Shown here: positions 1 to 64,000 of the stretch, piece by piece
How positions within the stretch are numbered: position 1 is the first letter of the stretch
Layout: each line of letters begins with the position of its first letter
From: Elusimicrobiota bacterium
Lineage (GTDB): Bacteria; Elusimicrobiota; Elusimicrobia; JACQPE01
Direction of reading: 5' to 3'
Length of the DNA: 64,000 nt
NCBI GenBank assembly: GCA_016207685.1
Contig: JACQPE010000004.1
Span: 1,559-65,558, forward strand
Translations under genes and position numbers: made by a program
Notes under the pieces: model-generated
Told to the model about the DNA's origin: nothing
What the model saw: only the letters and a program-made list of their open reading frames with translations
Database searches by the model: none

Positions 1-330
1 CTTTTGACCGATGCGTTGGCCATGGTTGGCTGCCAAGTTTTTCAGGCGGAAAATGGGGCCCAGGCCATCGCCCTGGCTAAGCAAGAGCATCCGGACTTCG
101 TTTTAATGGATCAGACCATGCCTGATTTGAAAGGTTACGATGCGATCAAGGAAATTCGCAAAGAGACGGGCATGGAACAGGTGCCCTATGTCATGATCAC
201 CGGTGATTTCAACGTCCAATACGACCAGGAAGACGATCAAATGACCAATTGCGCCTTCCTGCCCAAACCTTATAGCATTGACCAGCTCATGACCACCATT
301 GGCAATGCCTTGGGCCGGCCGTTTCCTTAA
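1..330 (+). CDS. response regulator receiver (CheY-like) domain protein, 5' partial at window edge
   Basis: ORF open to position 1; receiver hallmarks in translation (DFVLMDQTMPDLKGYD, VMITGDF, LPKPYSIDQL). Confidence 0.7.
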   Translation, partial: LLTDALAMVGCQVFQAENGAQAIALAKQEHPDFVLMDQTMPDLKGYDAIKEIRKETGMEQVPYVMITGDFNVQYDQEDDQMTNCAFLPKPYSIDQLMTTIGNALGRPFP

Positions 331-366
331 GTTTCTTAATGGGTTTGCTAACCGACCGGCCAACGA

Positions 367-2145
367 ATGGTGCTGAAAATTCCCAAACGGACCGCCATCG
401 TTCTTGTTTTGGCCTGCTTTTTACAAGGATGCGTCCCCGGCGCCATGATGACGGCTGATCATGAATTTCTTGAAGGGGATTCCCTTGTAGAAGAACCCGA
501 ACCGTCAACACCTTATCCATTGAGCTTGATTTGGGTCGTATCGCCAAATCATTCTTTAGAAGACACCATCAGCGCTCTTGAATTTTTGGCTGAACGATAT
601 GACCATTGGAATCTTGTTCTGGCGCTGCCATCGGCTTCATTGAAGGATCTCTCACCCGAACAAAAAAGCCGCCTGGCCCGTCTTGGCGAGCACCGCCGCG
701 TCACTTTGGCCGCGCAGCTCTATGGAAGCCTTCCCTTGGGCATGCTGACTTCGACGCGCCGCTTTTTGGAAACTCACCTCAACCTCGCCCCCGCCCCGGA
801 TATCCCTCAACGAATCCTCCGAGAATCCGAAGTGTCTAAATTGCTTTTGATAACCGAAGAGCTTTGGCTGCAGACTTTTCCACAGATGCCCAATCCCGGG
901 CTTGTGTTGCCTTTGGGTCAATGGCCCGCGGCCATTCCTAAATTCAAAGCCTTGAAAGATTTTTCCTGGGTCGTCACCGCCTCGACCACGGGGCTGACCG
1001 GTTGTGACGGTTCCCATTGGTGCCGGGGTTTCATGATTCCCGCTTCATCTCTTGGAGAATCCTCGCTTCGCGGAATTGTCGCAATTGATGAAACATACTC
1101 GCCGCCGGCGCCGGATCCACGCCCCATCCTTGATGATATCTTCCGGCGTCACGATAATGAAGAGGTTTCATGGCAATTAAGAAGCCTTGAATCGTGGGGT
1201 GATCTGACTATCGCCCCAAAATACCCGGATCAATTTTCATGCCTTAATCCCTGCTCCAGTTGGGCCGGGCCTCAAAGCGCCGGCGTTCTCTGGGGGACCT
1301 CGGCCCAAGAACAATACTGGGCAACAATGGCCCAGTGGCGGAAAGATATTCACCAGTACCAAAATTCCGGCAAAGCCACCATCTCAACGCTCGATCAAAT
1401 TTGGGAAGAATACTACCGATGGCTCGACTATCGGCTTCCTTCATCGTTAGCGCGCGGCAGGGAACGCTCCTCCACCGATGTCGCCCTGGAACAAACATTC
1501 ATCGCCGGCGTCAAATCTATCTATCAAAAAATGTTTCCTGTTTTAGGAAAAACCGCGCGTCTTGCAGACACGCTTGATTCCGCTATCAACGGAGATTCTT
1601 CCCAAGATTTAACGGCAGGCGCCCGATCGCAGCTTAAATTTTTTGACCGATATGACAATTTTCCCCAAGAGGCCGGCATACCTAACATTGATTCTCTGGA
1701 TCTCTCTTGGAATGATCAAGAAATCACTTTTCAAATCCGGTTCTCAACAGCGCCCCGAGAGTGGCCGCTCATGGAACTTTATATCGACCTTAACAATCAA
1801 TCCTATGCCGGCGCCAGCGATTCCGCAGACGGCCGGCTTCACGCTGCGGCTAATGACTACTGGGAATACTTAATCCGGGCCGGACCAGAATCCGGCCTCA
1901 CTCTTTATCGCTACAGTCCTCAAGGAGCGCCGCGTGAGCGCGCCGCGCTCAAAGAAACCCTTCAATGGCGCGAGGGAGTGCTTTCGGGCCGATTCCCCCG
2001 TTTATGGATCGCTGGAAAAAATCCGCGAAATTGGGGCTGGGCCCTGTGCTCTCAACCGGCCGGCGATACCCTTGAGCGCGACTGCCTGCATTCGGTAAAA
2101 ACTCTCGAAGATGTCCTTCCTTTCATGCGGCCAGATTTTCCATAA
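367..2145 (+). CDS. hypothetical lipoprotein
   Basis: N-terminus MVLKIPKRTAIVLVLACFLQGC is a signal peptide ending in a lipobox Cys; no family recognisable by eye. Confidence 0.5.
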   Translation: MVLKIPKRTAIVLVLACFLQGCVPGAMMTADHEFLEGDSLVEEPEPSTPYPLSLIWVVSPNHSLEDTISALEFLAERYDHWNLVLALPSASLKDLSPEQKSRLARLGEHRRVTLAAQLYGSLPLGMLTSTRRFLETHLNLAPAPDIPQRILRESEVSKLLLITEELWLQTFPQMPNPGLVLPLGQWPAAIPKFKALKDFSWVVTASTTGLTGCDGSHWCRGFMIPASSLGESSLRGIVAIDETYSPPAPDPRPILDDIFRRHDNEEVSWQLRSLESWGDLTIAPKYPDQFSCLNPCSSWAGPQSAGVLWGTSAQEQYWATMAQWRKDIHQYQNSGKATISTLDQIWEEYYRWLDYRLPSSLARGRERSSTDVALEQTFIAGVKSIYQKMFPVLGKTARLADTLDSAINGDSSQDLTAGARSQLKFFDRYDNFPQEAGIPNIDSLDLSWNDQEITFQIRFSTAPREWPLMELYIDLNNQSYAGASDSADGRLHAAANDYWEYLIRAGPESGLTLYRYSPQGAPRERAALKETLQWREGVLSGRFPRLWIAGKNPRNWGWALCSQPAGDTLERDCLHSVKTLEDVLPFMRPDFP

Positions 2146-2161
2146 TAGGACAGGATTGATC

Positions 2162-3664
2162 ATGAAAAATAAAATAATTTTCTCCTTTGGATTTGTGATC
2201 GGCTCGATACTCCTGATCCACTCACGCTCCCATGCGGCGGATACGGGACTGCCCGGGCTCCAGCAAGCCTTCCGGGCGGTCGCTGAAAAAGCGCGCCCCT
2301 CCTGCGTGAACATTTCGGCATCCCATGAAGAGGAAATTGCAGTTCCTGAATTCTATTTTATGGACCCTGAAGAATTCTTCTTTGATTATTTCCATGGCGC
2401 GCCGCAGCGCCGGGGGAAACCACGAACTCAAAAACGGACTCAAGCAAGCACCGGCTCAGGCGTCATCATTGACCCCGAGGGTTATGTTTTGACCAATGCC
2501 CACGTGGTCGCTGATGCGGATAAAATCAAGGTGCGCCTCACCGTTAATGGAAAGAAAAAAAACTATCCGGCTAAAGTTGTTGGCCGTGATGAGCGCGTGG
2601 ATTTGGCGCTCATCAAAATCGAAGGCCAAGGCCCGTTTCCCGCTGCTGCATTGGGCGATTCCGATCAAGCCCAAGTCGGCGACTGGGCCATTGCCGTGGG
2701 AAGCCCCTTTGAGCTAGAGCAGACCTTCACCGTGGGTGTCATCTCGGCGATGCGGCAATCCTTCAATATAGAAGGCCGCACCTATCATAATCTCATTCAA
2801 ACCGACGCGGCCATCAATCGAGGGAATTCCGGAGGGCCGCTCGTCAATATCAATGGCGAAGTGATCGGCATCAATACCGCCATCTATTCGCCTTCAGGCG
2901 TTTTTGCCGGAATCGGTTTTGCCTTGCCGGTTAATTTAGCCAAAGATGTCATCCCCTATCTTAAATCCGGCAAACAGCGCCAGTGGGGATGGATAGGAGT
3001 CACCGTCGCCGAAATTGACGAGGTGTTAGCCAAGCGCTTCAACCTTCCCGAGTCCCGCGGGGCTCTTATCAATGAAATTATTACAGATGGTCCGGCCGAA
3101 AAAGCCGGCCTTGAACGCAGCGACGTCATTGTCAGCGTTAATGATACCGCCATTGATACTCCGGATGATCTCACCAGCACCATCCGTCAGAGGAGAATCG
3201 GGGACACCTTGCGCCTCGGCATTATCCGGGATGGCCGCGCGAAAGACCTTAAAGTCACGGTTGGGCAACGGCCAAAATGGGCTGATGTCCAGGGACAAGA
3301 CTCCTCGGATGCAGCGCCAGAAAACGACTCTGCAGAGCCTCCTGCAACAGTGAACACCGATGTTTCATGGACCTGGGAGGGGTTGGATCTCTCCAATGTC
3401 AACGCTGCGCCGCGCGCCTTCCTAAAACGTTGGCTCATCCCGCCTCAAACATCCGGAGTGGCGATTATCGCCATCAACCCTGCGAGCTCTTTGGCCAGTT
3501 ATTTAGATCAAGGCGACGTCGTCACCGGTATTAACCGCTCAAAAATCGACTCGGTCAACGAATTCCAACGCGAAGTCCGCCGGGCCAGCCTTAAGGACGG
3601 AATCGTTTTTGACATTATCCGCCAAGGCAACCGTCAATTCGTAAGCATTCAAGTCAGTCCCTAA
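2162..3664 (+). CDS. htrA: periplasmic serine endoprotease DegP/HtrA family with two PDZ domains
   Basis: trypsin-fold motifs GSGVIIDPEGYVLTNAHVV, DLALIKI, GNSGGPLVN; signal peptide MKNKIIFSFGFVIGSILLIHSRSHA; start set at ATG 2162 rather than the ORF-track 2111. Confidence 0.85.
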   Translation: MKNKIIFSFGFVIGSILLIHSRSHAADTGLPGLQQAFRAVAEKARPSCVNISASHEEEIAVPEFYFMDPEEFFFDYFHGAPQRRGKPRTQKRTQASTGSGVIIDPEGYVLTNAHVVADADKIKVRLTVNGKKKNYPAKVVGRDERVDLALIKIEGQGPFPAAALGDSDQAQVGDWAIAVGSPFELEQTFTVGVISAMRQSFNIEGRTYHNLIQTDAAINRGNSGGPLVNINGEVIGINTAIYSPSGVFAGIGFALPVNLAKDVIPYLKSGKQRQWGWIGVTVAEIDEVLAKRFNLPESRGALINEIITDGPAEKAGLERSDVIVSVNDTAIDTPDDLTSTIRQRRIGDTLRLGIIRDGRAKDLKVTVGQRPKWADVQGQDSSDAAPENDSAEPPATVNTDVSWTWEGLDLSNVNAAPRAFLKRWLIPPQTSGVAIIAINPASSLASYLDQGDVVTGINRSKIDSVNEFQREVRRASLKDGIVFDIIRQGNRQFVSIQVSP

Positions 3665-3682
3665 AGGGGCACGTCCGGCGTT

Positions 3683-5263
3683 TTACGGCGCGAATAATAA
3701 AAAAACGACCACGCCCAAAATGACCGCTGTTGCGGCGGCAGCCACGGTGGCCTTGGCTATTTTCTGCGTTTGGGTATCCTCCCTGGAATCCCCTCGTATC
3801 CGGCGCCATTTTCTGGATTCCTCCGGCGTTAATCCGGTGGAAGACGCCGTTTCTTCCTTATAGTCAATGGTCAATACCTTTTTTTGAAAATTACCCGCGG
3901 CATCCACCGCCGCAATAACCATACGATTTTCTCCTAATTGCAGCGTTGTCTCCATCGAAAAATACCCTTGGCTGTCTGTATCGGCAGATGTCGCTCCCAA
4001 GCGGATGAGCGCCCCGGGCTCCGATCGCCCCTGGATGACCAACGAATTTTTCTTTATCGTTGAGAATTCTTGTTCGGGCTCAGTGATATCCAAAAATGGC
4101 GCTTGGCGGTCCAACGCTAATTTTTGCCAATCGCCAAATGGCCCTTCAAAACCCAAACGATCACGCAAAGAGACCCGATAAACATAAAGTCCGTCATCCA
4201 AACCAGTCCGACCAAAATCAAAAGGTTCCTCAAACGTAGCTGTTTCATCCCAAAGTAAAACGCCCTCCGGGGACTGCGCCACTTGAACACGCAGCAAAGA
4301 AACTTGAGGTATTCTCCGCATGATCCCGGCGCCGCGGCGGCTGCTTCCCATAACCCAACCCAAGGCGCTTCCTCGAAGAACAAAATTCCCTTGGTCTGAA
4401 ATCGTCTTTGTTGATGTAACTACGGATTCAGAATCCCAAAACTTCTCTATCACCACCCGGTTAGGAACTTCCGGCACAGGAACTGCTTGACCCGGAGGCC
4501 GGCCCGCAGGCACCTCCGTGGCAAAACCTTGACGCACAGAAACAGTTTGATTTTGCGCTTGAACATCAGCGACGCCCGCATAAACCTCAACCACTGTGGC
4601 CAAATCTTCGCGTACTCGGGCGCGGTATTCCACATTTTTCGATTTTGGCGTGATTCGGGCCGATTGGGTAACCACGCGAGCGCCCAAAGACCGAATTTCT
4701 CCTGAAATCAGCGCGGCCTCTCCAATGTTTTGCGCACCGGCGCGCTCAGGGCGTATAACGGCAAAAGATTGAGGTCCCAGGACCAAGTCTTCCCCTTGCG
4801 CGAAACGCACCCGCGCTTGGGAGAGCGCGCCGGTGCGCAAGCCGTCATCTTGCCAAATATCCATATTTTTCGAGGCGACTTTCCACAAGGGGGACTCCCG
4901 CCGCCGAAGCTCCACCAGCCGCTGAGTTTCCATGAGCTTAGCTGATCGCAGGCTTTCTTTTACCAATAAAACAGGAATTCTCAAGGTTTGCCCGGGTAAA
5001 GCCATGGCGGGATCCGATGTCGGCAGCTTGTTGTGCCGGGCAATTTCAGGCCAACGGCTAGGGTCCTTGAGATAACGCTCGCTTAAGGACCACCATGTAT
5101 CCCCGGGCTCAATAGCCACTTCTTGATAGAAGCGGGACTCTTCCGCGAAGATAAAATTCCATGTTCCAAGTTCTAGGCTCCAAGTCGAAAATAAAAAAAT
5201 CCCAGCGATTCGGCATCTTGTTTTGAACCGGGAACTGGGAACCGGGAACTGGGAACTAATCAT
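3683..5263 (-). CDS. LysM domain-containing protein with C-terminal transmembrane anchor
   Basis: LysM-like [20 protein letters not shown]...LPGQTLRIP; C-terminal hydrophobic [20 protein letters not shown]; ATG lies 2 nt after the histidine kinase stop (translational coupling); 5' codons are made of the heptamer repeat, so the true start is uncertain. Confidence 0.55.
5225..5256. repeat. heptanucleotide tandem repeat (GAACYGG)x4.5
   Basis: read directly: gaaccgg gaactgg gaaccgg gaactgg gaac, spanning the histidine kinase stop and the start of the LysM gene. Confidence 0.9.
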
Positions 5264-7388
5264 TTATGGGGATCGTGAAACTAAACGTGCTGCCTTGGCC
5301 TGCGGCGCTTTGGACCCAAATTTTACCGCCGTGAGCTTCGACGATTTCCTTGGAAATTAAAAGACCCAGCCCCGTGCCGCCTTTGGAACGCCCTTCAATT
5401 TGCCCATATTTCTTAAAAAGTCTCTGTTGATCTTCGGGAGCAATCCCCTCCCCCGTATCAACAACGTCAATGCGTAAAAATTTTTTTTCTGAAGCATCCC
5501 CCAGGCGCAAGGTGATTCGACCTCCGGAGGGCGTGTATTTCAGCGCATTACCAACAAGATTAATAAAAACTCGTTCAATTAGCGCCGCGTCGCAGGCGGC
5601 GCGGGAATCAAAACCGGAGATGGTCTCCAAGATAAGCTCATTCCCCAAAGCTCGGGCCCTGCCCTCAAACATCTCCACCACGTCGCGAGCCAAATCAGCA
5701 ACATTCACCGGATGCTTGGAAATGGGAATTGCTCCATGCTGAATGCGAAATGAATCCAAAATATTATTAATCATGGTCAACAAACGGCGCGAGGCGCGGT
5801 CCATTTGCGTCAATGCCCAACGCTGCTTTTCCGTCAAAACGCCCATGCCGGGGCCGTGCAACACTTCAATAAAACCGGTAATGCCGTTTAAAGGATTTTT
5901 TAAATCGTGGGTCACCGCTTGCACAAACTCATCTTTCACCGCCTCCATTTGCTTTTCGAGCGTCACATCACGCAAAACCAAAAGCTCGTCTAAAATCAAT
6001 GCCGGGGCGGCGTCATGTTTACCCACGGGCTCAAGATGCAGTTCATAAACTTTCTTCGTATTGGGACCCAGACTCAACTCCATTACCCTTGAGGGCACAT
6101 GGTCTTTTCGAAATGCCTCCACGGCTTCCATTACAAACGCGCGCCAAGGCGCACCTAAAGAATCTGCGTAGGGATGCTCCAAAATTTCCTGGAGCGCCTT
6201 GTCGGAAAAAAGAATTTTTCTGGCCTGCTCATTGGCCAAAACCACGTTCTGATTTTCGAGCAAGACAAGCCCATCGCGCATAGAGGCCATGGTGGCTTCG
6301 GTTTTGGCTTTTTCAGCCAGCAAACGCTCCAATTGAATCTCTGAATAACGCTTCAACTGAATGACCATCGCATCAAAACTGCTTTCAAGCTCCCCTATTT
6401 CATCTCTGCGGCTTTTTAAGGGAGTGATTTCAAATGAACCTTGGGCCACTTGGCGCGCCGCATGGATCAATTTCCATAATGGCCCCAACAGGCGCTGGGC
6501 CACCAACAAAGCCGCTGCCACGGAAACCAAAACGGCAAAAAATAACAACCCGAGCGCTCTCTTGCGGATTAAACGCACGCTGGCATAAGCATCGCTTTGC
6601 GCTTGTTGCGCCAACACCCAATAGGTCCCGCCGCCGATCGACACCGGAGCCCAGGAACCCACCATGGCGCCGGCGCCGTTGGGTAGCTCAAAATGGAGCG
6701 ATCCCATGGCGGCGGGATTTTGTCGCGCCTGGGCCACCAAGGGGTCGTCCCCCAAAATGGTCCCCATGACTGAACCGGACCGCGGGGACAAAAGCGTCCC
6801 TTGGGCATCAACAAAAAAAGCGTTGCCCGTTCCTGAAAACCGCTCCTCGGCTATCGCCTGGGCCAAAGATGCCGCTGATTCCTTAACGGTCAACAAAAGC
6901 TGCCCCTCGATCGTATCTTCGTGCCAAAGTCCGAGAATGGGACCTTGCTGGTTTTGACGGCTGCTCAATAGCGTCAAAACAGCCGCTGACAAGCTCGCTG
7001 AGGCTGGGCGCTTCGTCCAGTCTCCCGGATTGAAATTCCTCTGATATACCCTCAAGAGAACCTGTTTTTTTTCCAGATCCCAAACGGCAACCTCTAAAAT
7101 TTCAGGGTGCGTTTCCAGAAAACTGCTGATCATGCCGCGCTTTTGGCCGACCATGAGATCCCGCCGTTTCAGGATGCCTTTCAAAAATCCAGCCTGCTTA
7201 AGTGAATGCTCATAGCGCTCCCGAACGCGCTGGGCCAAAGATTGTGCTAATTTTGTTTCAAGCTCGAGGGTCGCCGACACCACTTCCTGTTCATTGAGAC
7301 GCAATAAGCGCCCGCCCACGCCCACGAGCGGTATTACGACCATGGCCACGAGCAATAAAGTCAGCTTGAGGCGTATCCCAGGATTCAT
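5256..7388 (-). CDS. sensor histidine kinase (TM sensor-HAMP-HisKA-HATPase_c)
   Basis: H-box [19 protein letters not shown]; ATPase boxes [25 protein letters not shown] and [25 protein letters not shown]; N-terminal TM helix and HAMP-like segment. Confidence 0.85.
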
Positions 7389-7465
7389 GATTAGTGGTCC
7401 TCTACGAAACTCTAGAGGGTATTGCGTGTTAATTCAAGACGGAAGACGGTCCAAAGGAGTTAGAC

Positions 7466-8425
7466 TCAAGCCGCGCGAAACCAACGGGCCACTTTAGGCC
7501 AAACCCGGCGATGCGCCATAGCGCTCACGGCTAGCCCAATATGTCCAACTGGGAATTCCCAATTCGTCACCTGTTTATTTAAAATTTTTTCCAAAGAACG
7601 CGAGCTTGCCGGAGGCACCAAATGATCCTCGGCGGCCATTAAATTAAGCACCGGGCATTGAATATGATTCAAATGAACGCGCTCATCGGCCAGACTGAGG
7701 CGGCTCTTAATAAGATTATTTTTTTGATAACACTCCCGGACAAATTCTTCAAACACAGCTCCGGGAATGTTCACGCCGTCATGGATCCATCGCTCCATGG
7801 CCTTAAAAAACGCCACAAATTCTCTGTCGCTTTTATTCTGATGGCGTTGAACGTATTTGTCAAACATGTTATGCAAAGGCCGCATCCATTGGAACCCCCA
7901 TTCCAGCATCCATGCCGGGATATTGCCGAATGCCCGCGCCACCTCATTTACCGGCAGAATCTGCGGCGATGACCAAAGACCCAGAAGGCTCTCAGAAACA
8001 TGAAAATCAACAGGAGCCGCCATAAGAGCCAATTTTTTTAATCCCTGCGGCATTAGGCTCGCATACATCAGGGCCAACGTGCCCCCCATGCAATAGCCCA
8101 GCATGGAAATTGTTGAATGGCCCGAACGGCGCCGCACAAGCGCGGCGCAATCCGGAATAACCCCGTAAACATAATCTTCAAGCGTATTAAAACGATCCGA
8201 ACGATCCGGAACACCCCAGTCAATCAAATAAATATCCAAGCCGCCGTGATTGAGCGATTCAATCACGCTGCGGCCCGGATAGAGATCGAGAATATAAGGC
8301 CGGTTAACCAAAGCAAAAACCATCAACACCGGCAGCGCGCCGGTTCGTTGACTGGGAAAGTGGCGCAACAAAACCTTCCCTTGGCGCCAAATCACGCGAT
8401 GCGGCGTGGCCCAAAGAGATTTCAT
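7466..8425 (-). CDS. phaC: poly(3-hydroxyalkanoate) synthase catalytic subunit PhaC, short class III/IV type
   Basis: alpha/beta-hydrolase with lipase box GYCMGG and upstream YLIDWG, both characteristic of ~36 kDa PhaC. Confidence 0.65.
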   Translation of the reverse strand: MKSLWATPHRVIWRQGKVLLRHFPSQRTGALPVLMVFALVNRPYILDLYPGRSVIESLNHGGLDIYLIDWGVPDRSDRFNTLEDYVYGVIPDCAALVRRRSGHSTISMLGYCMGGTLALMYASLMPQGLKKLALMAAPVDFHVSESLLGLWSSPQILPVNEVARAFGNIPAWMLEWGFQWMRPLHNMFDKYVQRHQNKSDREFVAFFKAMERWIHDGVNIPGAVFEEFVRECYQKNNLIKSRLSLADERVHLNHIQCPVLNLMAAEDHLVPPASSRSLEKILNKQVTNWEFPVGHIGLAVSAMAHRRVWPKVARWFRAA

Positions 8426-8432
8426 AAATTCT

Positions 8433-8472
8433 AGTTATAGTGTTATAAGGTTATTGAGTTATCGGGTTGACG
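8433..8472. repeat. octanucleotide tandem repeat (RGTTATNN)x5 in the phaC upstream region
   Basis: agttatag tgttataa ggttattg agttatcg ggttgacg read directly. Confidence 0.8.
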
Positions 8473-8521
8473 GATTTGTTCTTCTTGTAACTTTATGTCC
8501 TATGACTCTACAACTCAATAG

Positions 8522-8818
8522 CTATTTTATCTGACGTTCCAGAGCGCGCACGCGGCGCTCAAGATCGTGGGCTTTCTTCGCTAACGCGTCAAAATCCGTC
8601 AACGTCGGATAAGACATTTTTTTAAGCGCCGCCTCAAACCACGCATCCGTCTTTTTTTTTGCGGCCTGCGCCTGGCGGATATTCTCTTTGGCCGCCTTCA
8701 AGAACACCGGATGGCGCAACAACGTCTCCGACATCTGCCCCGTCGCCGCAAGCCACGCGTCATAAAAACTCCGATAAAAATTCTTCGACATTGTTAGAGG
8801 TTTGGTGCCGGCGCTCAA
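8522..8818 (-). CDS. small coiled-coil protein, possible PHA synthase partner/phasin (PhaE/PhaR-like)
   Basis: 98 aa, co-oriented immediately upstream of phaC; Ala/Lys-rich coiled-coil C-terminus (ALAKKAHDLERRVRALERQIK); assignment rests on context only. Confidence 0.3.
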   Translation of the reverse strand: MSAGTKPLTMSKNFYRSFYDAWLAATGQMSETLLRHPVFLKAAKENIRQAQAAKKKTDAWFEAALKKMSYPTLTDFDALAKKAHDLERRVRALERQIK

Positions 8819-8928
8819 CGCAGGCCGGTTTTCAAATCCCCCCTTTCAAATCATTCATGATCGTCGTTAGATTCTAGGTTTCCAAAATTTTGCTCATATC
8901 TATGACCCCTGACCCTGCATATTTTACT

Positions 8929-9867
8929 TTACGCGCGGGGATGGGTTCTCTCGTAGACTTTTTTGAGATTGGACGGCGTGAGCGCCGTGTAAATCTGGGT
9001 TGCCTCCAATGATTTGTGACCCAGCATCTCTTGAAGATGGCGCAAGTCCAAACCCGCCAAGAGCAGGTGCGTGGCAAAAGAATGGCGAAGTTGATGCGGT
9101 GTGACCCGCGTTCCCAAAGCCGCGCGGCCCAAGAGCCGAAGGCGGGACTCCATGAGAACTCTTGAAAGCGGACGGCCCTGTTTATTAGAAAAAATCACGC
9201 CGTCGCCTTTTCGGGACAAATGAGGCCACTGCCGGGACCGCTCGGTCAAATACTCCCGAAGCGCCGTCAGAGCTTGTCCTCCAATGGGAACCAAACGCTC
9301 TCTGGCCCCCTTGCCAAAAATGCGCAATGATCCGGCATCCCAATGGACCGCCCCGGGCAGCAAACTTAAAAGCTCGCTGATGCGAAGTCCCGATGAGTAT
9401 AGAATTTCAAGCGCGGCCCAATCACGCATCGCTGCGAGCCGCCCGCGGCCCCTGGCGTCATCGGTCTTTTTTTTCGCCAAAGCCAAAAGCGCCGACATTT
9501 GATCCGTTGAAAGGGCTCTAGGCAACGTTCTTGAGCGCTTCAGACGGCGCCCAAATCCCAACAAAGAAACCGCCGACGCCAACCGCCACTGGGGTTCGCG
9601 ACTTAAATATTTAATCCAACCCCGAAGGCTTGAAATCCGGCGCGCCAAGGTAGCCGCCGCCCGTGACAACTCTTCCCTTTCTCGAGCCAAATAAGCCCGC
9701 AACAATTGACGATTTAAGTCGGCAACGGATTCGACTTGATGATCCCGTGCATAATCGGCAAAATCATGGAGGTCCAACCGGTAGGATTCCTGGGTATTAA
9801 AAGCCAGCCCCCGGCGCGTGCGCAAATGCGCCAAATAAACCTCAATGGACCGAAGCAGGTCAGACAC
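8929..9867 (-). CDS. tyrosine site-specific recombinase, XerC/XerD family
   Basis: catalytic C-terminus HQLRHSFATHLLLAGLDLRHLQEMLGHKSLEATQIYTAL (R...HxxR...Y); 312 aa like chromosomal Xer. Confidence 0.8.
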   Translation of the reverse strand: MSDLLRSIEVYLAHLRTRRGLAFNTQESYRLDLHDFADYARDHQVESVADLNRQLLRAYLAREREELSRAAATLARRISSLRGWIKYLSREPQWRLASAVSLLGFGRRLKRSRTLPRALSTDQMSALLALAKKKTDDARGRGRLAAMRDWAALEILYSSGLRISELLSLLPGAVHWDAGSLRIFGKGARERLVPIGGQALTALREYLTERSRQWPHLSRKGDGVIFSNKQGRPLSRVLMESRLRLLGRAALGTRVTPHQLRHSFATHLLLAGLDLRHLQEMLGHKSLEATQIYTALTPSNLKKVYERTHPRA

Positions 9868-9877
9868 AAATAAAAAA

Positions 9878-9895
9878 GTCCAACGTCCAATGTCC
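9878..9895. repeat. heptamer array (GTCCAAY)x2.6
   Basis: gtccaac gtccaat gtcc; inverse complement of the array at 9934..9960. Confidence 0.8.
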
Positions 9896-9933
9896 GCTTT
9901 TTAAAATTTGAAGTAGGGAATTAAAAATTCCAT

Positions 9934-9960
9934 GACTTTGGATTTTGGACTTTGGACTTT
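9934..9960. repeat. heptamer array (GAYTTTG)x4
   Basis: gactttg gattttg gactttg gacttt; the same unit recurs at 24520..24550. Confidence 0.85.
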
Positions 9961-9981
9961 TTTCGTGATCTCCGCCATTTA

Positions 9982-12234
9982 TTATTTAGGCAAACTCTTC
10001 GTGTTGCGGCATTTAGGAAACCCTGAGCACGCCAAGAACGGCCCCCTGGGCCCGACACGTTTAAGAAGAAACTTGCCGCATTTTTCGCATTTGAATTCGG
10101 TGATCTCGGGCGCCGGACGGATGACCTTGTTTCCTTGACGGTCTAGACTGATGCTCGTTTTGCACTTCGGATAATCCTGACACGCCAAGTAAAAAAGCCC
10201 GCGCAAGCCTCGCTTCTTAAACATCAACTTACCGCATTTGGGACATTTTTCCTGCGTGACTTCAGGCTCCAAGGGATTGCCCTCTGTATCCAACGACATT
10301 TTATTTGTGCATGTTTCAGGATTATTCTCGCACATCAAGTACTTGCCGAAGCGCCCCTCCTTTAGCAGCATCACGCCGCCGCAGCGGCGGCATTTGTGGC
10401 CTGAATCTTTGGGAACCACGCTGACCTTGCCCATGGCTTTTTGAGCCTTTTGAATCTCCTTGTCAAAAGGCTTATAAAAAGCCTCGATCACCTTTTGCCA
10501 GGGGCGCTCCCCCTCGGCGATGAGATCCAAATCTTCCTCCATTTGGGCCGTAAAGGACAAATCCACCACGTCAGGAAAATGACCTTTAAGCTGTTCGATC
10601 ACCACTTTGCCGATTTCATTGGGATAAAATCGCCGCTCTTTAAGATACACATAGCCTCGGTCAACAACCGTAGCCAACGTCGGAGCGTAGGTAGACGGCC
10701 GTCCAATGCCGTGCTCTTCAAGAGTGCGCACTAGGCTGGCCTCATTGTAGCGCGGCGGAGACGAAGTTTCATGAGACCTGGCCTCAAGCGCATTCGGGAC
10801 GCCTGCCAAAGCCAATGATTCCCCTTCCTTCAGGGCCGGTAAACTCGACGGCTCGTCTCCCTCTCCTTCTTGATAATCTTCGTAGAGTCTCAAAAATCCG
10901 TCAAAAACCAGCCGCCGTCCGGTCGCGCGAAATTTCGCCTGGCCGCCGGCGTCGGCAATCTCAACGGTCATGACATGATAGAGCGCATCCTCCATTTGAC
11001 TCGCTAAAAACCGCCGCCAAATCAAATCATACAAGGCCCCATGGTCCTTTCCTCCCTGATCGCGCGCCATCTTGTACGCCAGCGCGTCTTTGTCCTGATA
11101 AACCGATGTGGGCCGGATCGCTTCATGCGCCTCTTGAGCGCCTTTGGTTTTTGTTTTATAAACAGGAATTTGGGCCGGATAATAATTTTTCCCAAAATTC
11201 TTGGCAATAAAATCCCGCGCCTGCTCCTGGGCCGATCGAGCGACATTGACCGAATCCGTGCGCATATAGGTGATAAAACCGTTCTCGTAAAGCCCCTGGG
11301 CCACGCGCATAGTGCGCTGGGCTGAAAATCCCAGCGCTTGAGACGCCGCCTGGGTCATCGTTGATGTCGTGAAGGGAGCGGCCGGGGAGCGTTTGCGGTC
11401 GGCCTCATCAAGCTTGCTGATACGCAAGGGCAACTGACGCAGTCGCGCGGTCGCCGCCTGCGCTGAAGCGTCATCCTTAAAGATGGTTGATTGGACTTTA
11501 TAAGTTTGAGCAAATAATTGATGCGTCCTTGTCTCGCCCACGACAGAGCCTTGCCACTCCACAAGTTCGGAGCTGAATGTCGCGCCGTTTTTTTCAAATA
11601 TCCCATGAATGCTCCAATAGGTTTCCCTGGCGAATTGATCAATTTCCTTCTCGCGTTCCACAATAAGCCGCACGGTTACCGATTGCACGCGTCCGGCCGA
11701 AAGCCCGCGGCGCACCTTGGCCCAAAGCAAGGGTGAGAGCTTGTAGCCCACCAGCCGGTCTAAAACCCGGCGGGCTTGCTGCGCCGAGACTAGATTTAAG
11801 TCAAGGCCGCGCGGATGCCCGATCGCCTCTTTAATGGCGTCTTTCGTGATTTCATGAAAAACAACCCTCTTGATTTTTGACGCGGGCAGCTTAAGCGTCT
11901 CAACCAAATGCCACGCGATGGCCTCGCCTTCCCTGTCATAGTCCGTGGCCAAAAAAATTTCCTTGGCCCCACGGGAAGCGCTCTTCAGTTCCGAGATCAC
12001 TTTGGTCTTTTTTTCAATGACCACGTATTGAGGCTCAAAATTCTTCTCCAAATCAACCCCAAGATCGCGCTGCGGTAAATCCCGAATATGGCCCATGCTG
12101 CTCTTAACGACAAAATTTTTTCCCAAAAATCCGGCGATCATGCGCTGCTTGGTCGGCGACTCGACGATCACGAGGGCGCCTCCGGAAGACGAGGTTCCTC
12201 TAGCTGCGCTCATAGCCATAGGCGCCGCTGACAA
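9982..12234 (-). CDS. topA: DNA topoisomerase I
   Basis: TOPRIM N-terminus GALVIVESPTKQRMIAGFLGKNFVVKSSMGHIRDL; C-terminal repeated CxxC...CxxC zinc-ribbon modules. Confidence 0.9.
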   Translation of the reverse strand: MSAAPMAMSAARGTSSSGGALVIVESPTKQRMIAGFLGKNFVVKSSMGHIRDLPQRDLGVDLEKNFEPQYVVIEKKTKVISELKSASRGAKEIFLATDYDREGEAIAWHLVETLKLPASKIKRVVFHEITKDAIKEAIGHPRGLDLNLVSAQQARRVLDRLVGYKLSPLLWAKVRRGLSAGRVQSVTVRLIVEREKEIDQFARETYWSIHGIFEKNGATFSSELVEWQGSVVGETRTHQLFAQTYKVQSTIFKDDASAQAATARLRQLPLRISKLDEADRKRSPAAPFTTSTMTQAASQALGFSAQRTMRVAQGLYENGFITYMRTDSVNVARSAQEQARDFIAKNFGKNYYPAQIPVYKTKTKGAQEAHEAIRPTSVYQDKDALAYKMARDQGGKDHGALYDLIWRRFLASQMEDALYHVMTVEIADAGGQAKFRATGRRLVFDGFLRLYEDYQEGEGDEPSSLPALKEGESLALAGVPNALEARSHETSSPPRYNEASLVRTLEEHGIGRPSTYAPTLATVVDRGYVYLKERRFYPNEIGKVVIEQLKGHFPDVVDLSFTAQMEEDLDLIAEGERPWQKVIEAFYKPFDKEIQKAQKAMGKVSVVPKDSGHKCRRCGGVMLLKEGRFGKYLMCENNPETCTNKMSLDTEGNPLEPEVTQEKCPKCGKLMFKKRGLRGLFYLACQDYPKCKTSISLDRQGNKVIRPAPEITEFKCEKCGKFLLKRVGPRGPFLACSGFPKCRNTKSLPK

Positions 12235-13363
12235 TGCGGCCCTCCATCTCCAATTCCAAAAGGGCGCGACTGGCTTCCTCTAGGCCTAATCCACTTTTCG
12301 AGAGCAATTGATCCATGTTCATCGGTTCCCCTGACAAGTGCTTTAAAATCTTCTCTTGAATCGCCAAAGAGACCGGCGTGATTTCTTTCAACGATCCTGC
12401 TTGAACCGTTTGTTGTTGATATTGCTTCCAGGGTTCAAGCCCTCGCGGCGCTCGCGCGATCATCTCCGGCAGGGACTCTAGCAAATCTTCGGGCTTTGAC
12501 AAACAAATGGCCCCATCCTTAATGAGAGCATGCGGACCCGCGCTACCGGCGGCAAAAATGCTTCCCGGTACGGCCCAAACGTCTTTTCCCAACCGCGCCG
12601 CGTGGCGCGCTGTAATTAAAGAACCGCTCGCCACGTCTCCCTCCACCACAACCACGGCCTGGGCCAAGGCGGCGATAATACGGTTTCGCTGCGGAAAATG
12701 ATGCGCCTGGGGGCCTTCCCCCAGGCCAAACTCCGTCACCGCTAAACCGTTGGACGGTATTGCTTCCCCCTGAAGAGACCGGTGGCTTGAAGGGTAGTTT
12801 TGATCCAAGCCCGTGCCCAAAACCGCAACTGTTGGCGCTCCTTCTTGCAAAGACCCCCTGTGCGCCGCCACGTCAATACCGTAGGCCAAACCGCTGATCA
12901 CGACAACCCCGGCTCGGGCCAATGATCGCGCCAAGCGTTCAGCCACGGCAACGCCGTAGGCGCTGGCTCGGCGCGAACCCACAATCGCGACGACCGGATG
13001 CCGCCAATGAGTCAAATCCAGCGTCCCGTGACACCACAAACCGGCAGGGGATTCTGTTGACCCAAGCCCGGCCAGGGCCTCCTTGATTTCTTCCAAAATC
13101 AAAAATTTCCAGCCCTTAGCCAAGGCCTCCTCATAAAGCCTGATCCAATATCCTATTTGGGGCTCCATGGCCTTTAAGGAGCGTTGATCGCCGGCGGGCA
13201 GCCGGCTCCAAAGACCTGGTTCAACATTCGGCAGCGAAAAATCGGCGCCAGCCCCCTCCCAGGCGCTTTCAATGATATTAATGCCCGCCAAGGAACATCC
13301 GGCCTGATGCAAAAGAAAACGCCGCTGCCGCAAATCTTCGCGGAGAGACGGAGCCATTAACAA
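12200..13363 (-). CDS. dprA: DNA processing protein DprA (Smf)
   Basis: DprA core GVVVISGLAYGIDVAAHRGSL and GSLITARHAARLGKDVWAVPG; typical dprA-topA order with 35-nt overlap. Confidence 0.85.
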   Translation of the reverse strand: MLMAPSLREDLRQRRFLLHQAGCSLAGINIIESAWEGAGADFSLPNVEPGLWSRLPAGDQRSLKAMEPQIGYWIRLYEEALAKGWKFLILEEIKEALAGLGSTESPAGLWCHGTLDLTHWRHPVVAIVGSRRASAYGVAVAERLARSLARAGVVVISGLAYGIDVAAHRGSLQEGAPTVAVLGTGLDQNYPSSHRSLQGEAIPSNGLAVTEFGLGEGPQAHHFPQRNRIIAALAQAVVVVEGDVASGSLITARHAARLGKDVWAVPGSIFAAGSAGPHALIKDGAICLSKPEDLLESLPEMIARAPRGLEPWKQYQQQTVQAGSLKEITPVSLAIQEKILKHLSGEPMNMDQLLSKSGLGLEEASRALLELEMEGRIVSGAYGYERS

Positions 13364-13384
13364 AAAATCCTCAAAATAATCCCT

Positions 13385-14239
13385 TCAGTCTTGTTCATTG
13401 CGGCGCGGCAAGCGCATCACGCCGTCGCCCAAAGAAATCGCGTCGTGGGAATAAATGATTTGGCACTCCGCGCGCTCATCAAAAACCTCATCGGTCACGC
13501 GCACTCTGCCGACGCGCTCGATGAGCCAATAACGCTTGCGTGTTCGCGGATCCGTCGCCTGCCGGGTCTTGCGAATAACCGCTAATTCATCTCCTGGCAC
13601 CAGCCCATCTCTGGACCCTAGGCTAATAAAAATAATGTCCCCCTGCGAGAGCATCACCAACTCCTTGTCGCGGCTGGAAATGATCCGGCCGTCATAATTC
13701 GTGAACTCTCTCTGACGAATAATCCGCCGCTGGGAATTGGTCGCGGTGGATACGGCCATTGTCCCTTCGCTTCCATCGCCCGCAGGAATATCGCTTTCAG
13801 CGGCCTCGGCCACGGGGGTCATTCCGGCCTTGGTTTCTGCGCCCCGTGGTTCTTGTTGAGGCTTGGCCGCCGCCATTGTTGGTTGTTCAGAAGCCTGATG
13901 TTCGGATGCGCCCAATTTTTTTATATCCCCCCTGGAGGCCCCGGAAACATAATCCGGCCCCGGCAGCTTTAATACCTGCCCGGGAACAAGTTGATTAGGA
14001 TCTTTCAAGATGTCGCGATTGATGTCATAAATCGCGCTCCAATCATAACCGTTTTCCCTGAATAAAACCGCGATCTGCCAAAGGGTGTCGCCTTTAACGA
14101 CAACGTAGCGCTCCTCCAAAATTTCCTCTTCGGCCCCGGCCGCGCTGATCTGACATAAAACGCAAGCGGCCATGGCCGCTTGAATAAATATTATCTTTCG
14201 TGACCCCTGACCCCTGACCCATGACCGCTTATTCCTCAT
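13385..14239 (-). CDS. secreted LysM domain protein
   Basis: LysM YVVVKGDTLWQIAVLF...VPGQVLKLP; start moved to MRNKRSW (14239) to avoid a 71-nt overlap with comM; N-terminus reads as a signal peptide and its first codons are the (TGACCCC)n repeat. Confidence 0.55.
   Translation of the reverse strand: MRNKRSWVRGQGSRKIIFIQAAMAACVLCQISAAGAEEEILEERYVVVKGDTLWQIAVLFRENGYDWSAIYDINRDILKDPNQLVPGQVLKLPGPDYVSGASRGDIKKLGASEHQASEQPTMAAAKPQQEPRGAETKAGMTPVAEAAESDIPAGDGSEGTMAVSTATNSQRRIIRQREFTNYDGRIISSRDKELVMLSQGDIIFISLGSRDGLVPGDELAVIRKTRQATDPRTRKRYWLIERVGRVRVTDEVFDERAECQIIYSHDAISLGDGVMRLPRRNEQD
14201..14226. repeat. heptamer array (TGACCCM)x3.7
   Basis: tgacccc tgacccc tgaccca tgacc; a 2-unit copy (tgacccctgaccctg) occurs at 8903..8917. 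Confidence 0.9.
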
Positions 14240-14258
14240 TTGCCCCCCCGCTTGGCGC

Positions 14259-15839
14259 TCAAAACGTAGGCGCGCGGTCCAGCGCGCGCATCTTGACGGC
14301 CATGCCCACATCCTCCATGGCGATTTCATCCCTGCCGCATAAATCAGCGGCGGTGCGCGCCACCTTCAAGATGCGGTGATAGGACCGCACTGATAAACTC
14401 AAGCGTTTGATCACCTTGCCTAGAAATTCTTCTTGAGCTTTATCAATTTTGCAATAGGCTTTTATCTCTTTGACGCCCATGGCCGCATTCACGCTGAAAT
14501 GCCGGCCATCGAACCGCCGCCGCTGGCGCGAGCGCGCCTCGATGACGCGCTGACGCACTTGGGAGGACGGCTCCGCGGTCACGCTTGGAGCCTGCCCGCT
14601 GGATAACGCCTCGCGAAACTCTTGGGAGGTGACTTCCACGTGAATGTCCATGCGGTCTAAAATAGGGCCGGAAAATTTACGGCGATAACGAATCACTTGA
14701 GAAGGGCTGCATTGACAGGGCCGCTCGGAAGAGCCCAGATACCCGCAGGGACAGGGATTCGTGGCCGCGATCATCATGAAACGCGCCGGATAGCGGAATC
14801 TACCGGCCGCCCGCGTGACATAAACCTCGCCCTCTTCAAGCGGCTGGCGCAAGGCTTCCAAAACCGGCCGGGAGAACTCGCCCATTTCATCAAGAAACAA
14901 AACCCCGTGATGCGCCAGACTGATTTCCCCGGGCAACGCCTGGGCGCCCCCGCCGATTAAGGAAATGTCGCTTGCCGTATGATGCGGATTGCGAAAAGGC
15001 CGCCGGACTACCAACGAAGCGCCGTCTTGTAAAGCCCCTGTCATGGAATAAATTTTTGTCAGCTCCATGGATTCTTGAAGCGACAAGGGCGGCAAAATTC
15101 CAGCAAAAGCCTTGGCCATCAATGTCTTGCCGACTCCCGGCGGCCCAACTAAAAGCGCATGATGGCCTCCGGCAGCCGCAATTTCCAAGGCTTTCTTGGC
15201 CAAGACATTGCCCACAACATCGCTAAAATCAACGCCATGTCCCAGGCCGTCCTCAAGACCGCCGTCCCATCCGTTCCAAAAATGATCATCATGGCGGAAT
15301 GGCGCCAACTCGCGCCGTCCTGAAATCCAATCCATGGCTTCCCGAAGATGCCCACAGCCGATGACATTCAAGTCGCGGACCAAGGCCGCCTCTTCCTTGT
15401 TATCCACGGGAACAACAACGCCTTGATACCCCTTGTCCCGCGCCAAAATCGCCATGGCCAAAACGCCGCGAACCCGGCGCAACGAGCCATCCAACCCCAA
15501 CTCCCCGGCAAATAAATACCGCGAGAGCTTGCCATGCGCGTCCTGATGATCAAACTGCCCGTCTTGGGCCATGATGCCGCAGGCCATGGCCAAATCAAGC
15601 TCGGCGCCGGCCTTAGGTAAATCCGCGGGCGCGAGATTAATCGTGAGTTTGGCCGCCGGGAAAGGCACGCCGCAGTTGCGGATAGCGGAGAGCACCCGCT
15701 CTCGGGACTCGCGCACTGACGGATCCGGAAGCCCGACCAAAGCAAAGGACGGCACCCCCCGTCGGCGCAAATCCACCTCGACCGTCACCAGCCGCGCGTC
15801 AATCCCATGCAGACAAGCCGAGGAAATTTTACTCGTCAT
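14259..15839 (-). CDS. comM: YifB/ComM family Mg-chelatase-like AAA+ ATPase
   Basis: N-terminus MTSKISSACLHGIDARLVTVEVDL; Walker A HALLVGPPGVGKTLMAKAFAGILPPL. Confidence 0.85.
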   Translation of the reverse strand: MTSKISSACLHGIDARLVTVEVDLRRRGVPSFALVGLPDPSVRESRERVLSAIRNCGVPFPAAKLTINLAPADLPKAGAELDLAMACGIMAQDGQFDHQDAHGKLSRYLFAGELGLDGSLRRVRGVLAMAILARDKGYQGVVVPVDNKEEAALVRDLNVIGCGHLREAMDWISGRRELAPFRHDDHFWNGWDGGLEDGLGHGVDFSDVVGNVLAKKALEIAAAGGHHALLVGPPGVGKTLMAKAFAGILPPLSLQESMELTKIYSMTGALQDGASLVVRRPFRNPHHTASDISLIGGGAQALPGEISLAHHGVLFLDEMGEFSRPVLEALRQPLEEGEVYVTRAAGRFRYPARFMMIAATNPCPCGYLGSSERPCQCSPSQVIRYRRKFSGPILDRMDIHVEVTSQEFREALSSGQAPSVTAEPSSQVRQRVIEARSRQRRRFDGRHFSVNAAMGVKEIKAYCKIDKAQEEFLGKVIKRLSLSVRSYHRILKVARTAADLCGRDEIAMEDVGMAVKMRALDRAPTF

Positions 15840-15901
15840 TGCGCCTCATTATAAATATGAATGAGCCGTTAGCCAACAAAAATTTTCGATAAAATCCTCT
15901 T

Positions 15902-16543
15902 ATGCTCATCGAACTAAATCCTATTGAAGCGCGCCTATTGGGCTCTCTGGTTGAAAAATCCCTGACAACGCCGGGGCTTTATCCGCTGACTTTTAACTCG
16001 CTGATCAACGCTTGCAATCAAAAAACAAACCGGGACCCGGTTATGAGCCTTGATGCGGACACGGCCGGCAAAGGCATCCAAACGCTCATCGAAAAGGGCC
16101 TTGCCGAGCGCCTGCAGCTTCCGGGGGACCGCGTCCCAAAATTTAAGCATCACATCGAGAAACTCTTAAACGGCGCTGATTCAAAACTAATCGGAACAAT
16201 CTGCGTGCTGCTACTTCGAGGGCCTCAAACCCCCGGCGGAATCAAAACGCGCACGGACCGCTTGTGCACCTTCACCGGCACCGCCGAAGTGGAAGGCCTC
16301 CTACAAAAACTTTGTGCTAGAAGCGAGGACCCCTTGGTCGCGCGCCTGCCACGTCAACCGGGACAAAAAGAAACCCGCTATCAGCACCTCTTGGGCGGGC
16401 CCATCGCCCATGCGCCGGCAGAGCCATTCCCAAAAATCGTCCCGCCTTCGGCAGACCGCCTAAGCAACCTGGAAACACGGGTCGGAGCCCTGGAAGCCTT
16501 CGTCAAAACTCTTCAACTCCAACCCCCGCGTAATCAGACCTAA
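15902..16543 (+). CDS. DUF480 (YceH/UPF0502-like) protein
   Basis: N-terminus MLIELNPIEARLLGSLVEKSLTTPGLYPLTFNSL typical of YceH family. Confidence 0.55.
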   Translation: MLIELNPIEARLLGSLVEKSLTTPGLYPLTFNSLINACNQKTNRDPVMSLDADTAGKGIQTLIEKGLAERLQLPGDRVPKFKHHIEKLLNGADSKLIGTICVLLLRGPQTPGGIKTRTDRLCTFTGTAEVEGLLQKLCARSEDPLVARLPRQPGQKETRYQHLLGGPIAHAPAEPFPKIVPPSADRLSNLETRVGALEAFVKTLQLQPPRNQT

Positions 16544-16550
16544 ATTCTCA

Positions 16551-16578
16551 AAAATGTAAAATGTGTAGATGTGACCCC
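16551..16578. repeat. 28-nt intergenic element, copy 1 (aaaatgtaaaatgtgtagatgtgacccc)
   Basis: its reverse complement matches 26 of 28 nt of 31339..31366; it fills the gap between convergent genes. Confidence 0.85.
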
Positions 16579-16583
16579 AATCC

Positions 16584-17340
16584 TTATTGGATTTTTTGAA
16601 GCACATACATCACATTTTTGACAGACCAAAGCCGAAGCCGTAAAACCAATTGTGCCACTCGCGTCAAAAAAATGGACCACTTCATCCGATTGTTCGTCAT
16701 GAACAGAAATCTGGTTAGCAAACGGGGATCAAGGCCGTTGATCACCAACTCTACCCCGCGCGGAAATTTCATATTTGCCGGCCTGATGCATTGATCATGC
16801 CCCTGACCATGACGTATAAAAATAAGCCCCCCGGGCGCCAAGAGATCGACATACTCTGCCAGAACCTTCCGGTGGACCTCCCCGGCTTCTTTCGCCGAGC
16901 TAAAAAATTTCCGGGTAAATGGATGGAACTCCCGGATATAAATCAAATCGTACCGGCCTTGCGCCACGTCTCGGTTGGCTTTGGGATCCGTGCCATCGGC
17001 CACCAAAAAATTGACACCCTCCACGGAACCGTTTCTTTGGCGAGCGATTGCAACTCCCGCATCGGACAAGTCAAAGGCGGTTACTTCTTTCGCTAAGCAC
17101 CGCAGTGCCAGCGTCAAATGTCCCAGACCGCAGCCGACCTCAAGACACCGCCGGATTGTGTGTGTGTGTGTGTGTGTGCTTTTCTATCAGAACAGAAACC
17201 AAATAAACATCTTTAAATACGCGCCATTTCTCCACGATGGTGCTGTTGTGTTCGACCTTGGGGTCGCCTCGGGCATACCCAGCGTTTTGACCGCGCACAT
17301 GATCCATCATCTTATCTCGAACAAAATCAATGTTCCCCAT
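16584..17340 (-). pseudogene. class I SAM-dependent methyltransferase with reading frame broken at a (CA)11 tract (possibly phase-variable rather than dead)
   Basis: Rossmann motif I LEVGCGLGHLTLALR is in frame with ORF 16584..17117 but upstream of its TTG start; the N-terminal part is ORF 17140..17340 ending ...EKHTHTHTH-NPAVS*; one extra CA unit would fuse the two frames. Confidence 0.5.
17157..17178. repeat. (TG)11 dinucleotide microsatellite
   Basis: read directly: 22 nt of alternating tg. Confidence 0.95.
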
Positions 17341-17471
17341 ATTAATTATCTCCTTGTTGAACCTGACAATAGCCGACGCGATCGGGCCGGGCCGTTAAAA
17401 AATTATAACACGTCGGCGGCGCGCCCTGCAGGGGTGTAGGCAAGAAGGTATTCTATTTTTATAATAAGCTC

Positions 17472-20240
17472 GTGCCCGGAAGAAAATTTGTTTTTTCCTT
17501 TGGCCGGGGAAAGGCCGACGGCCGCGCCGGGGATCGCGTTCTCTTGGGCGGCAAAGGGGCCAACCTTCATGAAATGACCCGGCTGGGACTTCCCGTGCCG
17601 CCGGGATTTACGATCAGCACGGATGTCTGCGATTATTTCTACCGCCATCTTAAAACTTACCCCGTCAGCCTCAAAAAGGAGGTGTCTCGAGCTCTCGCCA
17701 AACTTGAGCGCGTGATGGATTTACAGCTGGGAAATCCAGAACGGCCGCTCCTTGTATCCGTGCGTTCCGGAGCGCGCGCCAGCATGCCCGGCATGATGGA
17801 CACCATCTTAAATCTTGGCATGAACGATGCCGTGGCCGAAAGTCTCTCCTTGCGGCTCAACGATGAACGCTTCGTTTATGACAGCTACCGGCGCTTGATC
17901 GCGATGTACGCGGACGTTGTCCTCGGTTTGGACAAAAATATTTTTGAGGAAGCTCTGGAAAAACTAAAACGTGAACGGGGCGTTACACGGGATTCCCAAT
18001 TAACCGCTCCAGCCTATAAAACGTTGACCGCGCAATTTAAATCGCTCGTGCGCCGGCACACGCAGCGCGAATTTCCGCAGGACTCACAGGAACAACTCTG
18101 GGGCGCTATGGGCGCCGTCTTTGGCTCATGGATGAATCCCCGCGCCATCACCTACAGGAAACTCAATCGCATTCCCGAAAGCTGGGGCACGGCCGTCAAT
18201 GTGCAGGCCATGGTCTTTGGCAATCGGGGCGGCGCGAGCGCCACGGGCGTGGCGTTCACGCGCGATCCTTCGACCGGAAAGAAACGTTTTTTTGGAGAGT
18301 TTCTTCCCAATGCCCAGGGTGAAGACGTCGTGGCCGGAATCCGCACGCCGCAACCCATCAACCAACAATCCAAAAACGGCTCGAACGGCCATTCGCCTAC
18401 TCTCGAAAATCTTATGCCCAAAGCTTACGCCGAATTGGTAAAAATCCGCAGCCTCCTTGAGAATCATTACAGGGACATGCAAGATATCGAATTTACGATT
18501 CAAGAGGGAACTCTCTACCTCCTTCAATGCCGCAACGGCAAACGCACTGCGGCAGCAGCCATCAAAATAGCTGTGGACATGGCTCATGAAGGGCTCATCA
18601 CCAAAGAAGAATCTTTACAACGCGTGACTCCGGCCCAATTCGAGCAATTACTGCACCCGCGACTAGATACCCAAGCGAAAAAAAACGTGGTTGCCCGGGG
18701 TTTGCCGGCAAGCCCCGGGGCCGCCTGCGGACAAATCGTGTTTGACCCAACAACGGCGTTCGAATGGTCCCAAAACTTGAAGCGCCGGGTCATCTTGGTG
18801 CGTCCGGAAACAAGCCCCGAAGATATCCACGGCATGCACGCGGCAGAAGGCATCCTAACCGCTCGCGGCGGCATGACCTCCCATGCCGCTGTTGTGGCGC
18901 GCGGCATGGGCAAATGCTGCGTGGCCGGATGCAACGATCTGACTGTTTCCTTAAACCATCGCGAGATGGTTCTCGGGGGACGGGTCTTCAAAGAAGGGGA
19001 CTATTTGACTCTTGACGGCGGCACCGGAGAGATCATGACCGGGGCCGTAGCGACCATTGAACCCAGCCTAACGAAGGATATCGAAGAGTTTCTCTCTTGG
19101 GCCGATCAAATCCGCGCGTTGCGCATCCGGGCCAATGCGGACACGCCGCACGACGCGCGCATTGCGCGAACATTCGGCGCCGAGGGCATCGGTCTCTGCC
19201 GCACGGAACACATGTTTTTTGATTCGGACCGCATTGATACGGTGCGTGAAATGATTCTGGCCGATGATCCTGAAGGCCGCCAACGGGCGCTGGAAAAAAT
19301 TATGCCCATGCAAAAAAAAGATTTCATGGGAATCTTTCGGGAAATGAAAGGGCTGCCGGTGACGATCCGGCTTCTCGATCCCCCTCTTCATGAATTCTTG
19401 CCGCAAAAAGAGGAAGAAATCAGGCGCCTGGCAGCCAAAATCGGCATTCCCGAAGAAAAACTGCGCCGCAAGGCGGAAAGCCTTAAAGAGTTTAACCCCA
19501 TGCTGGGACATCGCGGGTGCCGTTTGGGGATCAGTTTTCCCGATATTTACATCGTGCAGGTCCGCGCCGTTATGGAGGCTGCCTGTGAGCTGATCCGCGA
19601 TGAAGGAATTGATCTTTTCCCTGAAATCATGATTCCTCTGGTGGCGCATGAAAAAGAATTAAAAATCATTAAGGACTACATCGAACAAGAAAACAAAGCC
19701 GTCTTGGCCCGATATAAAGTCCATATTCCCTACACCATCGGCACCATGATCGAATTGCCGCGCGCGGCTTTAACAGCGGATCAAATCGCCCGACATGCGG
19801 AATTTTTCAGCTTCGGCACCAATGATCTGACACAGACGGCCTACGGCCTATCAAGAGATGATTCGGCTGTTTTTTTGGACTCCTACCAAGAACGCGGTAT
19901 TTTTGACAAAGATCCCTTTGTCACCCTTGATCAAGAAGGCGTGGGCAGCCTTATTAACACAGCGTGCCGCCTCGGCCGCTTAACGCGGCCAACCATCAAG
20001 CACGGCAACTGCGGCGAGCATGGCGGCGACCCGGACACGATCGCTTTCTGCCCCAACAAAGGCCATCATTATGTCAGTTGCTCGCCCATTCGCGACCCCA
20101 TCGCCCGCCTGGCCGCCGCGCATGCGGCGTTAGCGTCTAAAAAATTGAAGATCCTCTTGAACCAAAAATCGCCTGCTCGTCGCAGACTTAAAAACAACGG
20201 ACAAATGACGGCGCGCCGAAACAATATATTAACGGGTTGA
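17472..20240 (+). CDS. ppdK: pyruvate, phosphate dikinase
   Basis: VLLGGKGANLHEM, catalytic-His region ARGGMTSHAAVVARGMGKCCVAGC, PEP-utilising C-terminal domain (FFSFGTNDLTQ); unusual ~30-aa basic C-terminal tail. Confidence 0.9.
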   Translation: MPGRKFVFSFGRGKADGRAGDRVLLGGKGANLHEMTRLGLPVPPGFTISTDVCDYFYRHLKTYPVSLKKEVSRALAKLERVMDLQLGNPERPLLVSVRSGARASMPGMMDTILNLGMNDAVAESLSLRLNDERFVYDSYRRLIAMYADVVLGLDKNIFEEALEKLKRERGVTRDSQLTAPAYKTLTAQFKSLVRRHTQREFPQDSQEQLWGAMGAVFGSWMNPRAITYRKLNRIPESWGTAVNVQAMVFGNRGGASATGVAFTRDPSTGKKRFFGEFLPNAQGEDVVAGIRTPQPINQQSKNGSNGHSPTLENLMPKAYAELVKIRSLLENHYRDMQDIEFTIQEGTLYLLQCRNGKRTAAAAIKIAVDMAHEGLITKEESLQRVTPAQFEQLLHPRLDTQAKKNVVARGLPASPGAACGQIVFDPTTAFEWSQNLKRRVILVRPETSPEDIHGMHAAEGILTARGGMTSHAAVVARGMGKCCVAGCNDLTVSLNHREMVLGGRVFKEGDYLTLDGGTGEIMTGAVATIEPSLTKDIEEFLSWADQIRALRIRANADTPHDARIARTFGAEGIGLCRTEHMFFDSDRIDTVREMILADDPEGRQRALEKIMPMQKKDFMGIFREMKGLPVTIRLLDPPLHEFLPQKEEEIRRLAAKIGIPEEKLRRKAESLKEFNPMLGHRGCRLGISFPDIYIVQVRAVMEAACELIRDEGIDLFPEIMIPLVAHEKELKIIKDYIEQENKAVLARYKVHIPYTIGTMIELPRAALTADQIARHAEFFSFGTNDLTQTAYGLSRDDSAVFLDSYQERGIFDKDPFVTLDQEGVGSLINTACRLGRLTRPTIKHGNCGEHGGDPDTIAFCPNKGHHYVSCSPIRDPIARLAAAHAALASKKLKILLNQKSPARRRLKNNGQMTARRNNILTG

Positions 20241-21779
20241 TTTTTCAGCAGGCAGCGAAGTCCGCAGATGGTTGATTTCCTTCCAACGAATGAAAGTTTG
20301 ATCCGGTGGCAGGCCGGCCGCGGTTAATGCCTTGGCTAGAACCGGTTCGCCTCTCGACAAAATTTTTAATTTTGTCTCACCCGCCTGGCGCAAAGCATAA
20401 ACTGCCAACAAAACGGCAATCAGGCTAGGCAGCGAATCCCGCGAGAGCTCCTCAAAAAATTCCACAAAAAGAAAAACAGCCAGTGGGATCGCAGAAACCC
20501 AAACCCCTTTCTTCCAAATTTTCCAGCAGATCATCAAGCAAAAAACCGAAAATAAGGAAAAGCCAACAAGTCCCGTCTCACAAAGAATACGCAGCCAAAG
20601 ATTGTGCGGGTGGCTAAACATCGGCTGGCTCAATCCCGCCGATTTCCAAGAGGTATCGGTCACATAGGGATAGCTGCCGATGCCTGAACCGATGATTTTA
20701 TTCTTCTGCCAAACTCCCCAAGCGGTCTGCCACTGCGTCAATCGGTAGGACAGCAGCTGATCCATCCGATGAAATACCGTGAGACTGTCCGGGCGGTCAT
20801 TAACCCAGCTGCGAATACGGGGAATGGAAGGCACGGCAATTAAAAAAATAAAAAGCGCCAATGCCTGCCGGGCCACCAACGGACGGCTCGCCTCTTTGAC
20901 GTGCAGCCAATAAATTCTCATCACGCACAAACTCACCAGCAACACCACGGAAAGCCTAGATTGCGAGAACGCGGTGGCCGCAAAAAGCAATGCTTCGGCG
21001 GCCACAAACACAGGCCATGAAAACCGGGCTTGGCAAAGGAGTCCCGCAGCGTAGCAAATCACCATGACAGCACCATAGGTGGTAGGATTCTGCAGAGAGG
21101 CTAGGGATCGGTCGGCGAAGCCCCCATTGGTCATAGGCCGGAACATCTGAGCGCAAAATTGCCAGGCTGGCGGAAAAAAATGCTCCAAGATGCCGATGGC
21201 CGCCAAAAATACGCCCAACAAAAAAACTTGCTCCGGAATTGATTTCCATGCCTGCGTTTGCGGCCATGCCAAAAATATCCAAAAAAGATAAAAAAACAAA
21301 CCATAAAAAATCAACTGCTCTAGCCCAGGCGCAGGGAAACGACCGAAAAGCACAGAAATTACGGCAGCCCCCGCAAAAGCCAGGCTTAAAAGAAATAGAG
21401 ACCGGTGAAAAGTCCATATAATTTTAAAACCCCGGCGCAAAAACCAAACGCCTGATATGCAGCAAAAAAAAGCCAGCGCCACGCGTGCCGTGGTCCAAAA
21501 AAAGGACATTCCACCGATAACCACGCGCGAACCACGAATCTCAAGGGCCGTGCTCCAAAGCAAGAGGGGAAGCAACGCCATGTCCCAAAGGTTGGGTGTC
21601 TCACGATAATCGCTGCGATTTTGACGCAAAAAATTTCTACCTGAAATATTCTTCGGATTTATACCAGACACGGGCACAATGTTAGCAGTATAACCTTTAA
21701 CGCTCATTGCCGCTAAGATAACTTTAAGTTTTACCCAAGCGCGCGGCTTCGCAACGTCATGCCGGGAGCCAAATCCCAA
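20229..21779 (-). CDS. O-antigen ligase/polymerase (Wzy_C)-like polytopic membrane protein
   Basis: about 10 hydrophobic helices, no soluble domain; resemblance is at family level only; probable true start at 21581 (MALLPLLLW). Confidence 0.4.
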   Translation of the reverse strand: MGFGSRHDVAKPRAWVKLKVILAAMSVKGYTANIVPVSGINPKNISGRNFLRQNRSDYRETPNLWDMALLPLLLWSTALEIRGSRVVIGGMSFFWTTARVALAFFCCISGVWFLRRGFKIIWTFHRSLFLLSLAFAGAAVISVLFGRFPAPGLEQLIFYGLFFYLFWIFLAWPQTQAWKSIPEQVFLLGVFLAAIGILEHFFPPAWQFCAQMFRPMTNGGFADRSLASLQNPTTYGAVMVICYAAGLLCQARFSWPVFVAAEALLFAATAFSQSRLSVVLLVSLCVMRIYWLHVKEASRPLVARQALALFIFLIAVPSIPRIRSWVNDRPDSLTVFHRMDQLLSYRLTQWQTAWGVWQKNKIIGSGIGSYPYVTDTSWKSAGLSQPMFSHPHNLWLRILCETGLVGFSLFSVFCLMICWKIWKKGVWVSAIPLAVFLFVEFFEELSRDSLPSLIAVLLAVYALRQAGETKLKILSRGEPVLAKALTAAGLPPDQTFIRWKEINHLRTSLPAEKSTR

Positions 21780-21872
21780 CCGGCAAGGGTGAACAAAAAT
21801 TATCTTAGCGGCGATGACTTTAACGCTATGAATCCGCGAGTGGTTTGCGCATCACAGACGCCGGAACCTCGG

Positions 21873-22994
21873 CTATGCCATAGGCTCCCTGCGGGAAATG
21901 CCGATTAAAATTCCGGCCATGAGGCAGCAGGTAATTAATGATGAGCCGCCATAGGAAATAAAGGGCAGCGTGATACCTTTAGTCGGCGCCAGCGCCGTGG
22001 TGACTGCCATGTGGATGGCCGCCTGATATGAAAGACAAAACGTGATTCCCAGGGCCAGATGCCGCTCAAAAAACCATTGGGACTTAAGCGCCGCGCGCAA
22101 GCCGCGGATGGTGACTATCGCGAATAACCCGATCACCAGGACGCTGCCCGCAAACCCTAGTTCTTCGCCGATCACCGGAAAAACAAAATCCGTGTGCGGC
22201 TGCGGCAGATAATGCAGCTTCAGCTCCGAGTCGCCCAAACCCTTGCCTAACAAGCCTCCGGACCCAAGAGCCAAAAGCGCCTGAGCGATTTGATAGGTGG
22301 CGCCGTGATTGCCGGCGTCAAGGCCGCCGCGCCACAGCGACAGGAATCCGATTAATCGCTTGACGCGATAAGGGCTTTGATTAACTAAAAAAATCACCGC
22401 CGGTATAGCGGCCAGGGGATACACCAAAAAAAACCGCCAAGGTATCTCGGAGGCCAAAATCATCGTAAAAAAAACAAGCGCCATCACGACGGGATTGCCA
22501 AAATCAGGCTCCCAAACGACCGGTAAGACCAGCACGACAAAAATCAACGCAGGCCAAGCCAATGCCCATGGCAAGCGATCCAGTTTTGAATGGTAGCGGT
22601 CCAAATACCGAGCCAGGGCAACAATCAAAACGAGCTTAGCCAGTTCCGATCCTTGAAAACCCAATGGACCCAAATAAAGCCATCGCTTGGCCCCGCCCAC
22701 GCTGCGCCCCAAACCCAATGTCAGGATCAACAGACAAAACGTGGCCACGTAAAGCGGCAGCCATAGCTTTCTCCAAACTTCCATCTTAAGCCGCGTCCCG
22801 AAAAACATGGCAACTAAACCCATAGTCAAATAAATCAAATGCCGCCTTAAGTAGTAAAAAACGTCGCCAAAACGGTTGCCGGCCATAATGGAACTTGAAG
22901 AAAAAACCATCACGGCTCCCATGATGATTAAAATAGCGAAAGCGCCGATGAGCCAAGGGTCTCCGACCGCTAATCCGGACCGCTTAAATTTCAC
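21873..22994 (-). CDS. ftsW: SEDS-family peptidoglycan glycosyltransferase FtsW/RodA
   Basis: conserved C-terminal block GGLLGKGLGDSELKLHYLPQPHTDFVFPVIGEELGF; position after murD in the dcw cluster. Confidence 0.8.
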   Translation of the reverse strand: MKFKRSGLAVGDPWLIGAFAILIIMGAVMVFSSSSIMAGNRFGDVFYYLRRHLIYLTMGLVAMFFGTRLKMEVWRKLWLPLYVATFCLLILTLGLGRSVGGAKRWLYLGPLGFQGSELAKLVLIVALARYLDRYHSKLDRLPWALAWPALIFVVLVLPVVWEPDFGNPVVMALVFFTMILASEIPWRFFLVYPLAAIPAVIFLVNQSPYRVKRLIGFLSLWRGGLDAGNHGATYQIAQALLALGSGGLLGKGLGDSELKLHYLPQPHTDFVFPVIGEELGFAGSVLVIGLFAIVTIRGLRAALKSQWFFERHLALGITFCLSYQAAIHMAVTTALAPTKGITLPFISYGGSSLITCCLMAGILIGISRREPMA

Positions 22995-24376
22995 GCGCCT
23001 AATTCCTTCGCCAATGCGCTGATTAATCGCTTAAACTCTTCTCCACGATGCTCATAATGGCGGAATTGGTCAAAAGAGGCGCAGGCTGGAGAAAGAACGA
23101 TCAAATCTCCGGTTGAGGCATTCATTAAGGCGGCGCGCATCGCCAGTTCCAACGTTTGACAGCGCTCGCCATCGAATGCCGCATGTAGTTCCTTAAAAAT
23201 CAACTGATTCGCCTCTCCGTAACAATAAAATTTTTTGACTTGACCGCCGCGCGCGGCAATCGGGGCATATGATGCGCCCTTATCCTGCCCCCCTAGAAGC
23301 AAATGGATTTTTCCCCCTCTTGATAGCGCCAAGGGTTCCAGCGCCCGCAAAGCCGCGACCACGCTATCCACATTGGTCGCTTTTGAATCATTGATGAATA
23401 ACACATCCCGGATGCTGCCTGCGCGCTCGAGACGATGCGGCGGCGGTTGATACGTCTCCAGGGCCTCTTCAACGCCCACGCGCGGCATATCCGCCTCCAA
23501 AACGGCCAAAAGGGCAGCCATCTGGTTTTCCAAATTATGAACTCCCATTAAATTTGGCGCCGGCTTCATATCATAAGAACGCGCCCCGCGCTGACCGGAA
23601 TAACGGACGCGAAGCATGCCTCCCTCAAACCATGCGCCCTCTTGGAGAGAGCGCGCTGAACTAAAAAAAACGCGGCGGCTTGATGCCCGCTCCAGAACGG
23701 CCCTGGCCGCGGCATCCTCAAAATTACCCACGCCAAGACCTGCGACTTTGACAAAGTCGAACAATTTCGCCTTGGCCGAAACATAATTTTCCCAACTACC
23801 ATGATGGCTTAAATGATCCGCGGTGATGTTCATCAAAACGCCGCAATCAAGCGTCAATGAGGCAGAATCCTCCAGTTGGTAGCTCGAAATTTCCAAAATC
23901 AACGCATGCTTGTTCGTTATTTGGTCAATCGCCTCGATCAGGGGCGAACCAATGTTGCCCGCCGCCAGAGCCGGATAACCGCAAGTTCTAAATAGGTGGC
24001 CGGTCAAATCCGTGGTTGTTGTTTTGCCGTTGGTGCCGGAAATGCCGATGATTATTTTTGGCTTTATCGCCATTGCTCCAAAGGCGAAATCCATCTCGCT
24101 TAAGATGGTCTTGCCCGATTCATTCAATTTTTTAAATATCGATGACCGTGGATCAAGCCCCGGGCTTTTAATGACATAACGCGCCTTCAGCACCGCGTCC
24201 GAATGGCCGCCCAACTCAATGAGCGCCCGAGGGTGGGCTTCCTTGGCGGATTTCCCCAACAAAGGGCTCGCGGCGTTATCGCTGGCTAAAACTTTTGCCT
24301 TGGGATGGCGGCGCCGCAAAAAACGCAACGCGGCCAATCCCGATTTGCCTAATCCCAGGACAGCGTAGTCGAACAC
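22991..24376 (-). CDS. murD: UDP-N-acetylmuramoyl-L-alanine--D-glutamate ligase
   Basis: Mur-ligase P-loop IGISGTNGKTTTTDL; dcw context. Confidence 0.85.
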   Translation of the reverse strand: MFDYAVLGLGKSGLAALRFLRRRHPKAKVLASDNAASPLLGKSAKEAHPRALIELGGHSDAVLKARYVIKSPGLDPRSSIFKKLNESGKTILSEMDFAFGAMAIKPKIIIGISGTNGKTTTTDLTGHLFRTCGYPALAAGNIGSPLIEAIDQITNKHALILEISSYQLEDSASLTLDCGVLMNITADHLSHHGSWENYVSAKAKLFDFVKVAGLGVGNFEDAAARAVLERASSRRVFFSSARSLQEGAWFEGGMLRVRYSGQRGARSYDMKPAPNLMGVHNLENQMAALLAVLEADMPRVGVEEALETYQPPPHRLERAGSIRDVLFINDSKATNVDSVVAALRALEPLALSRGGKIHLLLGGQDKGASYAPIAARGGQVKKFYCYGEANQLIFKELHAAFDGERCQTLELAMRAALMNASTGDLIVLSPACASFDQFRHYEHRGEEFKRLISALAKELGA

Positions 24377-24390
24377 TAGCGGGGGCCCAA

Positions 24391-24415
24391 CGTCCGGCGT
24401 CCGGCGTCCGGCGTC
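24391..24415. repeat. heptamer array (CGTCCGG)x3.5
   Basis: cgtccgg cgtccgg cgtccgg cgtc, 15 nt upstream of the murD start codon. Confidence 0.9.
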
Positions 24416-24519
24416 TTAAGCCTGAAAATAAAAAATTTAATAATGAAATCAGAGAGTGTAACAATGGAAAAATGAAAATCCGAAAATCCAAACTTCCATA
24501 CTCCAAATTTTTTTGATTT

Positions 24520-24550
24520 GACTTTGGACTTTGGACTTTGGACTTTGGAC
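24520..24550. repeat. heptamer array (GACTTTG)x4.4
   Basis: gactttg gactttg gactttg gactttg gac, ending 5 nt from the mraY stop codon. Confidence 0.9.
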
Positions 24551-24554
24551 TTCT

Positions 24555-25652
24555 TCATCTCACTTTCAAACTGGCCAAAGCAATGAGGGCCAAAATAACC
24601 CCGACCACCCAAAATCGAACCACAACTTTGGGCTCGGCCGCCCCCAAAAGCTCGAAGTGGTGATGAACGGGCGACATTTTAAAAATTCTCTTGCCCTTGG
24701 TCATGCGGAAATAGCCCATCTGAATAACCACGCTCAAGGATTCGGCCAAAAAAACACCGCCGATCACGGGCAGCAAAATCTCCTGCTTGGAGACAATGGA
24801 GACGAACACCAGCAAGGACCCCAACGGCAGCGATCCTGTGTCTCCCATAAAAATTTGCGCCGGATAACTGTTGAACCATAAAAATCCTAAACCCGCGCCG
24901 ATCAAAGCGGAAAGAACGATCGTGAGTTCCCCCGCGGCCGGCACTGAAATAATGCGCAAATACTGAGAAAACCGGGCATGCCCCGCGGCATAGACGAACA
25001 CGAGCATCGCGGAGGCCGCAATCACCAAATTACCGATCGCGAGTCCATCCATGCCGTCGGTTAAATTAACGCTGTTGGAAAATCCAACGAACAAGAGCAT
25101 CACCAGGAAAAAATAAAACACATGCAAATTAAGATAAGTCTCTTTGATAAAAGGCACATTAACGCTCAAAGCGAATTGGGCATTGGGGGGATAAAGCGCC
25201 AGATAAAAAGCGAACGCCGAGGCCGCGCCGATTTGAAGCAAGAATTTAACCCTGGAGCTTACGCCTTCGGCCCTGCCCTCGCGCCTCGGCGCGTGAATTT
25301 TGAGCCAGTCATCCCAAAACCCGAGCGCTGCAAATAAAAAAAGCAGCAATTGCGCCATCAGCACATAGCGGTTATCCGGGCGCGCCCATAAAAACACCGT
25401 CAACATCATCACCGCAATAATTAAAAGTCCCCCCCCAACGGCAATTCCTGTTTTGGTTTGATGGGAATCCGGACCCCAGACTTTGGGTTTATTGACCATT
25501 CCATGAGCCAAAAGCGTTCGAATCATCCAGGGTCCCATAAACAAACACACGGCGAAGGCCGTCACGGCCGCTGCCCCGGCCCTGAAGGTGATGTAAGAAA
25601 ATACATTGAGGCCAAAATAGCTGTGGCGTAACAGAGAAAGATAATAGAGCAT
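24555..25652 (-). CDS. mraY: phospho-N-acetylmuramoyl-pentapeptide transferase
   Basis: polytopic membrane protein with MraY blocks IFMGDTGSLPLG and PVHHHFEL. Confidence 0.9.
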   Translation of the reverse strand: MLYYLSLLRHSYFGLNVFSYITFRAGAAAVTAFAVCLFMGPWMIRTLLAHGMVNKPKVWGPDSHQTKTGIAVGGGLLIIAVMMLTVFLWARPDNRYVLMAQLLLFLFAALGFWDDWLKIHAPRREGRAEGVSSRVKFLLQIGAASAFAFYLALYPPNAQFALSVNVPFIKETYLNLHVFYFFLVMLLFVGFSNSVNLTDGMDGLAIGNLVIAASAMLVFVYAAGHARFSQYLRIISVPAAGELTIVLSALIGAGLGFLWFNSYPAQIFMGDTGSLPLGSLLVFVSIVSKQEILLPVIGGVFLAESLSVVIQMGYFRMTKGKRIFKMSPVHHHFELLGAAEPKVVVRFWVVGVILALIALASLKVR

Positions 25653-25768
25653 TAAACTGTCACTGACATATAGCCTCGAAAAAAATTATTTTCCAGCCCG
25701 GACGATTCGCTCTTCGCTCTCTGGGCCGCGTTTCGCGTTTCGCCGCTTTTGGACTTTGGCCATCCTAT

Positions 25769-27220
25769 TTAAAACTCCCTTTTTAGATCACTAATCAATT
25801 CTTCAAGAGCCTCGGCCCGCGATGCCTTAAATAACACCGCTCCTGGCGGAGGATATAAAAATAGTTGCCGCTTAATAAGTTCCAATGCCTCTCCTCTCGT
25901 CGCAAAAATGACCTTGGGTCCCATTTTGCCGAATTCCTGGTTCAAGCCCATGGCCAAGCGCTCGGCCGCGAACCGGCCCGTCACCACAAAAACCACGCGT
26001 TCATTGATGAGACCGGCCCCTTTGGCTTGCCGGGCGATGCTGGCGCCTGTTTGATAATGCAGCTCCATCTCACGACTGCCCAGCTCACGCATTTCCCCCA
26101 AAACGACGATGCGCGTTCCCTCGCGGGCGCCGGCCAAAAACCCGATGACGCTATCCTCCATGGAAGCGGGATTGGCATTGTACGCGTCATTAATGGCGAC
26201 AAACTGTTCAGCTAGCGCCGGACTTAAATCAATGCGATCGCCGCGCAGGGAAACCGGAGTAAATTTTAAAAGTCCTTGCAAAATTTTCTTGACCGGAACT
26301 TTGGCGGCCAAGCCGCAGGCTGCGGCGGCAAGCGCGTTTTTCATAGGTCCCAAGGCTGTCATGGGGATCATCGCCTCGCCCAAAAATTTTTCTTGGTACA
26401 TGATCTCCAACAAGGTTCCCTTGGCGCTGCGACTCTTAATGCGCCCCTGAACATCGGCGCCGGGCTCAAAACCAAAACTTAAATAACCGCAACCAGGCCA
26501 CAACGCCGGAAGCCTGGATAGCCAGGGATCCTCTTTCCCATAAATAACCTGGCCGCCGGGTTCAAGGCCGCGTAAAATTTCGGACTTCGTCTCAAAAATA
26601 GTTTTTTCGTCGCCAAAAGTCGCCAGATGCGCCGGCGCGATGTTGGTCAAAACAACAATCTGGGGTTTGCCGGCCAAAGACAAAGGCTCAATATCGCCCT
26701 TTTTCCGCGCTCCCATTTCCCAAACTGCGAAACGATGCTTCTCGGAAAGTTCAAGAATAGACAACGGACAGCCCACTTCATTATTAAAATTACCGCGACT
26801 GCTGGTAACGGGGCCTGATTGGGAAAGAACTCCGGCAATCATTTCCCTCGTTGTTGTTTTACCGTTGCTGCCGGTGACGCCCACGACGGTGACTTGGGAA
26901 AAAAGAGCCCGGTGCGCTTGGGCCAAAGCCAATAACGCATCCAGACCGCGCCTCACTAAGATGATCGCCCCCTGGGCAGAAGCAGGGGGCCGGGGCTCGC
27001 GACTCACCAAAGCGCCCAAGGCTCCGCTGGCCAAGGCATCAGGCACAAAATCATTGCCGTCTTTATTGGCGCCTTCAATGACCCAGAAAAGTTCTCCCTT
27101 GGCGATTCGCCGGGAATCAACGGCGATTGAAGACACGGCTTGCCGTGGATCGCCTTGAAGCAACCGCCCATGGCAAGCATCCGCAATTCTTCCCAGAGTC
27201 CAATGCTTCAAGAGCTCCAT
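25769..27220 (-). CDS. murF: UDP-N-acetylmuramoyl-tripeptide--D-alanyl-D-alanine ligase
   Basis: P-loop VGVTGSNGKTTTREM and Mur-ligase C-terminal domain. Confidence 0.85.
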   Translation of the reverse strand: MELLKHWTLGRIADACHGRLLQGDPRQAVSSIAVDSRRIAKGELFWVIEGANKDGNDFVPDALASGALGALVSREPRPPASAQGAIILVRRGLDALLALAQAHRALFSQVTVVGVTGSNGKTTTREMIAGVLSQSGPVTSSRGNFNNEVGCPLSILELSEKHRFAVWEMGARKKGDIEPLSLAGKPQIVVLTNIAPAHLATFGDEKTIFETKSEILRGLEPGGQVIYGKEDPWLSRLPALWPGCGYLSFGFEPGADVQGRIKSRSAKGTLLEIMYQEKFLGEAMIPMTALGPMKNALAAAACGLAAKVPVKKILQGLLKFTPVSLRGDRIDLSPALAEQFVAINDAYNANPASMEDSVIGFLAGAREGTRIVVLGEMRELGSREMELHYQTGASIARQAKGAGLINERVVFVVTGRFAAERLAMGLNQEFGKMGPKVIFATRGEALELIKRQLFLYPPPGAVLFKASRAEALEELISDLKREF

Positions 27221-27241
27221 TGTTTTATAATTTCATCATAT

Positions 27242-28195
27242 ATGGGCGTGACTCAAGAAAGCCTGCTCTTAACAAACGCGCGCAACGTGATTCATTCTTT
27301 TGATCCGAATCTGTTGACTCAACTGCGCATTGATGCCACCGGCATCGGCCTGCGCGTTGAAAAAATTTCTAAAACCCGAGCCCCCAAAAAAGAACATCAA
27401 GCGGCCTGGCTGGAAGCGGCCATCGGCTTGATTGACCTGACGACCCTTGAAGGGTCGGACACGGATGAACGCGTGAACCGGCTCGCGCATAAGGCCGTGC
27501 GCCCATGGCGCGCGCAGCCAGCCATACACGCGGCCGCCCTATGTGTTTACGGCAATCTAGTGCCTCAAGCCAAAAAATTTCTCGATGGCTCCCCCGTTAA
27601 AATCGCGGCCGTTTCCACGAGCTTCCCTCACGGCCAAACGCCGCTCGCGATCAAAATTCAGGAAACAAAAGCTCTGGTGGCCGCGGGCGCTGATGAAATT
27701 GACATGGTCATCAGCCGCAACGCTCTCTTGCGCGGGGACCACTACAAAGTCTATGAAGAAATCGCCGAAACGCGCGAAGCCTGCGGCGACGCCCATTTGA
27801 AAGTCATCTTAGAAACAGGCGAACTCTCCGAATTCCGCCAAATTTGGATCGCAAGTGAAATCGCCATGCAAGCCGGAGCTGATTTCATTAAAACATCCAC
27901 CGGTAAAATCCAGCCGGCCGCCACCCTTGAAGCAGGGCTCATCATGCTTCAAGCCATCGATCAATTTCACCGCCGAACGGGATATAAAATTGGATTTAAA
28001 CCTGCCGGAGGCATCCGATCGGCCAAACAAGCGCTGACCTGGATGGCATTGGTCCAAGAAACGCTCGCTGATGATTGGGTTGCGCCCCGCTTATTGCGCC
28101 TTGGGGCGTCAAGCCTGCTCGATGATATTATCCGGCAACTGCATCATCTAAAAACCGGCCAATACGAAAGCTATGATTACATTCCCAAGGGATAG
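27242..28195 (+). CDS. deoC: deoxyribose-phosphate aldolase (long form)
   Basis: Schiff-base lysine region ADFIKTSTGK within a TIM-barrel aldolase-like sequence; start taken at ATG 27242 to avoid overlap with divergent murF. Confidence 0.65.
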   Translation: MGVTQESLLLTNARNVIHSFDPNLLTQLRIDATGIGLRVEKISKTRAPKKEHQAAWLEAAIGLIDLTTLEGSDTDERVNRLAHKAVRPWRAQPAIHAAALCVYGNLVPQAKKFLDGSPVKIAAVSTSFPHGQTPLAIKIQETKALVAAGADEIDMVISRNALLRGDHYKVYEEIAETREACGDAHLKVILETGELSEFRQIWIASEIAMQAGADFIKTSTGKIQPAATLEAGLIMLQAIDQFHRRTGYKIGFKPAGGIRSAKQALTWMALVQETLADDWVAPRLLRLGASSLLDDIIRQLHHLKTGQYESYDYIPKG

Positions 28196-28204
28196 GAGAT
28201 CGTC

Positions 28205-30589
28205 ATGAAAACACCCTCTGCAATAATGGCCCGCCTGGATTACGGCCCCAATCCCGAAACAACCAAAGTCCATTTTAAGCCGATTTATGATCTTTTTATT
28301 AACAATGAATGGGCGCCACCGATATCCGGAAAATACTATGACACCATCAATCCGGCCGCGGGCAAAGCGCTGGCCAAGATTGCCTGGGGCAATGAGCTTG
28401 ATATTGACCGCGCCGTCAAGGCCGCCCAAGAAGGATTTAAAACATGGAAATCTTATTCCCCCTCCGAGCGCAGCCGTCTGATCTTCGCTTTGGCCCGTAT
28501 CATCCAAGAACGCTCCCGCGAATTGGCCATTGCCGAAACGCTCAATAACGGTAAGCCCATTCGCGAATCGCGTGACATTGATATTCCATTGGCGGCGCGG
28601 CACTTTTTCTACCACGCGGGATGGGCCGACAAACTGGAATCAGCATTTGCCGATATTACGATCGCACCCCTGGGCGTTGTCGGTCAAATCATCCCTTGGA
28701 ATTTCCCCTTTCTCATGCTGGCTTGGAAAGTGGCTCCCGCATTGGCTGCCGGCAATGCCGTGATCTTAAAACCCGCGGAAACCACGCCCCTAACAGCGCT
28801 TTTATTTGCCGATATCTGCCGTGATGCAGGGCTGCCGCCAGGCACCGTTAACATCGTCACCGGGCACGGCGACACAGGCGCCGCCTTGGCCAACCACCCA
28901 GGCGTGGCCAAAATCGCTTTTACCGGTTCGACCGAAGTGGGGAAATTAATCCGCAAGGCCACGGCCGGTTCAGGCAAAAAACTGTCCCTCGAACTCGGCG
29001 GTAAATCCCCAACGATTATCTTCGAGGATGCGCCGCTCTATCAAGCCGTTGAAGGCATCGTGGACTCAATTTTCTTTAACCAAGGCCAGGTGTGCTGCGC
29101 CGGCTCCAGACTGTTGCTCGAAGAAAGCATCGCTCCCAAATTTATCGAACTTCTGAAAGACCGGATGGCCAAAATTCGCGTCGGCGACCCCATGGATAAA
29201 AATACGGATATGGGCGCCATTAACTCTCAAGATCAGCTTGATAAAATCCGCCATTACGCCAAAATCGGACAAGATGAGGGAGCCTGCTTGTGGCAAGCTC
29301 CTTGCGAGCTGCCCAAACAGGGTTTTTTCTTTCCCCCAACGATTTTTACGGAAGTTCAAACCACTCATACGATTGTTCAAGAAGAAATTTTCGGCCCGGT
29401 GCTTTCCATCCTGACATTCAGAACCGTGAACGAAGCCGTGGAACTGGCCAATAACACGCCCTATGGCCTGGCTGCGAGCGTCTGGACTAAAGATGTGTCC
29501 AAGATGGTGGCTGTATCGCGAACGCTCAAAGCGGGCACCGTCTGGGGCAATGGCACGAATAAATTCGATGCAGCCGCCGAATTCGGCGGACACAAAGAAT
29601 CCGGCTTTGGCCGCGAAGGCGGTTTGCAGGGACTATGGGAGTACTTGCAAGTTCAAAGTTCAAAGTCCGAAGTCCGAAGTCTCGATGAAATCTACCGCAA
29701 CGCCTCACCGCAACCCGCAACCCGCAACCCGCAACCCGCAACTCATGTATGGAAAACGCCGAAGATGCTCATCGGCGGCAAGCAGGTTCGCACGGAATCA
29801 GGCCGTTATTACAAAATCAACGCCGCCAACGGCCAAAAACTTCTTGCCGATGTTAATCAAGGCTCGCGTAAAGACATTAGAGATGCCGTTGAAGCGGCGC
29901 ATGCCGCTTTGCCTGGATGGTCCAAAACCACGGCCTACAATAGAGGCCAAATTCTCTACCGCATGGCCGAGATGCTTTCCTCCCGCGCCTCTGAATTCGC
30001 CCATGCCATTGCCGCCCAAACAGGGAGTTCCTGGGAAGATGCCGCAGGTGAAGTTTCCTTAACCATCCAACGCCTGCTCCACTATGCCGGCTGGTCGGAT
30101 AAATACACGGGGAGCGTCAATCCCGTGACACAAACGGACTTTAACATCACCTACCCGGAAGCCGTCGGCGTCGTCGCTTTATTCGCGCCCAACACCCGGC
30201 CCCTCTTGGGCCTCATCAGCAAATTAGCGCCCGCTTTTGCAGCCGGCAACACGAGCGTCGTCGTTGCCTCCGAGCAATTTCCCCTAAGCGCCACGGACTT
30301 TATTGAAATTTTAGACAGCTCGGACGTCCCTGCGGGCGTCATTAACATCATAACCGGATTGCATGAAGAACTCCTGCCCACTGTAGCCGAACACCGCGCC
30401 GTGGGCTTGATTGATGTTTCAGGACCCGCCGCACGGGTTAAAATAGCCGAGGAGCTTTCGATCAGCAACCTCAAACGCGTTTATCATGACCCGGAAATGC
30501 CGGATTGGACATCTCCCGAAGCCCAAGGCCGATTGTGGATGCGCCGCTACCTGGAATTTAAAACCGTCTGGATCACCAGCGGCTTTTAA
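28205..30589 (+). CDS. aldehyde dehydrogenase fused in frame to a second, truncated ALDH-like module
   Basis: module 1 complete (LSLELGGKSP, catalytic FFNQGQVCCAGSRLL, end ...GLWEYLQVQ); heptamer-encoded linker SSKSEVRS...PQPATRNPQPAT; module 2 from Met 29765 (MLIGGKQV...) has ALDH N-terminal/NAD-binding-like sequence but no catalytic Cys/Glu region. Confidence 0.7.
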   Translation: MKTPSAIMARLDYGPNPETTKVHFKPIYDLFINNEWAPPISGKYYDTINPAAGKALAKIAWGNELDIDRAVKAAQEGFKTWKSYSPSERSRLIFALARIIQERSRELAIAETLNNGKPIRESRDIDIPLAARHFFYHAGWADKLESAFADITIAPLGVVGQIIPWNFPFLMLAWKVAPALAAGNAVILKPAETTPLTALLFADICRDAGLPPGTVNIVTGHGDTGAALANHPGVAKIAFTGSTEVGKLIRKATAGSGKKLSLELGGKSPTIIFEDAPLYQAVEGIVDSIFFNQGQVCCAGSRLLLEESIAPKFIELLKDRMAKIRVGDPMDKNTDMGAINSQDQLDKIRHYAKIGQDEGACLWQAPCELPKQGFFFPPTIFTEVQTTHTIVQEEIFGPVLSILTFRTVNEAVELANNTPYGLAASVWTKDVSKMVAVSRTLKAGTVWGNGTNKFDAAAEFGGHKESGFGREGGLQGLWEYLQVQSSKSEVRSLDEIYRNASPQPATRNPQPATHVWKTPKMLIGGKQVRTESGRYYKINAANGQKLLADVNQGSRKDIRDAVEAAHAALPGWSKTTAYNRGQILYRMAEMLSSRASEFAHAIAAQTGSSWEDAAGEVSLTIQRLLHYAGWSDKYTGSVNPVTQTDFNITYPEAVGVVALFAPNTRPLLGLISKLAPAFAAGNTSVVVASEQFPLSATDFIEILDSSDVPAGVINIITGLHEELLPTVAEHRAVGLIDVSGPAARVKIAEELSISNLKRVYHDPEMPDWTSPEAQGRLWMRRYLEFKTVWITSGF
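29651..29685. repeat. heptamer array (GTYCRAA)x5 inside coding sequence
   Basis: gttcaaa gttcaaa gtccgaa gtccgaa gtctcga. Confidence 0.9.
29709..29743. repeat. heptamer array (CGCAACC)x5 inside coding sequence
   Basis: cgcaacc x4 then cgcaact; encodes PQPATRNPQPAT in the ALDH frame. Confidence 0.9.
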
Positions 30590-30612
30590 TCTCACGTAAA
30601 ATTTTCTCTTCA

Positions 30613-30652
30613 GGCGCACTCAAGACCAGGCGCCATTTTGTTTTTTGTTTTT
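30613..30652 (+). terminator. putative rho-independent terminator after the ALDH gene
   Basis: ggcgc-actcaagaccag-gcgcc stem-loop followed by a T-rich run (attttgttttttgttttt). Confidence 0.45.
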
Positions 30653-30692
30653 CTTCTCTGCCAGCCTCATGAAGAGCTAAAATGAGTCCATT

Positions 30693-31337
30693 ATGCTCCA
30701 TCCTGATTTAAAGGATATTATAACGAGCCGGTTTTTGCTGGGGGGCTTGATTATTGGATTTTTAAGCGCCACGCCCTTGGGCCCCATCGGCGTTCTGTGC
30801 ATCAATCGGACGTTAACTAAGGGCAAATCGGTCGGCGTCGCCTCCGGCTTCGGCACGGCGGCAGCCGACGCTATTTACAGTTGCGTGGCTGGATTCGGTC
30901 TGCGCCTGATAAGCGCCCTCATCAACGGCCAGCATTTCTGGTTTCGCCTGACCAGCGGCCTATTAATCTGCGGCTACGGTCTTAAAACATTCTTCGCCAA
31001 ACCGCCGCACCCTGCGGACAGACAACGCCTTAAAGGTCTTTTGAGCGCCTTCCTGTCCACATTCTTGCTAACTCTGGCCAACCCAACCATTATTATCAGC
31101 TTCATGGCCATATTTGCCGGTTTAGGGGTAGCCCATACGCACGGCAACCGCCTGCTGGCCGCAGAATTGGTGGGCGGTGTTTTCCTTGGCGCCCTTTTTT
31201 GGTGGGCGGCTTTCAACAGTTTAATCAGCGTATTCCCGGTAAAGCTCAATGACAACGGCCTCAAATGCTTTAACAAAGTCTCTGGCGTCGCGATTATCGG
31301 CCTAGGCCTTCTCGCGCAGTTCTTTTTAGAAACCTAG
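30693..31337 (+). CDS. LysE/RhtB family amino-acid exporter
   Basis: six-TM protein with N-terminus LGGLIIGFLSATPLGPIGVLCINRTLTKG typical of the LysE translocator family. Confidence 0.75.
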   Translation: MLHPDLKDIITSRFLLGGLIIGFLSATPLGPIGVLCINRTLTKGKSVGVASGFGTAAADAIYSCVAGFGLRLISALINGQHFWFRLTSGLLICGYGLKTFFAKPPHPADRQRLKGLLSAFLSTFLLTLANPTIIISFMAIFAGLGVAHTHGNRLLAAELVGGVFLGALFWWAAFNSLISVFPVKLNDNGLKCFNKVSGVAIIGLGLLAQFFLET

Positions 31338-31338
31338 C

Positions 31339-31366
31339 GGGGTCACATCTCTACATTTTACATTTT
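31339..31366. repeat. 28-nt intergenic element, copy 2 (ggggtcacatctctacattttacatttt)
   Basis: inverted copy of 16551..16578 (26/28 identical); it fills the gap between convergent LysE and HExxH genes. Confidence 0.85.
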
Positions 31367-31367
31367 G

Positions 31368-32135
31368 TCAACGATTAACGCTGACGGCTCGAATAAAATT
31401 ATCCTGGGGACTCCTGTCCTGGGTTAAACGCTCCAGGCCCAGCAGGTAATAAATTTTTGCCGCTTCCAGAGGAGCATCCCTTTCCAATTCTTCAAGAGCG
31501 CGCTCATTAAACCGGTAAGGCGAGACCGCTCGGTCAATGGTGGCGATTTGTTTCGGCGACAAAGACAAGGCCTCGCCGCCTTGGAAATCCCCCAGCGCAT
31601 CTTGACACGCGTCATAGTGGAGGTCCCGCAGGATTGCCGTTTCCCGAAGATCCCAGCCGCCCTCCAGGCAGAGGAGCCCTTGCGCCCAATGACGGCGCAA
31701 GGGCTCCTCAATGGCTGCTTCTCCCGCCAGCTCCTCGGCTTCGGCAAATCCCCCGATACCAAGTTCATGACTGAACAAATGCCACATTTCATGACGCAAT
31801 GTCCGCCATAAAAGCAGTCTCCGAATCTTCTGGTCGGCAATGAGCCGGAAATGAGGATGGATCAAAATTAAATCGCTTTCAGGATCATAGACGGCGGCGG
31901 CGCGTTCCCGGCGTTTCCCTTTAGTTTCAATCGGCTCATCGTTGTAGCGAACAAGAATGGGATTATCCTCGTCAACCACATTTTTAATCACTTGACCGAT
32001 AAAATCATCCGCCAAAATGATCCAGGTTAAATCTTCAGCTAAATAGGAATCGGGCGATTGAATCGCTTCCGGCAGGCTGGCCCATAAAAAACCTGGCGCC
32101 GCGGCCAACAGAACGACTCTCCGAAAAACCCTCAT
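31368..32135 (-). CDS. secreted protein with HExxH zinc-metallopeptidase-like motif
   Basis: signal peptide MRVFRRVVLLAAAPGFLWASL; LRHEMWHLFSHELG. Confidence 0.4.
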   Translation of the reverse strand: MRVFRRVVLLAAAPGFLWASLPEAIQSPDSYLAEDLTWIILADDFIGQVIKNVVDEDNPILVRYNDEPIETKGKRRERAAAVYDPESDLILIHPHFRLIADQKIRRLLLWRTLRHEMWHLFSHELGIGGFAEAEELAGEAAIEEPLRRHWAQGLLCLEGGWDLRETAILRDLHYDACQDALGDFQGGEALSLSPKQIATIDRAVSPYRFNERALEELERDAPLEAAKIYYLLGLERLTQDRSPQDNFIRAVSVNR

Positions 32136-32213
32136 ATAACATAGTCATATCCCTTAAAAGAGCATTTCCGCAAGGGAGCTTACCTATAAATTTTGGTGGG
32201 GGATAAAAATTTT

Positions 32214-33869
32214 TTATTTCGTTTCAAAAATGTAGACGCCGTCCCAATCAGCGTGGGGAGGCGCCTCTTGAAATCTCCGGCAGCGTTCAATATAAATTTT
32301 TGATGGAGCATCATCGGGTATATTGATAAGACACTGTTCAAAAGCCTTGAGCGCCTCGGGCCATCGGCGGTTACGATAATAAAGCACGCCGGCATCGAAA
32401 CGCTCCAGAAGCGCCTGTTGCGGCGCCGTCAAGCCGCCGCGCCTGGCTAATAACTCGTAAATTTTAATAGGCTGTTGTTTGCCTTTGACACGGACCACAT
32501 CGAGCTCCCGGCACTCGATGGCGTTTTTCGCCATAGCATAGGTGGTTTCCGAAATCGTCAGGAAGGTTCCGTAATTTTTACCCCCGGATTCAAGGCGTGA
32601 TCCTAAATTAACCGCATCACCCATGACCGTATAGCTCATGATGCCTTTGCTGCCTAAATTGCCGACCAACATCTCTCCGGAATTGACTCCGATGCGCACA
32701 TCAAGATGCGGCAGACCGCGCTTGGCCCAATCTTGATTTAAGACGCGCACGCGCTTCTGCATATCAAGACAGCAAAGCGCGGCCCTCGTCGCATGATCCG
32801 ACTGCTCCAATGGGGCACCCCAGAAGGCCATGACCAAATCGCCCTCAAACTTATCGAAAGTTCCCTTATGGTCAAGAATAATTTTGACCATATCATCAAA
32901 ATACTCATTAAGAAAAGAGACCAACTGGGTTGGTTTCATTTTTTCAGAGATGGTCGTAAATCCTGTCAAATCCGCAAAAATAACCGTCATTATGCGGACT
33001 TCACCGCCTAACCGAAGCTTGTTCGGGTCTTTCAAAACCTCATCCACAACCGAAGGGGCCACATAGCGTTTGAAAGTTTCCCTAATATGCTCACGATCGC
33101 GCAAACCCTTAATCATGTCATCAAAATGTTCTCCCAACACCGCAATCTCCCCGCGCCCGCTGGTGACGATTTTGGAATCCAAATCGCCGTGCTTGACGAT
33201 CGTCATGGCCTGCATTAAAGCGGCGATCGGACGATTAATTAAATAGGTCACCAACAAAGAAAGCGCCGCGGCCAAAACCAAAACCAAAATCGCCGTCGTC
33301 CCCACGGTCAACATCGTGCGGCGGGCCATTTGATCAATGATTTCGAGTTCCCCTGTCAACTCCTCATGTAGCGCTTTCTGAAAATTCTGAAGAGCCGCAT
33401 TAAGCTGCCGGGAGATTTCACCCAATTGAGCCAAATCGGCGGCCATGGCCCCAAAATCAGCTCCTTCAACCATATTGCGGGCGGCGCGCCCGCCGGTTTC
33501 TAGATAAGGAGGAAAAAGTTTTGATAATTCCTGGCTCGACGCCGCGCCTATAATCCCGAAGGAGAGCAGGCTTTTGAGCTTATCTTGAATTTCAATTCCC
33601 AATTGATGCGCCTTCTCCAACTTGCCGGTATTCTTGAACATAATGGCCGATGAATAAAGCTCTCCAAGATAACGGAAATCAGCATGGAGCTGCCGCCCTA
33701 GCTCATGCGCCGGATATACGGTCCCCTCCACATAGGCGGTCAATTCTCGCGTGCGCCGGCTGGATTGATACGCGACGGCAGTCGCCAAAAAAAATAGCGC
33801 CAAAAGCGCCGCGAAACTAATAAAAAGCTTATAGCGAAGCTTGAGAAAATCGGCAATTCGAGTTTTCAT
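32214..33869 (-). CDS. membrane sensor-HAMP class III adenylate/guanylate cyclase
   Basis: N-terminal TM/periplasmic segment and HAMP; cyclase homology domain MTVIFADLTGFT, KFEGDLVMAFWGAP, YTVMGDAVNLGSRLES; TPR-like C-terminal tail. Confidence 0.8.
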   Translation of the reverse strand: MKTRIADFLKLRYKLFISFAALLALFFLATAVAYQSSRRTRELTAYVEGTVYPAHELGRQLHADFRYLGELYSSAIMFKNTGKLEKAHQLGIEIQDKLKSLLSFGIIGAASSQELSKLFPPYLETGGRAARNMVEGADFGAMAADLAQLGEISRQLNAALQNFQKALHEELTGELEIIDQMARRTMLTVGTTAILVLVLAAALSLLVTYLINRPIAALMQAMTIVKHGDLDSKIVTSGRGEIAVLGEHFDDMIKGLRDREHIRETFKRYVAPSVVDEVLKDPNKLRLGGEVRIMTVIFADLTGFTTISEKMKPTQLVSFLNEYFDDMVKIILDHKGTFDKFEGDLVMAFWGAPLEQSDHATRAALCCLDMQKRVRVLNQDWAKRGLPHLDVRIGVNSGEMLVGNLGSKGIMSYTVMGDAVNLGSRLESGGKNYGTFLTISETTYAMAKNAIECRELDVVRVKGKQQPIKIYELLARRGGLTAPQQALLERFDAGVLYYRNRRWPEALKAFEQCLINIPDDAPSKIYIERCRRFQEAPPHADWDGVYIFETK

Positions 33870-33899
33870 TAACCGAGGTACCGTCTTGAGAATACTTGA

Positions 33900-34352
33900 T
33901 CACTCTTTGATAGTGATCACAAGCAGCGTCTTTAAACCGGCAATCTTCGATGCATCCGATGCCCACAGAAAACCCAGGGCATTGTGATCGGTTTGCAACG
34001 CCGCAACAAGCGCCTCGACGCCGGTTAGCGAAGAAGGCGGCGTGCCGCCATCTTGAAACACTTTTTTAATCCAATAACTCTGATAACCGTCTTCAGAAAC
34101 ACTTAAGACGGCTTTAAAAAACAATCCGCGCAAGCCTTTGGGCTCCTTAGTTTCCAGGGGCCGCAGCCGGTTCCCCTGGAGCATCACCTTCTCCCCCAAA
34201 AAAATATCCCGCGCTTCTTCTCTGGTCAGCGTTGAGGCGGGAAAACCGGGCCCGGCGACGATGGCAATTTCCTTGGACCAGAGAGAACCGCTCGCCATCA
34301 GCATGATACAAAGGACCGGTAAAAACCGCCCCATTAGAAGGAAAAGGCCCAC
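33900..34352 (-). CDS. small periplasmic PstS-like (PBP-fold fragment) protein
   Basis: signal peptide; segment TLTREEARDIFLGEKV resembles the conserved region of phosphate-binding proteins; only ~150 aa, so half a PBP fold at most. Confidence 0.35.
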   Translation of the reverse strand: MGLFLLMGRFLPVLCIMLMASGSLWSKEIAIVAGPGFPASTLTREEARDIFLGEKVMLQGNRLRPLETKEPKGLRGLFFKAVLSVSEDGYQSYWIKKVFQDGGTPPSSLTGVEALVAALQTDHNALGFLWASDASKIAGLKTLLVITIKE

Positions 34353-35461
34353 TGGAAGGCCACCTCCCGATAAATCTGTTCCCCGGCTGTGGCGCCGCCG
34401 GGCACCTCATAATAGCGGCCCTCCGCCTTAAGCGCCGAGCGCACATCCAAATTGTAGCGCACGCCGACAATATGCCGGGCATGATCTTGGGCGCTTGTGG
34501 GCAAAACTCCGGTCACAAAGTTTTGAGTCACGGAATTGCGGCGCAGGGCCATCACATAAGAACTCTCTTCCGCGGCGCGAACTTCTTCATAGCGGTAATA
34601 GGGCATAAACTTCTCCCGGAAGTTATAACCCACTTGGACAAAATAGGCCGCACTCGTTTGCGTGCCCGTAGCCTCGGAAACGCCCACGCCTTGATCGGCA
34701 ACCCTATAATACTCCGCAATAAACTCAACAGGCGCTTGCGCATGAAATAAATGCGCGCCGATGATCATTTGCCGGGTCTGCGTCAGCACGACCGAAGCCG
34801 CTGTGCGTTCCGTGATATTTGAACGATAGCCGGAAAAACCAAAACCTGAAAAGGGATGCGTCCGCGGCTTTGCGGTGACATTGAAAGAAACGGCCTTATC
34901 CGTATTGTCGTCGCCGACATTATTCGTCTGCATTCCGGACGTGGTGATCTGGGGGCCATTGCCGGCCATCAGACCGTAATGAAGCTTGAGGGGTCCTGCC
35001 GGCACCCTGCCTTCGGCCCAGAGTCCGTTAAAATGCGTCGGCAAAAACCCGCCGTCGTGTTCCCACTTCAAAAATTCCGGCCGGTCAACGCTCGTGTGCA
35101 AAATCAGTCCATGATGATAAGCTAAATTCCAGTAACCCAGCAAATTATGAAAACGCCCAACCCACAAGCGAAGCCCGTCATTAAAAAGATAGCCCGCCTG
35201 CAATCGCTCTAAATCAATACCGGCCAACCCTGTCTTATGAGGATGCACTGTGGTTTCGGCAAGGATATCAATTCGTTCATTAATACTGTCGGTCAGAAAT
35301 AAATCCACCGTTCCCTGGATAAAGCCGCCTGAATTTCCAGGTTTTGAAGACTCGACAAAATCCGCATTCCCAAATCCCCGAAACGTCAATGCGTGGCTCC
35401 GCAACGGCAAAACAACAAACGTTCCCAACATGACCGCTGCCAACTGCCATTGTTTACTCAT
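34334..35461 (-). CDS. outer-membrane beta-barrel porin-like protein
   Basis: signal peptide MSKQWQLAAVMLGTFVVLPLRSHA; alternating amphipathic strands; C-terminal aromatic end ...AFQWAFSF. Confidence 0.45.
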   Translation of the reverse strand: MSKQWQLAAVMLGTFVVLPLRSHALTFRGFGNADFVESSKPGNSGGFIQGTVDLFLTDSINERIDILAETTVHPHKTGLAGIDLERLQAGYLFNDGLRLWVGRFHNLLGYWNLAYHHGLILHTSVDRPEFLKWEHDGGFLPTHFNGLWAEGRVPAGPLKLHYGLMAGNGPQITTSGMQTNNVGDDNTDKAVSFNVTAKPRTHPFSGFGFSGYRSNITERTAASVVLTQTRQMIIGAHLFHAQAPVEFIAEYYRVADQGVGVSEATGTQTSAAYFVQVGYNFREKFMPYYRYEEVRAAEESSYVMALRRNSVTQNFVTGVLPTSAQDHARHIVGVRYNLDVRSALKAEGRYYEVPGGATAGEQIYREVAFQWAFSF

Positions 35462-35504
35462 TAGTCAACATCATAAAAAAAATAGAGGTCAGTCAACCGT
35501 TTCT

Positions 35505-37055
35505 TCACGTCTTCCATTTAGAAAGATACTTGCGGCATATCTCGCGATCATCAAAATGGACTCTTCTGTCGCGAAAAATTTGATAAGTTTCATGCCCTTT
35601 ACCGGCGACAAGCACGCAGTCTTCCGATTGCGCCTGGAAAATGGCGTATCGAATCGCTCTCCGGCGATCAACAAAATGAACGAAATTCCGGCGTCCTTCG
35701 GATTCGGGTCCTTTGATCATCATATCGATGATACGCCTAGGGTCCTCGCTGCGTGGATTATCCGAGGTAAATACGGCCAGATCAGCCAAACGGGACGCCA
35801 GGGCCCCCATGATCGGACGTTTACCCGGATCGCGATCGCCGCCGCAGCCGATCACAACAATGAGACGCCCTTTCCGGGGCAGAGCGCGCAATGCTTCGAT
35901 AACATTTTTAAGCGCTTCCGGTTTGTGCGCGTAGTCCACCAGAACCAGGGGTTGCCCATATTTTGAAATTTTCTCCAGCCTCCCGGGAACACCCTTGAGC
36001 GCAGCTATTCCACGGGCAATGGCCCGCCAAGACATTCCCAGGGACCGGCACGCCGCGGCCGCGGCCAGAGCATTGACGGCATTATAAGAACCGATCAAAG
36101 GGAGCGCTGTTTTCATTCTTTCTTTTCCAGCGGCGATCTCGCAATCCGTATGATCAAAAAAGGGACTAACTCTTTTGAGGCAAAAATCGCTCTTCTTGTT
36201 CACGCCGCCGCCAAACAACAAAGGCTTTGCTGTTTTCTCTGATAATAACTTCCGGTAAAGCTTACGGCCCCACGCATCGCCCATATTGACAAGCGCCATT
36301 TTTCCAGTCTTGGATGATTTCTTAAGAAGCCGGGTGAATAACTGCTCCTTGGCGGCAAAGTATTGCCCCATTGTTTGATGGTAATCCAAATGATCCCGGC
36401 TCAAATTCATGAACACGGCCCTATCAAAATGAAGTCCCTCGAGCCTGCCCCGATGAATCGCCTGAGAGGTCGCTTCCATGAAACAAAACCGGCATTTGGC
36501 GTAGACCATGCGCGCCAACATGGAAATAATCTCATCCGGCTGCGGTGTCGTGAGGGTCGCTGGAAAAATTCGTCCATTAATTCGGTTGCTCACGGTCCCC
36601 AAAACGCCGCACGGCCATCCCTGGGCCCTGGCGATTGCCTCCATCAGGTAACACACCGTTGTCTTGCCGCTGGTGCCCGTGACAGCTACCAATTTGATTT
36701 TTTTTGAAGGATCGTCATAAACCCAATTGGCCAACTCATGGAGCCATTCTCGCAGCCGAGGCCCTTGATAAACAGGAACGTCGCGCATCGAGGCCTCTTC
36801 ACGAAGATTCTTCATAATCTTTGGAGGCGCCGATGGCTCCACCAAAACCGCGCAGGCGCCGTCCCTAATGGCCTGCAAGGCATAACATGCGCCATGGGTT
36901 TGAGCGCCGGCCAAGGCGCAAAACACGGTGCCAGGAGCCACGCGGTTCGAATCGGAACTGACGTGGGCAATGGCACGATCAACAGGCGACTCCACAAAAG
37001 GTTGAAGCCTGTCTCCAAAATGCCTTATGAGCGCGACTAATGTTTTTTTTCTCAT
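35505..37055 (-). CDS. murE: UDP-N-acetylmuramoyl-L-alanyl-D-glutamate--2,6-diaminopimelate ligase
   Basis: P-loop VAVTGTSGKTTVCYLM; 4-nt overlap with ftsI. Confidence 0.85.
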   Translation of the reverse strand: MRKKTLVALIRHFGDRLQPFVESPVDRAIAHVSSDSNRVAPGTVFCALAGAQTHGACYALQAIRDGACAVLVEPSAPPKIMKNLREEASMRDVPVYQGPRLREWLHELANWVYDDPSKKIKLVAVTGTSGKTTVCYLMEAIARAQGWPCGVLGTVSNRINGRIFPATLTTPQPDEIISMLARMVYAKCRFCFMEATSQAIHRGRLEGLHFDRAVFMNLSRDHLDYHQTMGQYFAAKEQLFTRLLKKSSKTGKMALVNMGDAWGRKLYRKLLSEKTAKPLLFGGGVNKKSDFCLKRVSPFFDHTDCEIAAGKERMKTALPLIGSYNAVNALAAAAACRSLGMSWRAIARGIAALKGVPGRLEKISKYGQPLVLVDYAHKPEALKNVIEALRALPRKGRLIVVIGCGGDRDPGKRPIMGALASRLADLAVFTSDNPRSEDPRRIIDMMIKGPESEGRRNFVHFVDRRRAIRYAIFQAQSEDCVLVAGKGHETYQIFRDRRVHFDDREICRKYLSKWKT

Positions 37056-38800
37056 GTCGGCCCCTGATGCACAACATTGACATTTTGCGCTGACAATGCG
37101 GGCTTAAGTCCCATATTCACAATCGCTTCCTGCATTATTTTCTTAAACAATGGGGCCGCCAAGTCGCTGGCCCAGGCCACTTTAGGCTTGCGCGGATCAT
37201 CCAATATCACACAGGCGGCCAATTCCGGTTCCGGCATGGGCAAGGCGCCACAAAATGAAACGACAACATGATTTGGCGTATGGAGTCTGGTTTTCGGATC
37301 AATTTTCTGTGCCGTCCCTGTTTTTCCGGCCGTTGGATATCCGGCCATTTGAGCGGACTTGCCAGTTCCCTGTGCCACCACGCCTTCCATCAAAACCATG
37401 GCGCGCTTGGCCGCATTTTGAGGTAATGCTTGACGGACTTTCCGCGAAGAAAACGCGTAAAGCCGGCGCTCCTCGCGAAAACCCTTAATGCGATCAACAA
37501 TCTGGGGTTCAAGCAAAATGCCGCCGTTGGCCAAAGCCGCGTACGCTTGCGTTAATTGAAGCGGCGTCGTTCCGATTTCATATCCAAATGACATCATGGG
37601 CAAACTGACAGCGCTCCATCCCGCGGGCGGCCGGACAATGCCGACCGATTCTCCCGTGACGGGGAGCGCGGTTCTTGAGCCGAAACCAAACGCCCGATAG
37701 GCCTGATAAAGACCTTCCTGGCCGAGAGCCATGCCGATCTTGGCAAAACCGATATTTGAAGAATGCGCTATCACGGCGCTCAAGGGAATCAACCCATAAG
37801 GCTCATGGTCGGAAATCGTCAGGCTCGGCGTTGGATGCCAGCGCCCATTCTCGCAATCAATTTCATCTGTCTCTTGGACAACGCCGGCGTCCAATGCCGC
37901 CGCCAACACAAAAGGCTTGACAACGCTGCCCGGCTCAAAGGTATAACTCACGGCCAAATTAGGGTCCAGACTAAATCCCAATCCATCCTCAAAACCAGCT
38001 TCGGTGCGGCTCGCCATGGCCAAAAGCGCTCCCGTCCTGACATGAACGACTACGGCCACGGCGGCGCGGGCGTCCTGATGGGCCAGCGCTTCTTCCAAAT
38101 GAGCTTCCGTGCTTGATTGCAACTGAGCATCCAGCGTTAAATAAACATCAAAGGGTCCTTCGTCATGGCCGCGACTCCAGGGCCAGATCGCCATGCTCTC
38201 CGGCCGATCCTCTTCAGCAAACACCTTTCCTAAGGCATCCCGCAAAACAACACGCACCTCCTCTTTCCCTTGCAGCAGGGGATTAAGCTGCCTCTCAAGG
38301 CCGGATGTCCCCTCGCCGTCAATGCCCACGGAACCGATCAACTCCGCTGCCGTTTTCCCCCAGGGATAACGGCGCTTGGATTCAAGCTCAATTCCGATTC
38401 CCTTAATTCCCAGGCGCCTTAACGCCTCGGCCTCATCGGCAACGACCTGACGTTTGATCCAAACAAAATTCGACGATCCCCGAAGGCGGCGCATGAGGTC
38501 GCGTTGGTCAACACCTGAAATAACACGCGCGATTTGAAGCGCCAGGCGCTCGGGTGGAATATCGGTCTCTCGACGCGACACAAACAAAGACGGCATCTCG
38601 ACCGATACCCCAAGAACCCGGCCTCGCCGGTCAAGGATCCGCCCTCGCATGGGGCGGACACGCCTTGTTTGAACAACCTCGGAAGCTGTCATCTTGGCGT
38701 AAGAACCGTGCCTCACAATCTGAAGCTGGCCTAACCGGACAGCCACGGCGCCATAGAGAAAAAAAATCGCAGCCAAAGGCAGAAAGAGCCGGAAAGTCAT
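37052..38800 (-). CDS. ftsI: peptidoglycan D,D-transpeptidase FtsI (PBP3)
   Basis: SxxK (SVVKPF), KTG (AGKTGTAQK) and a dimerisation domain; start set at MTFRLFLPLAAIF (38800), because the ORF-track N-terminus MALFHFELGTWNLELGT is the translated heptamer repeat. Confidence 0.85.
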   Translation of the reverse strand: MTFRLFLPLAAIFFLYGAVAVRLGQLQIVRHGSYAKMTASEVVQTRRVRPMRGRILDRRGRVLGVSVEMPSLFVSRRETDIPPERLALQIARVISGVDQRDLMRRLRGSSNFVWIKRQVVADEAEALRRLGIKGIGIELESKRRYPWGKTAAELIGSVGIDGEGTSGLERQLNPLLQGKEEVRVVLRDALGKVFAEEDRPESMAIWPWSRGHDEGPFDVYLTLDAQLQSSTEAHLEEALAHQDARAAVAVVVHVRTGALLAMASRTEAGFEDGLGFSLDPNLAVSYTFEPGSVVKPFVLAAALDAGVVQETDEIDCENGRWHPTPSLTISDHEPYGLIPLSAVIAHSSNIGFAKIGMALGQEGLYQAYRAFGFGSRTALPVTGESVGIVRPPAGWSAVSLPMMSFGYEIGTTPLQLTQAYAALANGGILLEPQIVDRIKGFREERRLYAFSSRKVRQALPQNAAKRAMVLMEGVVAQGTGKSAQMAGYPTAGKTGTAQKIDPKTRLHTPNHVVVSFCGALPMPEPELAACVILDDPRKPKVAWASDLAAPLFKKIMQEAIVNMGLKPALSAQNVNVVHQGPT

Positions 38801-38813
38801 GGCGGACAATAGA

Positions 38814-38848
38814 GTTCCAAGTTCCAAGTTCCAAGTTCCAAGTTCAAA
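38814..38848. repeat. heptamer array (GTTCMAA)x5
   Basis: gttccaa x4 then gttcaaa, 14 nt upstream of the ftsI start. Confidence 0.9.
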
Positions 38849-38896
38849 ATGGAAAAGGGCCAAAAAAAGCAGGGCTTCTTTTCCCTCTTGACTTTT

Positions 38897-38924
38897 AACT
38901 TGGAACTTGGATATTGGAACTTTC
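38897..38924. repeat. heptamer array (AACTTGG)x4, inverse complement of 38814..38848
   Basis: aacttgg aacttgg atattgg aactttc. Confidence 0.85.
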
Positions 38925-38930
38925 TGCTGA

Positions 38931-39203
38931 TCATGGCATCACCCGGAGCTTTTCAGCAACCGGATAATCTGTGGGCAACCGATAACCTTGTTCGCGCGCC
39001 TTGATGGCCGTGATCTTATAAAACTGAATTTGTGCCAACTTAAATTCCATTTGAGCCAATTCTAAATCAAGGCCTTGAAGTTTTTCCCTCAAGCTTGCCA
39101 CCCGGTAGCCGCTTTGAACAACAAGAGTGCGCATCCAGACAACGGTCAAAAATGATAGGGCAACCCCCGGAATAATAATTAAGACTTTGACGCCGGATTT
39201 CAC
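38931..39203 (-). CDS. ftsL: cell division protein FtsL
   Basis: 90 aa, single N-terminal TM helix (VLIIIPGVALSFLTVVW) then coiled coil; position between rsmH and ftsI. Confidence 0.5.
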   Translation of the reverse strand: MKSGVKVLIIIPGVALSFLTVVWMRTLVVQSGYRVASLREKLQGLDLELAQMEFKLAQIQFYKITAIKAREQGYRLPTDYPVAEKLRVMP

Positions 39204-39250
39204 TCGCGCCGCCTTGAAAAACCAAAAGAATGCCGAATGCCGGAATCTAA

Positions 39251-39360
39251 AACGTCGAATTTCGAACGTCGAATTAAGGAACAGGGAAAATTTTGAATTT
39301 TAAATTTTGAATTTTGAATTAAGGAATTCATTTTATTTGTCATTTGAGATTCGTCATTCG
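39251..39360. repeat. compound short-tandem-repeat region: (CGTCGAA/TTTCGAA)x3, (AATTTTR)x4, (GTCATTY)x2
   Basis: aacgtcgaatttcgaacgtcgaatt ... ttttgaattttaaattttgaattttgaatt ... gtcatttgagattcgtcattcg; related to 51470..51506. Confidence 0.85.
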
Positions 39361-40253
39361 CCATTTCTAGGTTCATCAATTTTTTCAATGGCTCGCAATC
39401 TGGCTGATCGCGCTTTAGGATTCTGTTCCAGCTCCCTCTCGCAGGCCTGAACCGTGGAACGCGACAAAAAACGCGCCTGTCCGGATTCGACCCAAGAGTG
39501 AAAAACATCCTTGACAATCCGGTCCTCTAAAGAATGAAAACTAATAACAACCACCCGTCCCCCTGGTTTTAAGACCGCCGGAACAAAACCGAGCATTTGC
39601 CGGATGGCTCCCAGTTCATCATTGACCACGATGCGCAAGGCTTGAAAAACTTGAGCCCATATTTTGCGATTTCCGCTCGCACGCCGCAAAAATTTCACGA
39701 GCGCGCCCGATGTTTTGATCGAACCCCCGGCATTACAGAGCGTATGCGCGATACGACGGGACCACGATCTTGAAATTTCACCATTGGCCATCAGCAATTG
39801 TTCCAGGTCGCCCTCTGAAAGGGCCGCCAACAATTCGGCCGCGGTAATGCCTTTGTTTTGGCTGTCTAAACGCATGTCAAGAGGCTCGTCATTTTGGTAA
39901 GAAAGCCCAAGGCCTGAGTCCAAAACCTGAAAAGTCGAAGGTCCGAGGTCGCATAAGATGCCATCAACCGAAGGCCACGCCGCTCGAGTCAACACATGGT
40001 CCAAATTTCTAAAATTTGCCCGGACAAACCGGGTTCGATCGTGAAAAAATTTAAGGCGCTCCTGCGCTAAAGCCAAACTGCGCTCATTCCAATCAACACA
40101 AAGGCACCTTGCTTGAGGAAGCAGGGACAAAAGAGACCAGGAATGCCCTCCCGCTCCTGTCGTCAAATCCACATAATAGCCCTGGGGGTTTCCAGCCCAA
40201 TAATCTACCGCCTCTTGAAGAAGAACGGGCACATGAAGGGTCAGCGGCTTCAT
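39354..40253 (-). CDS. rsmH: 16S rRNA (cytosine1402-N4)-methyltransferase
   Basis: MKPLTLHVPVLLQEAVDYW...VDLTTGAGGHS, typical MraW/RsmH N-terminus; heads the dcw cluster. Confidence 0.9.
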   Translation of the reverse strand: MKPLTLHVPVLLQEAVDYWAGNPQGYYVDLTTGAGGHSWSLLSLLPQARCLCVDWNERSLALAQERLKFFHDRTRFVRANFRNLDHVLTRAAWPSVDGILCDLGPSTFQVLDSGLGLSYQNDEPLDMRLDSQNKGITAAELLAALSEGDLEQLLMANGEISRSWSRRIAHTLCNAGGSIKTSGALVKFLRRASGNRKIWAQVFQALRIVVNDELGAIRQMLGFVPAVLKPGGRVVVISFHSLEDRIVKDVFHSWVESGQARFLSRSTVQACERELEQNPKARSARLRAIEKIDEPRNGE

Positions 40254-40265
40254 ATAATGATTATT

Positions 40266-40670
40266 GCATTACCGGCGGCATCTGCCGGAGGGCCGCCCTT
40301 CATCTATTACAGATCGAGGGAGGAAATTCCGAACTCCGCAGAGCCAGGGTGCCGTCTAAAAGGCGGGGCGCCCGTTGGAGACAACCGGCGCACGGACAGT
40401 GCCACAGAAACGAAACCACCCCATGATCCGTCACGATTAAGGGGAACGGGTGAAACCGTGAGGTAAAAGCTCACGCAGAATCATAGAAATATGAATCCGG
40501 AGGAAAACCCCACCTGGAGCAAGGCTGGATTTAGGAAAACTCCGCCAGGTCAGGCTCAAGACCGGGGTTCCTAAGTCCCTGCAAAGCAGAACGCCGCTTA
40601 GATAAATGGTCCTCGCTTGATTTTTACATCAAGCACAGAATTCGGGGTACAGGCAAGCCGCCGGTAATGC
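40266..40670 (+). ncRNA. rnpB: RNase P RNA (bacterial type)
   Basis: P4-region block GAGGAAAUUCCGAACUCCGCAGAGCCAGGGUGCCG (cf. GAGGAAAGUCCGGGCUCC...GGGCAGGGUGCCAGG); also CACGGACAGUGCCACAGAAACGAAACCACC, GGUGAAACCGUGAGGUAAAAGCUCAC and CCACCUGGAGCAAGGCUGGAUUUAGG; 14-bp terminal helix gcattaccggcggc/gccgccggtaatgc. Confidence 0.8.
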
Positions 40671-40716
40671 AAAAAAATTGATCTCCCGGCCCCGATATTT
40701 AAAACCCCCCTGGCTT

Positions 40717-40751
40717 GCGCACCGGATCAAAAGGTGCGCTGTTTGTTGTGG
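40717..40751 (+). terminator. putative terminator hairpin after rnpB (overlaps the rnhA stop)
   Basis: gcgcacc-ggatcaaaa-ggtgcgc stem-loop then tgtttgttgtgg. Confidence 0.4.
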
Positions 40752-41206
40752 ACGGATAAACGGGCCAACCGATCGGCCATGCTATTTTGTTCGCGCGGGA
40801 CATGGTTGATATCCACTCTTTCAAAATGACGCTCCAACGTTTTAGCCTCCAAAGAAAGTTTTTGAAGCTTGGCATCCCGAATCTTGTACTTCCCTTTGGC
40901 TTGCTGGGCCAATAGCTGGGAATCGGTAAAAACAGCGATTACCTTGGCGCCTCGATCACGGCCTTCTTTTAAGGCGCGAAGGTACGCGCTCCACTCGGCA
41001 ATGTTATTGGTGCCATGGCCTAGGTATTCGGAAATCTCCGCCACGGTCTCTCCGCCCTCGCCAACAAGCCAAACGCCGATGCCTGCCGGCCCCGGATTAA
41101 ACCGGCAAGCGCCGTCAATGTAAGCGACCAATTTTACTGATCTATCCATAGCGCGCCTCGTTTCGCTGGGCGCAGGGTGCGGGGCAGAACAAAATATCTT
41201 CGACAA
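40727..41206 (-). CDS. rnhA: ribonuclease HI
   Basis: LVAYIDGACRFNPGPAGIGVW, TNNIAEWSAYLRAL, FTDSQLL; probable true start at MDRSVKL (41149). Confidence 0.8.
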   Translation of the reverse strand: MSKIFCSAPHPAPSETRRAMDRSVKLVAYIDGACRFNPGPAGIGVWLVGEGGETVAEISEYLGHGTNNIAEWSAYLRALKEGRDRGAKVIAVFTDSQLLAQQAKGKYKIRDAKLQKLSLEAKTLERHFERVDINHVPREQNSMADRLARLSVHNKQRTF

Positions 41207-41310
41207 ATAACAAAAAATTTATGGTTCATGCCATAGGGGTTCGCAAAAAAATTCTGTCAATCCTCATATCTTGCGAATCCCGAACCCCGATCAATAGATC
41301 AACCCACGGG

Positions 41311-42099
41311 TTACGGAGGCAAATAAAGAATGCGCTGACAGCGCTCGCATTGCACAAATTCATGAGCTTTAATCACTTCATTAATCATCTGCGGCGTTAA
41401 ATGCATGCGGCAGCCGCCGCAACTGGCTCCCTCCAAAACAGGAGCGACGGCCACGCCTTCACGCTTCGCCCGCAGACGTTCATAACGCGATGCCACATCC
41501 GGAGGAAAGACGGCAAAAAGTCCGGCGCGTTCTTGGATCGCTTGTTCCAACAAAGACTCTAATTTTCCTTTCTCCGAATCCAATTGCGCGGCGCGGTCTT
41601 CTTTCTCTTTTTTGTGCGTCTCCATGGCAGCCGCCGCTTCTTTGGCGCGCTTTTGCTGAAGATCCAATTCATCCATGAGTTCCAAAATTTTGGTTTCGGC
41701 ATCATCCTTCTTTTTCTTCAAATTCTCGATCGCGGTCAAAAGCGCCCTGTAGGCCTCGTTGGTTTTCACGAGGCGCAGCTCGCCCGAATGTTTGTTGATA
41801 TCGCCGTCAATTTTCGCCACGTCGCCCTCAAGGGTTTTATGATGCAATAAAAGTTTCTTGCGCTGTTCCTTGGCGGATTCGATTGCTTGCTGCTCCTCTA
41901 TTATGCTGCGGCGAATTGCATCCGCCGAAGTTTGCGCCTGCGCGATTTGAGCCTTGATCCGGTCAAGGCCCCTGTCTTTTTCCTGCAGGCCCGTCATGCG
42001 CTTAATGGTCTCTTTGACGGAAAGCTCCGGCGTTTCCTGGGGCGGATTTTGTTCTGGGACCGGCGCCACGGCGGGCTCTTCCATGTTTCGAGTATACAA
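41311..42099 (-). CDS. COG1579-type coiled-coil protein with C-terminal C4 zinc ribbon
   Basis: long coiled coil then CGGCRMHLTPQ...CERCQRIL. Confidence 0.6.
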   Translation of the reverse strand: MYTRNMEEPAVAPVPEQNPPQETPELSVKETIKRMTGLQEKDRGLDRIKAQIAQAQTSADAIRRSIIEEQQAIESAKEQRKKLLLHHKTLEGDVAKIDGDINKHSGELRLVKTNEAYRALLTAIENLKKKKDDAETKILELMDELDLQQKRAKEAAAAMETHKKEKEDRAAQLDSEKGKLESLLEQAIQERAGLFAVFPPDVASRYERLRAKREGVAVAPVLEGASCGGCRMHLTPQMINEVIKAHEFVQCERCQRILYLPP

Positions 42100-42108
42100 A
42101 TCCTTTTC

Positions 42109-42143
42109 TAAAAATCCCGTAAAAATCCTGGCAAAAATCTTCC
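42109..42143 (+). promoter_or_regulatory. three 12-bp direct repeats (YAAAAATCYYSS) upstream of the 42164 gene
   Basis: taaaaatcccg taaaaatcctgg caaaaatcttcc read directly. Confidence 0.4.
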
Positions 42144-42163
42144 TTCGGGGTTAAACTTGGACT

Positions 42164-43651
42164 ATGCGGCGGCAAATTCTCATCTTTGCGGCGCTCGCTA
42201 TTTTTTGGCCCGCGGCCGCGCATGCCGGCTGCTCCAAAACAGAAAGGATGTCATTCCTGGAAGCCATCAACCTCATTGACAGGCCTGTCACCGGAATCAT
42301 TGAACATTCGGGGCTTTCCAATGGCTGCAAACGGACGATTCTAAAAAGCCTCTCCGAGGCTTTTGAATTTCGCTCCCAAAACAACCTCTGTTTTGCCGAT
42401 GAAGAACGGTCCTGCCAACAGCTCTTTGAAGCGGCGGCAGCCATTGATGAATTATTAAAAGAAGGCGAACGCCCTCTGTGCCGCCGCCACGGAAAAAATG
42501 AGGAAGAAGCGGAAAGCGATAATGAAGAAGACGCCGAGGAAGAAGACGCATGCGACGCGAACGAAAAAAACGCCTGGTTGATCGCTGCTGCCGATGCCTC
42601 GGCCGGCATGGCGATTGAATTTGAAATTCTTCATTTTGAGGATAAACTTTCAAAAAAAATTGTCCCTTACTGCCTGCTGCCCCAGGCCTGTTTTGATGAA
42701 GGCCCTCAATGCCGCCGCGAACTGGCCAAAATGTGGTGGGGGGGCACCGGGTTCGACTTTGGCGATCGCAAGAATGAGGAATTCTGGCTGCGATCCGGCG
42801 GCTTTATCCATCTCTTTCTGGCCTCCGCCTTCACCTGCAGTTCAGGCCGCCAACACGGCGGAACGTGCTCGATTTATTCGGGAGCCAGTCTCATGGCCCA
42901 TTACTGCTCGACGCCGGCCACCAACCCCAATGCCGCCCCCGGAACATGCGCCATGACGGGCCCCGGATTTGAGTGTGTTTTGCCGGATCAGCTCCTTGAG
43001 GACGCCTACCAACATAAAGCGTGGAAACGGGAAATTTGTCGCACGGATAAAGAGACCGCAACGGTCACTTGCTCGCCGACTACGAATACAACTTTGGAAA
43101 ATAGCAGCGACGCCGCAATGGCCAGGCTTGACAAAAACAAATGCCATGACTCAACCAGCGCGCCGGATCAAAAAATTTGCGAACGTCTAAAAAACCGCTC
43201 GGGAAGAATCAACCGCAATGCCGCCATTTTGACGGAAGGAATAGACGCGATAGGCGATCCCAACGCTTCTCTTCGAGGCCGCTCCGGGGCTTACCTATGG
43301 AGCCTAATTAATGTTTATGAGGGCTATGGATTTGATGCCAAATTCTACGCGGCCAACGAAACCGGATGGAATAGCGCTCTGGAATCGGTGGCCGACGGCC
43401 ATCCCGTTCAAATAGGGATTGATGTCAAAAATTGGAAATACTACGGCTCCCGGGGCGGCCGCCATGCCGTTGTTCTTGAAGGCGCTTGGCTGGGGCCCGA
43501 TGGGTGGCAGGTCCTTCTGCGTGATTCCAACTTTCCGGACGTCGTAAAAATTTTTGAAGCGGATTTTATCAAGGCCACTTTTCTTGAAGGCGGCGGCGGC
43601 GTCGGCGTGCGGCCGCCGGCAGCCCCTTCAAGGCCGCCGGCCGGTCAATAA
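42164..43651 (+). CDS. secreted cysteine-rich protein with acidic segment and C-terminal papain-like (C39-like) domain
   Basis: signal peptide MRRQILIFAALAIFWPAAAHA; acidic run EEEAESDNEEDAEEEDACD; candidate Cys motif TCSIYSGASLMAHYC and His motif GGRHAVVLEGAWLGPDGWQVLLRDSN. Confidence 0.35.
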   Translation: MRRQILIFAALAIFWPAAAHAGCSKTERMSFLEAINLIDRPVTGIIEHSGLSNGCKRTILKSLSEAFEFRSQNNLCFADEERSCQQLFEAAAAIDELLKEGERPLCRRHGKNEEEAESDNEEDAEEEDACDANEKNAWLIAAADASAGMAIEFEILHFEDKLSKKIVPYCLLPQACFDEGPQCRRELAKMWWGGTGFDFGDRKNEEFWLRSGGFIHLFLASAFTCSSGRQHGGTCSIYSGASLMAHYCSTPATNPNAAPGTCAMTGPGFECVLPDQLLEDAYQHKAWKREICRTDKETATVTCSPTTNTTLENSSDAAMARLDKNKCHDSTSAPDQKICERLKNRSGRINRNAAILTEGIDAIGDPNASLRGRSGAYLWSLINVYEGYGFDAKFYAANETGWNSALESVADGHPVQIGIDVKNWKYYGSRGGRHAVVLEGAWLGPDGWQVLLRDSNFPDVVKIFEADFIKATFLEGGGGVGVRPPAAPSRPPAGQ

Positions 43652-44371
43652 ATTTTTGGAAAGCAAGGCCTGGGCGCGCTCGTAATCGGCGGGGGTGCCG
43701 ATATCAATAAAAAAAGCTTCCGGAAACGCCAATGCATAAAGCGATTTATTCGCCATTGTTGGAAATAGGCCGTATTCCAGAGAAAAATCAACGCCCTTGG
43801 GGATCTCAGCCAGAACGCGGCGCTCAACAACATAAGCGCCGCCATTGATCAAACATGGGGCCGAGTCCGGCGTTTTAGTTTTTTCCAAAAAAGCCGTGAC
43901 AAGACCGCTGTCATTGGATTGAACGCGGCCATAGCGGCCCTCATCAATGACTTTGGCCAACGCCAAGGTGAGATCGGCCCGATGGCGGACGTGCCAATCC
44001 CAAAGTTCGGCCAACGACGCATTAAAGTAAACATCCCCGTTAAAAGCGAAAAATTTATCTTCTTGAATCAATGGCTCCGCTTCTTTAATGGAACCAGCAG
44101 TCCCCAGCTGGCGCCTAGGATCGGAATATAAAATTTCCGCGCCCCAGGAGCCGCCATCGCCAAAATAAGCCTTCATTTTATCCGCATGATAAGCCACGGC
44201 CAAAATAATTCGATGAATTCCCTGGCGCACCAGGCGTACAATAAAATGCTCCAAAAAAGGTTTCCCCGCCACAATCAACATGGGCTTGGGCGTGTCTTTG
44301 GTCAAAGCGCCCAAACGCGCGCCTAACCCACCGACCAATACCACCGCTTCTTTGGGCATTCCTGCAGCCAT
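43628..44371 (-). CDS. sugar-phosphate nucleotidyltransferase (NTP_transferase family)
   Basis: N-terminal VLVGGLGARLGALTKDTPKPML pyrophosphorylase signature. Confidence 0.75.
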   Translation of the reverse strand: MAAGMPKEAVVLVGGLGARLGALTKDTPKPMLIVAGKPFLEHFIVRLVRQGIHRIILAVAYHADKMKAYFGDGGSWGAEILYSDPRRQLGTAGSIKEAEPLIQEDKFFAFNGDVYFNASLAELWDWHVRHRADLTLALAKVIDEGRYGRVQSNDSGLVTAFLEKTKTPDSAPCLINGGAYVVERRVLAEIPKGVDFSLEYGLFPTMANKSLYALAFPEAFFIDIGTPADYERAQALLSKNLLTGRRP

Positions 44372-44440
44372 AAACTTGTTATTGATTTTCGAGTTCTTTG
44401 TCTATTTTGCCAAGTTATGAACGAACCCGCACTTAAAATT

Positions 44441-44534
44441 TAGGACTTTAGTCCTATTTATTAATAGGACTTTTATCCCATTAAAACATGGGACTTCAGT
44501 CCTAAATTAACCGGCTTCTTAGGACTCAAACTTA
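44441..44534 (+). promoter_or_regulatory. array of four AGGACT(n2)AGTCCT-type near-palindromes with 24/24/30-bp spacing, immediately upstream of the 44541 start codon
   Basis: TAGGACTTTAGTCCTA (44441), TAGGACTTTTATCCCA (44465), TGGGACTTCAGTCCTA (44489), TTAGGACTCAAACTTA (44519). Confidence 0.55.
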
Positions 44535-44540
44535 AATGCT

Positions 44541-45722
44541 ATGAAACATTTATTGACAGCCGCTTTGGTCAATATGACCGCAGTCAACATGCCGCTTTAC
44601 GCGGATCATGGCCAGGGCGCTCCGGATGCCCCAGCGGATTTCGCTTATGAAGACCTGCGCTGCCGCTGGGAAGGCGGCGCAGGCAGCAGGGTTGTCTGCG
44701 AGGATCAAGATGGAGGCGGTATCAGCGCTTCCTGCGATGACCTAAAAAAAATTTGCGAAGCGGGCTTGACTCAAACGAAGATGGGAATTCCAGCCATTGA
44801 ATCCCAACAAGAACAAAACCATGAACCTCTCACCAATGCCCAAGGAGAACCCTGCCAAACCTTACAGACCGGCACTGTTGCCTGCACCAAAAAAGACGGC
44901 TCTATCTATGCCTCCCGGCTCGGCGCTCAATCAGCCGCGTCCATCCTATTTGATGGAAACGCGGATGTCTCCATCTTCAATAGCGCCGATGGCTACACCT
45001 GCGAGGTAACGGCCGGCCGGTACTCGGTTTGCGAAAAACATGATGAAACAGGACGACTGGCGCATAGCTTTGGCGCCACCTGCGACATGCGTCCGGATCT
45101 TTGCGGACCCGCTTCCGATTCAACGACATCTCCCTCCACTCAAAAACAAGCTGAACAAATCGCGGTATTTCCGCAAGGCAATGACGGGCTGCCGGAGTTG
45201 GACCTGGGTTTAGGTTCATCAGGAAATTCAACAACAACTCCGGCAGCTGGATCACCGGCCCATGACAACGGACTTCTCATGACCGAGGGTGCCCCATCAG
45301 TATATGACCCTCTGATGGAACAATCCGAATCTGCCCTGCGTCAAACGGATGCTGCCATCAAGAAAGTTTGGCGCGAGGTCAAAAAAGGAGCCCAATCAAT
45401 CACCAACGCGGCGGCGGCTCAATTGAATCATTTGAGTCTGCGCCTTTGGCACGCCATTTCCCACCAGGTGACGCGCACGCAAGTGATGCGCCGGCTGCCG
45501 GCTAAATATTTCGCCTCAAACGGCATTTTTGAAAAACCGGACAAAGTCCTTCTTGAACTCAATCTTATCGCGGAGCCAGGATTGCCGGCCATGCTCCGGG
45601 ATGTGAGCGTCACCGAAGAATGCCTGGGCGCCGTTCCTGGGCAGGCGAGCGTGCAACACGTGGACATGCTCGCCCAATGCGGCCGGGTCGCTTTCGGCGA
45701 AAGCCGCAGATTCAAAATATAA
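44541..45722 (+). CDS. hypothetical secreted cysteine-rich protein
   Basis: signal peptide MKHLLTAALVNMTAVNMPLYA; paired Cys throughout; Ser/Thr/Gly-rich linker; no family recognised. Confidence 0.4.
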   Translation: MKHLLTAALVNMTAVNMPLYADHGQGAPDAPADFAYEDLRCRWEGGAGSRVVCEDQDGGGISASCDDLKKICEAGLTQTKMGIPAIESQQEQNHEPLTNAQGEPCQTLQTGTVACTKKDGSIYASRLGAQSAASILFDGNADVSIFNSADGYTCEVTAGRYSVCEKHDETGRLAHSFGATCDMRPDLCGPASDSTTSPSTQKQAEQIAVFPQGNDGLPELDLGLGSSGNSTTTPAAGSPAHDNGLLMTEGAPSVYDPLMEQSESALRQTDAAIKKVWREVKKGAQSITNAAAAQLNHLSLRLWHAISHQVTRTQVMRRLPAKYFASNGIFEKPDKVLLELNLIAEPGLPAMLRDVSVTEECLGAVPGQASVQHVDMLAQCGRVAFGESRRFKI

Positions 45723-45726
45723 ATGG

Positions 45727-46923
45727 TTAAAAATGCCAAGCCGCCAAAAGCTGATGTCGGCGGGGCAGTCGGCGGTATTCTCCGGAACCGGGGCCAAAGG
45801 ATCTCTGGAGATTTATTTTTACTTCGAGATTCGATCCCGGGGAAAGAAAAATAAGTTCCGGAATCCAAGCGAATGAGCCATCGTTGATGTTGGAATACCC
45901 TTGAACGGCAAACGACCACAATGGGGTGAATGTCCGCCCCAGGTGAACGCCGACATAGTCTTTGGCCATATAAAGGTCCTCTCCCCGCAACAACCTGGTG
46001 AAATCATAACTTGACGCATCGCCGGCGCCCAGGCCGTTATGCAAATACTCCAATGATACGAGCCAATCCGCCGCATACGCGCGTTCCCAATGGATCAAGT
46101 GCCTTTTGAATTTTTTTTGAACAATCTCGCTTCGAATGACCGGCGTCAAACCGGCGATTTCAAAGCTGAACTCTTCTTCTTGAATCTCATTAAAAGTTCC
46201 TTCCCATCGCAGTTCACCCTGCAGCACGGACCACTCGAGACTGGCACCCAGGCCGCGCGTCATCGGGGCCAGTTCTCCGGCTAAAAAACTTCCCTCCAAT
46301 CCAGAAGCCAACAATCCTTGGGCCAGGAGATAAGAACGGTATCGCGCGTTATCCCGGTCCCAACAATAAGCGCCCTCGATTTTTAGTAAATTGCCGGGCC
46401 GCCAACGCCACCGAGCCGTATCCGATCCGGGCCTTTCCAACGATTCCGCGGCAATCGCCGGAAGCGCGTCAAAACGATCCAGAATCGAAACAAAAACACG
46501 GGTATTGCCCATGGCGTTACGCATCCGCCCGGCTGATAGTTCCCACGAATCAGCGCTAAAAGCGCCATAAAAACGGTAGGCTCGCGCTAAAAGCTGCCGG
46601 TTATTAAATGCCCCCCAGGAAGCCTCCCAATTTATCCGATTGCTTCCCTGAAGACGCTCCAATGTCAGCGACTGCCATTCTGATGTGCCAAGGTAATCTC
46701 CTGAAAAATAATGAACCTGCAGATCCGCCTCAAGGCGCCAAGGGCCGCGGCGCAGATCCGATGGGCGGGCGCTCAAATAACTGCGTGATAGACTATAGGG
46801 ATCCTGCTCAAAAACCGTTTTTGAGGCGGCCAGAGACTCTTTAAAGCCAATGTCAAACGGAATAGCGTAAGCCGGCGCGGCCAAAAAAAGAAAACAAAAT
46901 TTAAGAAACGCTCGCCGCTTCAT
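45727..46923 (-). CDS. hypothetical outer-membrane beta-barrel protein
   Basis: signal peptide MKRRAFLKFCFLFLAAPAYA; C-terminal ...LLAAWHF; last gene of the LolA-like/FtsX/ABC operon. Confidence 0.4.
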   Translation of the reverse strand: MKRRAFLKFCFLFLAAPAYAIPFDIGFKESLAASKTVFEQDPYSLSRSYLSARPSDLRRGPWRLEADLQVHYFSGDYLGTSEWQSLTLERLQGSNRINWEASWGAFNNRQLLARAYRFYGAFSADSWELSAGRMRNAMGNTRVFVSILDRFDALPAIAAESLERPGSDTARWRWRPGNLLKIEGAYCWDRDNARYRSYLLAQGLLASGLEGSFLAGELAPMTRGLGASLEWSVLQGELRWEGTFNEIQEEEFSFEIAGLTPVIRSEIVQKKFKRHLIHWERAYAADWLVSLEYLHNGLGAGDASSYDFTRLLRGEDLYMAKDYVGVHLGRTFTPLWSFAVQGYSNINDGSFAWIPELIFLSPGSNLEVKINLQRSFGPGSGEYRRLPRRHQLLAAWHF

Positions 46924-47836
46924 GGGCGACTAAAGAGGCATTTTTATCGTCGCTTAAAATCGAGCCGTCGCGCAAGTGAACCACGCGCCGGGCGCGCTCT
47001 AAAATCAACGCGTCATGACTTGAAAACAAAAACGTCGTTCCCCTGTCCCTATTAATTTTCTGCATCAAATCAAGAATGCCGGCGGCTGTTTTAGAGTCCA
47101 AATTCGCCGTTGGTTCATCGGCTAAAATCAGCTTGGGGCTGGCGGCCAAGGCCCGCGCAATGGCCACGCGCTGCTGCTGACCGCCGGAAAGCTTCGACGG
47201 CCGGCGATGGGCGCAATTTTCCAGGCCGACATAACGCAGGCCCTCCCAAACACGCTCACGCCGTTCCGGCGGCGACACTTCTTTTAAAATCAAGGCGTAT
47301 TCGATATTTTCATAGGCGCTTAAAACAGGAATAAGATTAAAGGCTTGAAAAACGAATCCCAGGTTTAGCCGCCGGAAATCACTTCGATCATCCTCGGAAA
47401 GATCCTCAAGATTGCGTCCCTCGAATAAGACTTGGCCATAGGTCGGCTGCTCCAGGCTCGCGATGATATTTAACAACGTTGACTTGCCTGATCCCGAAGG
47501 GCCGGCCAAGGCCAAAAACTCCCCTTGCCGAATGTCCAGGCTGACGTTTAACAAAGCTGTTACGGCAAATTCGTCCTCCTTGACGATCAGCTCCCGCAAA
47601 AAACGGGCCCTCTGCAAGACGGAATCTTTCCGGCGAAACTCCTCCGCCTTTGACTCAACGACGGTTTTAATGTCCCGGTATGCGCTTAATAACTTCTTGG
47701 CCGAGAAAGTCTTGCGCAAATCGCCCAAATCCCTAGTTTTTTCATAGAGATCGGCAAGTCCCGGAATGAAGGCGCGCTCGCTGGTCCGATAAATTTTTGT
47801 GACCTTATCAATCGAGAGCAAAGACGCGTTAGACAT
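46901..47836 (-). CDS. ABC transporter ATP-binding protein (LolD/MacB-type) with ~80-aa N-terminal extension
   Basis: Walker A GPSGSGKSTLLN, signature LSGGQQQRVAIARAL, Walker B LILADEPTANLD. Confidence 0.85.
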   Translation of the reverse strand: MSNASLLSIDKVTKIYRTSERAFIPGLADLYEKTRDLGDLRKTFSAKKLLSAYRDIKTVVESKAEEFRRKDSVLQRARFLRELIVKEDEFAVTALLNVSLDIRQGEFLALAGPSGSGKSTLLNIIASLEQPTYGQVLFEGRNLEDLSEDDRSDFRRLNLGFVFQAFNLIPVLSAYENIEYALILKEVSPPERRERVWEGLRYVGLENCAHRRPSKLSGGQQQRVAIARALAASPKLILADEPTANLDSKTAAGILDLMQKINRDRGTTFLFSSHDALILERARRVVHLRDGSILSDDKNASLVAHEAASVS

Positions 47837-49058
47837 GGCGCAGGGCCTCCGCGGCGCGCAGGCGGGTTACCCGGATCGCGGGAATAATGCCGGCAATGGC
47901 GCTAACCAAAATCACCAGCAAAACGGCAACAATATGGCTCTTCCAGGCAAAACGCATGTAAAGAACCTTTTCAAAAGGCAAAAAATAACTTAAGGCTTCG
48001 CCCAAAGGCAACGGAAGTCCGACAAAATGAAACACGACAATGGCGGATAATCCCCAAGCCGCGCCCCAAGCAAGGCCCATCGTTCCCAAAAAAGCGGACT
48101 CCATCAAAAGAAGCAGCGCGACGTCGCGGCGCTTCGCGCCCAAGGCCATCATTAAGCCGAATTCCCGGATGCGTTCGAATAGGCTCATGAGCATGGTGTT
48201 TAAAATTCCCAAGGCCACGATGATAAATACGATGCCGATCATAAAAGACAAAACAGCATCCTGAAATCCCTGCACATGAACGATCTCGGAGCTGATATCG
48301 CTCCAGCGCAAAATCTTTAATCCCCTCCGGGGCGCTTCCAGCGACACGGCTAATCGCTCCTGGGTTGCTTCAATCATCGTGGCGTCCTTAAGCTTGACGG
48401 CGATGCAGTTAATGTCCTCTCCCCAGGCCAATAGCTCTTGGGCGTCTTTAAGATGCATGTAAATAATCGAGGCGTCCCAGGTGTAGCTGCCCGTCTTATA
48501 AATACCGGAAACGCGCAATACCTTGCCCTCAAAAGCGCCTTGGCGGTTTTGAGCCATAAGCACTAATTTTTCCCCCACGCGCACATCCAAATTTTTAGCC
48601 ACTTTGGCCCCGATCGTCACCTGCTTTGGGGCATCCAAAAACCGGCCCTCGACGATGTATTGGGCCACGCTCGTTAATTGCTTTTCCTTCTCCGGCTCCA
48701 TGGCAAAAACACCCGTGCCTACGGAATTTTGGGCCGACGCCAATAAAGCGGTAAATAACACCCTCTGGGAATAAGCCATAACGGCGTTATCGCGCGAAAG
48801 CGCCTCTTCAATCGCCGCAACATCTCCAAAAGAATACTCGGGAATTTTCAAATCCTCCGTATCTTTGTTCTGAATTTGAATATGGGAATTAAAAACGCTC
48901 AAGGAACGCTCCACCATGTCGGATTGAAGACTTTTAATCAGGCTCTGAATAAAAAATAAAGCCGCCACGCCGATGATCACCGAGGCCAGCGTCAAGCCGC
49001 TGCGGCGGCGGTTGCGAAACACGTTGCGCAAGGCCAGCTTGATAACGGCAAAAATCAT
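47829..49058 (-). CDS. FtsX-like ABC permease (LolC/E/MacB-type)
   Basis: TM1 MIFAVIKLALRNVFRNRRRSGLTLASVIIGVAALFF, large periplasmic domain, three C-terminal TM helices. Confidence 0.8.
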   Translation of the reverse strand: MIFAVIKLALRNVFRNRRRSGLTLASVIIGVAALFFIQSLIKSLQSDMVERSLSVFNSHIQIQNKDTEDLKIPEYSFGDVAAIEEALSRDNAVMAYSQRVLFTALLASAQNSVGTGVFAMEPEKEKQLTSVAQYIVEGRFLDAPKQVTIGAKVAKNLDVRVGEKLVLMAQNRQGAFEGKVLRVSGIYKTGSYTWDASIIYMHLKDAQELLAWGEDINCIAVKLKDATMIEATQERLAVSLEAPRRGLKILRWSDISSEIVHVQGFQDAVLSFMIGIVFIIVALGILNTMLMSLFERIREFGLMMALGAKRRDVALLLLMESAFLGTMGLAWGAAWGLSAIVVFHFVGLPLPLGEALSYFLPFEKVLYMRFAWKSHIVAVLLVILVSAIAGIIPAIRVTRLRAAEALRHV

Positions 49059-49876
49059 TTGGGGAGGCCCTCTTCCAAGGTCTTTTTCGTAAAAATTTTC
49101 TCATCGAACTTTTCATCGAAACTGACGCTTTTATATTCGATCTCGGTTTCCTGGCCTTTCTTTTTCATCGGCCTGCACGTCGTCACCAAGGGGATGCGCC
49201 GCCCGCCCATCATTTTGATTTTATCAAGGGCAATGTCCCGGATAAGTTCTCCACGCTCGTTATAATCCTTCTCGCCCACGGGAATGACCTCGAGGCCGTC
49301 TTTAGACACTACGGCCATCCAAACAACTTTGCCCCAAACCACCGGCGCATCGTCATGCGGGATCATCTCGATCGTCACCTGATAATCGCTTCGTTTTTTG
49401 GGATCGGGAATCTCCTCAATTATTTTATGGCCATAATCCGTAACGAAAGAATCCAACTTGGTCATGTCCTCATAAGTGAAATCCGACCCCATCCAAGAAG
49501 TGTGCATCATGGAAAAGGGCACCTTAATCGCCTGCTCCGTCTCTCGGGTGTACGTCCAGATGTCCTTGCCCAGGCGCAACGTGCGATTACCTTTTTCTTT
49601 ATCCGGTTTATGGATGACTAAAAACGATTTTTCCTTGCCCTGGTGGAAACTCTCCACCTCAAGCTCGCGAACGTAAGAAGGCCGGACGATGCGCATGGCA
49701 ACCCGCGCATGCGAGCTTTTAATGCCCCGCATCACCTCCAACCCGCGATCCACAATCTCCTTAGGAGTCAGCTTAAGGACCGGGGGTGCCGCCGGCGGGA
49801 CAACGCTCGGCGCCGCAATCCCTTGAGCTTGGGCTAAAGCTAAAAATAAAAAAATCCAAAATCCAGCCAAAAACAT
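49055..49876 (-). CDS. LolA-like outer-membrane lipoprotein-sorting/carrier family protein
   Basis: signal peptide; family commonly encoded upstream of FtsX/ABC pairs; 4-nt overlap with the permease gene. Confidence 0.5.
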   Translation of the reverse strand: MFLAGFWIFLFLALAQAQGIAAPSVVPPAAPPVLKLTPKEIVDRGLEVMRGIKSSHARVAMRIVRPSYVRELEVESFHQGKEKSFLVIHKPDKEKGNRTLRLGKDIWTYTRETEQAIKVPFSMMHTSWMGSDFTYEDMTKLDSFVTDYGHKIIEEIPDPKKRSDYQVTIEMIPHDDAPVVWGKVVWMAVVSKDGLEVIPVGEKDYNERGELIRDIALDKIKMMGGRRIPLVTTCRPMKKKGQETEIEYKSVSFDEKFDEKIFTKKTLEEGLPK

Positions 49877-50449
49877 GAATCCACTGACAGTTTAGCGAAT
49901 TATTGGATAGAGAACCGCTTCCAATGCCGTGGCGGCTCCCACTGCCTTCAGGACTCTTGCCTAACGATCCGGCTGACCTATTGAGCCGGCTCCGTCTTTG
50001 GATGCGTCGTAAGCATCGCCGTAAATGGTCGCAGTCTCATCGAGCGTGGCCCGCCTCGCTTTTCTATAAGCGGGGGCTCTGTCGCCCTGGCGCCGCTTTA
50101 TATTGTCGGGCTAGCAGGCGAGGCGGCCTTGGGTAAAATCGGCGTTTTAACGATGAATTTGCAATACCACATGGCAAAAATGGAAACCGTTACTTTTACT
50201 GATTGTTGCGGCGATGATTCCGGCGCCTTGAAGTCCGCGGATGGAACGAAGAACATCTCCATTGATTACGGCGGAATATTCATCAGCATGGGACTCGGTT
50301 TTTAGCGAAGCCTCAAAAATAGAACTGGGGTCAATGCCTGACACATATTTTTTGTAAATAATAAAATTTCCATTATGTCTCACCCGCTTCGCATAGAATA
50401 GTAAAGGTGTAGCCCAGGGGAGCCCCCCGCCAACAATCCCTACATTCCG

Positions 50450-50480
50450 AAAAATGCCCCTGGCCGGGGCGCATTTTTGC
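50450..50480. terminator. bidirectional rho-independent terminator-like hairpin downstream of meaB
   Basis: aaaaat-gcccc-tggcc-ggggc-gcattttt: GC stem flanked by an A-run and a T-run. Confidence 0.5.
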
Positions 50481-50497
50481 CGGTGATAACACGATTT

Positions 50498-51448
50498 TTA
50501 CCGCCGTTTTCTTTTGAGAACTTTCTCGACGTACTCAATGGGGTCGGCTTTGCGCTCGAGAAGGTTGCCCAAGTCCACATCGGAAACCTTGGAGTCAATG
50601 GCCTGCCATAGCCTTTCCATCATCATGAGGCGGACTTCCGTGCGGATAGACTCCTTTTTGCGGCGTTCCCATTCGCCCGAGTCTTTCATGTGGCGCTCAT
50701 GGTCGTCAATGGTGGATAAAAGCCCTTCGGCGCCGTCTCCGGAGACCGAGTTGACCGCCATGACCGGGGTTTTCCACGCCCCTGATTTGCGCACGTCCAT
50801 GCTAAAAATATTCTTCCAAAACGTAATCGCCCGGTCCGTGCCTTCGGTATCTGATTTGTTGACCGCCACCATATCGGACATCTCGATAATGCCCGCTTTC
50901 ATGGCCTGCACCTCGTCTCCCAGGGTGGGCACCGTCACATAAACCGTGGTCTGGGCGACCTTGGCGATCAAGGTGTCATCCTGGCCGCTGCCCATGGTTT
51001 CAATAAAAATAAAATGCTTGCCGCTGGCCTCCATCACATGCACGAGAGAATAAATTTTTCGCGTCAATGAATCCAGGCTTTGCGCGCCGCCCGGCACCGA
51101 CCGGATAAAAACGCCTTCATCGTTGGCAATCTCCTGCATCCGGATGCGGTCCCCCAAAAAAGAGCCATGGCTGATGGGACTCGTGGGGTCAATCGAGAGC
51201 ACGCCCACGGTTTGCCCGCGTTTGCGCACCGCTTTAGCTAATTGGAAAATGAGCGAACTCTTGCCCACGCCCGTGGATCCGGTAATGCCGATAATCCGGG
51301 CATTACCGCCATACGGGTAAATTTTCTGCAGAAACTTAACGCTCGCCCCGTCGCCGTTTCGCTCCACCAAGGAAAGCCCTCTGGCAATGGCGCTCATCTC
51401 GCCGGAAATTACTCCGAGAACAAGTTCTTTTAATTCAAATGGCAGCAT
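50498..51448 (-). CDS. meaB: methylmalonyl-CoA mutase-associated GTPase MeaB/ArgK
   Basis: P-loop GITGSTGVGKSSLI and G-protein motifs. Confidence 0.85.
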   Translation of the reverse strand: MLPFELKELVLGVISGEMSAIARGLSLVERNGDGASVKFLQKIYPYGGNARIIGITGSTGVGKSSLIFQLAKAVRKRGQTVGVLSIDPTSPISHGSFLGDRIRMQEIANDEGVFIRSVPGGAQSLDSLTRKIYSLVHVMEASGKHFIFIETMGSGQDDTLIAKVAQTTVYVTVPTLGDEVQAMKAGIIEMSDMVAVNKSDTEGTDRAITFWKNIFSMDVRKSGAWKTPVMAVNSVSGDGAEGLLSTIDDHERHMKDSGEWERRKKESIRTEVRLMMMERLWQAIDSKVSDVDLGNLLERKADPIEYVEKVLKRKRR

Positions 51449-51469
51449 AAGGACACCTCTCTTCTAAAA

Positions 51470-51506
51470 ATTTTCAATGACGATTTTCGAATGACGAATT
51501 TCGAAT
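51470..51506. repeat. (TTTCGAA/TGACGAA) 14-mer tandem repeat x2.5
   Basis: ttttcaatgacgattttcgaatgacgaatttcgaat; shares the core GACGAATTTCGAA with 39251..39275. Confidence 0.85.
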
Positions 51507-51520
51507 AAAAACGAATCCTG

Positions 51521-51952
51521 CTAATTTCTGCGCGTCTTTTTGGCAAGCCGTTCTTTTAAAAAACGGACGATTTCATTGGTCGGCGTTCCCGGACCAAAAA
51601 CGCGCTCCACGCCCTTTTTCTTGAGTTTGAGCACATCTTCACGCGGAATAATCCCTCCGCCAAAAACAAGAATATCTTTAAGCCCTTTTTCGTGGAGCAA
51701 ATCCATCACTTGGGGAAAAAGCGTCATATGGCTTCCGGACAGTAACGACAGCCCCACGCAGTCCACATCCTCCTGAAGGGCCGCCGTGGCGATCATTTCG
51801 GGGGTCTGCCGGATACCCGTGTAAATCACATCAAATCCCGCATCGCGCAACGCGCGAACCACGACTTTAGCGCCGCGATCATGACCGTCTAAGCCCGGTT
51901 TGGCAATTAAAATCCTACTCATAAACCATTTCCTCCTCTTGGAGCATTTCAA
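51521..51952 (-). CDS. methylmalonyl-CoA mutase, B12-binding (small/C-terminal) subunit
   Basis: cobalamin-binding DxHxxG: [15 protein letters not shown]. Confidence 0.8.
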
Positions 51953-53003
51953 GGTAGGCTTTGACCACCTGGGGGTCCAACCTTATCGAACTTAAGCTTT
52001 GGAGCTCGGTTGTGAGCTGTCCCAGGAGTTGTTCCCGGGGGACCCCGCGTAATTGATAGCGAATATCTTCGGCGGTGTCAACTACCGCGATAATGCGCGC
52101 GCCCAAGGGAATGGCTTCTCCCTTGAGATGGTCCGGGGTCCCGGAGCCATCCATGCACTCATGATGATGGCGGATAATAGGAATGGCCCCTTTGAAAAGT
52201 TCGACGCCGGAGAGCATTTTTTCCGCCAAGACCGAATGTAATCCATCCAACGAACCTTCCGAAGACTTATATTCCATGCGGGAAATACTTAAAAAATCCA
52301 TATAACGAGTATTTTTTTCCGCCAAAAATCCAATGTCATAAAGCAAGCTCGCATGCGCCAGATCCGCCAGTTCCTTGGCGGAAAGCCCCAGCCTTCGGCC
52401 TAAATACGCGGCTTGGCGCTGACACCGCCAAGGACGGCCCACGAATCGAGGACCGATAGATTCGATGGAAATAGCCAGCACTTCAAGAATGTGGGCAAAA
52501 AAATTACGCTGCTCATGAACCAGGCGGGCATTGGAAATGGCAATCGAAGCAAAACTGGCCAAATGGGTCAAAAGCATCTGATCTTCCTGGGTGAACTGCC
52601 CATTAATTTTATTGAGCATTTCCACAATCCCCAAGGGTTCTCCTTTGAAAAACATGGGCACGCACAAAAGAGATTTAGTCACGAAGCCGCTGGTTTTATC
52701 AAACTGCCCGGCAAACCTGGCGTCCCGCGTGACATCTCCGATAACTAAAGGCTGCAGATTTTGAGCCACCCATCCGGCGACCCCCACTCCGACGGGAATG
52801 ATGAGCTTTTTAATCGCCATTCCCTTGTCACCCGTCGCTACCTTAAAATAAAGATTCTTTCGGGTATCATCAAACAGCATTATTGAACTCGCTTCGCAAT
52901 TCAATAATTTTTTACCCACAAGACCAATTTTGCCCAAAACCGTATCCAAGTCGGTTGAACTTGTGAGCTCTTCGGCTATTTCAAAAAGACCTGCGGCATC
53001 CAT
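51915..53003 (-). CDS. GAF domain protein with degenerate HD-GYP domain
   Basis: N-terminal GAF; C-terminal HD-GYP fold in which HD is YDIGF ([14 protein letters not shown]) and GYP is GTP ([15 protein letters not shown]). Confidence 0.7.
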
Positions 53004-53005
53004 AA

Positions 53006-54994
53006 TTATTTTTTCTTCTCCTCTTCATGTTTTTCTTCGGCGCCGCCGATGACTTCGCGCACCGTGGTCAGGCCCTGCAGGCATTTCATGAGACCGTCTT
53101 GAATGATGGTTCTCATGCCGGAGGCTACGGCGGCATCCTTCAAGGGCCCGGCCGCCACCTCCTTAAGCGCCAGCGTGCGAATCCGATCATCCATCACCAG
53201 TAACTCATGAATACCGCAGCGCCCTTTAAATCCGGAGCCTTTGCATGTCGCGCAATCCTCTCCTTTGCCGCGATAAAGCTTGGCTCCGGCCGGCAACTCC
53301 ACCGCATGGGCCTTATAAATCTCCTTTTCCTCGGCTGTTGGCTCCACGGTGATCTTGCAATCAGGGCAGACCCGCCTGGAGAGCCTCTGGGCCAAAATCG
53401 CTTTCACCGTGCTCGCCACCATAAAGGCCGGTATCTTCATCTCCGTCAAGCGGGCGATCGAGCTTGGCGCATCGTTGGTATGAATCGTGGAAAAAACCAA
53501 ATGACCCGTCATGGCCGCTTCCATGGCGATATGGGCTGTTTCTTTATCGCGAATTTCACCGACCATGATCACATCGGGGTCCAACCGTAAAAATGACCGC
53601 AAGGCCGCGGAAAAATCGAAAAATTTATCCCCGCTTAATTTTAAGTCCGGATTAACAGGAACTTGAACAATGCCGTCGAGATTATACTCCACGGGATTTT
53701 CCGCGGTTAAAATTTTAATGTCGGGCCTGTTAATAAAATTTAACGATCCATAAAGCGTCGTTGATTTGCCCGATCCCGTAGGTCCGCAAACCAAAACCAG
53801 GCCAAAATTCTTCTTGCCGCCGACGCCTTTTAAAAGTCCCAAATATTTCTCCAGCGTGTCGGGCAAAAAGCCCATGGTATTGATATCCACCTGCACGCTG
53901 CGCCGATCCAGGACTCGCATGACGCAAGACTCGCCATAAGCCGTAGGCACAACTTCCACGCGAAACTCAAGCGGATTGCCCTTGGCGATGACTTGGATGC
54001 GCCCCGATTGGGGAATTCGCCGCTCGGTGATATTCATGGATTTGGTCATAATTTTGATTTTAGCGATCAAAGCGTTGCGAAAAAGCCAAGGAATCTTAAT
54101 GTAACGCGCATCTTTCAGCATCCCGTCAACGCGTAAACGGATACCCACTTTGCTTCTCTTGCCACGAGGGTCCTCAAAAGGCTCGATATGAATATCAGAG
54201 GCCTTCTCGCGGATGGCCGCCAAAATAATAATGTTCATAAGCTTCTCGACTTCCGGAGCGGACGTATCGACTTCTGTAATGTCTGATTTTTGTTCGCTGC
54301 TTTGAATCTCCAGGCCTTCGGACATCGTGCCCAGGTCCTGGCTGCGCACATCCTCCAAGGCCTTTTCCAAAGCTTCACTGGCGGCTTCCGCCTGGCTGGG
54401 GCCTCCTTCTTCCTCAACTTCCTCCTCCTGCTCCTCATCCAGTTCTTCGGCGGCCATTTCAATCGCGGAAGGGCCGGATTTGACGTGCGCTTCGGACGAA
54501 GGGCTTGAAGGGCCGTCTTTCGGATCTCCTCCCAATGCCTTGCGGCCGGCGGCCAAAATATCATCGGGGAATGCGAAATAACTTCTGACTTGAAATCCTG
54601 TGCGCAATTGAATGTCATCCGCCACAAATAAATCGCGCGGATCGGGCATGGCCACCAAAAGCATCCCCTCCTCTTTCATGAACGGCAGCAACGTATGCCG
54701 GCGCTGCAAGGCCTCCGGGACCAGGTGAATCACATCCGGATCAATGGCCAATTGAGATAAATCAACGGCCTTCACATTCCATCCCTTCATGATTATTTCC
54801 AGCAGCTTGGCTCGATCCGCCAACTTTTTACGCAAAATAAACATCAAAAATTGCGCCACATTGCCCTTGGCCTTGACCCAAAGCAGGTCTAATTGCTTGG
54901 CGTCAATCAAATGGGATTCAACAAGAAGTTCTTTAAGTGTTTTTTTACGAACAAGCGCTTCCATGGGATTTATTAATAGGGAACCAACGGGCAA
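53006..54994 (-). CDS. PilB/GspE-family secretion ATPase with MshEN-like N-terminal domain
   Basis: N-terminus TLKELLVESHLIDAKQLDLLW; acidic linker; Walker A LVCGPTGSGKSTTLY; C-terminal tetra-Cys CPDCK...CATCKGSGFKGRCG. Confidence 0.8.
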   Translation of the reverse strand: MPVGSLLINPMEALVRKKTLKELLVESHLIDAKQLDLLWVKAKGNVAQFLMFILRKKLADRAKLLEIIMKGWNVKAVDLSQLAIDPDVIHLVPEALQRRHTLLPFMKEEGMLLVAMPDPRDLFVADDIQLRTGFQVRSYFAFPDDILAAGRKALGGDPKDGPSSPSSEAHVKSGPSAIEMAAEELDEEQEEEVEEEGGPSQAEAASEALEKALEDVRSQDLGTMSEGLEIQSSEQKSDITEVDTSAPEVEKLMNIIILAAIREKASDIHIEPFEDPRGKRSKVGIRLRVDGMLKDARYIKIPWLFRNALIAKIKIMTKSMNITERRIPQSGRIQVIAKGNPLEFRVEVVPTAYGESCVMRVLDRRSVQVDINTMGFLPDTLEKYLGLLKGVGGKKNFGLVLVCGPTGSGKSTTLYGSLNFINRPDIKILTAENPVEYNLDGIVQVPVNPDLKLSGDKFFDFSAALRSFLRLDPDVIMVGEIRDKETAHIAMEAAMTGHLVFSTIHTNDAPSSIARLTEMKIPAFMVASTVKAILAQRLSRRVCPDCKITVEPTAEEKEIYKAHAVELPAGAKLYRGKGEDCATCKGSGFKGRCGIHELLVMDDRIRTLALKEVAAGPLKDAAVASGMRTIIQDGLMKCLQGLTTVREVIGGAEEKHEEEKKK

Positions 54995-55009
54995 TAAAAA
55001 TACGCGCTG

Positions 55010-56647
55010 TTAATGCTGCGATTGCTGCCAACCGGCGACTCGGGCCAAGGCTTGCGCGATTTCTCCAAGGGTTGCTCCGGCGTCAACGGCTCCAATCGCG
55101 ACGGGCACCACATTTTCTTGGGTCGCCATAACCTGGGCAAGACGCTCAAGGGCCCTCTCGACGCGTTTTTTCTCGCGCTGCCTACGGTGTCGCGCCAACG
55201 CCCGCACGCTTTGGTTCTCCGATAAGGGCCGGACCTTAAAAGCCTTGACGCCGCTGGAATCATGATCTCCACCAAAAGTATTTACACCAACGATGGGAAT
55301 TTTTCCAGACTCAATTGCCATTTGATAATGATAGCTTGACTGGGCGATTGCCTGGCCGGCAAAACCATCCTTAATGGCCTCAAGCATGCCCCCGTGCCGG
55401 CTGATTTCTTCAAGACGGTCTTTGACCGAAACCACGATGTCTTGAGTTAAAGCTTCAATGGCATAGGAACCGCCAACCGGGTCCGCCGTGTCGGCAATGC
55501 CAGTTTCAAGCGCCAAAATTTGCTGGGTTCTCAAGGCCAAAAGCTGGGCTTGCTCCGTGGGAATAGCCAAAGCTTCATCAAAGGAATTGGTGTGGAGGCT
55601 TTGGGCGCCGCCCAAAACAGCGGCCATTGCTTGCAACGACACGCGAACGGCATTATTGAAGGGATCCTGCCGCGCCAAGGTTGATCCGCAGGTCTGGGCA
55701 TGAAAACGCAAATGAAGCATTTTAGGGTCTTCAATGCCGTAGCGCAAGCGCACTAAATGCGCCCAAATTTTTCGCGCGGCCCGGAACTTGGCGATTTCCT
55801 CTAGAAAATGGTTGTGCACGCCAAAGAAAAAACTTAACCGCTGTAACAAAGTCTTAATGGAGCCAACCCTGGCCTTAAATTGATCCAAATAGACCAGCGC
55901 ATTACCGAAGGTGAAAGCCAACTCATCAACGGCCGTAGCCCCAGCCTCCCGGATATGATACCCGGAAACGGACACAGGATAAAAAAGAGGAGTCTCCTTC
56001 ACGGAATACTCCATCAAATCGCAGGCCAAACGCAAGCTGGGGGCCGGCGGAAAAGCATAGGTTCCGCGCGCCAAATACTCCTTTAAAATGTCATTTTGCA
56101 CGGTGCCGCGCAAAATTTTAGGGTCTAATCCGCGGCGCCTGGCCAGGACCACCAAACAAGAATAAAGAACAAGGGCCGTGGCATTGATGGTCATGGAAAT
56201 CGAAACCTTGCTTAAATCAATGCCCTTAAAAAGCCGCTCGAAATCCCAAATGCCGCCGACGCTCACCCCGACCTTTCCAACCTCCCCCTTGCTGTTGGGA
56301 TGATCCGGATCAAGCCCCATTTGCGTGGGTAAATCAAAGGCCAGCGACAACCCCGTTTCACCATGACCGATTAAATAATGAAACCGCTTGTTCGTTTCCG
56401 CAGCTGTTCCATAGCCGCAATACATGCGCATCGTCCAGAGCTTGGCTTGATATCCTTGAGGGTAAAGCCCGCGCGCAAAAGGAAACTTGCCGGGCTCGCC
56501 TTCCTGCCGCAAGGTCACGTCGTTGATATCCTGGTGCGTGTACACTCTCTTGATATCAAAACCGCTTGGCGTCTGAAATTCCATCGCCGGCGGCGTTCGA
56601 TTGTTGGATGTGCTATCGGAATTCTTAACTTCAGCCGTCAAAGTCAA
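55010..56647 (-). CDS. methylmalonyl-CoA mutase, catalytic (large/N-terminal) subunit
   Basis: FPFARGLYPQGYQAKLWTMRMYCGYGTAAETNKRFHYLIGHGETGLSLAFDLPTQMG. Confidence 0.85.
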   Translation of the reverse strand: MTLTAEVKNSDSTSNNRTPPAMEFQTPSGFDIKRVYTHQDINDVTLRQEGEPGKFPFARGLYPQGYQAKLWTMRMYCGYGTAAETNKRFHYLIGHGETGLSLAFDLPTQMGLDPDHPNSKGEVGKVGVSVGGIWDFERLFKGIDLSKVSISMTINATALVLYSCLVVLARRRGLDPKILRGTVQNDILKEYLARGTYAFPPAPSLRLACDLMEYSVKETPLFYPVSVSGYHIREAGATAVDELAFTFGNALVYLDQFKARVGSIKTLLQRLSFFFGVHNHFLEEIAKFRAARKIWAHLVRLRYGIEDPKMLHLRFHAQTCGSTLARQDPFNNAVRVSLQAMAAVLGGAQSLHTNSFDEALAIPTEQAQLLALRTQQILALETGIADTADPVGGSYAIEALTQDIVVSVKDRLEEISRHGGMLEAIKDGFAGQAIAQSSYHYQMAIESGKIPIVGVNTFGGDHDSSGVKAFKVRPLSENQSVRALARHRRQREKKRVERALERLAQVMATQENVVPVAIGAVDAGATLGEIAQALARVAGWQQSQH

Positions 56648-56975
56648 TCTGGTCTCCTATGCCGGTACCCGAAGCCGCAATCGTTCCTCTCGGCAATTCA
56701 ATCACCCGATCCGCTTTCCAATAGATACGCGACAGTCTCCAGGGCGCCAGCGTTTCGGCCCCCACAACCTCATTATGCCGGTTAATAAACAAGCAATCAA
56801 TTGGGTACCGCATAAAAAACGTATGCACCTGCGGACACACGGAATATAGGACCATGGCCTCGCCATTGTCCAGCGGACGCTGGCCCAAAAGGCCTTGAAT
56901 ACGCTCCCAAAAACCTCGGGCCAGCCGCAGGCGTCCGGCGATTTCGATGCGGCGCGTGCGGTTTTTTATTACCAA
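56631..56975 (-). CDS. DUF192 family protein
   Basis: ~114 aa with VHTFFMRYPIDCLFIN-type core. Confidence 0.55.
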   Translation of the reverse strand: MVIKNRTRRIEIAGRLRLARGFWERIQGLLGQRPLDNGEAMVLYSVCPQVHTFFMRYPIDCLFINRHNEVVGAETLAPWRLSRIYWKADRVIELPRGTIAASGTGIGDQIDFDG

Positions 56976-58000
56976 ACGAAATCAACGCCCAAAAAGCCCA
57001 GGAGGCCGGAAAAACTCCATGAACCCAAATCCTTGTTGGTCACCCGTGTCGTTTGGCGCTCCGCGTCAACCGATCCGGCAACCGAAGTCGCCGCCTGGTA
57101 ACCCAGCTCCAAACGGATCATGTGATTTCGTGAAGCGGCCCACTCGATACCATACTGAACGCGGCCGGCGAAAACAGTTTGGCTGCGGCTCGCCGAAAGC
57201 AGAACCTGATCGCTGGTGCTCACGGATCCCTCAATAGGGCTTTCGCTGCCATAGTCAATATCCGTATCCACGGAAAACGTATAGGTGCGGTCAACCTTGG
57301 TATTAATAAGCCCAAGGCCGATGAGCCAATGCGGTTTAAGCGCCAGAGACGATTTAGAATCCATCTGAACAAAAAAGATCAATGGAACCTGGCGCATGGA
57401 TTCGTCAATTTCCAGACGCGCGTAAGAATACATGGAATCATCGCCGCCGCCGTCGATGCTTAATGTATCCAATCCAATATCGTTGCTGACGATTCGGTTG
57501 TTGAGCGAGCCATACCCCAAAGAAACACCCACGGCCATGCCGTGGTCAACGTAATAACGATAAACAATTTCCGGTAAAAATCCGGACGGCGACCATTCGG
57601 TCCTGCTAAAACTATAGATGAACGTATCGGACACGCCTGCCGTCTGTGTCGTGACGACGGTATGCAATATATCAACCACATTGTTAGAATGCCAATTGGG
57701 ATTGCCGCCGCCCAGCAAGCTGGGCTGCGAAAAAAAACCAAGCTCAATGCCGAAGGAACTGGCTTCATCTAAATTCCATTCAGAATGCTGCGGGCCCCTG
57801 CTGCGCGAGGAGCGACGCTCATACTCTTCATAACGGCGCGGATCATACCCGTATTCTCGGATCGATGGAACCTCATCCGGAACAGACGGCAAGCTCGAAG
57901 ATGCGGCCCGAAGTTCAACATTCATTGCGCCCAACAATATCCCCAAAACCAAGACACGGGGCCCCTGTTGACGCAGAATCGTCTGCCTGAATCTTTTCAC
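56969..58000 (-). CDS. hypothetical outer-membrane beta-barrel protein (GTG start)
   Basis: start moved to GTG at 58000 (VKRFRQTILRQQGPRVLVLGILLGAMNVELRA is a signal peptide), 1 nt after the ALDH stop; the ORF-track start would overlap ALDH by 265 nt; C-terminus ...FLGVDFVW. Confidence 0.4.
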   Translation of the reverse strand: MKRFRQTILRQQGPRVLVLGILLGAMNVELRAASSSLPSVPDEVPSIREYGYDPRRYEEYERRSSRSRGPQHSEWNLDEASSFGIELGFFSQPSLLGGGNPNWHSNNVVDILHTVVTTQTAGVSDTFIYSFSRTEWSPSGFLPEIVYRYYVDHGMAVGVSLGYGSLNNRIVSNDIGLDTLSIDGGGDDSMYSYARLEIDESMRQVPLIFFVQMDSKSSLALKPHWLIGLGLINTKVDRTYTFSVDTDIDYGSESPIEGSVSTSDQVLLSASRSQTVFAGRVQYGIEWAASRNHMIRLELGYQAATSVAGSVDAERQTTRVTNKDLGSWSFSGLLGFLGVDFVW

Positions 58001-58001
58001 G

Positions 58002-59555
58002 TTATTGATCAATCTGGGCTTTTTGAAGCCGCCCGGAATAATCCACATATACCGCTTTCCATTCGGTAAAAATATCAAGAACCGCTTGGCCTGCTTCGCG
58101 ATGGCCGTTGCCCGTGTGCTTGACACCGCCAAAAGGCAAATGCACTTCCGCGCCGATCGTGGGCGCGTTGATATAGGTAATTCCTGTTTGCATGTCCCGC
58201 ACCGCCTGCATGACGCGATTGACATCCCTTGTGTAGACCGAACCCGAAAGGCCATAGCGAGTGCCATTCATCACCTGGAGCCCCTGTTCAAAAGTCTTAA
58301 CCTTAATGACCATCAACACAGGCCCAAAAATTTCTTCTTGAGCCAAGCGCATGTCCGGGGCGCCTTCAAAAATAGTCGGCTCAAAATAAAATCCTTGCCC
58401 CAAGACGCCTTCCGTAGCCCGGCGGCCTCCCAAAAGCAGCCTTGCTTTGTCCTCGCGTAATCCGATGTCCACATAGCGCTTCACCGTTTCGAGCTGGTCC
58501 TCGCTCACCAAAGGCCCCACTTGGGAATCTGCATCAAGGCCATTGCCCAATTTTAATTTTGAGGCCGCTTGGACCAATTTCTCGATCAACGCTCCATAAA
58601 TCCCCTCCTGAATAATGAGGCGGCTGGTGGCTGTGCAGCGCTGCCCCGTCGTGCCAAAAGCGCCCCATAGAGCGCCCTCAATCGCCAAGTCTACGTCCGC
58701 ATCATCAAGCACCAGTTGAGCGTTTTTGCCGCCCATCTCCAAAGAAACTTTTTTAAACAATTGACCGCAAGCCGCTGCGATCGAGGACCCCACCTCGGAG
58801 GATCCCGTAAAAGAAATCAGCCGGACCACCGGTGACTCAATCAACGCTTGTCCCAAGACGGAGCCGCTGCCATGAACCAAATTAACGACGCCCGCCGGAA
58901 TACCCGCCTCTTCCAAAATTTCCACCAAAAGCGTGGCGGTCGCCGGGGTGCAGGATGCCGGCTTAAAAACAACCGTGTTACCGCACAAAAGCGCCGGAAA
59001 TATTTTCCATGAAGGAATCGCCATGGGAAAATTCCATGGCGTGATCAAGCCGCAAACGCCGATGGAACTCCTCACGGTCATGGCAAATTTATCGGCCAAC
59101 TCGGAAGTTGTCGTGACGCCAAATAGACGCCGGCCTTCGCCCGCGAAATAAAGCGCCGTGTCAATAGCTTCCTGCACATCGCCCCGGGTTTCTTTTAACA
59201 CCTTGCCCATCTCTTGAGTCATCACTTGGGCCAAGGCTTCTTTGCGTTCGAGCAAAACCTGGTAGGCCCGCAAAATCCGTTCAGCCCTCTTTGGCGCCGG
59301 CACCAATCTCCACGAGGCGTACGCCTCCGAGGCTGCAACGACGGCCTCATTCAAATCCTCCGCCGCTGATGATGGCCACCGGCCCAAAAGCTCTCCGGTT
59401 GCCGGATTAATATTGTCAAATGTCTTGCCGGAACGCGACGCCTTCCATTGGCCATTGATATAGTTATAAGCGCCGGGCAGCCGGACCGCCCTGGAAACGC
59501 CATCCATGATATCGGCTATTTTTTTATTAGTCCTATGCAATGTCGTGCTTGCCAT
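58002..59555 (-). CDS. NAD(P)-dependent aldehyde dehydrogenase
   Basis: [11 protein letters not shown] and catalytic [14 protein letters not shown]. Confidence 0.85.
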
Positions 59556-59572
59556 GAATCCTCCTTAAACCA

Positions 59573-59995
59573 TCAAGTAACTTCTTTGCTTGTGATTCCA
59601 ATTTTGGGTTCTTTCCCAAAACGCGCCGCGATTGTAGTGGATAAGCCCCCGCGCGCATTAAACTCCCCCTTGACTTCGCAAAAAACAGGTCTCACCGCCG
59701 AAACTAAATCTCTCAAAATTCTATTGATGACATTTTCCTGAAAAATGCCCACCTGACGGTACGCATTAATGTAAATCTTCAACGCCTTGAGTTCCGCCAC
59801 CCAAGCGCCCGGCACATACCTCAAGCGGATGCGGCCAAAATCCGGCAGCCCTGTCCTGGGGCAAATGGATGTGAACTCCGGGATATCAATCGTGATCTCA
59901 TAGTTTGGGTATTGATTGGAAAAAACTTCAATCCGCGGCAGCCCGGTCTTGCGGCCGCTTTGAGCATGCTCGTGTGTGTAAAGGGCGCTTTTCAT
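59573..59995 (-). CDS. queF: NADPH-dependent 7-cyano-7-deazaguanine reductase
   Basis: FTSICPRTGLPDFGRIRLRYVPG and QueF motif ELKALKIYINAYR. Confidence 0.8.
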   Translation of the reverse strand: MKSALYTHEHAQSGRKTGLPRIEVFSNQYPNYEITIDIPEFTSICPRTGLPDFGRIRLRYVPGAWVAELKALKIYINAYRQVGIFQENVINRILRDLVSAVRPVFCEVKGEFNARGGLSTTIAARFGKEPKIGITSKEVT

Positions 59996-60022
59996 TGCGT
60001 GTAACCATTCATAAATCGTCTA

Positions 60023-60094
60023 TGTCCCCAAGTGGAATTGAACCACTATCTTTGCCTTCGCAGGGCAACACTCTATCCGTTGAGCTATGGGGAC
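60023..60094 (-). tRNA. tRNA-Arg, anticodon GCG
   Basis: cloverleaf folded by hand from GTCCCCATAGCTCAACGGATAGAGTGTTGCCCTGCGAAGGCAAAGATAGTGGTTCAATTCCACTTGGGGACA; acceptor 7 bp, Arg-type D-arm, anticodon loop CTGCGAA. Confidence 0.75.
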
Positions 60095-60163
60095 TCAAGA
60101 ACAAACGAACGCTACAGTTTAGCCTTTCTTGGAATTCTCGAAAAGCAAGGTGTAAAATAAAAC

Positions 60164-60712
60164 ATGGAGAAAAAAACAAGCTCAATGAAGGGCATTTATT
60201 CTACCCCATCGCTTAATGAAACCATGCTGCCTCAAGGGATCTGCCTTGGCTGCGGCATCAACAATCCACATGGTTTTCGAGCAAAATTTTGGCGCGGCCC
60301 GGATAACACCGATGAAATCATTGGCCGCGTCACTATTCCTGAACATGGCTGTGGCTGGCCGGGCATTGTGCATGGAGGATCATTATTCACGGTACTTGAT
60401 TGCTTGGCTGCCTGGACCGTCTTCGCCGCGAGGCCCGGAGCGCCGACGGTAAATGTGACCCAATCAGCCACAAGCCGGTATTTTAAGCCGGCGCGGCCCG
60501 GCCAAATCCTCTCGTTAGCGGGAACGCTGCGCGATGCGGGCCATGATCGCTCAAGTCCTGTCATTACCTTTGGCCAAATCCATAATGACCAGGGCCAACT
60601 CCTCGCTGAACTCGAGGCTTCTTTAATGACTTTGAAGCCCGCCGTGTTCAAACGCCTGACAGGACTCGCCCAGCTTCCGCCTGACTATCAACGCCATTTC
60701 CCGGACTTGTAA
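60164..60712 (+). CDS. PaaI/hotdog-fold acyl-CoA thioesterase
   Basis: GIVHGGSLFTVLDCLAAWTVFA. Confidence 0.65.
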   Translation: MEKKTSSMKGIYSTPSLNETMLPQGICLGCGINNPHGFRAKFWRGPDNTDEIIGRVTIPEHGCGWPGIVHGGSLFTVLDCLAAWTVFAARPGAPTVNVTQSATSRYFKPARPGQILSLAGTLRDAGHDRSSPVITFGQIHNDQGQLLAELEASLMTLKPAVFKRLTGLAQLPPDYQRHFPDL

Positions 60713-60765
60713 GTGAAAAAAATTTGTTGTTCACTCCGATCTCCCGACCCCTAACTCCTAATTTT

Positions 60766-60854
60766 GGAGAGATGCGTGAGCGGTTGAAACGGCACGCCTG
60801 GAAAGCGTGTATAGCCGAAAGGCTATCGAGGGTTCGAATCCCTCTCTCTCCGCA
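60766..60854 (+). tRNA. tRNA-Ser, anticodon GGA
   Basis: class II tRNA: acceptor GGAGAGA/TCTCTCC, D-loop GAGCGGTTGAA identical to E. coli tRNA-Ser, anticodon loop CTGGAAA, long variable arm TAGCC-GAAA-GGCTA, T-loop TTCGAAT; T-run follows. Confidence 0.85.
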
Positions 60855-61321
60855 CTTTTTTAGAGAAAAAGTACGGTTCGGACGGCCCCTGCTCGGAGGG
60901 CAGGGACCCTTGAAGCGCCTGAGGCGCGTTGAGCCGGAGGCGCTGGGACGAATATAAAATATGTCCCATTCTCTCCGCAGAAGTTGACAGATTTCAAAAC
61001 TCTACCGCAAGAAAGCCGCGTTCATGTTGGGCAACGGGCGGAGCAATAGCTCAACCGTCTTTCTAGGCCATTCATGGTTGAGATTATCCTCCGTTGTGGG
61101 TATCCCAGCGCCTCGGCGCACACAACAATCCCTGTTTTTGGGGCTCAATAGGTTCATTTGCATTATGGCCTGTCGTTTTGCTGTCTACGCTTCACGACCA
61201 GCGTCGCCGAGGACCTTGCAAGACGCGCTACGACCCTGCGGGCTAGGCTTTGGGTTGATGGAACTTGCATCCATTGGATTTCTACGGCTTTCCTGGCGCA
61301 GGGGGGTTAGGGGTTAAAAAA

Positions 61322-61831
61322 TTAGTTTCCCTGACATGCGGAGTCAAAGGGGATCGGCTCAAAATCAACGCCCATCTCTAAATTCATCGTCCCGTCACTG
61401 GCAAATTCGCCGCCCGCGTCTTTGAACATGGAATAATAAATGGCTTTCATGACTTCTTTATAGAATCCAATATCGCTGACAGTAAGGGCCTCATCGCTGA
61501 AGGATTGGTTATTCGCCGCAATCAAATACCGCAAGGCGTATTCGCCCTTCAATGTCAACGTCTTGATCCCATAGTCCCCGGGCCGGCACGATTTCAGGGG
61601 AACGCTCGCATTGGTGTAGCGAAATAACACCTCGGCCGTGGAACCGCCGCGAACGCGCCAACTGTTCGGACGGCGATCCACCCATTCCTGCGCATTGCGT
61701 TTAATGAACCCTCTTAAGCTCATCTCCCATCCCTGTTCACCGGACTGCGCCAAAGCCCAGGTGATCACAATTCCTGTCATCACCGCTGAAAATCCTAAAA
61801 TCAACGTCCTGTGCCTCATGGTATCCTCCAA
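61322..61831 (-). CDS. hypothetical exported protein
   Basis: N-terminal hydrophobic helix LILGFSAVMTGIVITWALA; no family recognised. Confidence 0.35.
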   Translation of the reverse strand: MEDTMRHRTLILGFSAVMTGIVITWALAQSGEQGWEMSLRGFIKRNAQEWVDRRPNSWRVRGGSTAEVLFRYTNASVPLKSCRPGDYGIKTLTLKGEYALRYLIAANNQSFSDEALTVSDIGFYKEVMKAIYYSMFKDAGGEFASDGTMNLEMGVDFEPIPFDSACQGN

Positions 61832-62092
61832 AATAAATCCTGAAATTAGTCTAACAGTGAAAACCGCGATTGCAAGGCATTAATTTCTAAACCTAAAGAG
61901 GCTCAAGAGAAGGAAGCTGCCCAGAAAAATCAAGAAAGAACAAAGAAGGCTCTTATTCTTTTTGAACAAAACTCAAGTCATCCCTCCCTGGGCCACGAAA
62001 AATGGCCGGGCAAGAAAAAATTGACGAAATCCGCGTCTCCGATTCCCACCGGATCACGTATCAAAAAATCTACGATGAGGCGACCCTAAATA

Positions 62093-63565
62093 TCAAGCCG
62101 GGGGATTGGCGGCGCCTAATTCCCGGCGCAGGAGGTTCTCAAGTTTCTGGGGATGGGCTTGGCCTTTGGTTTTGCGCATGACGGCGCCGATTAAGGACTG
62201 GATGGCTTTGTCTTTGCCGGCTTTGTATTCAGCTACGGGTTTGGGGTTTTCGGCAATGGCTTGGCGCACGAAACCGAGCAAATCGCCGTCCGACGAGATC
62301 AGCGTCACACCGCTTTGTTTGTAGGCCTCCTCCGCGGTAATATCCGAATGATCAAAAATTTTCAAAAATAAGTCTTTGGAAAGACGGCTGGAAAGATCTT
62401 TGGCGGCGACCAGCTTAATAAATCCGGCCAGGCGTTCAGCGGTCACGGGGCTTTGAGCCACGCTTTTTTGGCGCTCCCTTAAGGTTCCCAACAAATCGTT
62501 CAATATCCAATTGGCCACGCTTTTGGGATTGATCGTGCCGCCATCGGCCGTCACAAGCTCACAGGTTGCGTCAAAAAGATCGGGGACGCCCTCGTCTTCA
62601 TGAAACGCCAAGGCCTTCGCCTCCTTGGCGGGAATCCCCAACTTCTCATAACGCCTCACCTTGGCCAAAGGCAATTCGGGCAGCGCTGCGCGCCATTGGT
62701 TAATCCAAACCTCATCCAGCACCAAAGGCGGCAGATCCGGTTCCGGAAAATACCGATAATCACTCGCCTCTTCCTTGCTGCGGAGTTTCTGCGTTTGATT
62801 GTTCGCTGCGTCCCAGAGGCGGGTTTCAAGCGCGATCCTTTCCCCTGCTTCAAGAGCCCGGCGTTGCCGCGCGATTTCGTAATCTAAGGCATCACGCACG
62901 GCCTTAAAAGAATTCAGATTTTTGATCTCCACGCGCTGGCCAAAGGAGCCATCGGTGTTGGTGACTGAAACGTTCACGTCCACCCGAAGCTCGCCTTTTT
63001 CCATGTCGCAGTTAGAGACCCCCAAGGCGCGCAGCGTCGTGCGCAAGGCCACCAAAAAATCGCTCGCTTGCGCCGGTGTTTCAAAATCAGGCTCGGTCAC
63101 AGTTTCCGCCAGGGGAACCCCCGCTCTGTTGTAATCGGCCAGGCTATAATCGAGATCGCGATTTCCGATCGCATGCAGGAGTTTGCCCGCATCTTCTTCC
63201 AAATGAATGCGCCGGATGTGGATAGTTTTGACGGCGCCATCGCTTGCGACGTCCAAACGGCCATTTTCACAGATGGGCTTGTCGTATTGGGAAATCTGAT
63301 AATTTTTAGGCAGATCCGGATAAAAATAATTTTTGCGCGCAAAAATCGAAGTCGAGCGAATCGCGCAATCCATGGCCAAGCCCATCTGCACGATGCGCTC
63401 AACAGCGCCTTTATTTGTGACCGGTAAAACCCCAGGGTCCCCCACACAAATTGGGCATATATTGCTGTTGGGCGGCCTGCCGAAGGAATCTGTCCGGCAA
63501 GCGCAAAAAAGCTTGCTCTCGGTATTGAGCTGAACATGGATTTCAAGGCCTATCACAGGGCGCAT
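62093..63565 (-). CDS. gatB: aspartyl/glutamyl-tRNA(Asn/Gln) amidotransferase subunit B
   Basis: MRPVIGLEIHVQLNTESKLFCAC. Confidence 0.9.
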   Translation of the reverse strand: MRPVIGLEIHVQLNTESKLFCACRTDSFGRPPNSNICPICVGDPGVLPVTNKGAVERIVQMGLAMDCAIRSTSIFARKNYFYPDLPKNYQISQYDKPICENGRLDVASDGAVKTIHIRRIHLEEDAGKLLHAIGNRDLDYSLADYNRAGVPLAETVTEPDFETPAQASDFLVALRTTLRALGVSNCDMEKGELRVDVNVSVTNTDGSFGQRVEIKNLNSFKAVRDALDYEIARQRRALEAGERIALETRLWDAANNQTQKLRSKEEASDYRYFPEPDLPPLVLDEVWINQWRAALPELPLAKVRRYEKLGIPAKEAKALAFHEDEGVPDLFDATCELVTADGGTINPKSVANWILNDLLGTLRERQKSVAQSPVTAERLAGFIKLVAAKDLSSRLSKDLFLKIFDHSDITAEEAYKQSGVTLISSDGDLLGFVRQAIAENPKPVAEYKAGKDKAIQSLIGAVMRKTKGQAHPQKLENLLRRELGAANPPA

Positions 63566-63612
63566 GGTTTTCCCGAAAAGTATATACTTTCTCCGAGGGA
63601 AAATTTTCGATC

Positions 63613-64000
63613 ATGGAGGATACGATGGACTGGGGAATCAAAAATCGGATTTCACGAATTATCAAACCTAAAACAGGAAAAACAGTGATGCTGGCCGTGG
63701 ATCACGGCTATTTTTTAGGGCCCACCACGGGTTTGGAAGACGCCCGGGCCACGGTCGCGCCCCTGGCGCCCTATGCCGATGCCATCATGCTCACGCGTGG
63801 AATTTTGCGCAACTGCGCAGACCCCTCTTGGAACGCTCCGATCGTGTTGCGCGTTTCGGGCGGCGCCAGCATCTTGACCGAACTTTCCAACGAAACGATC
63901 ACCGTGACCATGGAGGAGGCCCTGCGGCTTAACGCCAGCGCCGTGACTAACTCCATTTTTATCGGCGCGCCCCATGAAAAAGAATCTCTTGTCGGGCTTT
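63613..64000 (+). CDS. class I (DhnA/FbaB-type) aldolase family protein, 3' partial at window edge
   Basis: MEDTMDWGIKNRISRIIKPKTGKTVMLAVDHGYFLGPTTGLED; ORF runs off the window. Confidence 0.5.
   Translation, partial: MEDTMDWGIKNRISRIIKPKTGKTVMLAVDHGYFLGPTTGLEDARATVAPLAPYADAIMLTRGILRNCADPSWNAPIVLRVSGGASILTELSNETITVTMEEALRLNASAVTNSIFIGAPHEKESLVGL

Follow-up and report, generated by a model that had tools for sequence, protein, structure and literature searches.

The window, by which we mean the whole 64-kb stretch of DNA analysed, comes from an Elusimicrobia MAG and carries a compact cluster on its minus strand, in the order DUF192, methylmalonyl-CoA mutase (MCM) large subunit, PilB/GspE-type ATPase, GAF/HD-GYP protein, B12-binding subunit and MeaB (Table 1). 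A previous sequence-only reading had placed two genes between the mutase catalytic subunit and the B12 subunit plus MeaB, and this was confirmed by the ORF positions on the minus strand. It had also described the genes as running head-to-tail with overlaps of 3–38 nt; they do lie tightly packed on one strand, but the overlaps were wrong, the spacings being −17 nt (DUF192/MCM), +15 nt (MCM/ATPase from the TTG start; +45 from the ATG), +2 nt (ATPase/HD-GYP), −38 nt (HD-GYP/B12 from the TTG; −8 from an ATG with GGAGGA just upstream) and +72 nt (B12/MeaB). The true start of the B12 subunit is likely to be this ATG, at 51922, which gives an 8-nt overlap with the HD-GYP stop codon. The DUF192 gene heading the cluster had been overlooked.

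We infer that the genes of the cluster are co-transcribed and, judging by its sequence, the hairpin 3′ of MeaB probably terminates the transcription unit. The counts of promoter and terminator matches within the cluster, and of hairpin-type sites in the region, were not above chance. The mutase genes are intact; the large subunit, the B12 subunit and MeaB all scored above curated NCBIfam cutoffs, and the DxHxxG motif of the B12 subunit reads LDGHDRG in the translation. As in other split mutase operons with MeaB, there is a large subunit, a small B12 subunit and a G-protein chaperone, to which relatives add an epimerase and a carboxyltransferase. Unlike in those operons, the ATPase/HD-GYP pair separates the large- and small-subunit genes, a separation kept in 21 of the 22 judgeable relatives.

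Table 1. Features of the mutase cluster and of the two proteins encoded within it
Feature	Position	Strand	Evidence
DUF192 (COG1430), first cluster gene	56631..56975	-	Pfam PF02643 5e-17
Methylmalonyl-CoA mutase large (catalytic) subunit	55010..56647	-	PF01642 5e-189 over full profile; TIGR00641 624 bits vs cutoff 303.8
PilB/GspE-clade secretion ATPase	53006..54994	-	T2SSE 7e-110
MshEN-homologous N-terminal domain, aa 15-153	54536..54952	-	PF05157 62 bits over aa 73-153
Acidic low-complexity linker, ~aa 155-245	54260..54532	-	read from translation; expanded in the window's subclade
ATPase core	53048..54253	-	motif residues invariant in family alignment
Walker A	53759-53785	-	motif coordinates
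Asp box TAENPVEY	53684-53707	-	motif coordinates
Walker B and catalytic Glu	53546-53581	-	motif coordinates
His box	53474-53509	-	motif coordinates
Tetracysteine motif	53243-53368	-	motif coordinates
PmGH-type GAF/HD-GYP protein, degenerate catalytic centre, 362 aa	51915..53003	-	4mcw 1.3e-27 over aa 8-312
GAF domain, aa 17-158	52530..52955	-	PF01590 3.8e-16; carries NK...F...D motif
HD-GYP domain, aa 180-345	51969..52466	-	PF13487 5.6e-22; YD replaces HD, GTP replaces GYP
Mutase B12-binding small subunit	51521..51952	-	TIGR00640 181 bits vs cutoff 57
MeaB, mutase G-protein chaperone	50498..51448	-	PF03308 5e-69; TIGR00750 253 bits vs cutoff 240.75
Terminator-like GC hairpin and T-run	50456..50470	-	~28 nt past MeaB stop; consensus match only

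A PilB-like ATPase with a degenerate MshEN-type N-terminus

The first inserted gene had been described as encoding a 662-aa secretion-type ATPase, and it does encode 662 aa from its TTG codon, with Pfam matches to T2SSE (7e-110) and MshEN (5e-17). Translation is likely to begin at the ATG at 54964, for a length of 652 aa, and this start is used in the NCBI call MBI4368659.1 (P0001/MBI4368659.1 is 100% identical to the window ATPase). PilB structures were its best matches (E 1e-113 to 1e-109), M. xanthus PilB (3JC8, 1.6e-113) coming first, followed by Geobacter PilB (G. metallireducens 5TSG/5TSH), and the proteins share an MshEN-like N-terminal domain, an N2D and a C-terminal ATPase domain. Also common to both are Walker A, an atypical Walker B with the catalytic Glu, the His box, the Arg fingers and a tetracysteine Zn motif, all of them invariant or nearly so across the window ATPase family. 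The Asp box, too, still has the Glu that binds Mg (E357 in Gm PilB), and from its sequence the ATPase has every motif required for ATP hydrolysis.

However, the window ATPase differs from PilB in several respects. Its scores lie under both equivalog cutoffs (508 against 676 bits for PilB, and 461 against 630 for GspE), and its Asp box is ENPVE where PilB has EDPVE; ENPVE was found in all 120 family members, whereas 119 of 120 canonical PilB-like proteins have EDP[VI]E. The family also has insertions of its own, to which the window's subclade adds the long acidic linker, its proteins being 652–671 aa long compared with about 590–612 aa for most other members. Given the ENPVE box, the scores under the cutoffs and an N-terminus of MshEN type devoid of the c-di-GMP motif (see below), the ATPase is best read as a member of a distinct Elusimicrobia PilB paralogue family, apart from canonical Elusimicrobia PilB.

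The N-terminus had been said to resemble the c-di-GMP-binding MshEN domain. The homology held, but the ligand-binding residues did not. The MshEN motif is RLGxx(L)(V/I)xxG(I/F)(L/V)xxxxLxxxLxxQ (Wang et al. 2016, PMC5013675). The window N-terminus aligns to PilB N-termini and to MshE of V. cholerae (5HTL, E 9e-08), with further matches to PF05157 and to the MshEN region of NfrB, and both 24-residue repeats preserve their hydrophobic heptad positions. In contrast with MshE, Arg, both Gly and Gln are substituted in both repeats (T/K/H/A in repeat I, Q/L/K/G in repeat II), so that only the hydrophobic motif positions are kept; this degenerate region (aa 19–71) lies outside the Pfam match (aa 73–153). 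The ATPase matched neither the strict nor the relaxed form of the published pattern, and the relaxed motif was present in 0 of 120 family members compared with 99 of 120 canonical PilBs. Likewise, the window protein gave no match to the curated NCBIfam model NF053729 at E≤0.01, and the family's top score, 29.5 bits, fell short of the cutoff of 38. An MshEN-type c-di-GMP sensor function of the ATPase is not supported by these two results.

A PmGH-type protein with a degenerate HD-GYP domain

The second inserted gene encodes a protein in which Pfam profiles detected both expected domains, GAF (4e-16) and HD_5 (6e-22). It has the same two-domain architecture as PmGH, the c-di-GMP phosphodiesterase of Persephonella marina (4MCW), and the two can be aligned end to end (family profile E 5e-58, full length). 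The GAF domain is the best-conserved part of the protein and holds most of the invariant columns of the family alignment A1: N131 is invariant, K132 is Lys in 108 of 119 members and position 137 is always Phe or Tyr. It resembles cNMP-binding GAF domains (CyaB2 1ykd, 1.3e-23; PDE2/5). A GAF domain of such a type can gate HD-GYP activity via cAMP, as in the cAMP-activated GAF/HD-GYP protein Tlr0485.

The HD-GYP domain contains YDIGF and GTP exactly as previously noted, and the prediction that it is non-catalytic was supported; it proved more degenerate than had been recognized. In PmGH numbering, H221Y is accompanied by H189R, D183G, K225F and E185R, while HHExxDGxGxP, H250, H276/H277 and the D305 position are kept. 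Each of the PmGH mutations H189A, H221A, D183A and K225A abolishes activity. Most relatives retain seven of the eight PmGH metal ligands, with Glu substituting for D305; His is found at position 189 in 101 and at position 221 in 114 of 119 members, and Lys never at position 225. The eighth ligand (E185), the D183/K225 catalytic pair and the substrate contacts R314/K317 have been lost family-wide, and the window lineage has additionally lost two essential His ligands, H189 and H221. Thus the window protein is very probably not a phosphodiesterase. Degeneracy of the HD-GYP domain has arisen several times independently (RYD; YHK, in 12 members; singletons), with the GAF domain staying invariant. 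A weak match to the family profile (E 4e-09) was Bd1817 of Bdellovibrio (3TM8), whose HD-GYP fold lacks the tyrosine of GYP and which is considered non-catalytic. In Bd1817 the His residues that bind metal are retained and the N-terminal domain is DUF3391, whereas the window protein lacks two of its His ligands and carries a GAF domain.

Conservation of the pair and its neighbours in relatives

Of 55 judgeable related loci, 42 have the HD-GYP gene directly after the ATPase gene and 13 lack it, although such counts overstate independence because the loci are metagenome-derived and some are close kin of one another. The annotated genes overlap by 1–4 nt in L001, L004, L007 and L009. Judged from these sequences, the pair is old and widespread within the phylum. 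In the most ordinary case, the ATPase would be the lineage's only, housekeeping PilB lying beside an unrelated signalling gene, in an order that reflects neutral ancestral synteny and has no regulatory meaning. This would fit its top matches (PilB structures and the PilB equivalog model), the chance-level promoter and terminator counts within the cluster and the failure to find a canonical PilB in the same genome among 10 × 10 NCBI accessions compared. We consider it unlikely, however, as the frequent linkage with start/stop overlaps argues for a dedicated partner, the invariant hallmarks of the family suggest specialization, and L050 has, in tandem with a family member, a canonical PilB paralogue whose c-di-GMP motif is intact.

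Pfam scans of 48 of the larger ORFs across the 64-kb window detected no pilus or T2SS genes, in agreement with the sequence-only reading; a pilus platform (pilC), pilin, secretin or PilT gene was not found in the window, which again sets the ATPase apart from PilB. Among relatives, L003 has a PilM gene between the ATPase and HD-GYP genes (TIGR01175, 194 bits; cutoff 133), and a few mutase-free loci have genes for N_methyl pilin-like proteins (4) or A24 prepilin peptidases (5) 3–6 genes downstream (both kinds together in L084), with an opposite-strand smpB separating these pilin/PilD neighbours from the ATPase. A REC-GGDEF gene is found directly upstream of the pair in L011, L017 and L043, and the upstream genes in L050 include those for the canonical PilB, a di-PilZ and a ComEA-like protein. 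The previously proposed c-di-GMP theme is therefore apparent at the family level (REC-GGDEF, PilZ and HD-GYP neighbours) but not in the ATPase, which lacks the MshEN motif. These neighbour genes in other lineages suggest a pilus role for the pair.

Alternatively, the ATPase might power a non-pilus secretion or uptake process, such as T2SS-like subtilase export or DNA uptake, with DUF192 as its true partner and the GAF/HD-GYP protein as an optional regulator. Of all upstream neighbours of the ATPase family, DUF192 is the most widely conserved, directly adjoining the ATPase in 21 related loci and lying just past MCM in 28 (49 together), and a Peptidase_S8 gene is located 2–5 ORFs upstream of the ATPase in 21 loci, usually just past DUF192. 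The loci without HD-GYP, the ComEA-like gene of L050, and an Asp box and N-terminus unlike those of canonical PilB point the same way. Yet GspF/GspD/GspL-type genes were not seen in the scanned neighbour clusters or the L050 flanks, the S8 peptidase is absent at the corresponding window position, and the only machine component found inside the pair is PilM, which is T4aP-specific. A sequence search found no solved relative of the window DUF192 protein, and no obvious signal peptide was evident in it on direct reading. We regard this possibility as decidedly unlikely.

Of 85 related loci, 32 have MCM immediately before the ATPase; HD-GYP follows in all 24 of these that could be judged, and HD-GYP plus B12 in 21 of the 22 with enough sequence, the usual continuation being epimerase, carboxyltransferase, malate dehydrogenase and PanK. 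The place of the pair inside the mutase cluster is not unique to the window. Two clades, both with 98% bootstrap support, share the mutase-flanked order, and across them identity falls to about 54% for the ATPase and about 39% for MeaB; this conservation exceeds the neutral-synteny expectation and leaves room for a real functional tie. On the other hand, no mutase genes accompany the pair in L004, L059, L041, L054, L026, L037 and L040; the MCM context is absent from basal ATPase clades, and there and in other clades DUF192 and the pair are found together with no mutase genes. Even mutase-free relatives have a malate dehydrogenase, malic enzyme or carboxyltransferase gene downstream of the pair. 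Many relatives keep the pair in the mutase cluster. Others carry it away from mutase genes and beside pilus genes, and the idea that it is specific to, or a functional part of, the mutase operon is therefore not supported. A c-di-GMP-sensing pair (MshEN receptor ATPase and pseudo-phosphodiesterase) integrated with mutase assembly, cofactor loading or flux would suit this conserved order, the tight spacing with its B12/HD-GYP overlap and the GGDEF and PilZ neighbours, but is very unlikely, since the MshEN motif is missing by both pattern and curated model, the pair and DUF192 persist away from mutase genes, the recurring non-metabolic neighbours are pilus genes, MeaB, the dedicated mutase chaperone, is already present and intact, and we know of no mechanism linking a PilB-type hexamer to a CoA mutase. 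Nothing in the analysis shows the pair working with the mutase.

A putative pilus module within a metabolic cluster

Taken together, we favour, with modest confidence, a distinct PilB paralogue with a dedicated GAF/HD-GYP partner, pilus-related and at most co-expressed with the methylmalonyl-CoA pathway, outside mutase chemistry. The first gene encodes a hexameric PilB/GspE-clade ATPase of its own paralogue family, in a conserved two-gene Elusimicrobia module, and the second a PmGH-type GAF/HD-GYP protein whose translation is coupled to that of the first. The latter could sense a signal and regulate the ATPase as a subunit or adaptor. A small ligand, perhaps a cyclic mononucleotide, would bind to the GAF domain, and the HD-GYP domain would either bind a cyclic dinucleotide or be no more than a scaffold; physical interaction between the two proteins and the identity of these ligands are part of what we infer.

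The adaptor role is modelled on degenerate c-di-GMP proteins such as FimX, a catalytically dead c-di-GMP-domain protein that regulates a pilus extension ATPase in the FimX–PilZ–PilB complex of Xanthomonas citri (PMC8389850). The concept of a dead sensor or adaptor acting via the N-terminal region of the ATPase would be the same, although the degenerate domain in the window is HD-GYP rather than EAL/GGDEF, the partner gene lies directly downstream of the ATPase gene and there is no PilZ in the window. The ATPase may then power a pilus-like type IV filament machine whose genes would lie in another part of the genome. The order DUF192-MCM-ATPase-HDGYP-B12-MeaB-epimerase-carboxyltransferase-MDH-PanK is old and stably inherited, and the position of the pair between the mutase genes, in whose chemistry it would take no part, may at most tie the module's expression to the methylmalonyl-CoA (succinate/propionate) pathway.

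Gene cluster and surroundings in the window

The window DNA comes from an Elusimicrobia MAG, and its large subunit, B12-binding subunit and MeaB are a methylmalonyl-CoA mutase system, each scoring above the curated cutoff of its family model (see the table). Direct reading of the translation gave LDGHDRG for the DxHxxG motif of the B12 subunit. The ATPase encoded between the two subunits was 100% identical to the protein MBI4368659.1 (P0001), whose start is an ATG lying ten codons after the TTG. Although all five genes had been described as overlapping in the sequence-only reading, the successive spacings from DUF192 to MeaB measured −17, +15 (+45 from the ATG), +2, −38 and +72 nt, showing a tight packing on one strand in which some of the gaps are positive. 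The overlap between the GAF/HD-GYP and B12 genes is −38 nt, or −8 nt from the likelier ATG at 51922, upstream of which lies GGAGGA.

Features of the window, with the model scores or contents on which each assignment is based
Feature	Position	Strand	Support or content
DUF192	56631-56975	-	first gene of cluster; Pfam/NCBIfam support
Methylmalonyl-CoA mutase large subunit	55010-56647	-	TIGR00641 624 vs cutoff 303.8
PilB/GspE-type ATPase, 662 aa	53006-54994	-	T2SSE 7e-110, MshEN 5e-17
GAF/HD-GYP protein, 362 aa	51915-53003	-	GAF 4e-16, HD_5 6e-22
B12-binding small subunit	51521-51952	-	TIGR00640 181.2 vs cutoff 57.45
MeaB	50498-51448	-	TIGR00750 253.1 vs cutoff 240.75
Bidirectional terminator-like hairpin	50455-50471		
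Intergenic stretch, 621 nt	49877-50497		between MeaB and LolA-like/FtsX/ABC genes
432-aa ORF	56969-58267	-	upstream of DUF192
tRNA	60023-60094	-	
tRNA	60766-60852	+	
Group II intron, D1-D4-6	61092-61267	-	Rfam, 62 bits vs gathering score 49
RNase P RNA, bacterial class A	40275-40665	+	176 bits; adjoins mraW
Split dcw cluster, whole	21873-40253		
dcw, one half	35505-40253		MraW, PBP, MurE
dcw, other half	21873-27220		Mur ligase, MraY, MurD, FtsW
HAMP + class III adenylate/guanylate cyclase	32214-33869	-	weak C-terminal TPR match
DprA	12200-13363	-	
XerC/D-type tyrosine recombinase	8929-9867	-	

The bidirectional hairpin listed in the table, a GC hairpin with a T-run, lies approximately 28 nt past MeaB. 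A promoter and terminator scan of the region returned sites no more numerous than in shuffled sequence, and only the post-MeaB hairpin among the matches was positionally suggestive. Rfam detected neither a cobalamin riboswitch nor any other RNA inside or beside the cluster, and the intergenic stretch following MeaB held neither a convincing ORF nor a match in Rfam. Both GC content and skew were flat over the cluster; together with the ancient gene order described below, this led us to reject a recent insertion or mobile element as the origin of the arrangement.

Several other features of the window were recorded. The 432-aa ORF upstream of DUF192 was unmatched in Pfam and probably has a later true start because it overlaps an aldehyde dehydrogenase ORF by ~266 nt; in relatives that position holds either a Peptidase_S8 subtilase or a ~325-aa hypothetical protein. 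A second conserved cluster, that for the cell wall and division (dcw), is also interrupted: ~8 kb of unrelated genes separates its halves and encodes the cyclase, LysE, two unknown ORFs, an aldehyde dehydrogenase fusion of 794 aa and a DeoC aldolase. A reverse-transcriptase ORF was not evident downstream of the group II intron as far as the tRNA, and the intron may be truncated or ORF-less. The XerC/D-type recombinase and DprA genes are separated by topoisomerase I. DprA is DNA-processing protein A of natural transformation, and DNA uptake usually needs a type IV filament; its presence hints at DNA-uptake capacity.

The PilB/GspE-type ATPase and its N-terminal domain

The 662-aa protein is a member of the T2SSE/PilB-GspE secretion ATPase superfamily. 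PF00437 (T2SSE) matched at 367.5 bits vs a gathering score of 24.9, with Walker A at aa 404–412, the Asp box at 430–437, the atypical Walker B and the catalytic Glu at 472–483 and the His box at 496–507. These motifs, the Arg fingers and the tetracysteine motif showed little or no variation among 120 relatives, and the closest solved structures were PilB of M. xanthus (1.6e-113) and PilB of Geobacter. Nevertheless, the ATPase scored below the cutoffs of both equivalog models, with 508.4 bits vs 675.65 for PilB (TIGR02538) and 460.9 bits vs 630.25 for GspE (TIGR02533). A canonical paralogue standing in tandem with a family member at the related locus L050 reached 608 bits on TIGR02538, higher than the window ATPase, yet below the cutoff as well.

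The Asp box was the clearest family mark. It reads ENPVE in the window protein (TAENPVEY, 53684–53707) and in all 120 relatives, whereas EDP[VI]E was present in 119 of 120 canonical PilB-like proteins (hereafter canonical PilBs), none of which showed the Asp-to-Asn change; the window ATPase thus departs from the canonical E-D-P-[VI]-E pattern. The second Glu of the box, which is Mg-binding in Geobacter PilB (E357), is retained. Because of the Asp box, the N-terminus and the canonical PilB beside a family member at L050, we conclude that the window ATPase belongs to a paralogue family separate from canonical PilB. Proteins named type IV-A PilB by NCBI are common in Elusimicrobia, with PilZ and Tad-type genes among their contexts. 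A search for canonical PilB in the same genome, based on the proximity of NCBI accessions among 10 x 10 proteins only, gave no pairs, the nearest being ~56,000 accessions apart. Present annotations of family proteins are inconsistent, ranging over TadA, GspE and a generic 'T2SS/T4P/T4SS family' ATPase.

The sequence-only reading had likened the N-terminus to the c-di-GMP-binding MshEN motif. Homology to the MshEN/T2SSE_N domain holds at the level of the fold, as PF05157 matched aa 73–153 (62.2 bits vs 23.1) and the MshE structure 5htl aligned with aa 17–128 (E = 8.8e-08), but the binding signature was not there. The motif defined by Wang et al. consists of a tandem 24-residue RLGxx(L)(V/I)xxG(I/F)(L/V)xxxxLxxxLxxQ, together with a relaxed pattern. 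Its Arg, both Gly and Gln are replaced in the ATPase by T/K/H/A in repeat I and Q/L/K/G in repeat II. Neither the strict nor the relaxed pattern matched the window protein or any of its 120 relatives, in contrast with 99 of the 120 canonical PilBs and both positive controls (Mx PilB and Gm PilB). In a family-wide scan of N-terminal domains with NF053729 (cutoff 38 bits), the best family member scored 29.5 bits vs 66.1 for the canonical paralogue, and the window protein and its closest relative were unmatched at E ≤ 0.01. Because the patterns and NF053729 both fail, we limit the MshEN assignment to fold and homology; c-di-GMP binding by the N-terminus, though possible, is not supported by the motif.

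The GAF/HD-GYP protein

The second inserted gene encodes a GAF domain followed by a full-length HD-GYP domain, an architecture of the type seen in PmGH, the Persephonella marina GAF/HD-GYP phosphodiesterase (4mcw). The alignment to PmGH ran end to end over PmGH residues 11–357, at E = 1.3e-27 with the sequence alone and 5e-58 with the profile of its family. Of the PmGH ligands E185, H189, H221, D222, H250, H276, H277 and D305, which correspond to R, R, Y, D, H, H, H and D in the window protein, five of the eight are retained. In addition, D183 is replaced by G, K225 by F and GYP by GTP. Any one of the substitutions H189A, H221A, D183A and K225A inactivates PmGH, and Y285A does not; on this basis the window HD-GYP is, judging by its residues, very probably inactive as a phosphodiesterase. 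The earlier proposal of a degenerate, non-catalytic HD-GYP, drawn from the YD and GTP changes, is therefore strengthened by the additional losses at H189, D183 and K225. The decisive losses are those of His, Asp and Lys, and not that of the GYP tyrosine which had been stressed.

The same positions varied among the 119 GAF/HD-GYP relatives. H189 was kept in 101 and H221 in 114; Lys never occurred at the K225 position (Y in 82, F in 21), the GYP tyrosine position held F in 57 and Y in 46, and E185, K225 and the R314/K317 contacts were absent family-wide. The RYD state was confined to the window protein and its two closest relatives, and a separate YHK state was found in 12 other relatives, in addition to singletons. 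The most invariant columns of the family fall in the GAF domain, including the cNMP-GAF-type NK...F/Y...D. Because catalytic residues were lost repeatedly while the sensor domain stayed conserved, the pattern points to sensing and protein contact as the main role of the partner. A cAMP-gated GAF/HD-GYP protein, Tlr0485, is known. The stop and start of the HD-GYP gene and the ATPase gene overlap or abut, and the HD-GYP gene lay downstream of the ATPase in 42 of 55 judgeable loci, which shows genetic linkage; by functional analogy the protein may be a FimX-like degenerate c-di-GMP adaptor that would bind the ATPase and control it in response to a ligand.

A cyclase gene (see the table) was noted ~18 kb from the GAF/HD-GYP gene, and a Guanylate_cyc gene lies ~9 kb upstream of the ATPase in the related locus L007. 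The window cyclase might supply the GAF domain with a cNMP ligand, or its proximity may be coincidental.

Gene order in relatives and its meaning

The ATPase and partner families are both large, and wherever the organism was stated the source was Elusimicrobia. We examined annotated contexts and 80 metagenome loci collected by a family-specific N-terminal profile; a scan of genome contigs with the single ATPase sequence gave 2 loci. Gene contexts were labelled from tblastn coordinates. In 85 loci, the upstream neighbour of the ATPase was the large mutase subunit (MCM) in 32, an adjacent DUF192 in 21, another gene in 23 and not judgeable in 9, and DUF192 stood just past MCM in 28 of the 32. Where MCM was upstream and the sequence long enough, the HD-GYP and B12 genes followed in 21 of 22 loci. 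The exception, L003, lacks a B12 gene and has PilM placed within the ATPase/HD-GYP pair. The string DUF192-MCM-ATPase-HDGYP-B12-MeaB-epimerase-carboxyltransferase-malate dehydrogenase-PanK recurs in many contigs whose identity to the window is 54–59% for the ATPase and ~39% for MeaB.

The arrangement is thus kept in a large part of the phylum, but the pair is not confined to the mutase setting, as mutase-free variants exist. These include DUF192-ATPase-HDGYP-Ldh-PanK (L059), DUF192-ATPase-HDGYP-carboxyltransferase-Ldh (L041), ATPase-HDGYP-malic enzyme (L026, L037, L040 and L054) and CTP synthase-hyp-ATPase-(HDGYP)-Ldh-PanK (L004, L008, L053, L060 and L063). An NJ tree with bootstrap, rooted on a canonical paralogue, is distance-based and was built from loci that are not independent samples. 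In it the mutase context fell into two clades, each with 98% support, and only 41 of 200 replicates united the two as one monophyletic group. Because the basal clades hold the pair without the mutase, the pairing is older than the mutase association.

The absence of pilus and T2SS genes nearby was confirmed by a Pfam scan of 48 of the larger ORFs of the 64-kb window, which found none. Near the ATPase in some relatives, PilM, pilin-like, PilD, PilB and PilZ genes were found, the non-metabolic neighbours being pilus or c-di-GMP genes. The PilM within the pair at L003 scored 194 bits on TIGR01175 (cutoff 133). A few loci that lack the mutase have pilin-like N_methyl genes (4 loci) and prepilin peptidase/PilD genes (5 loci) 3–6 genes downstream of the ATPase, with both present in L084; an smpB on the opposite strand lies between them and the ATPase. 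A REC-GGDEF gene adjoins the ATPase upstream in L011, L017 and L043. At L050, ComEA-like and di-PilZ genes and a canonical PilB whose c-di-GMP motif is intact lie directly upstream of the family ATPase.

The full order at L050 (432–13437) is ComEA-like, di-PilZ, TPR, Ser/Thr kinase with PEGA repeats, canonical PilB, family ATPase, HD-GYP and a stand-alone receiver. PilZ and kinase-PEGA genes are also upstream of a canonical PilB at L090, with ABC-transporter, DUF5678 and Bro-N genes intervening. Just upstream at L003 (62–4325) are genes for fumarase and for two subunits of CoA-transferase, which add to the succinate/propionate-pathway genes, and a second GAF/HD-GYP paralogue, divergent at 33% identity, which makes the regulator a duplicated one.

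Taken together, the earlier observation was largely right, its HD-GYP claim having stood and its MshEN c-di-GMP signature not. The best-supported reading is that the pair would comprise a motor ATPase related to pili and belonging to a family of its own, and a dedicated GAF/HD-GYP regulatory partner that is catalytically dead here, a module inherited within an ancient gene string shared with the methylmalonyl-CoA pathway. The module is plausibly co-expressed with that pathway. That it acts mechanistically in mutase function is unlikely and not supported, though the depth of conservation leaves room for it. We also consider it improbable that DUF192, the ATPase and the GAF/HD-GYP protein form a motor gated by metabolic state. 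In that reading the GAF/HD-GYP subunit would respond to a signal tied to the pathway, for example a cyclic nucleotide or a metabolite linked to succinate/propionate fermentation. The place of the genes between the mutase subunits would then be under selection, since the motor, serving attachment by pili, uptake or secretion, would have to be made in stoichiometric amounts with the enzymes of the methylmalonyl-CoA pathway or be joined to them physically; if true, a PilB-type ATPase would be connected with B12-dependent central metabolism in a way not described before. Literature and PDB sequence searches on DUF192 gave nothing usable. The findings give no hint of novel enzyme chemistry or of a system of a new class. 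No description of the family, the pairing or the arrangement was found in the open-access papers searched, which covered Elusimicrobia pili and the methylmalonyl operon.

If the reading of a pilus-related motor with a dead regulatory partner holds, Elusimicrobia would have a second, previously undistinguished PilB-like motor family, marked by the ENPVE Asp box, the motif-less MshEN domain and its own GAF/HD-GYP partner, and an annotation rule for the inconsistently labelled ATPases follows from these marks. The repeated catalytic loss in the partner resembles a series of natural transitions from enzyme to adaptor. Known second-messenger control of type IV filament motors so far comprises MshEN, PilZ and FimX, and would, if the reading is true, be extended. 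Finally, the conserved ten-gene string offers a test case for distinguishing functional coupling from co-expression only in mixed operons.
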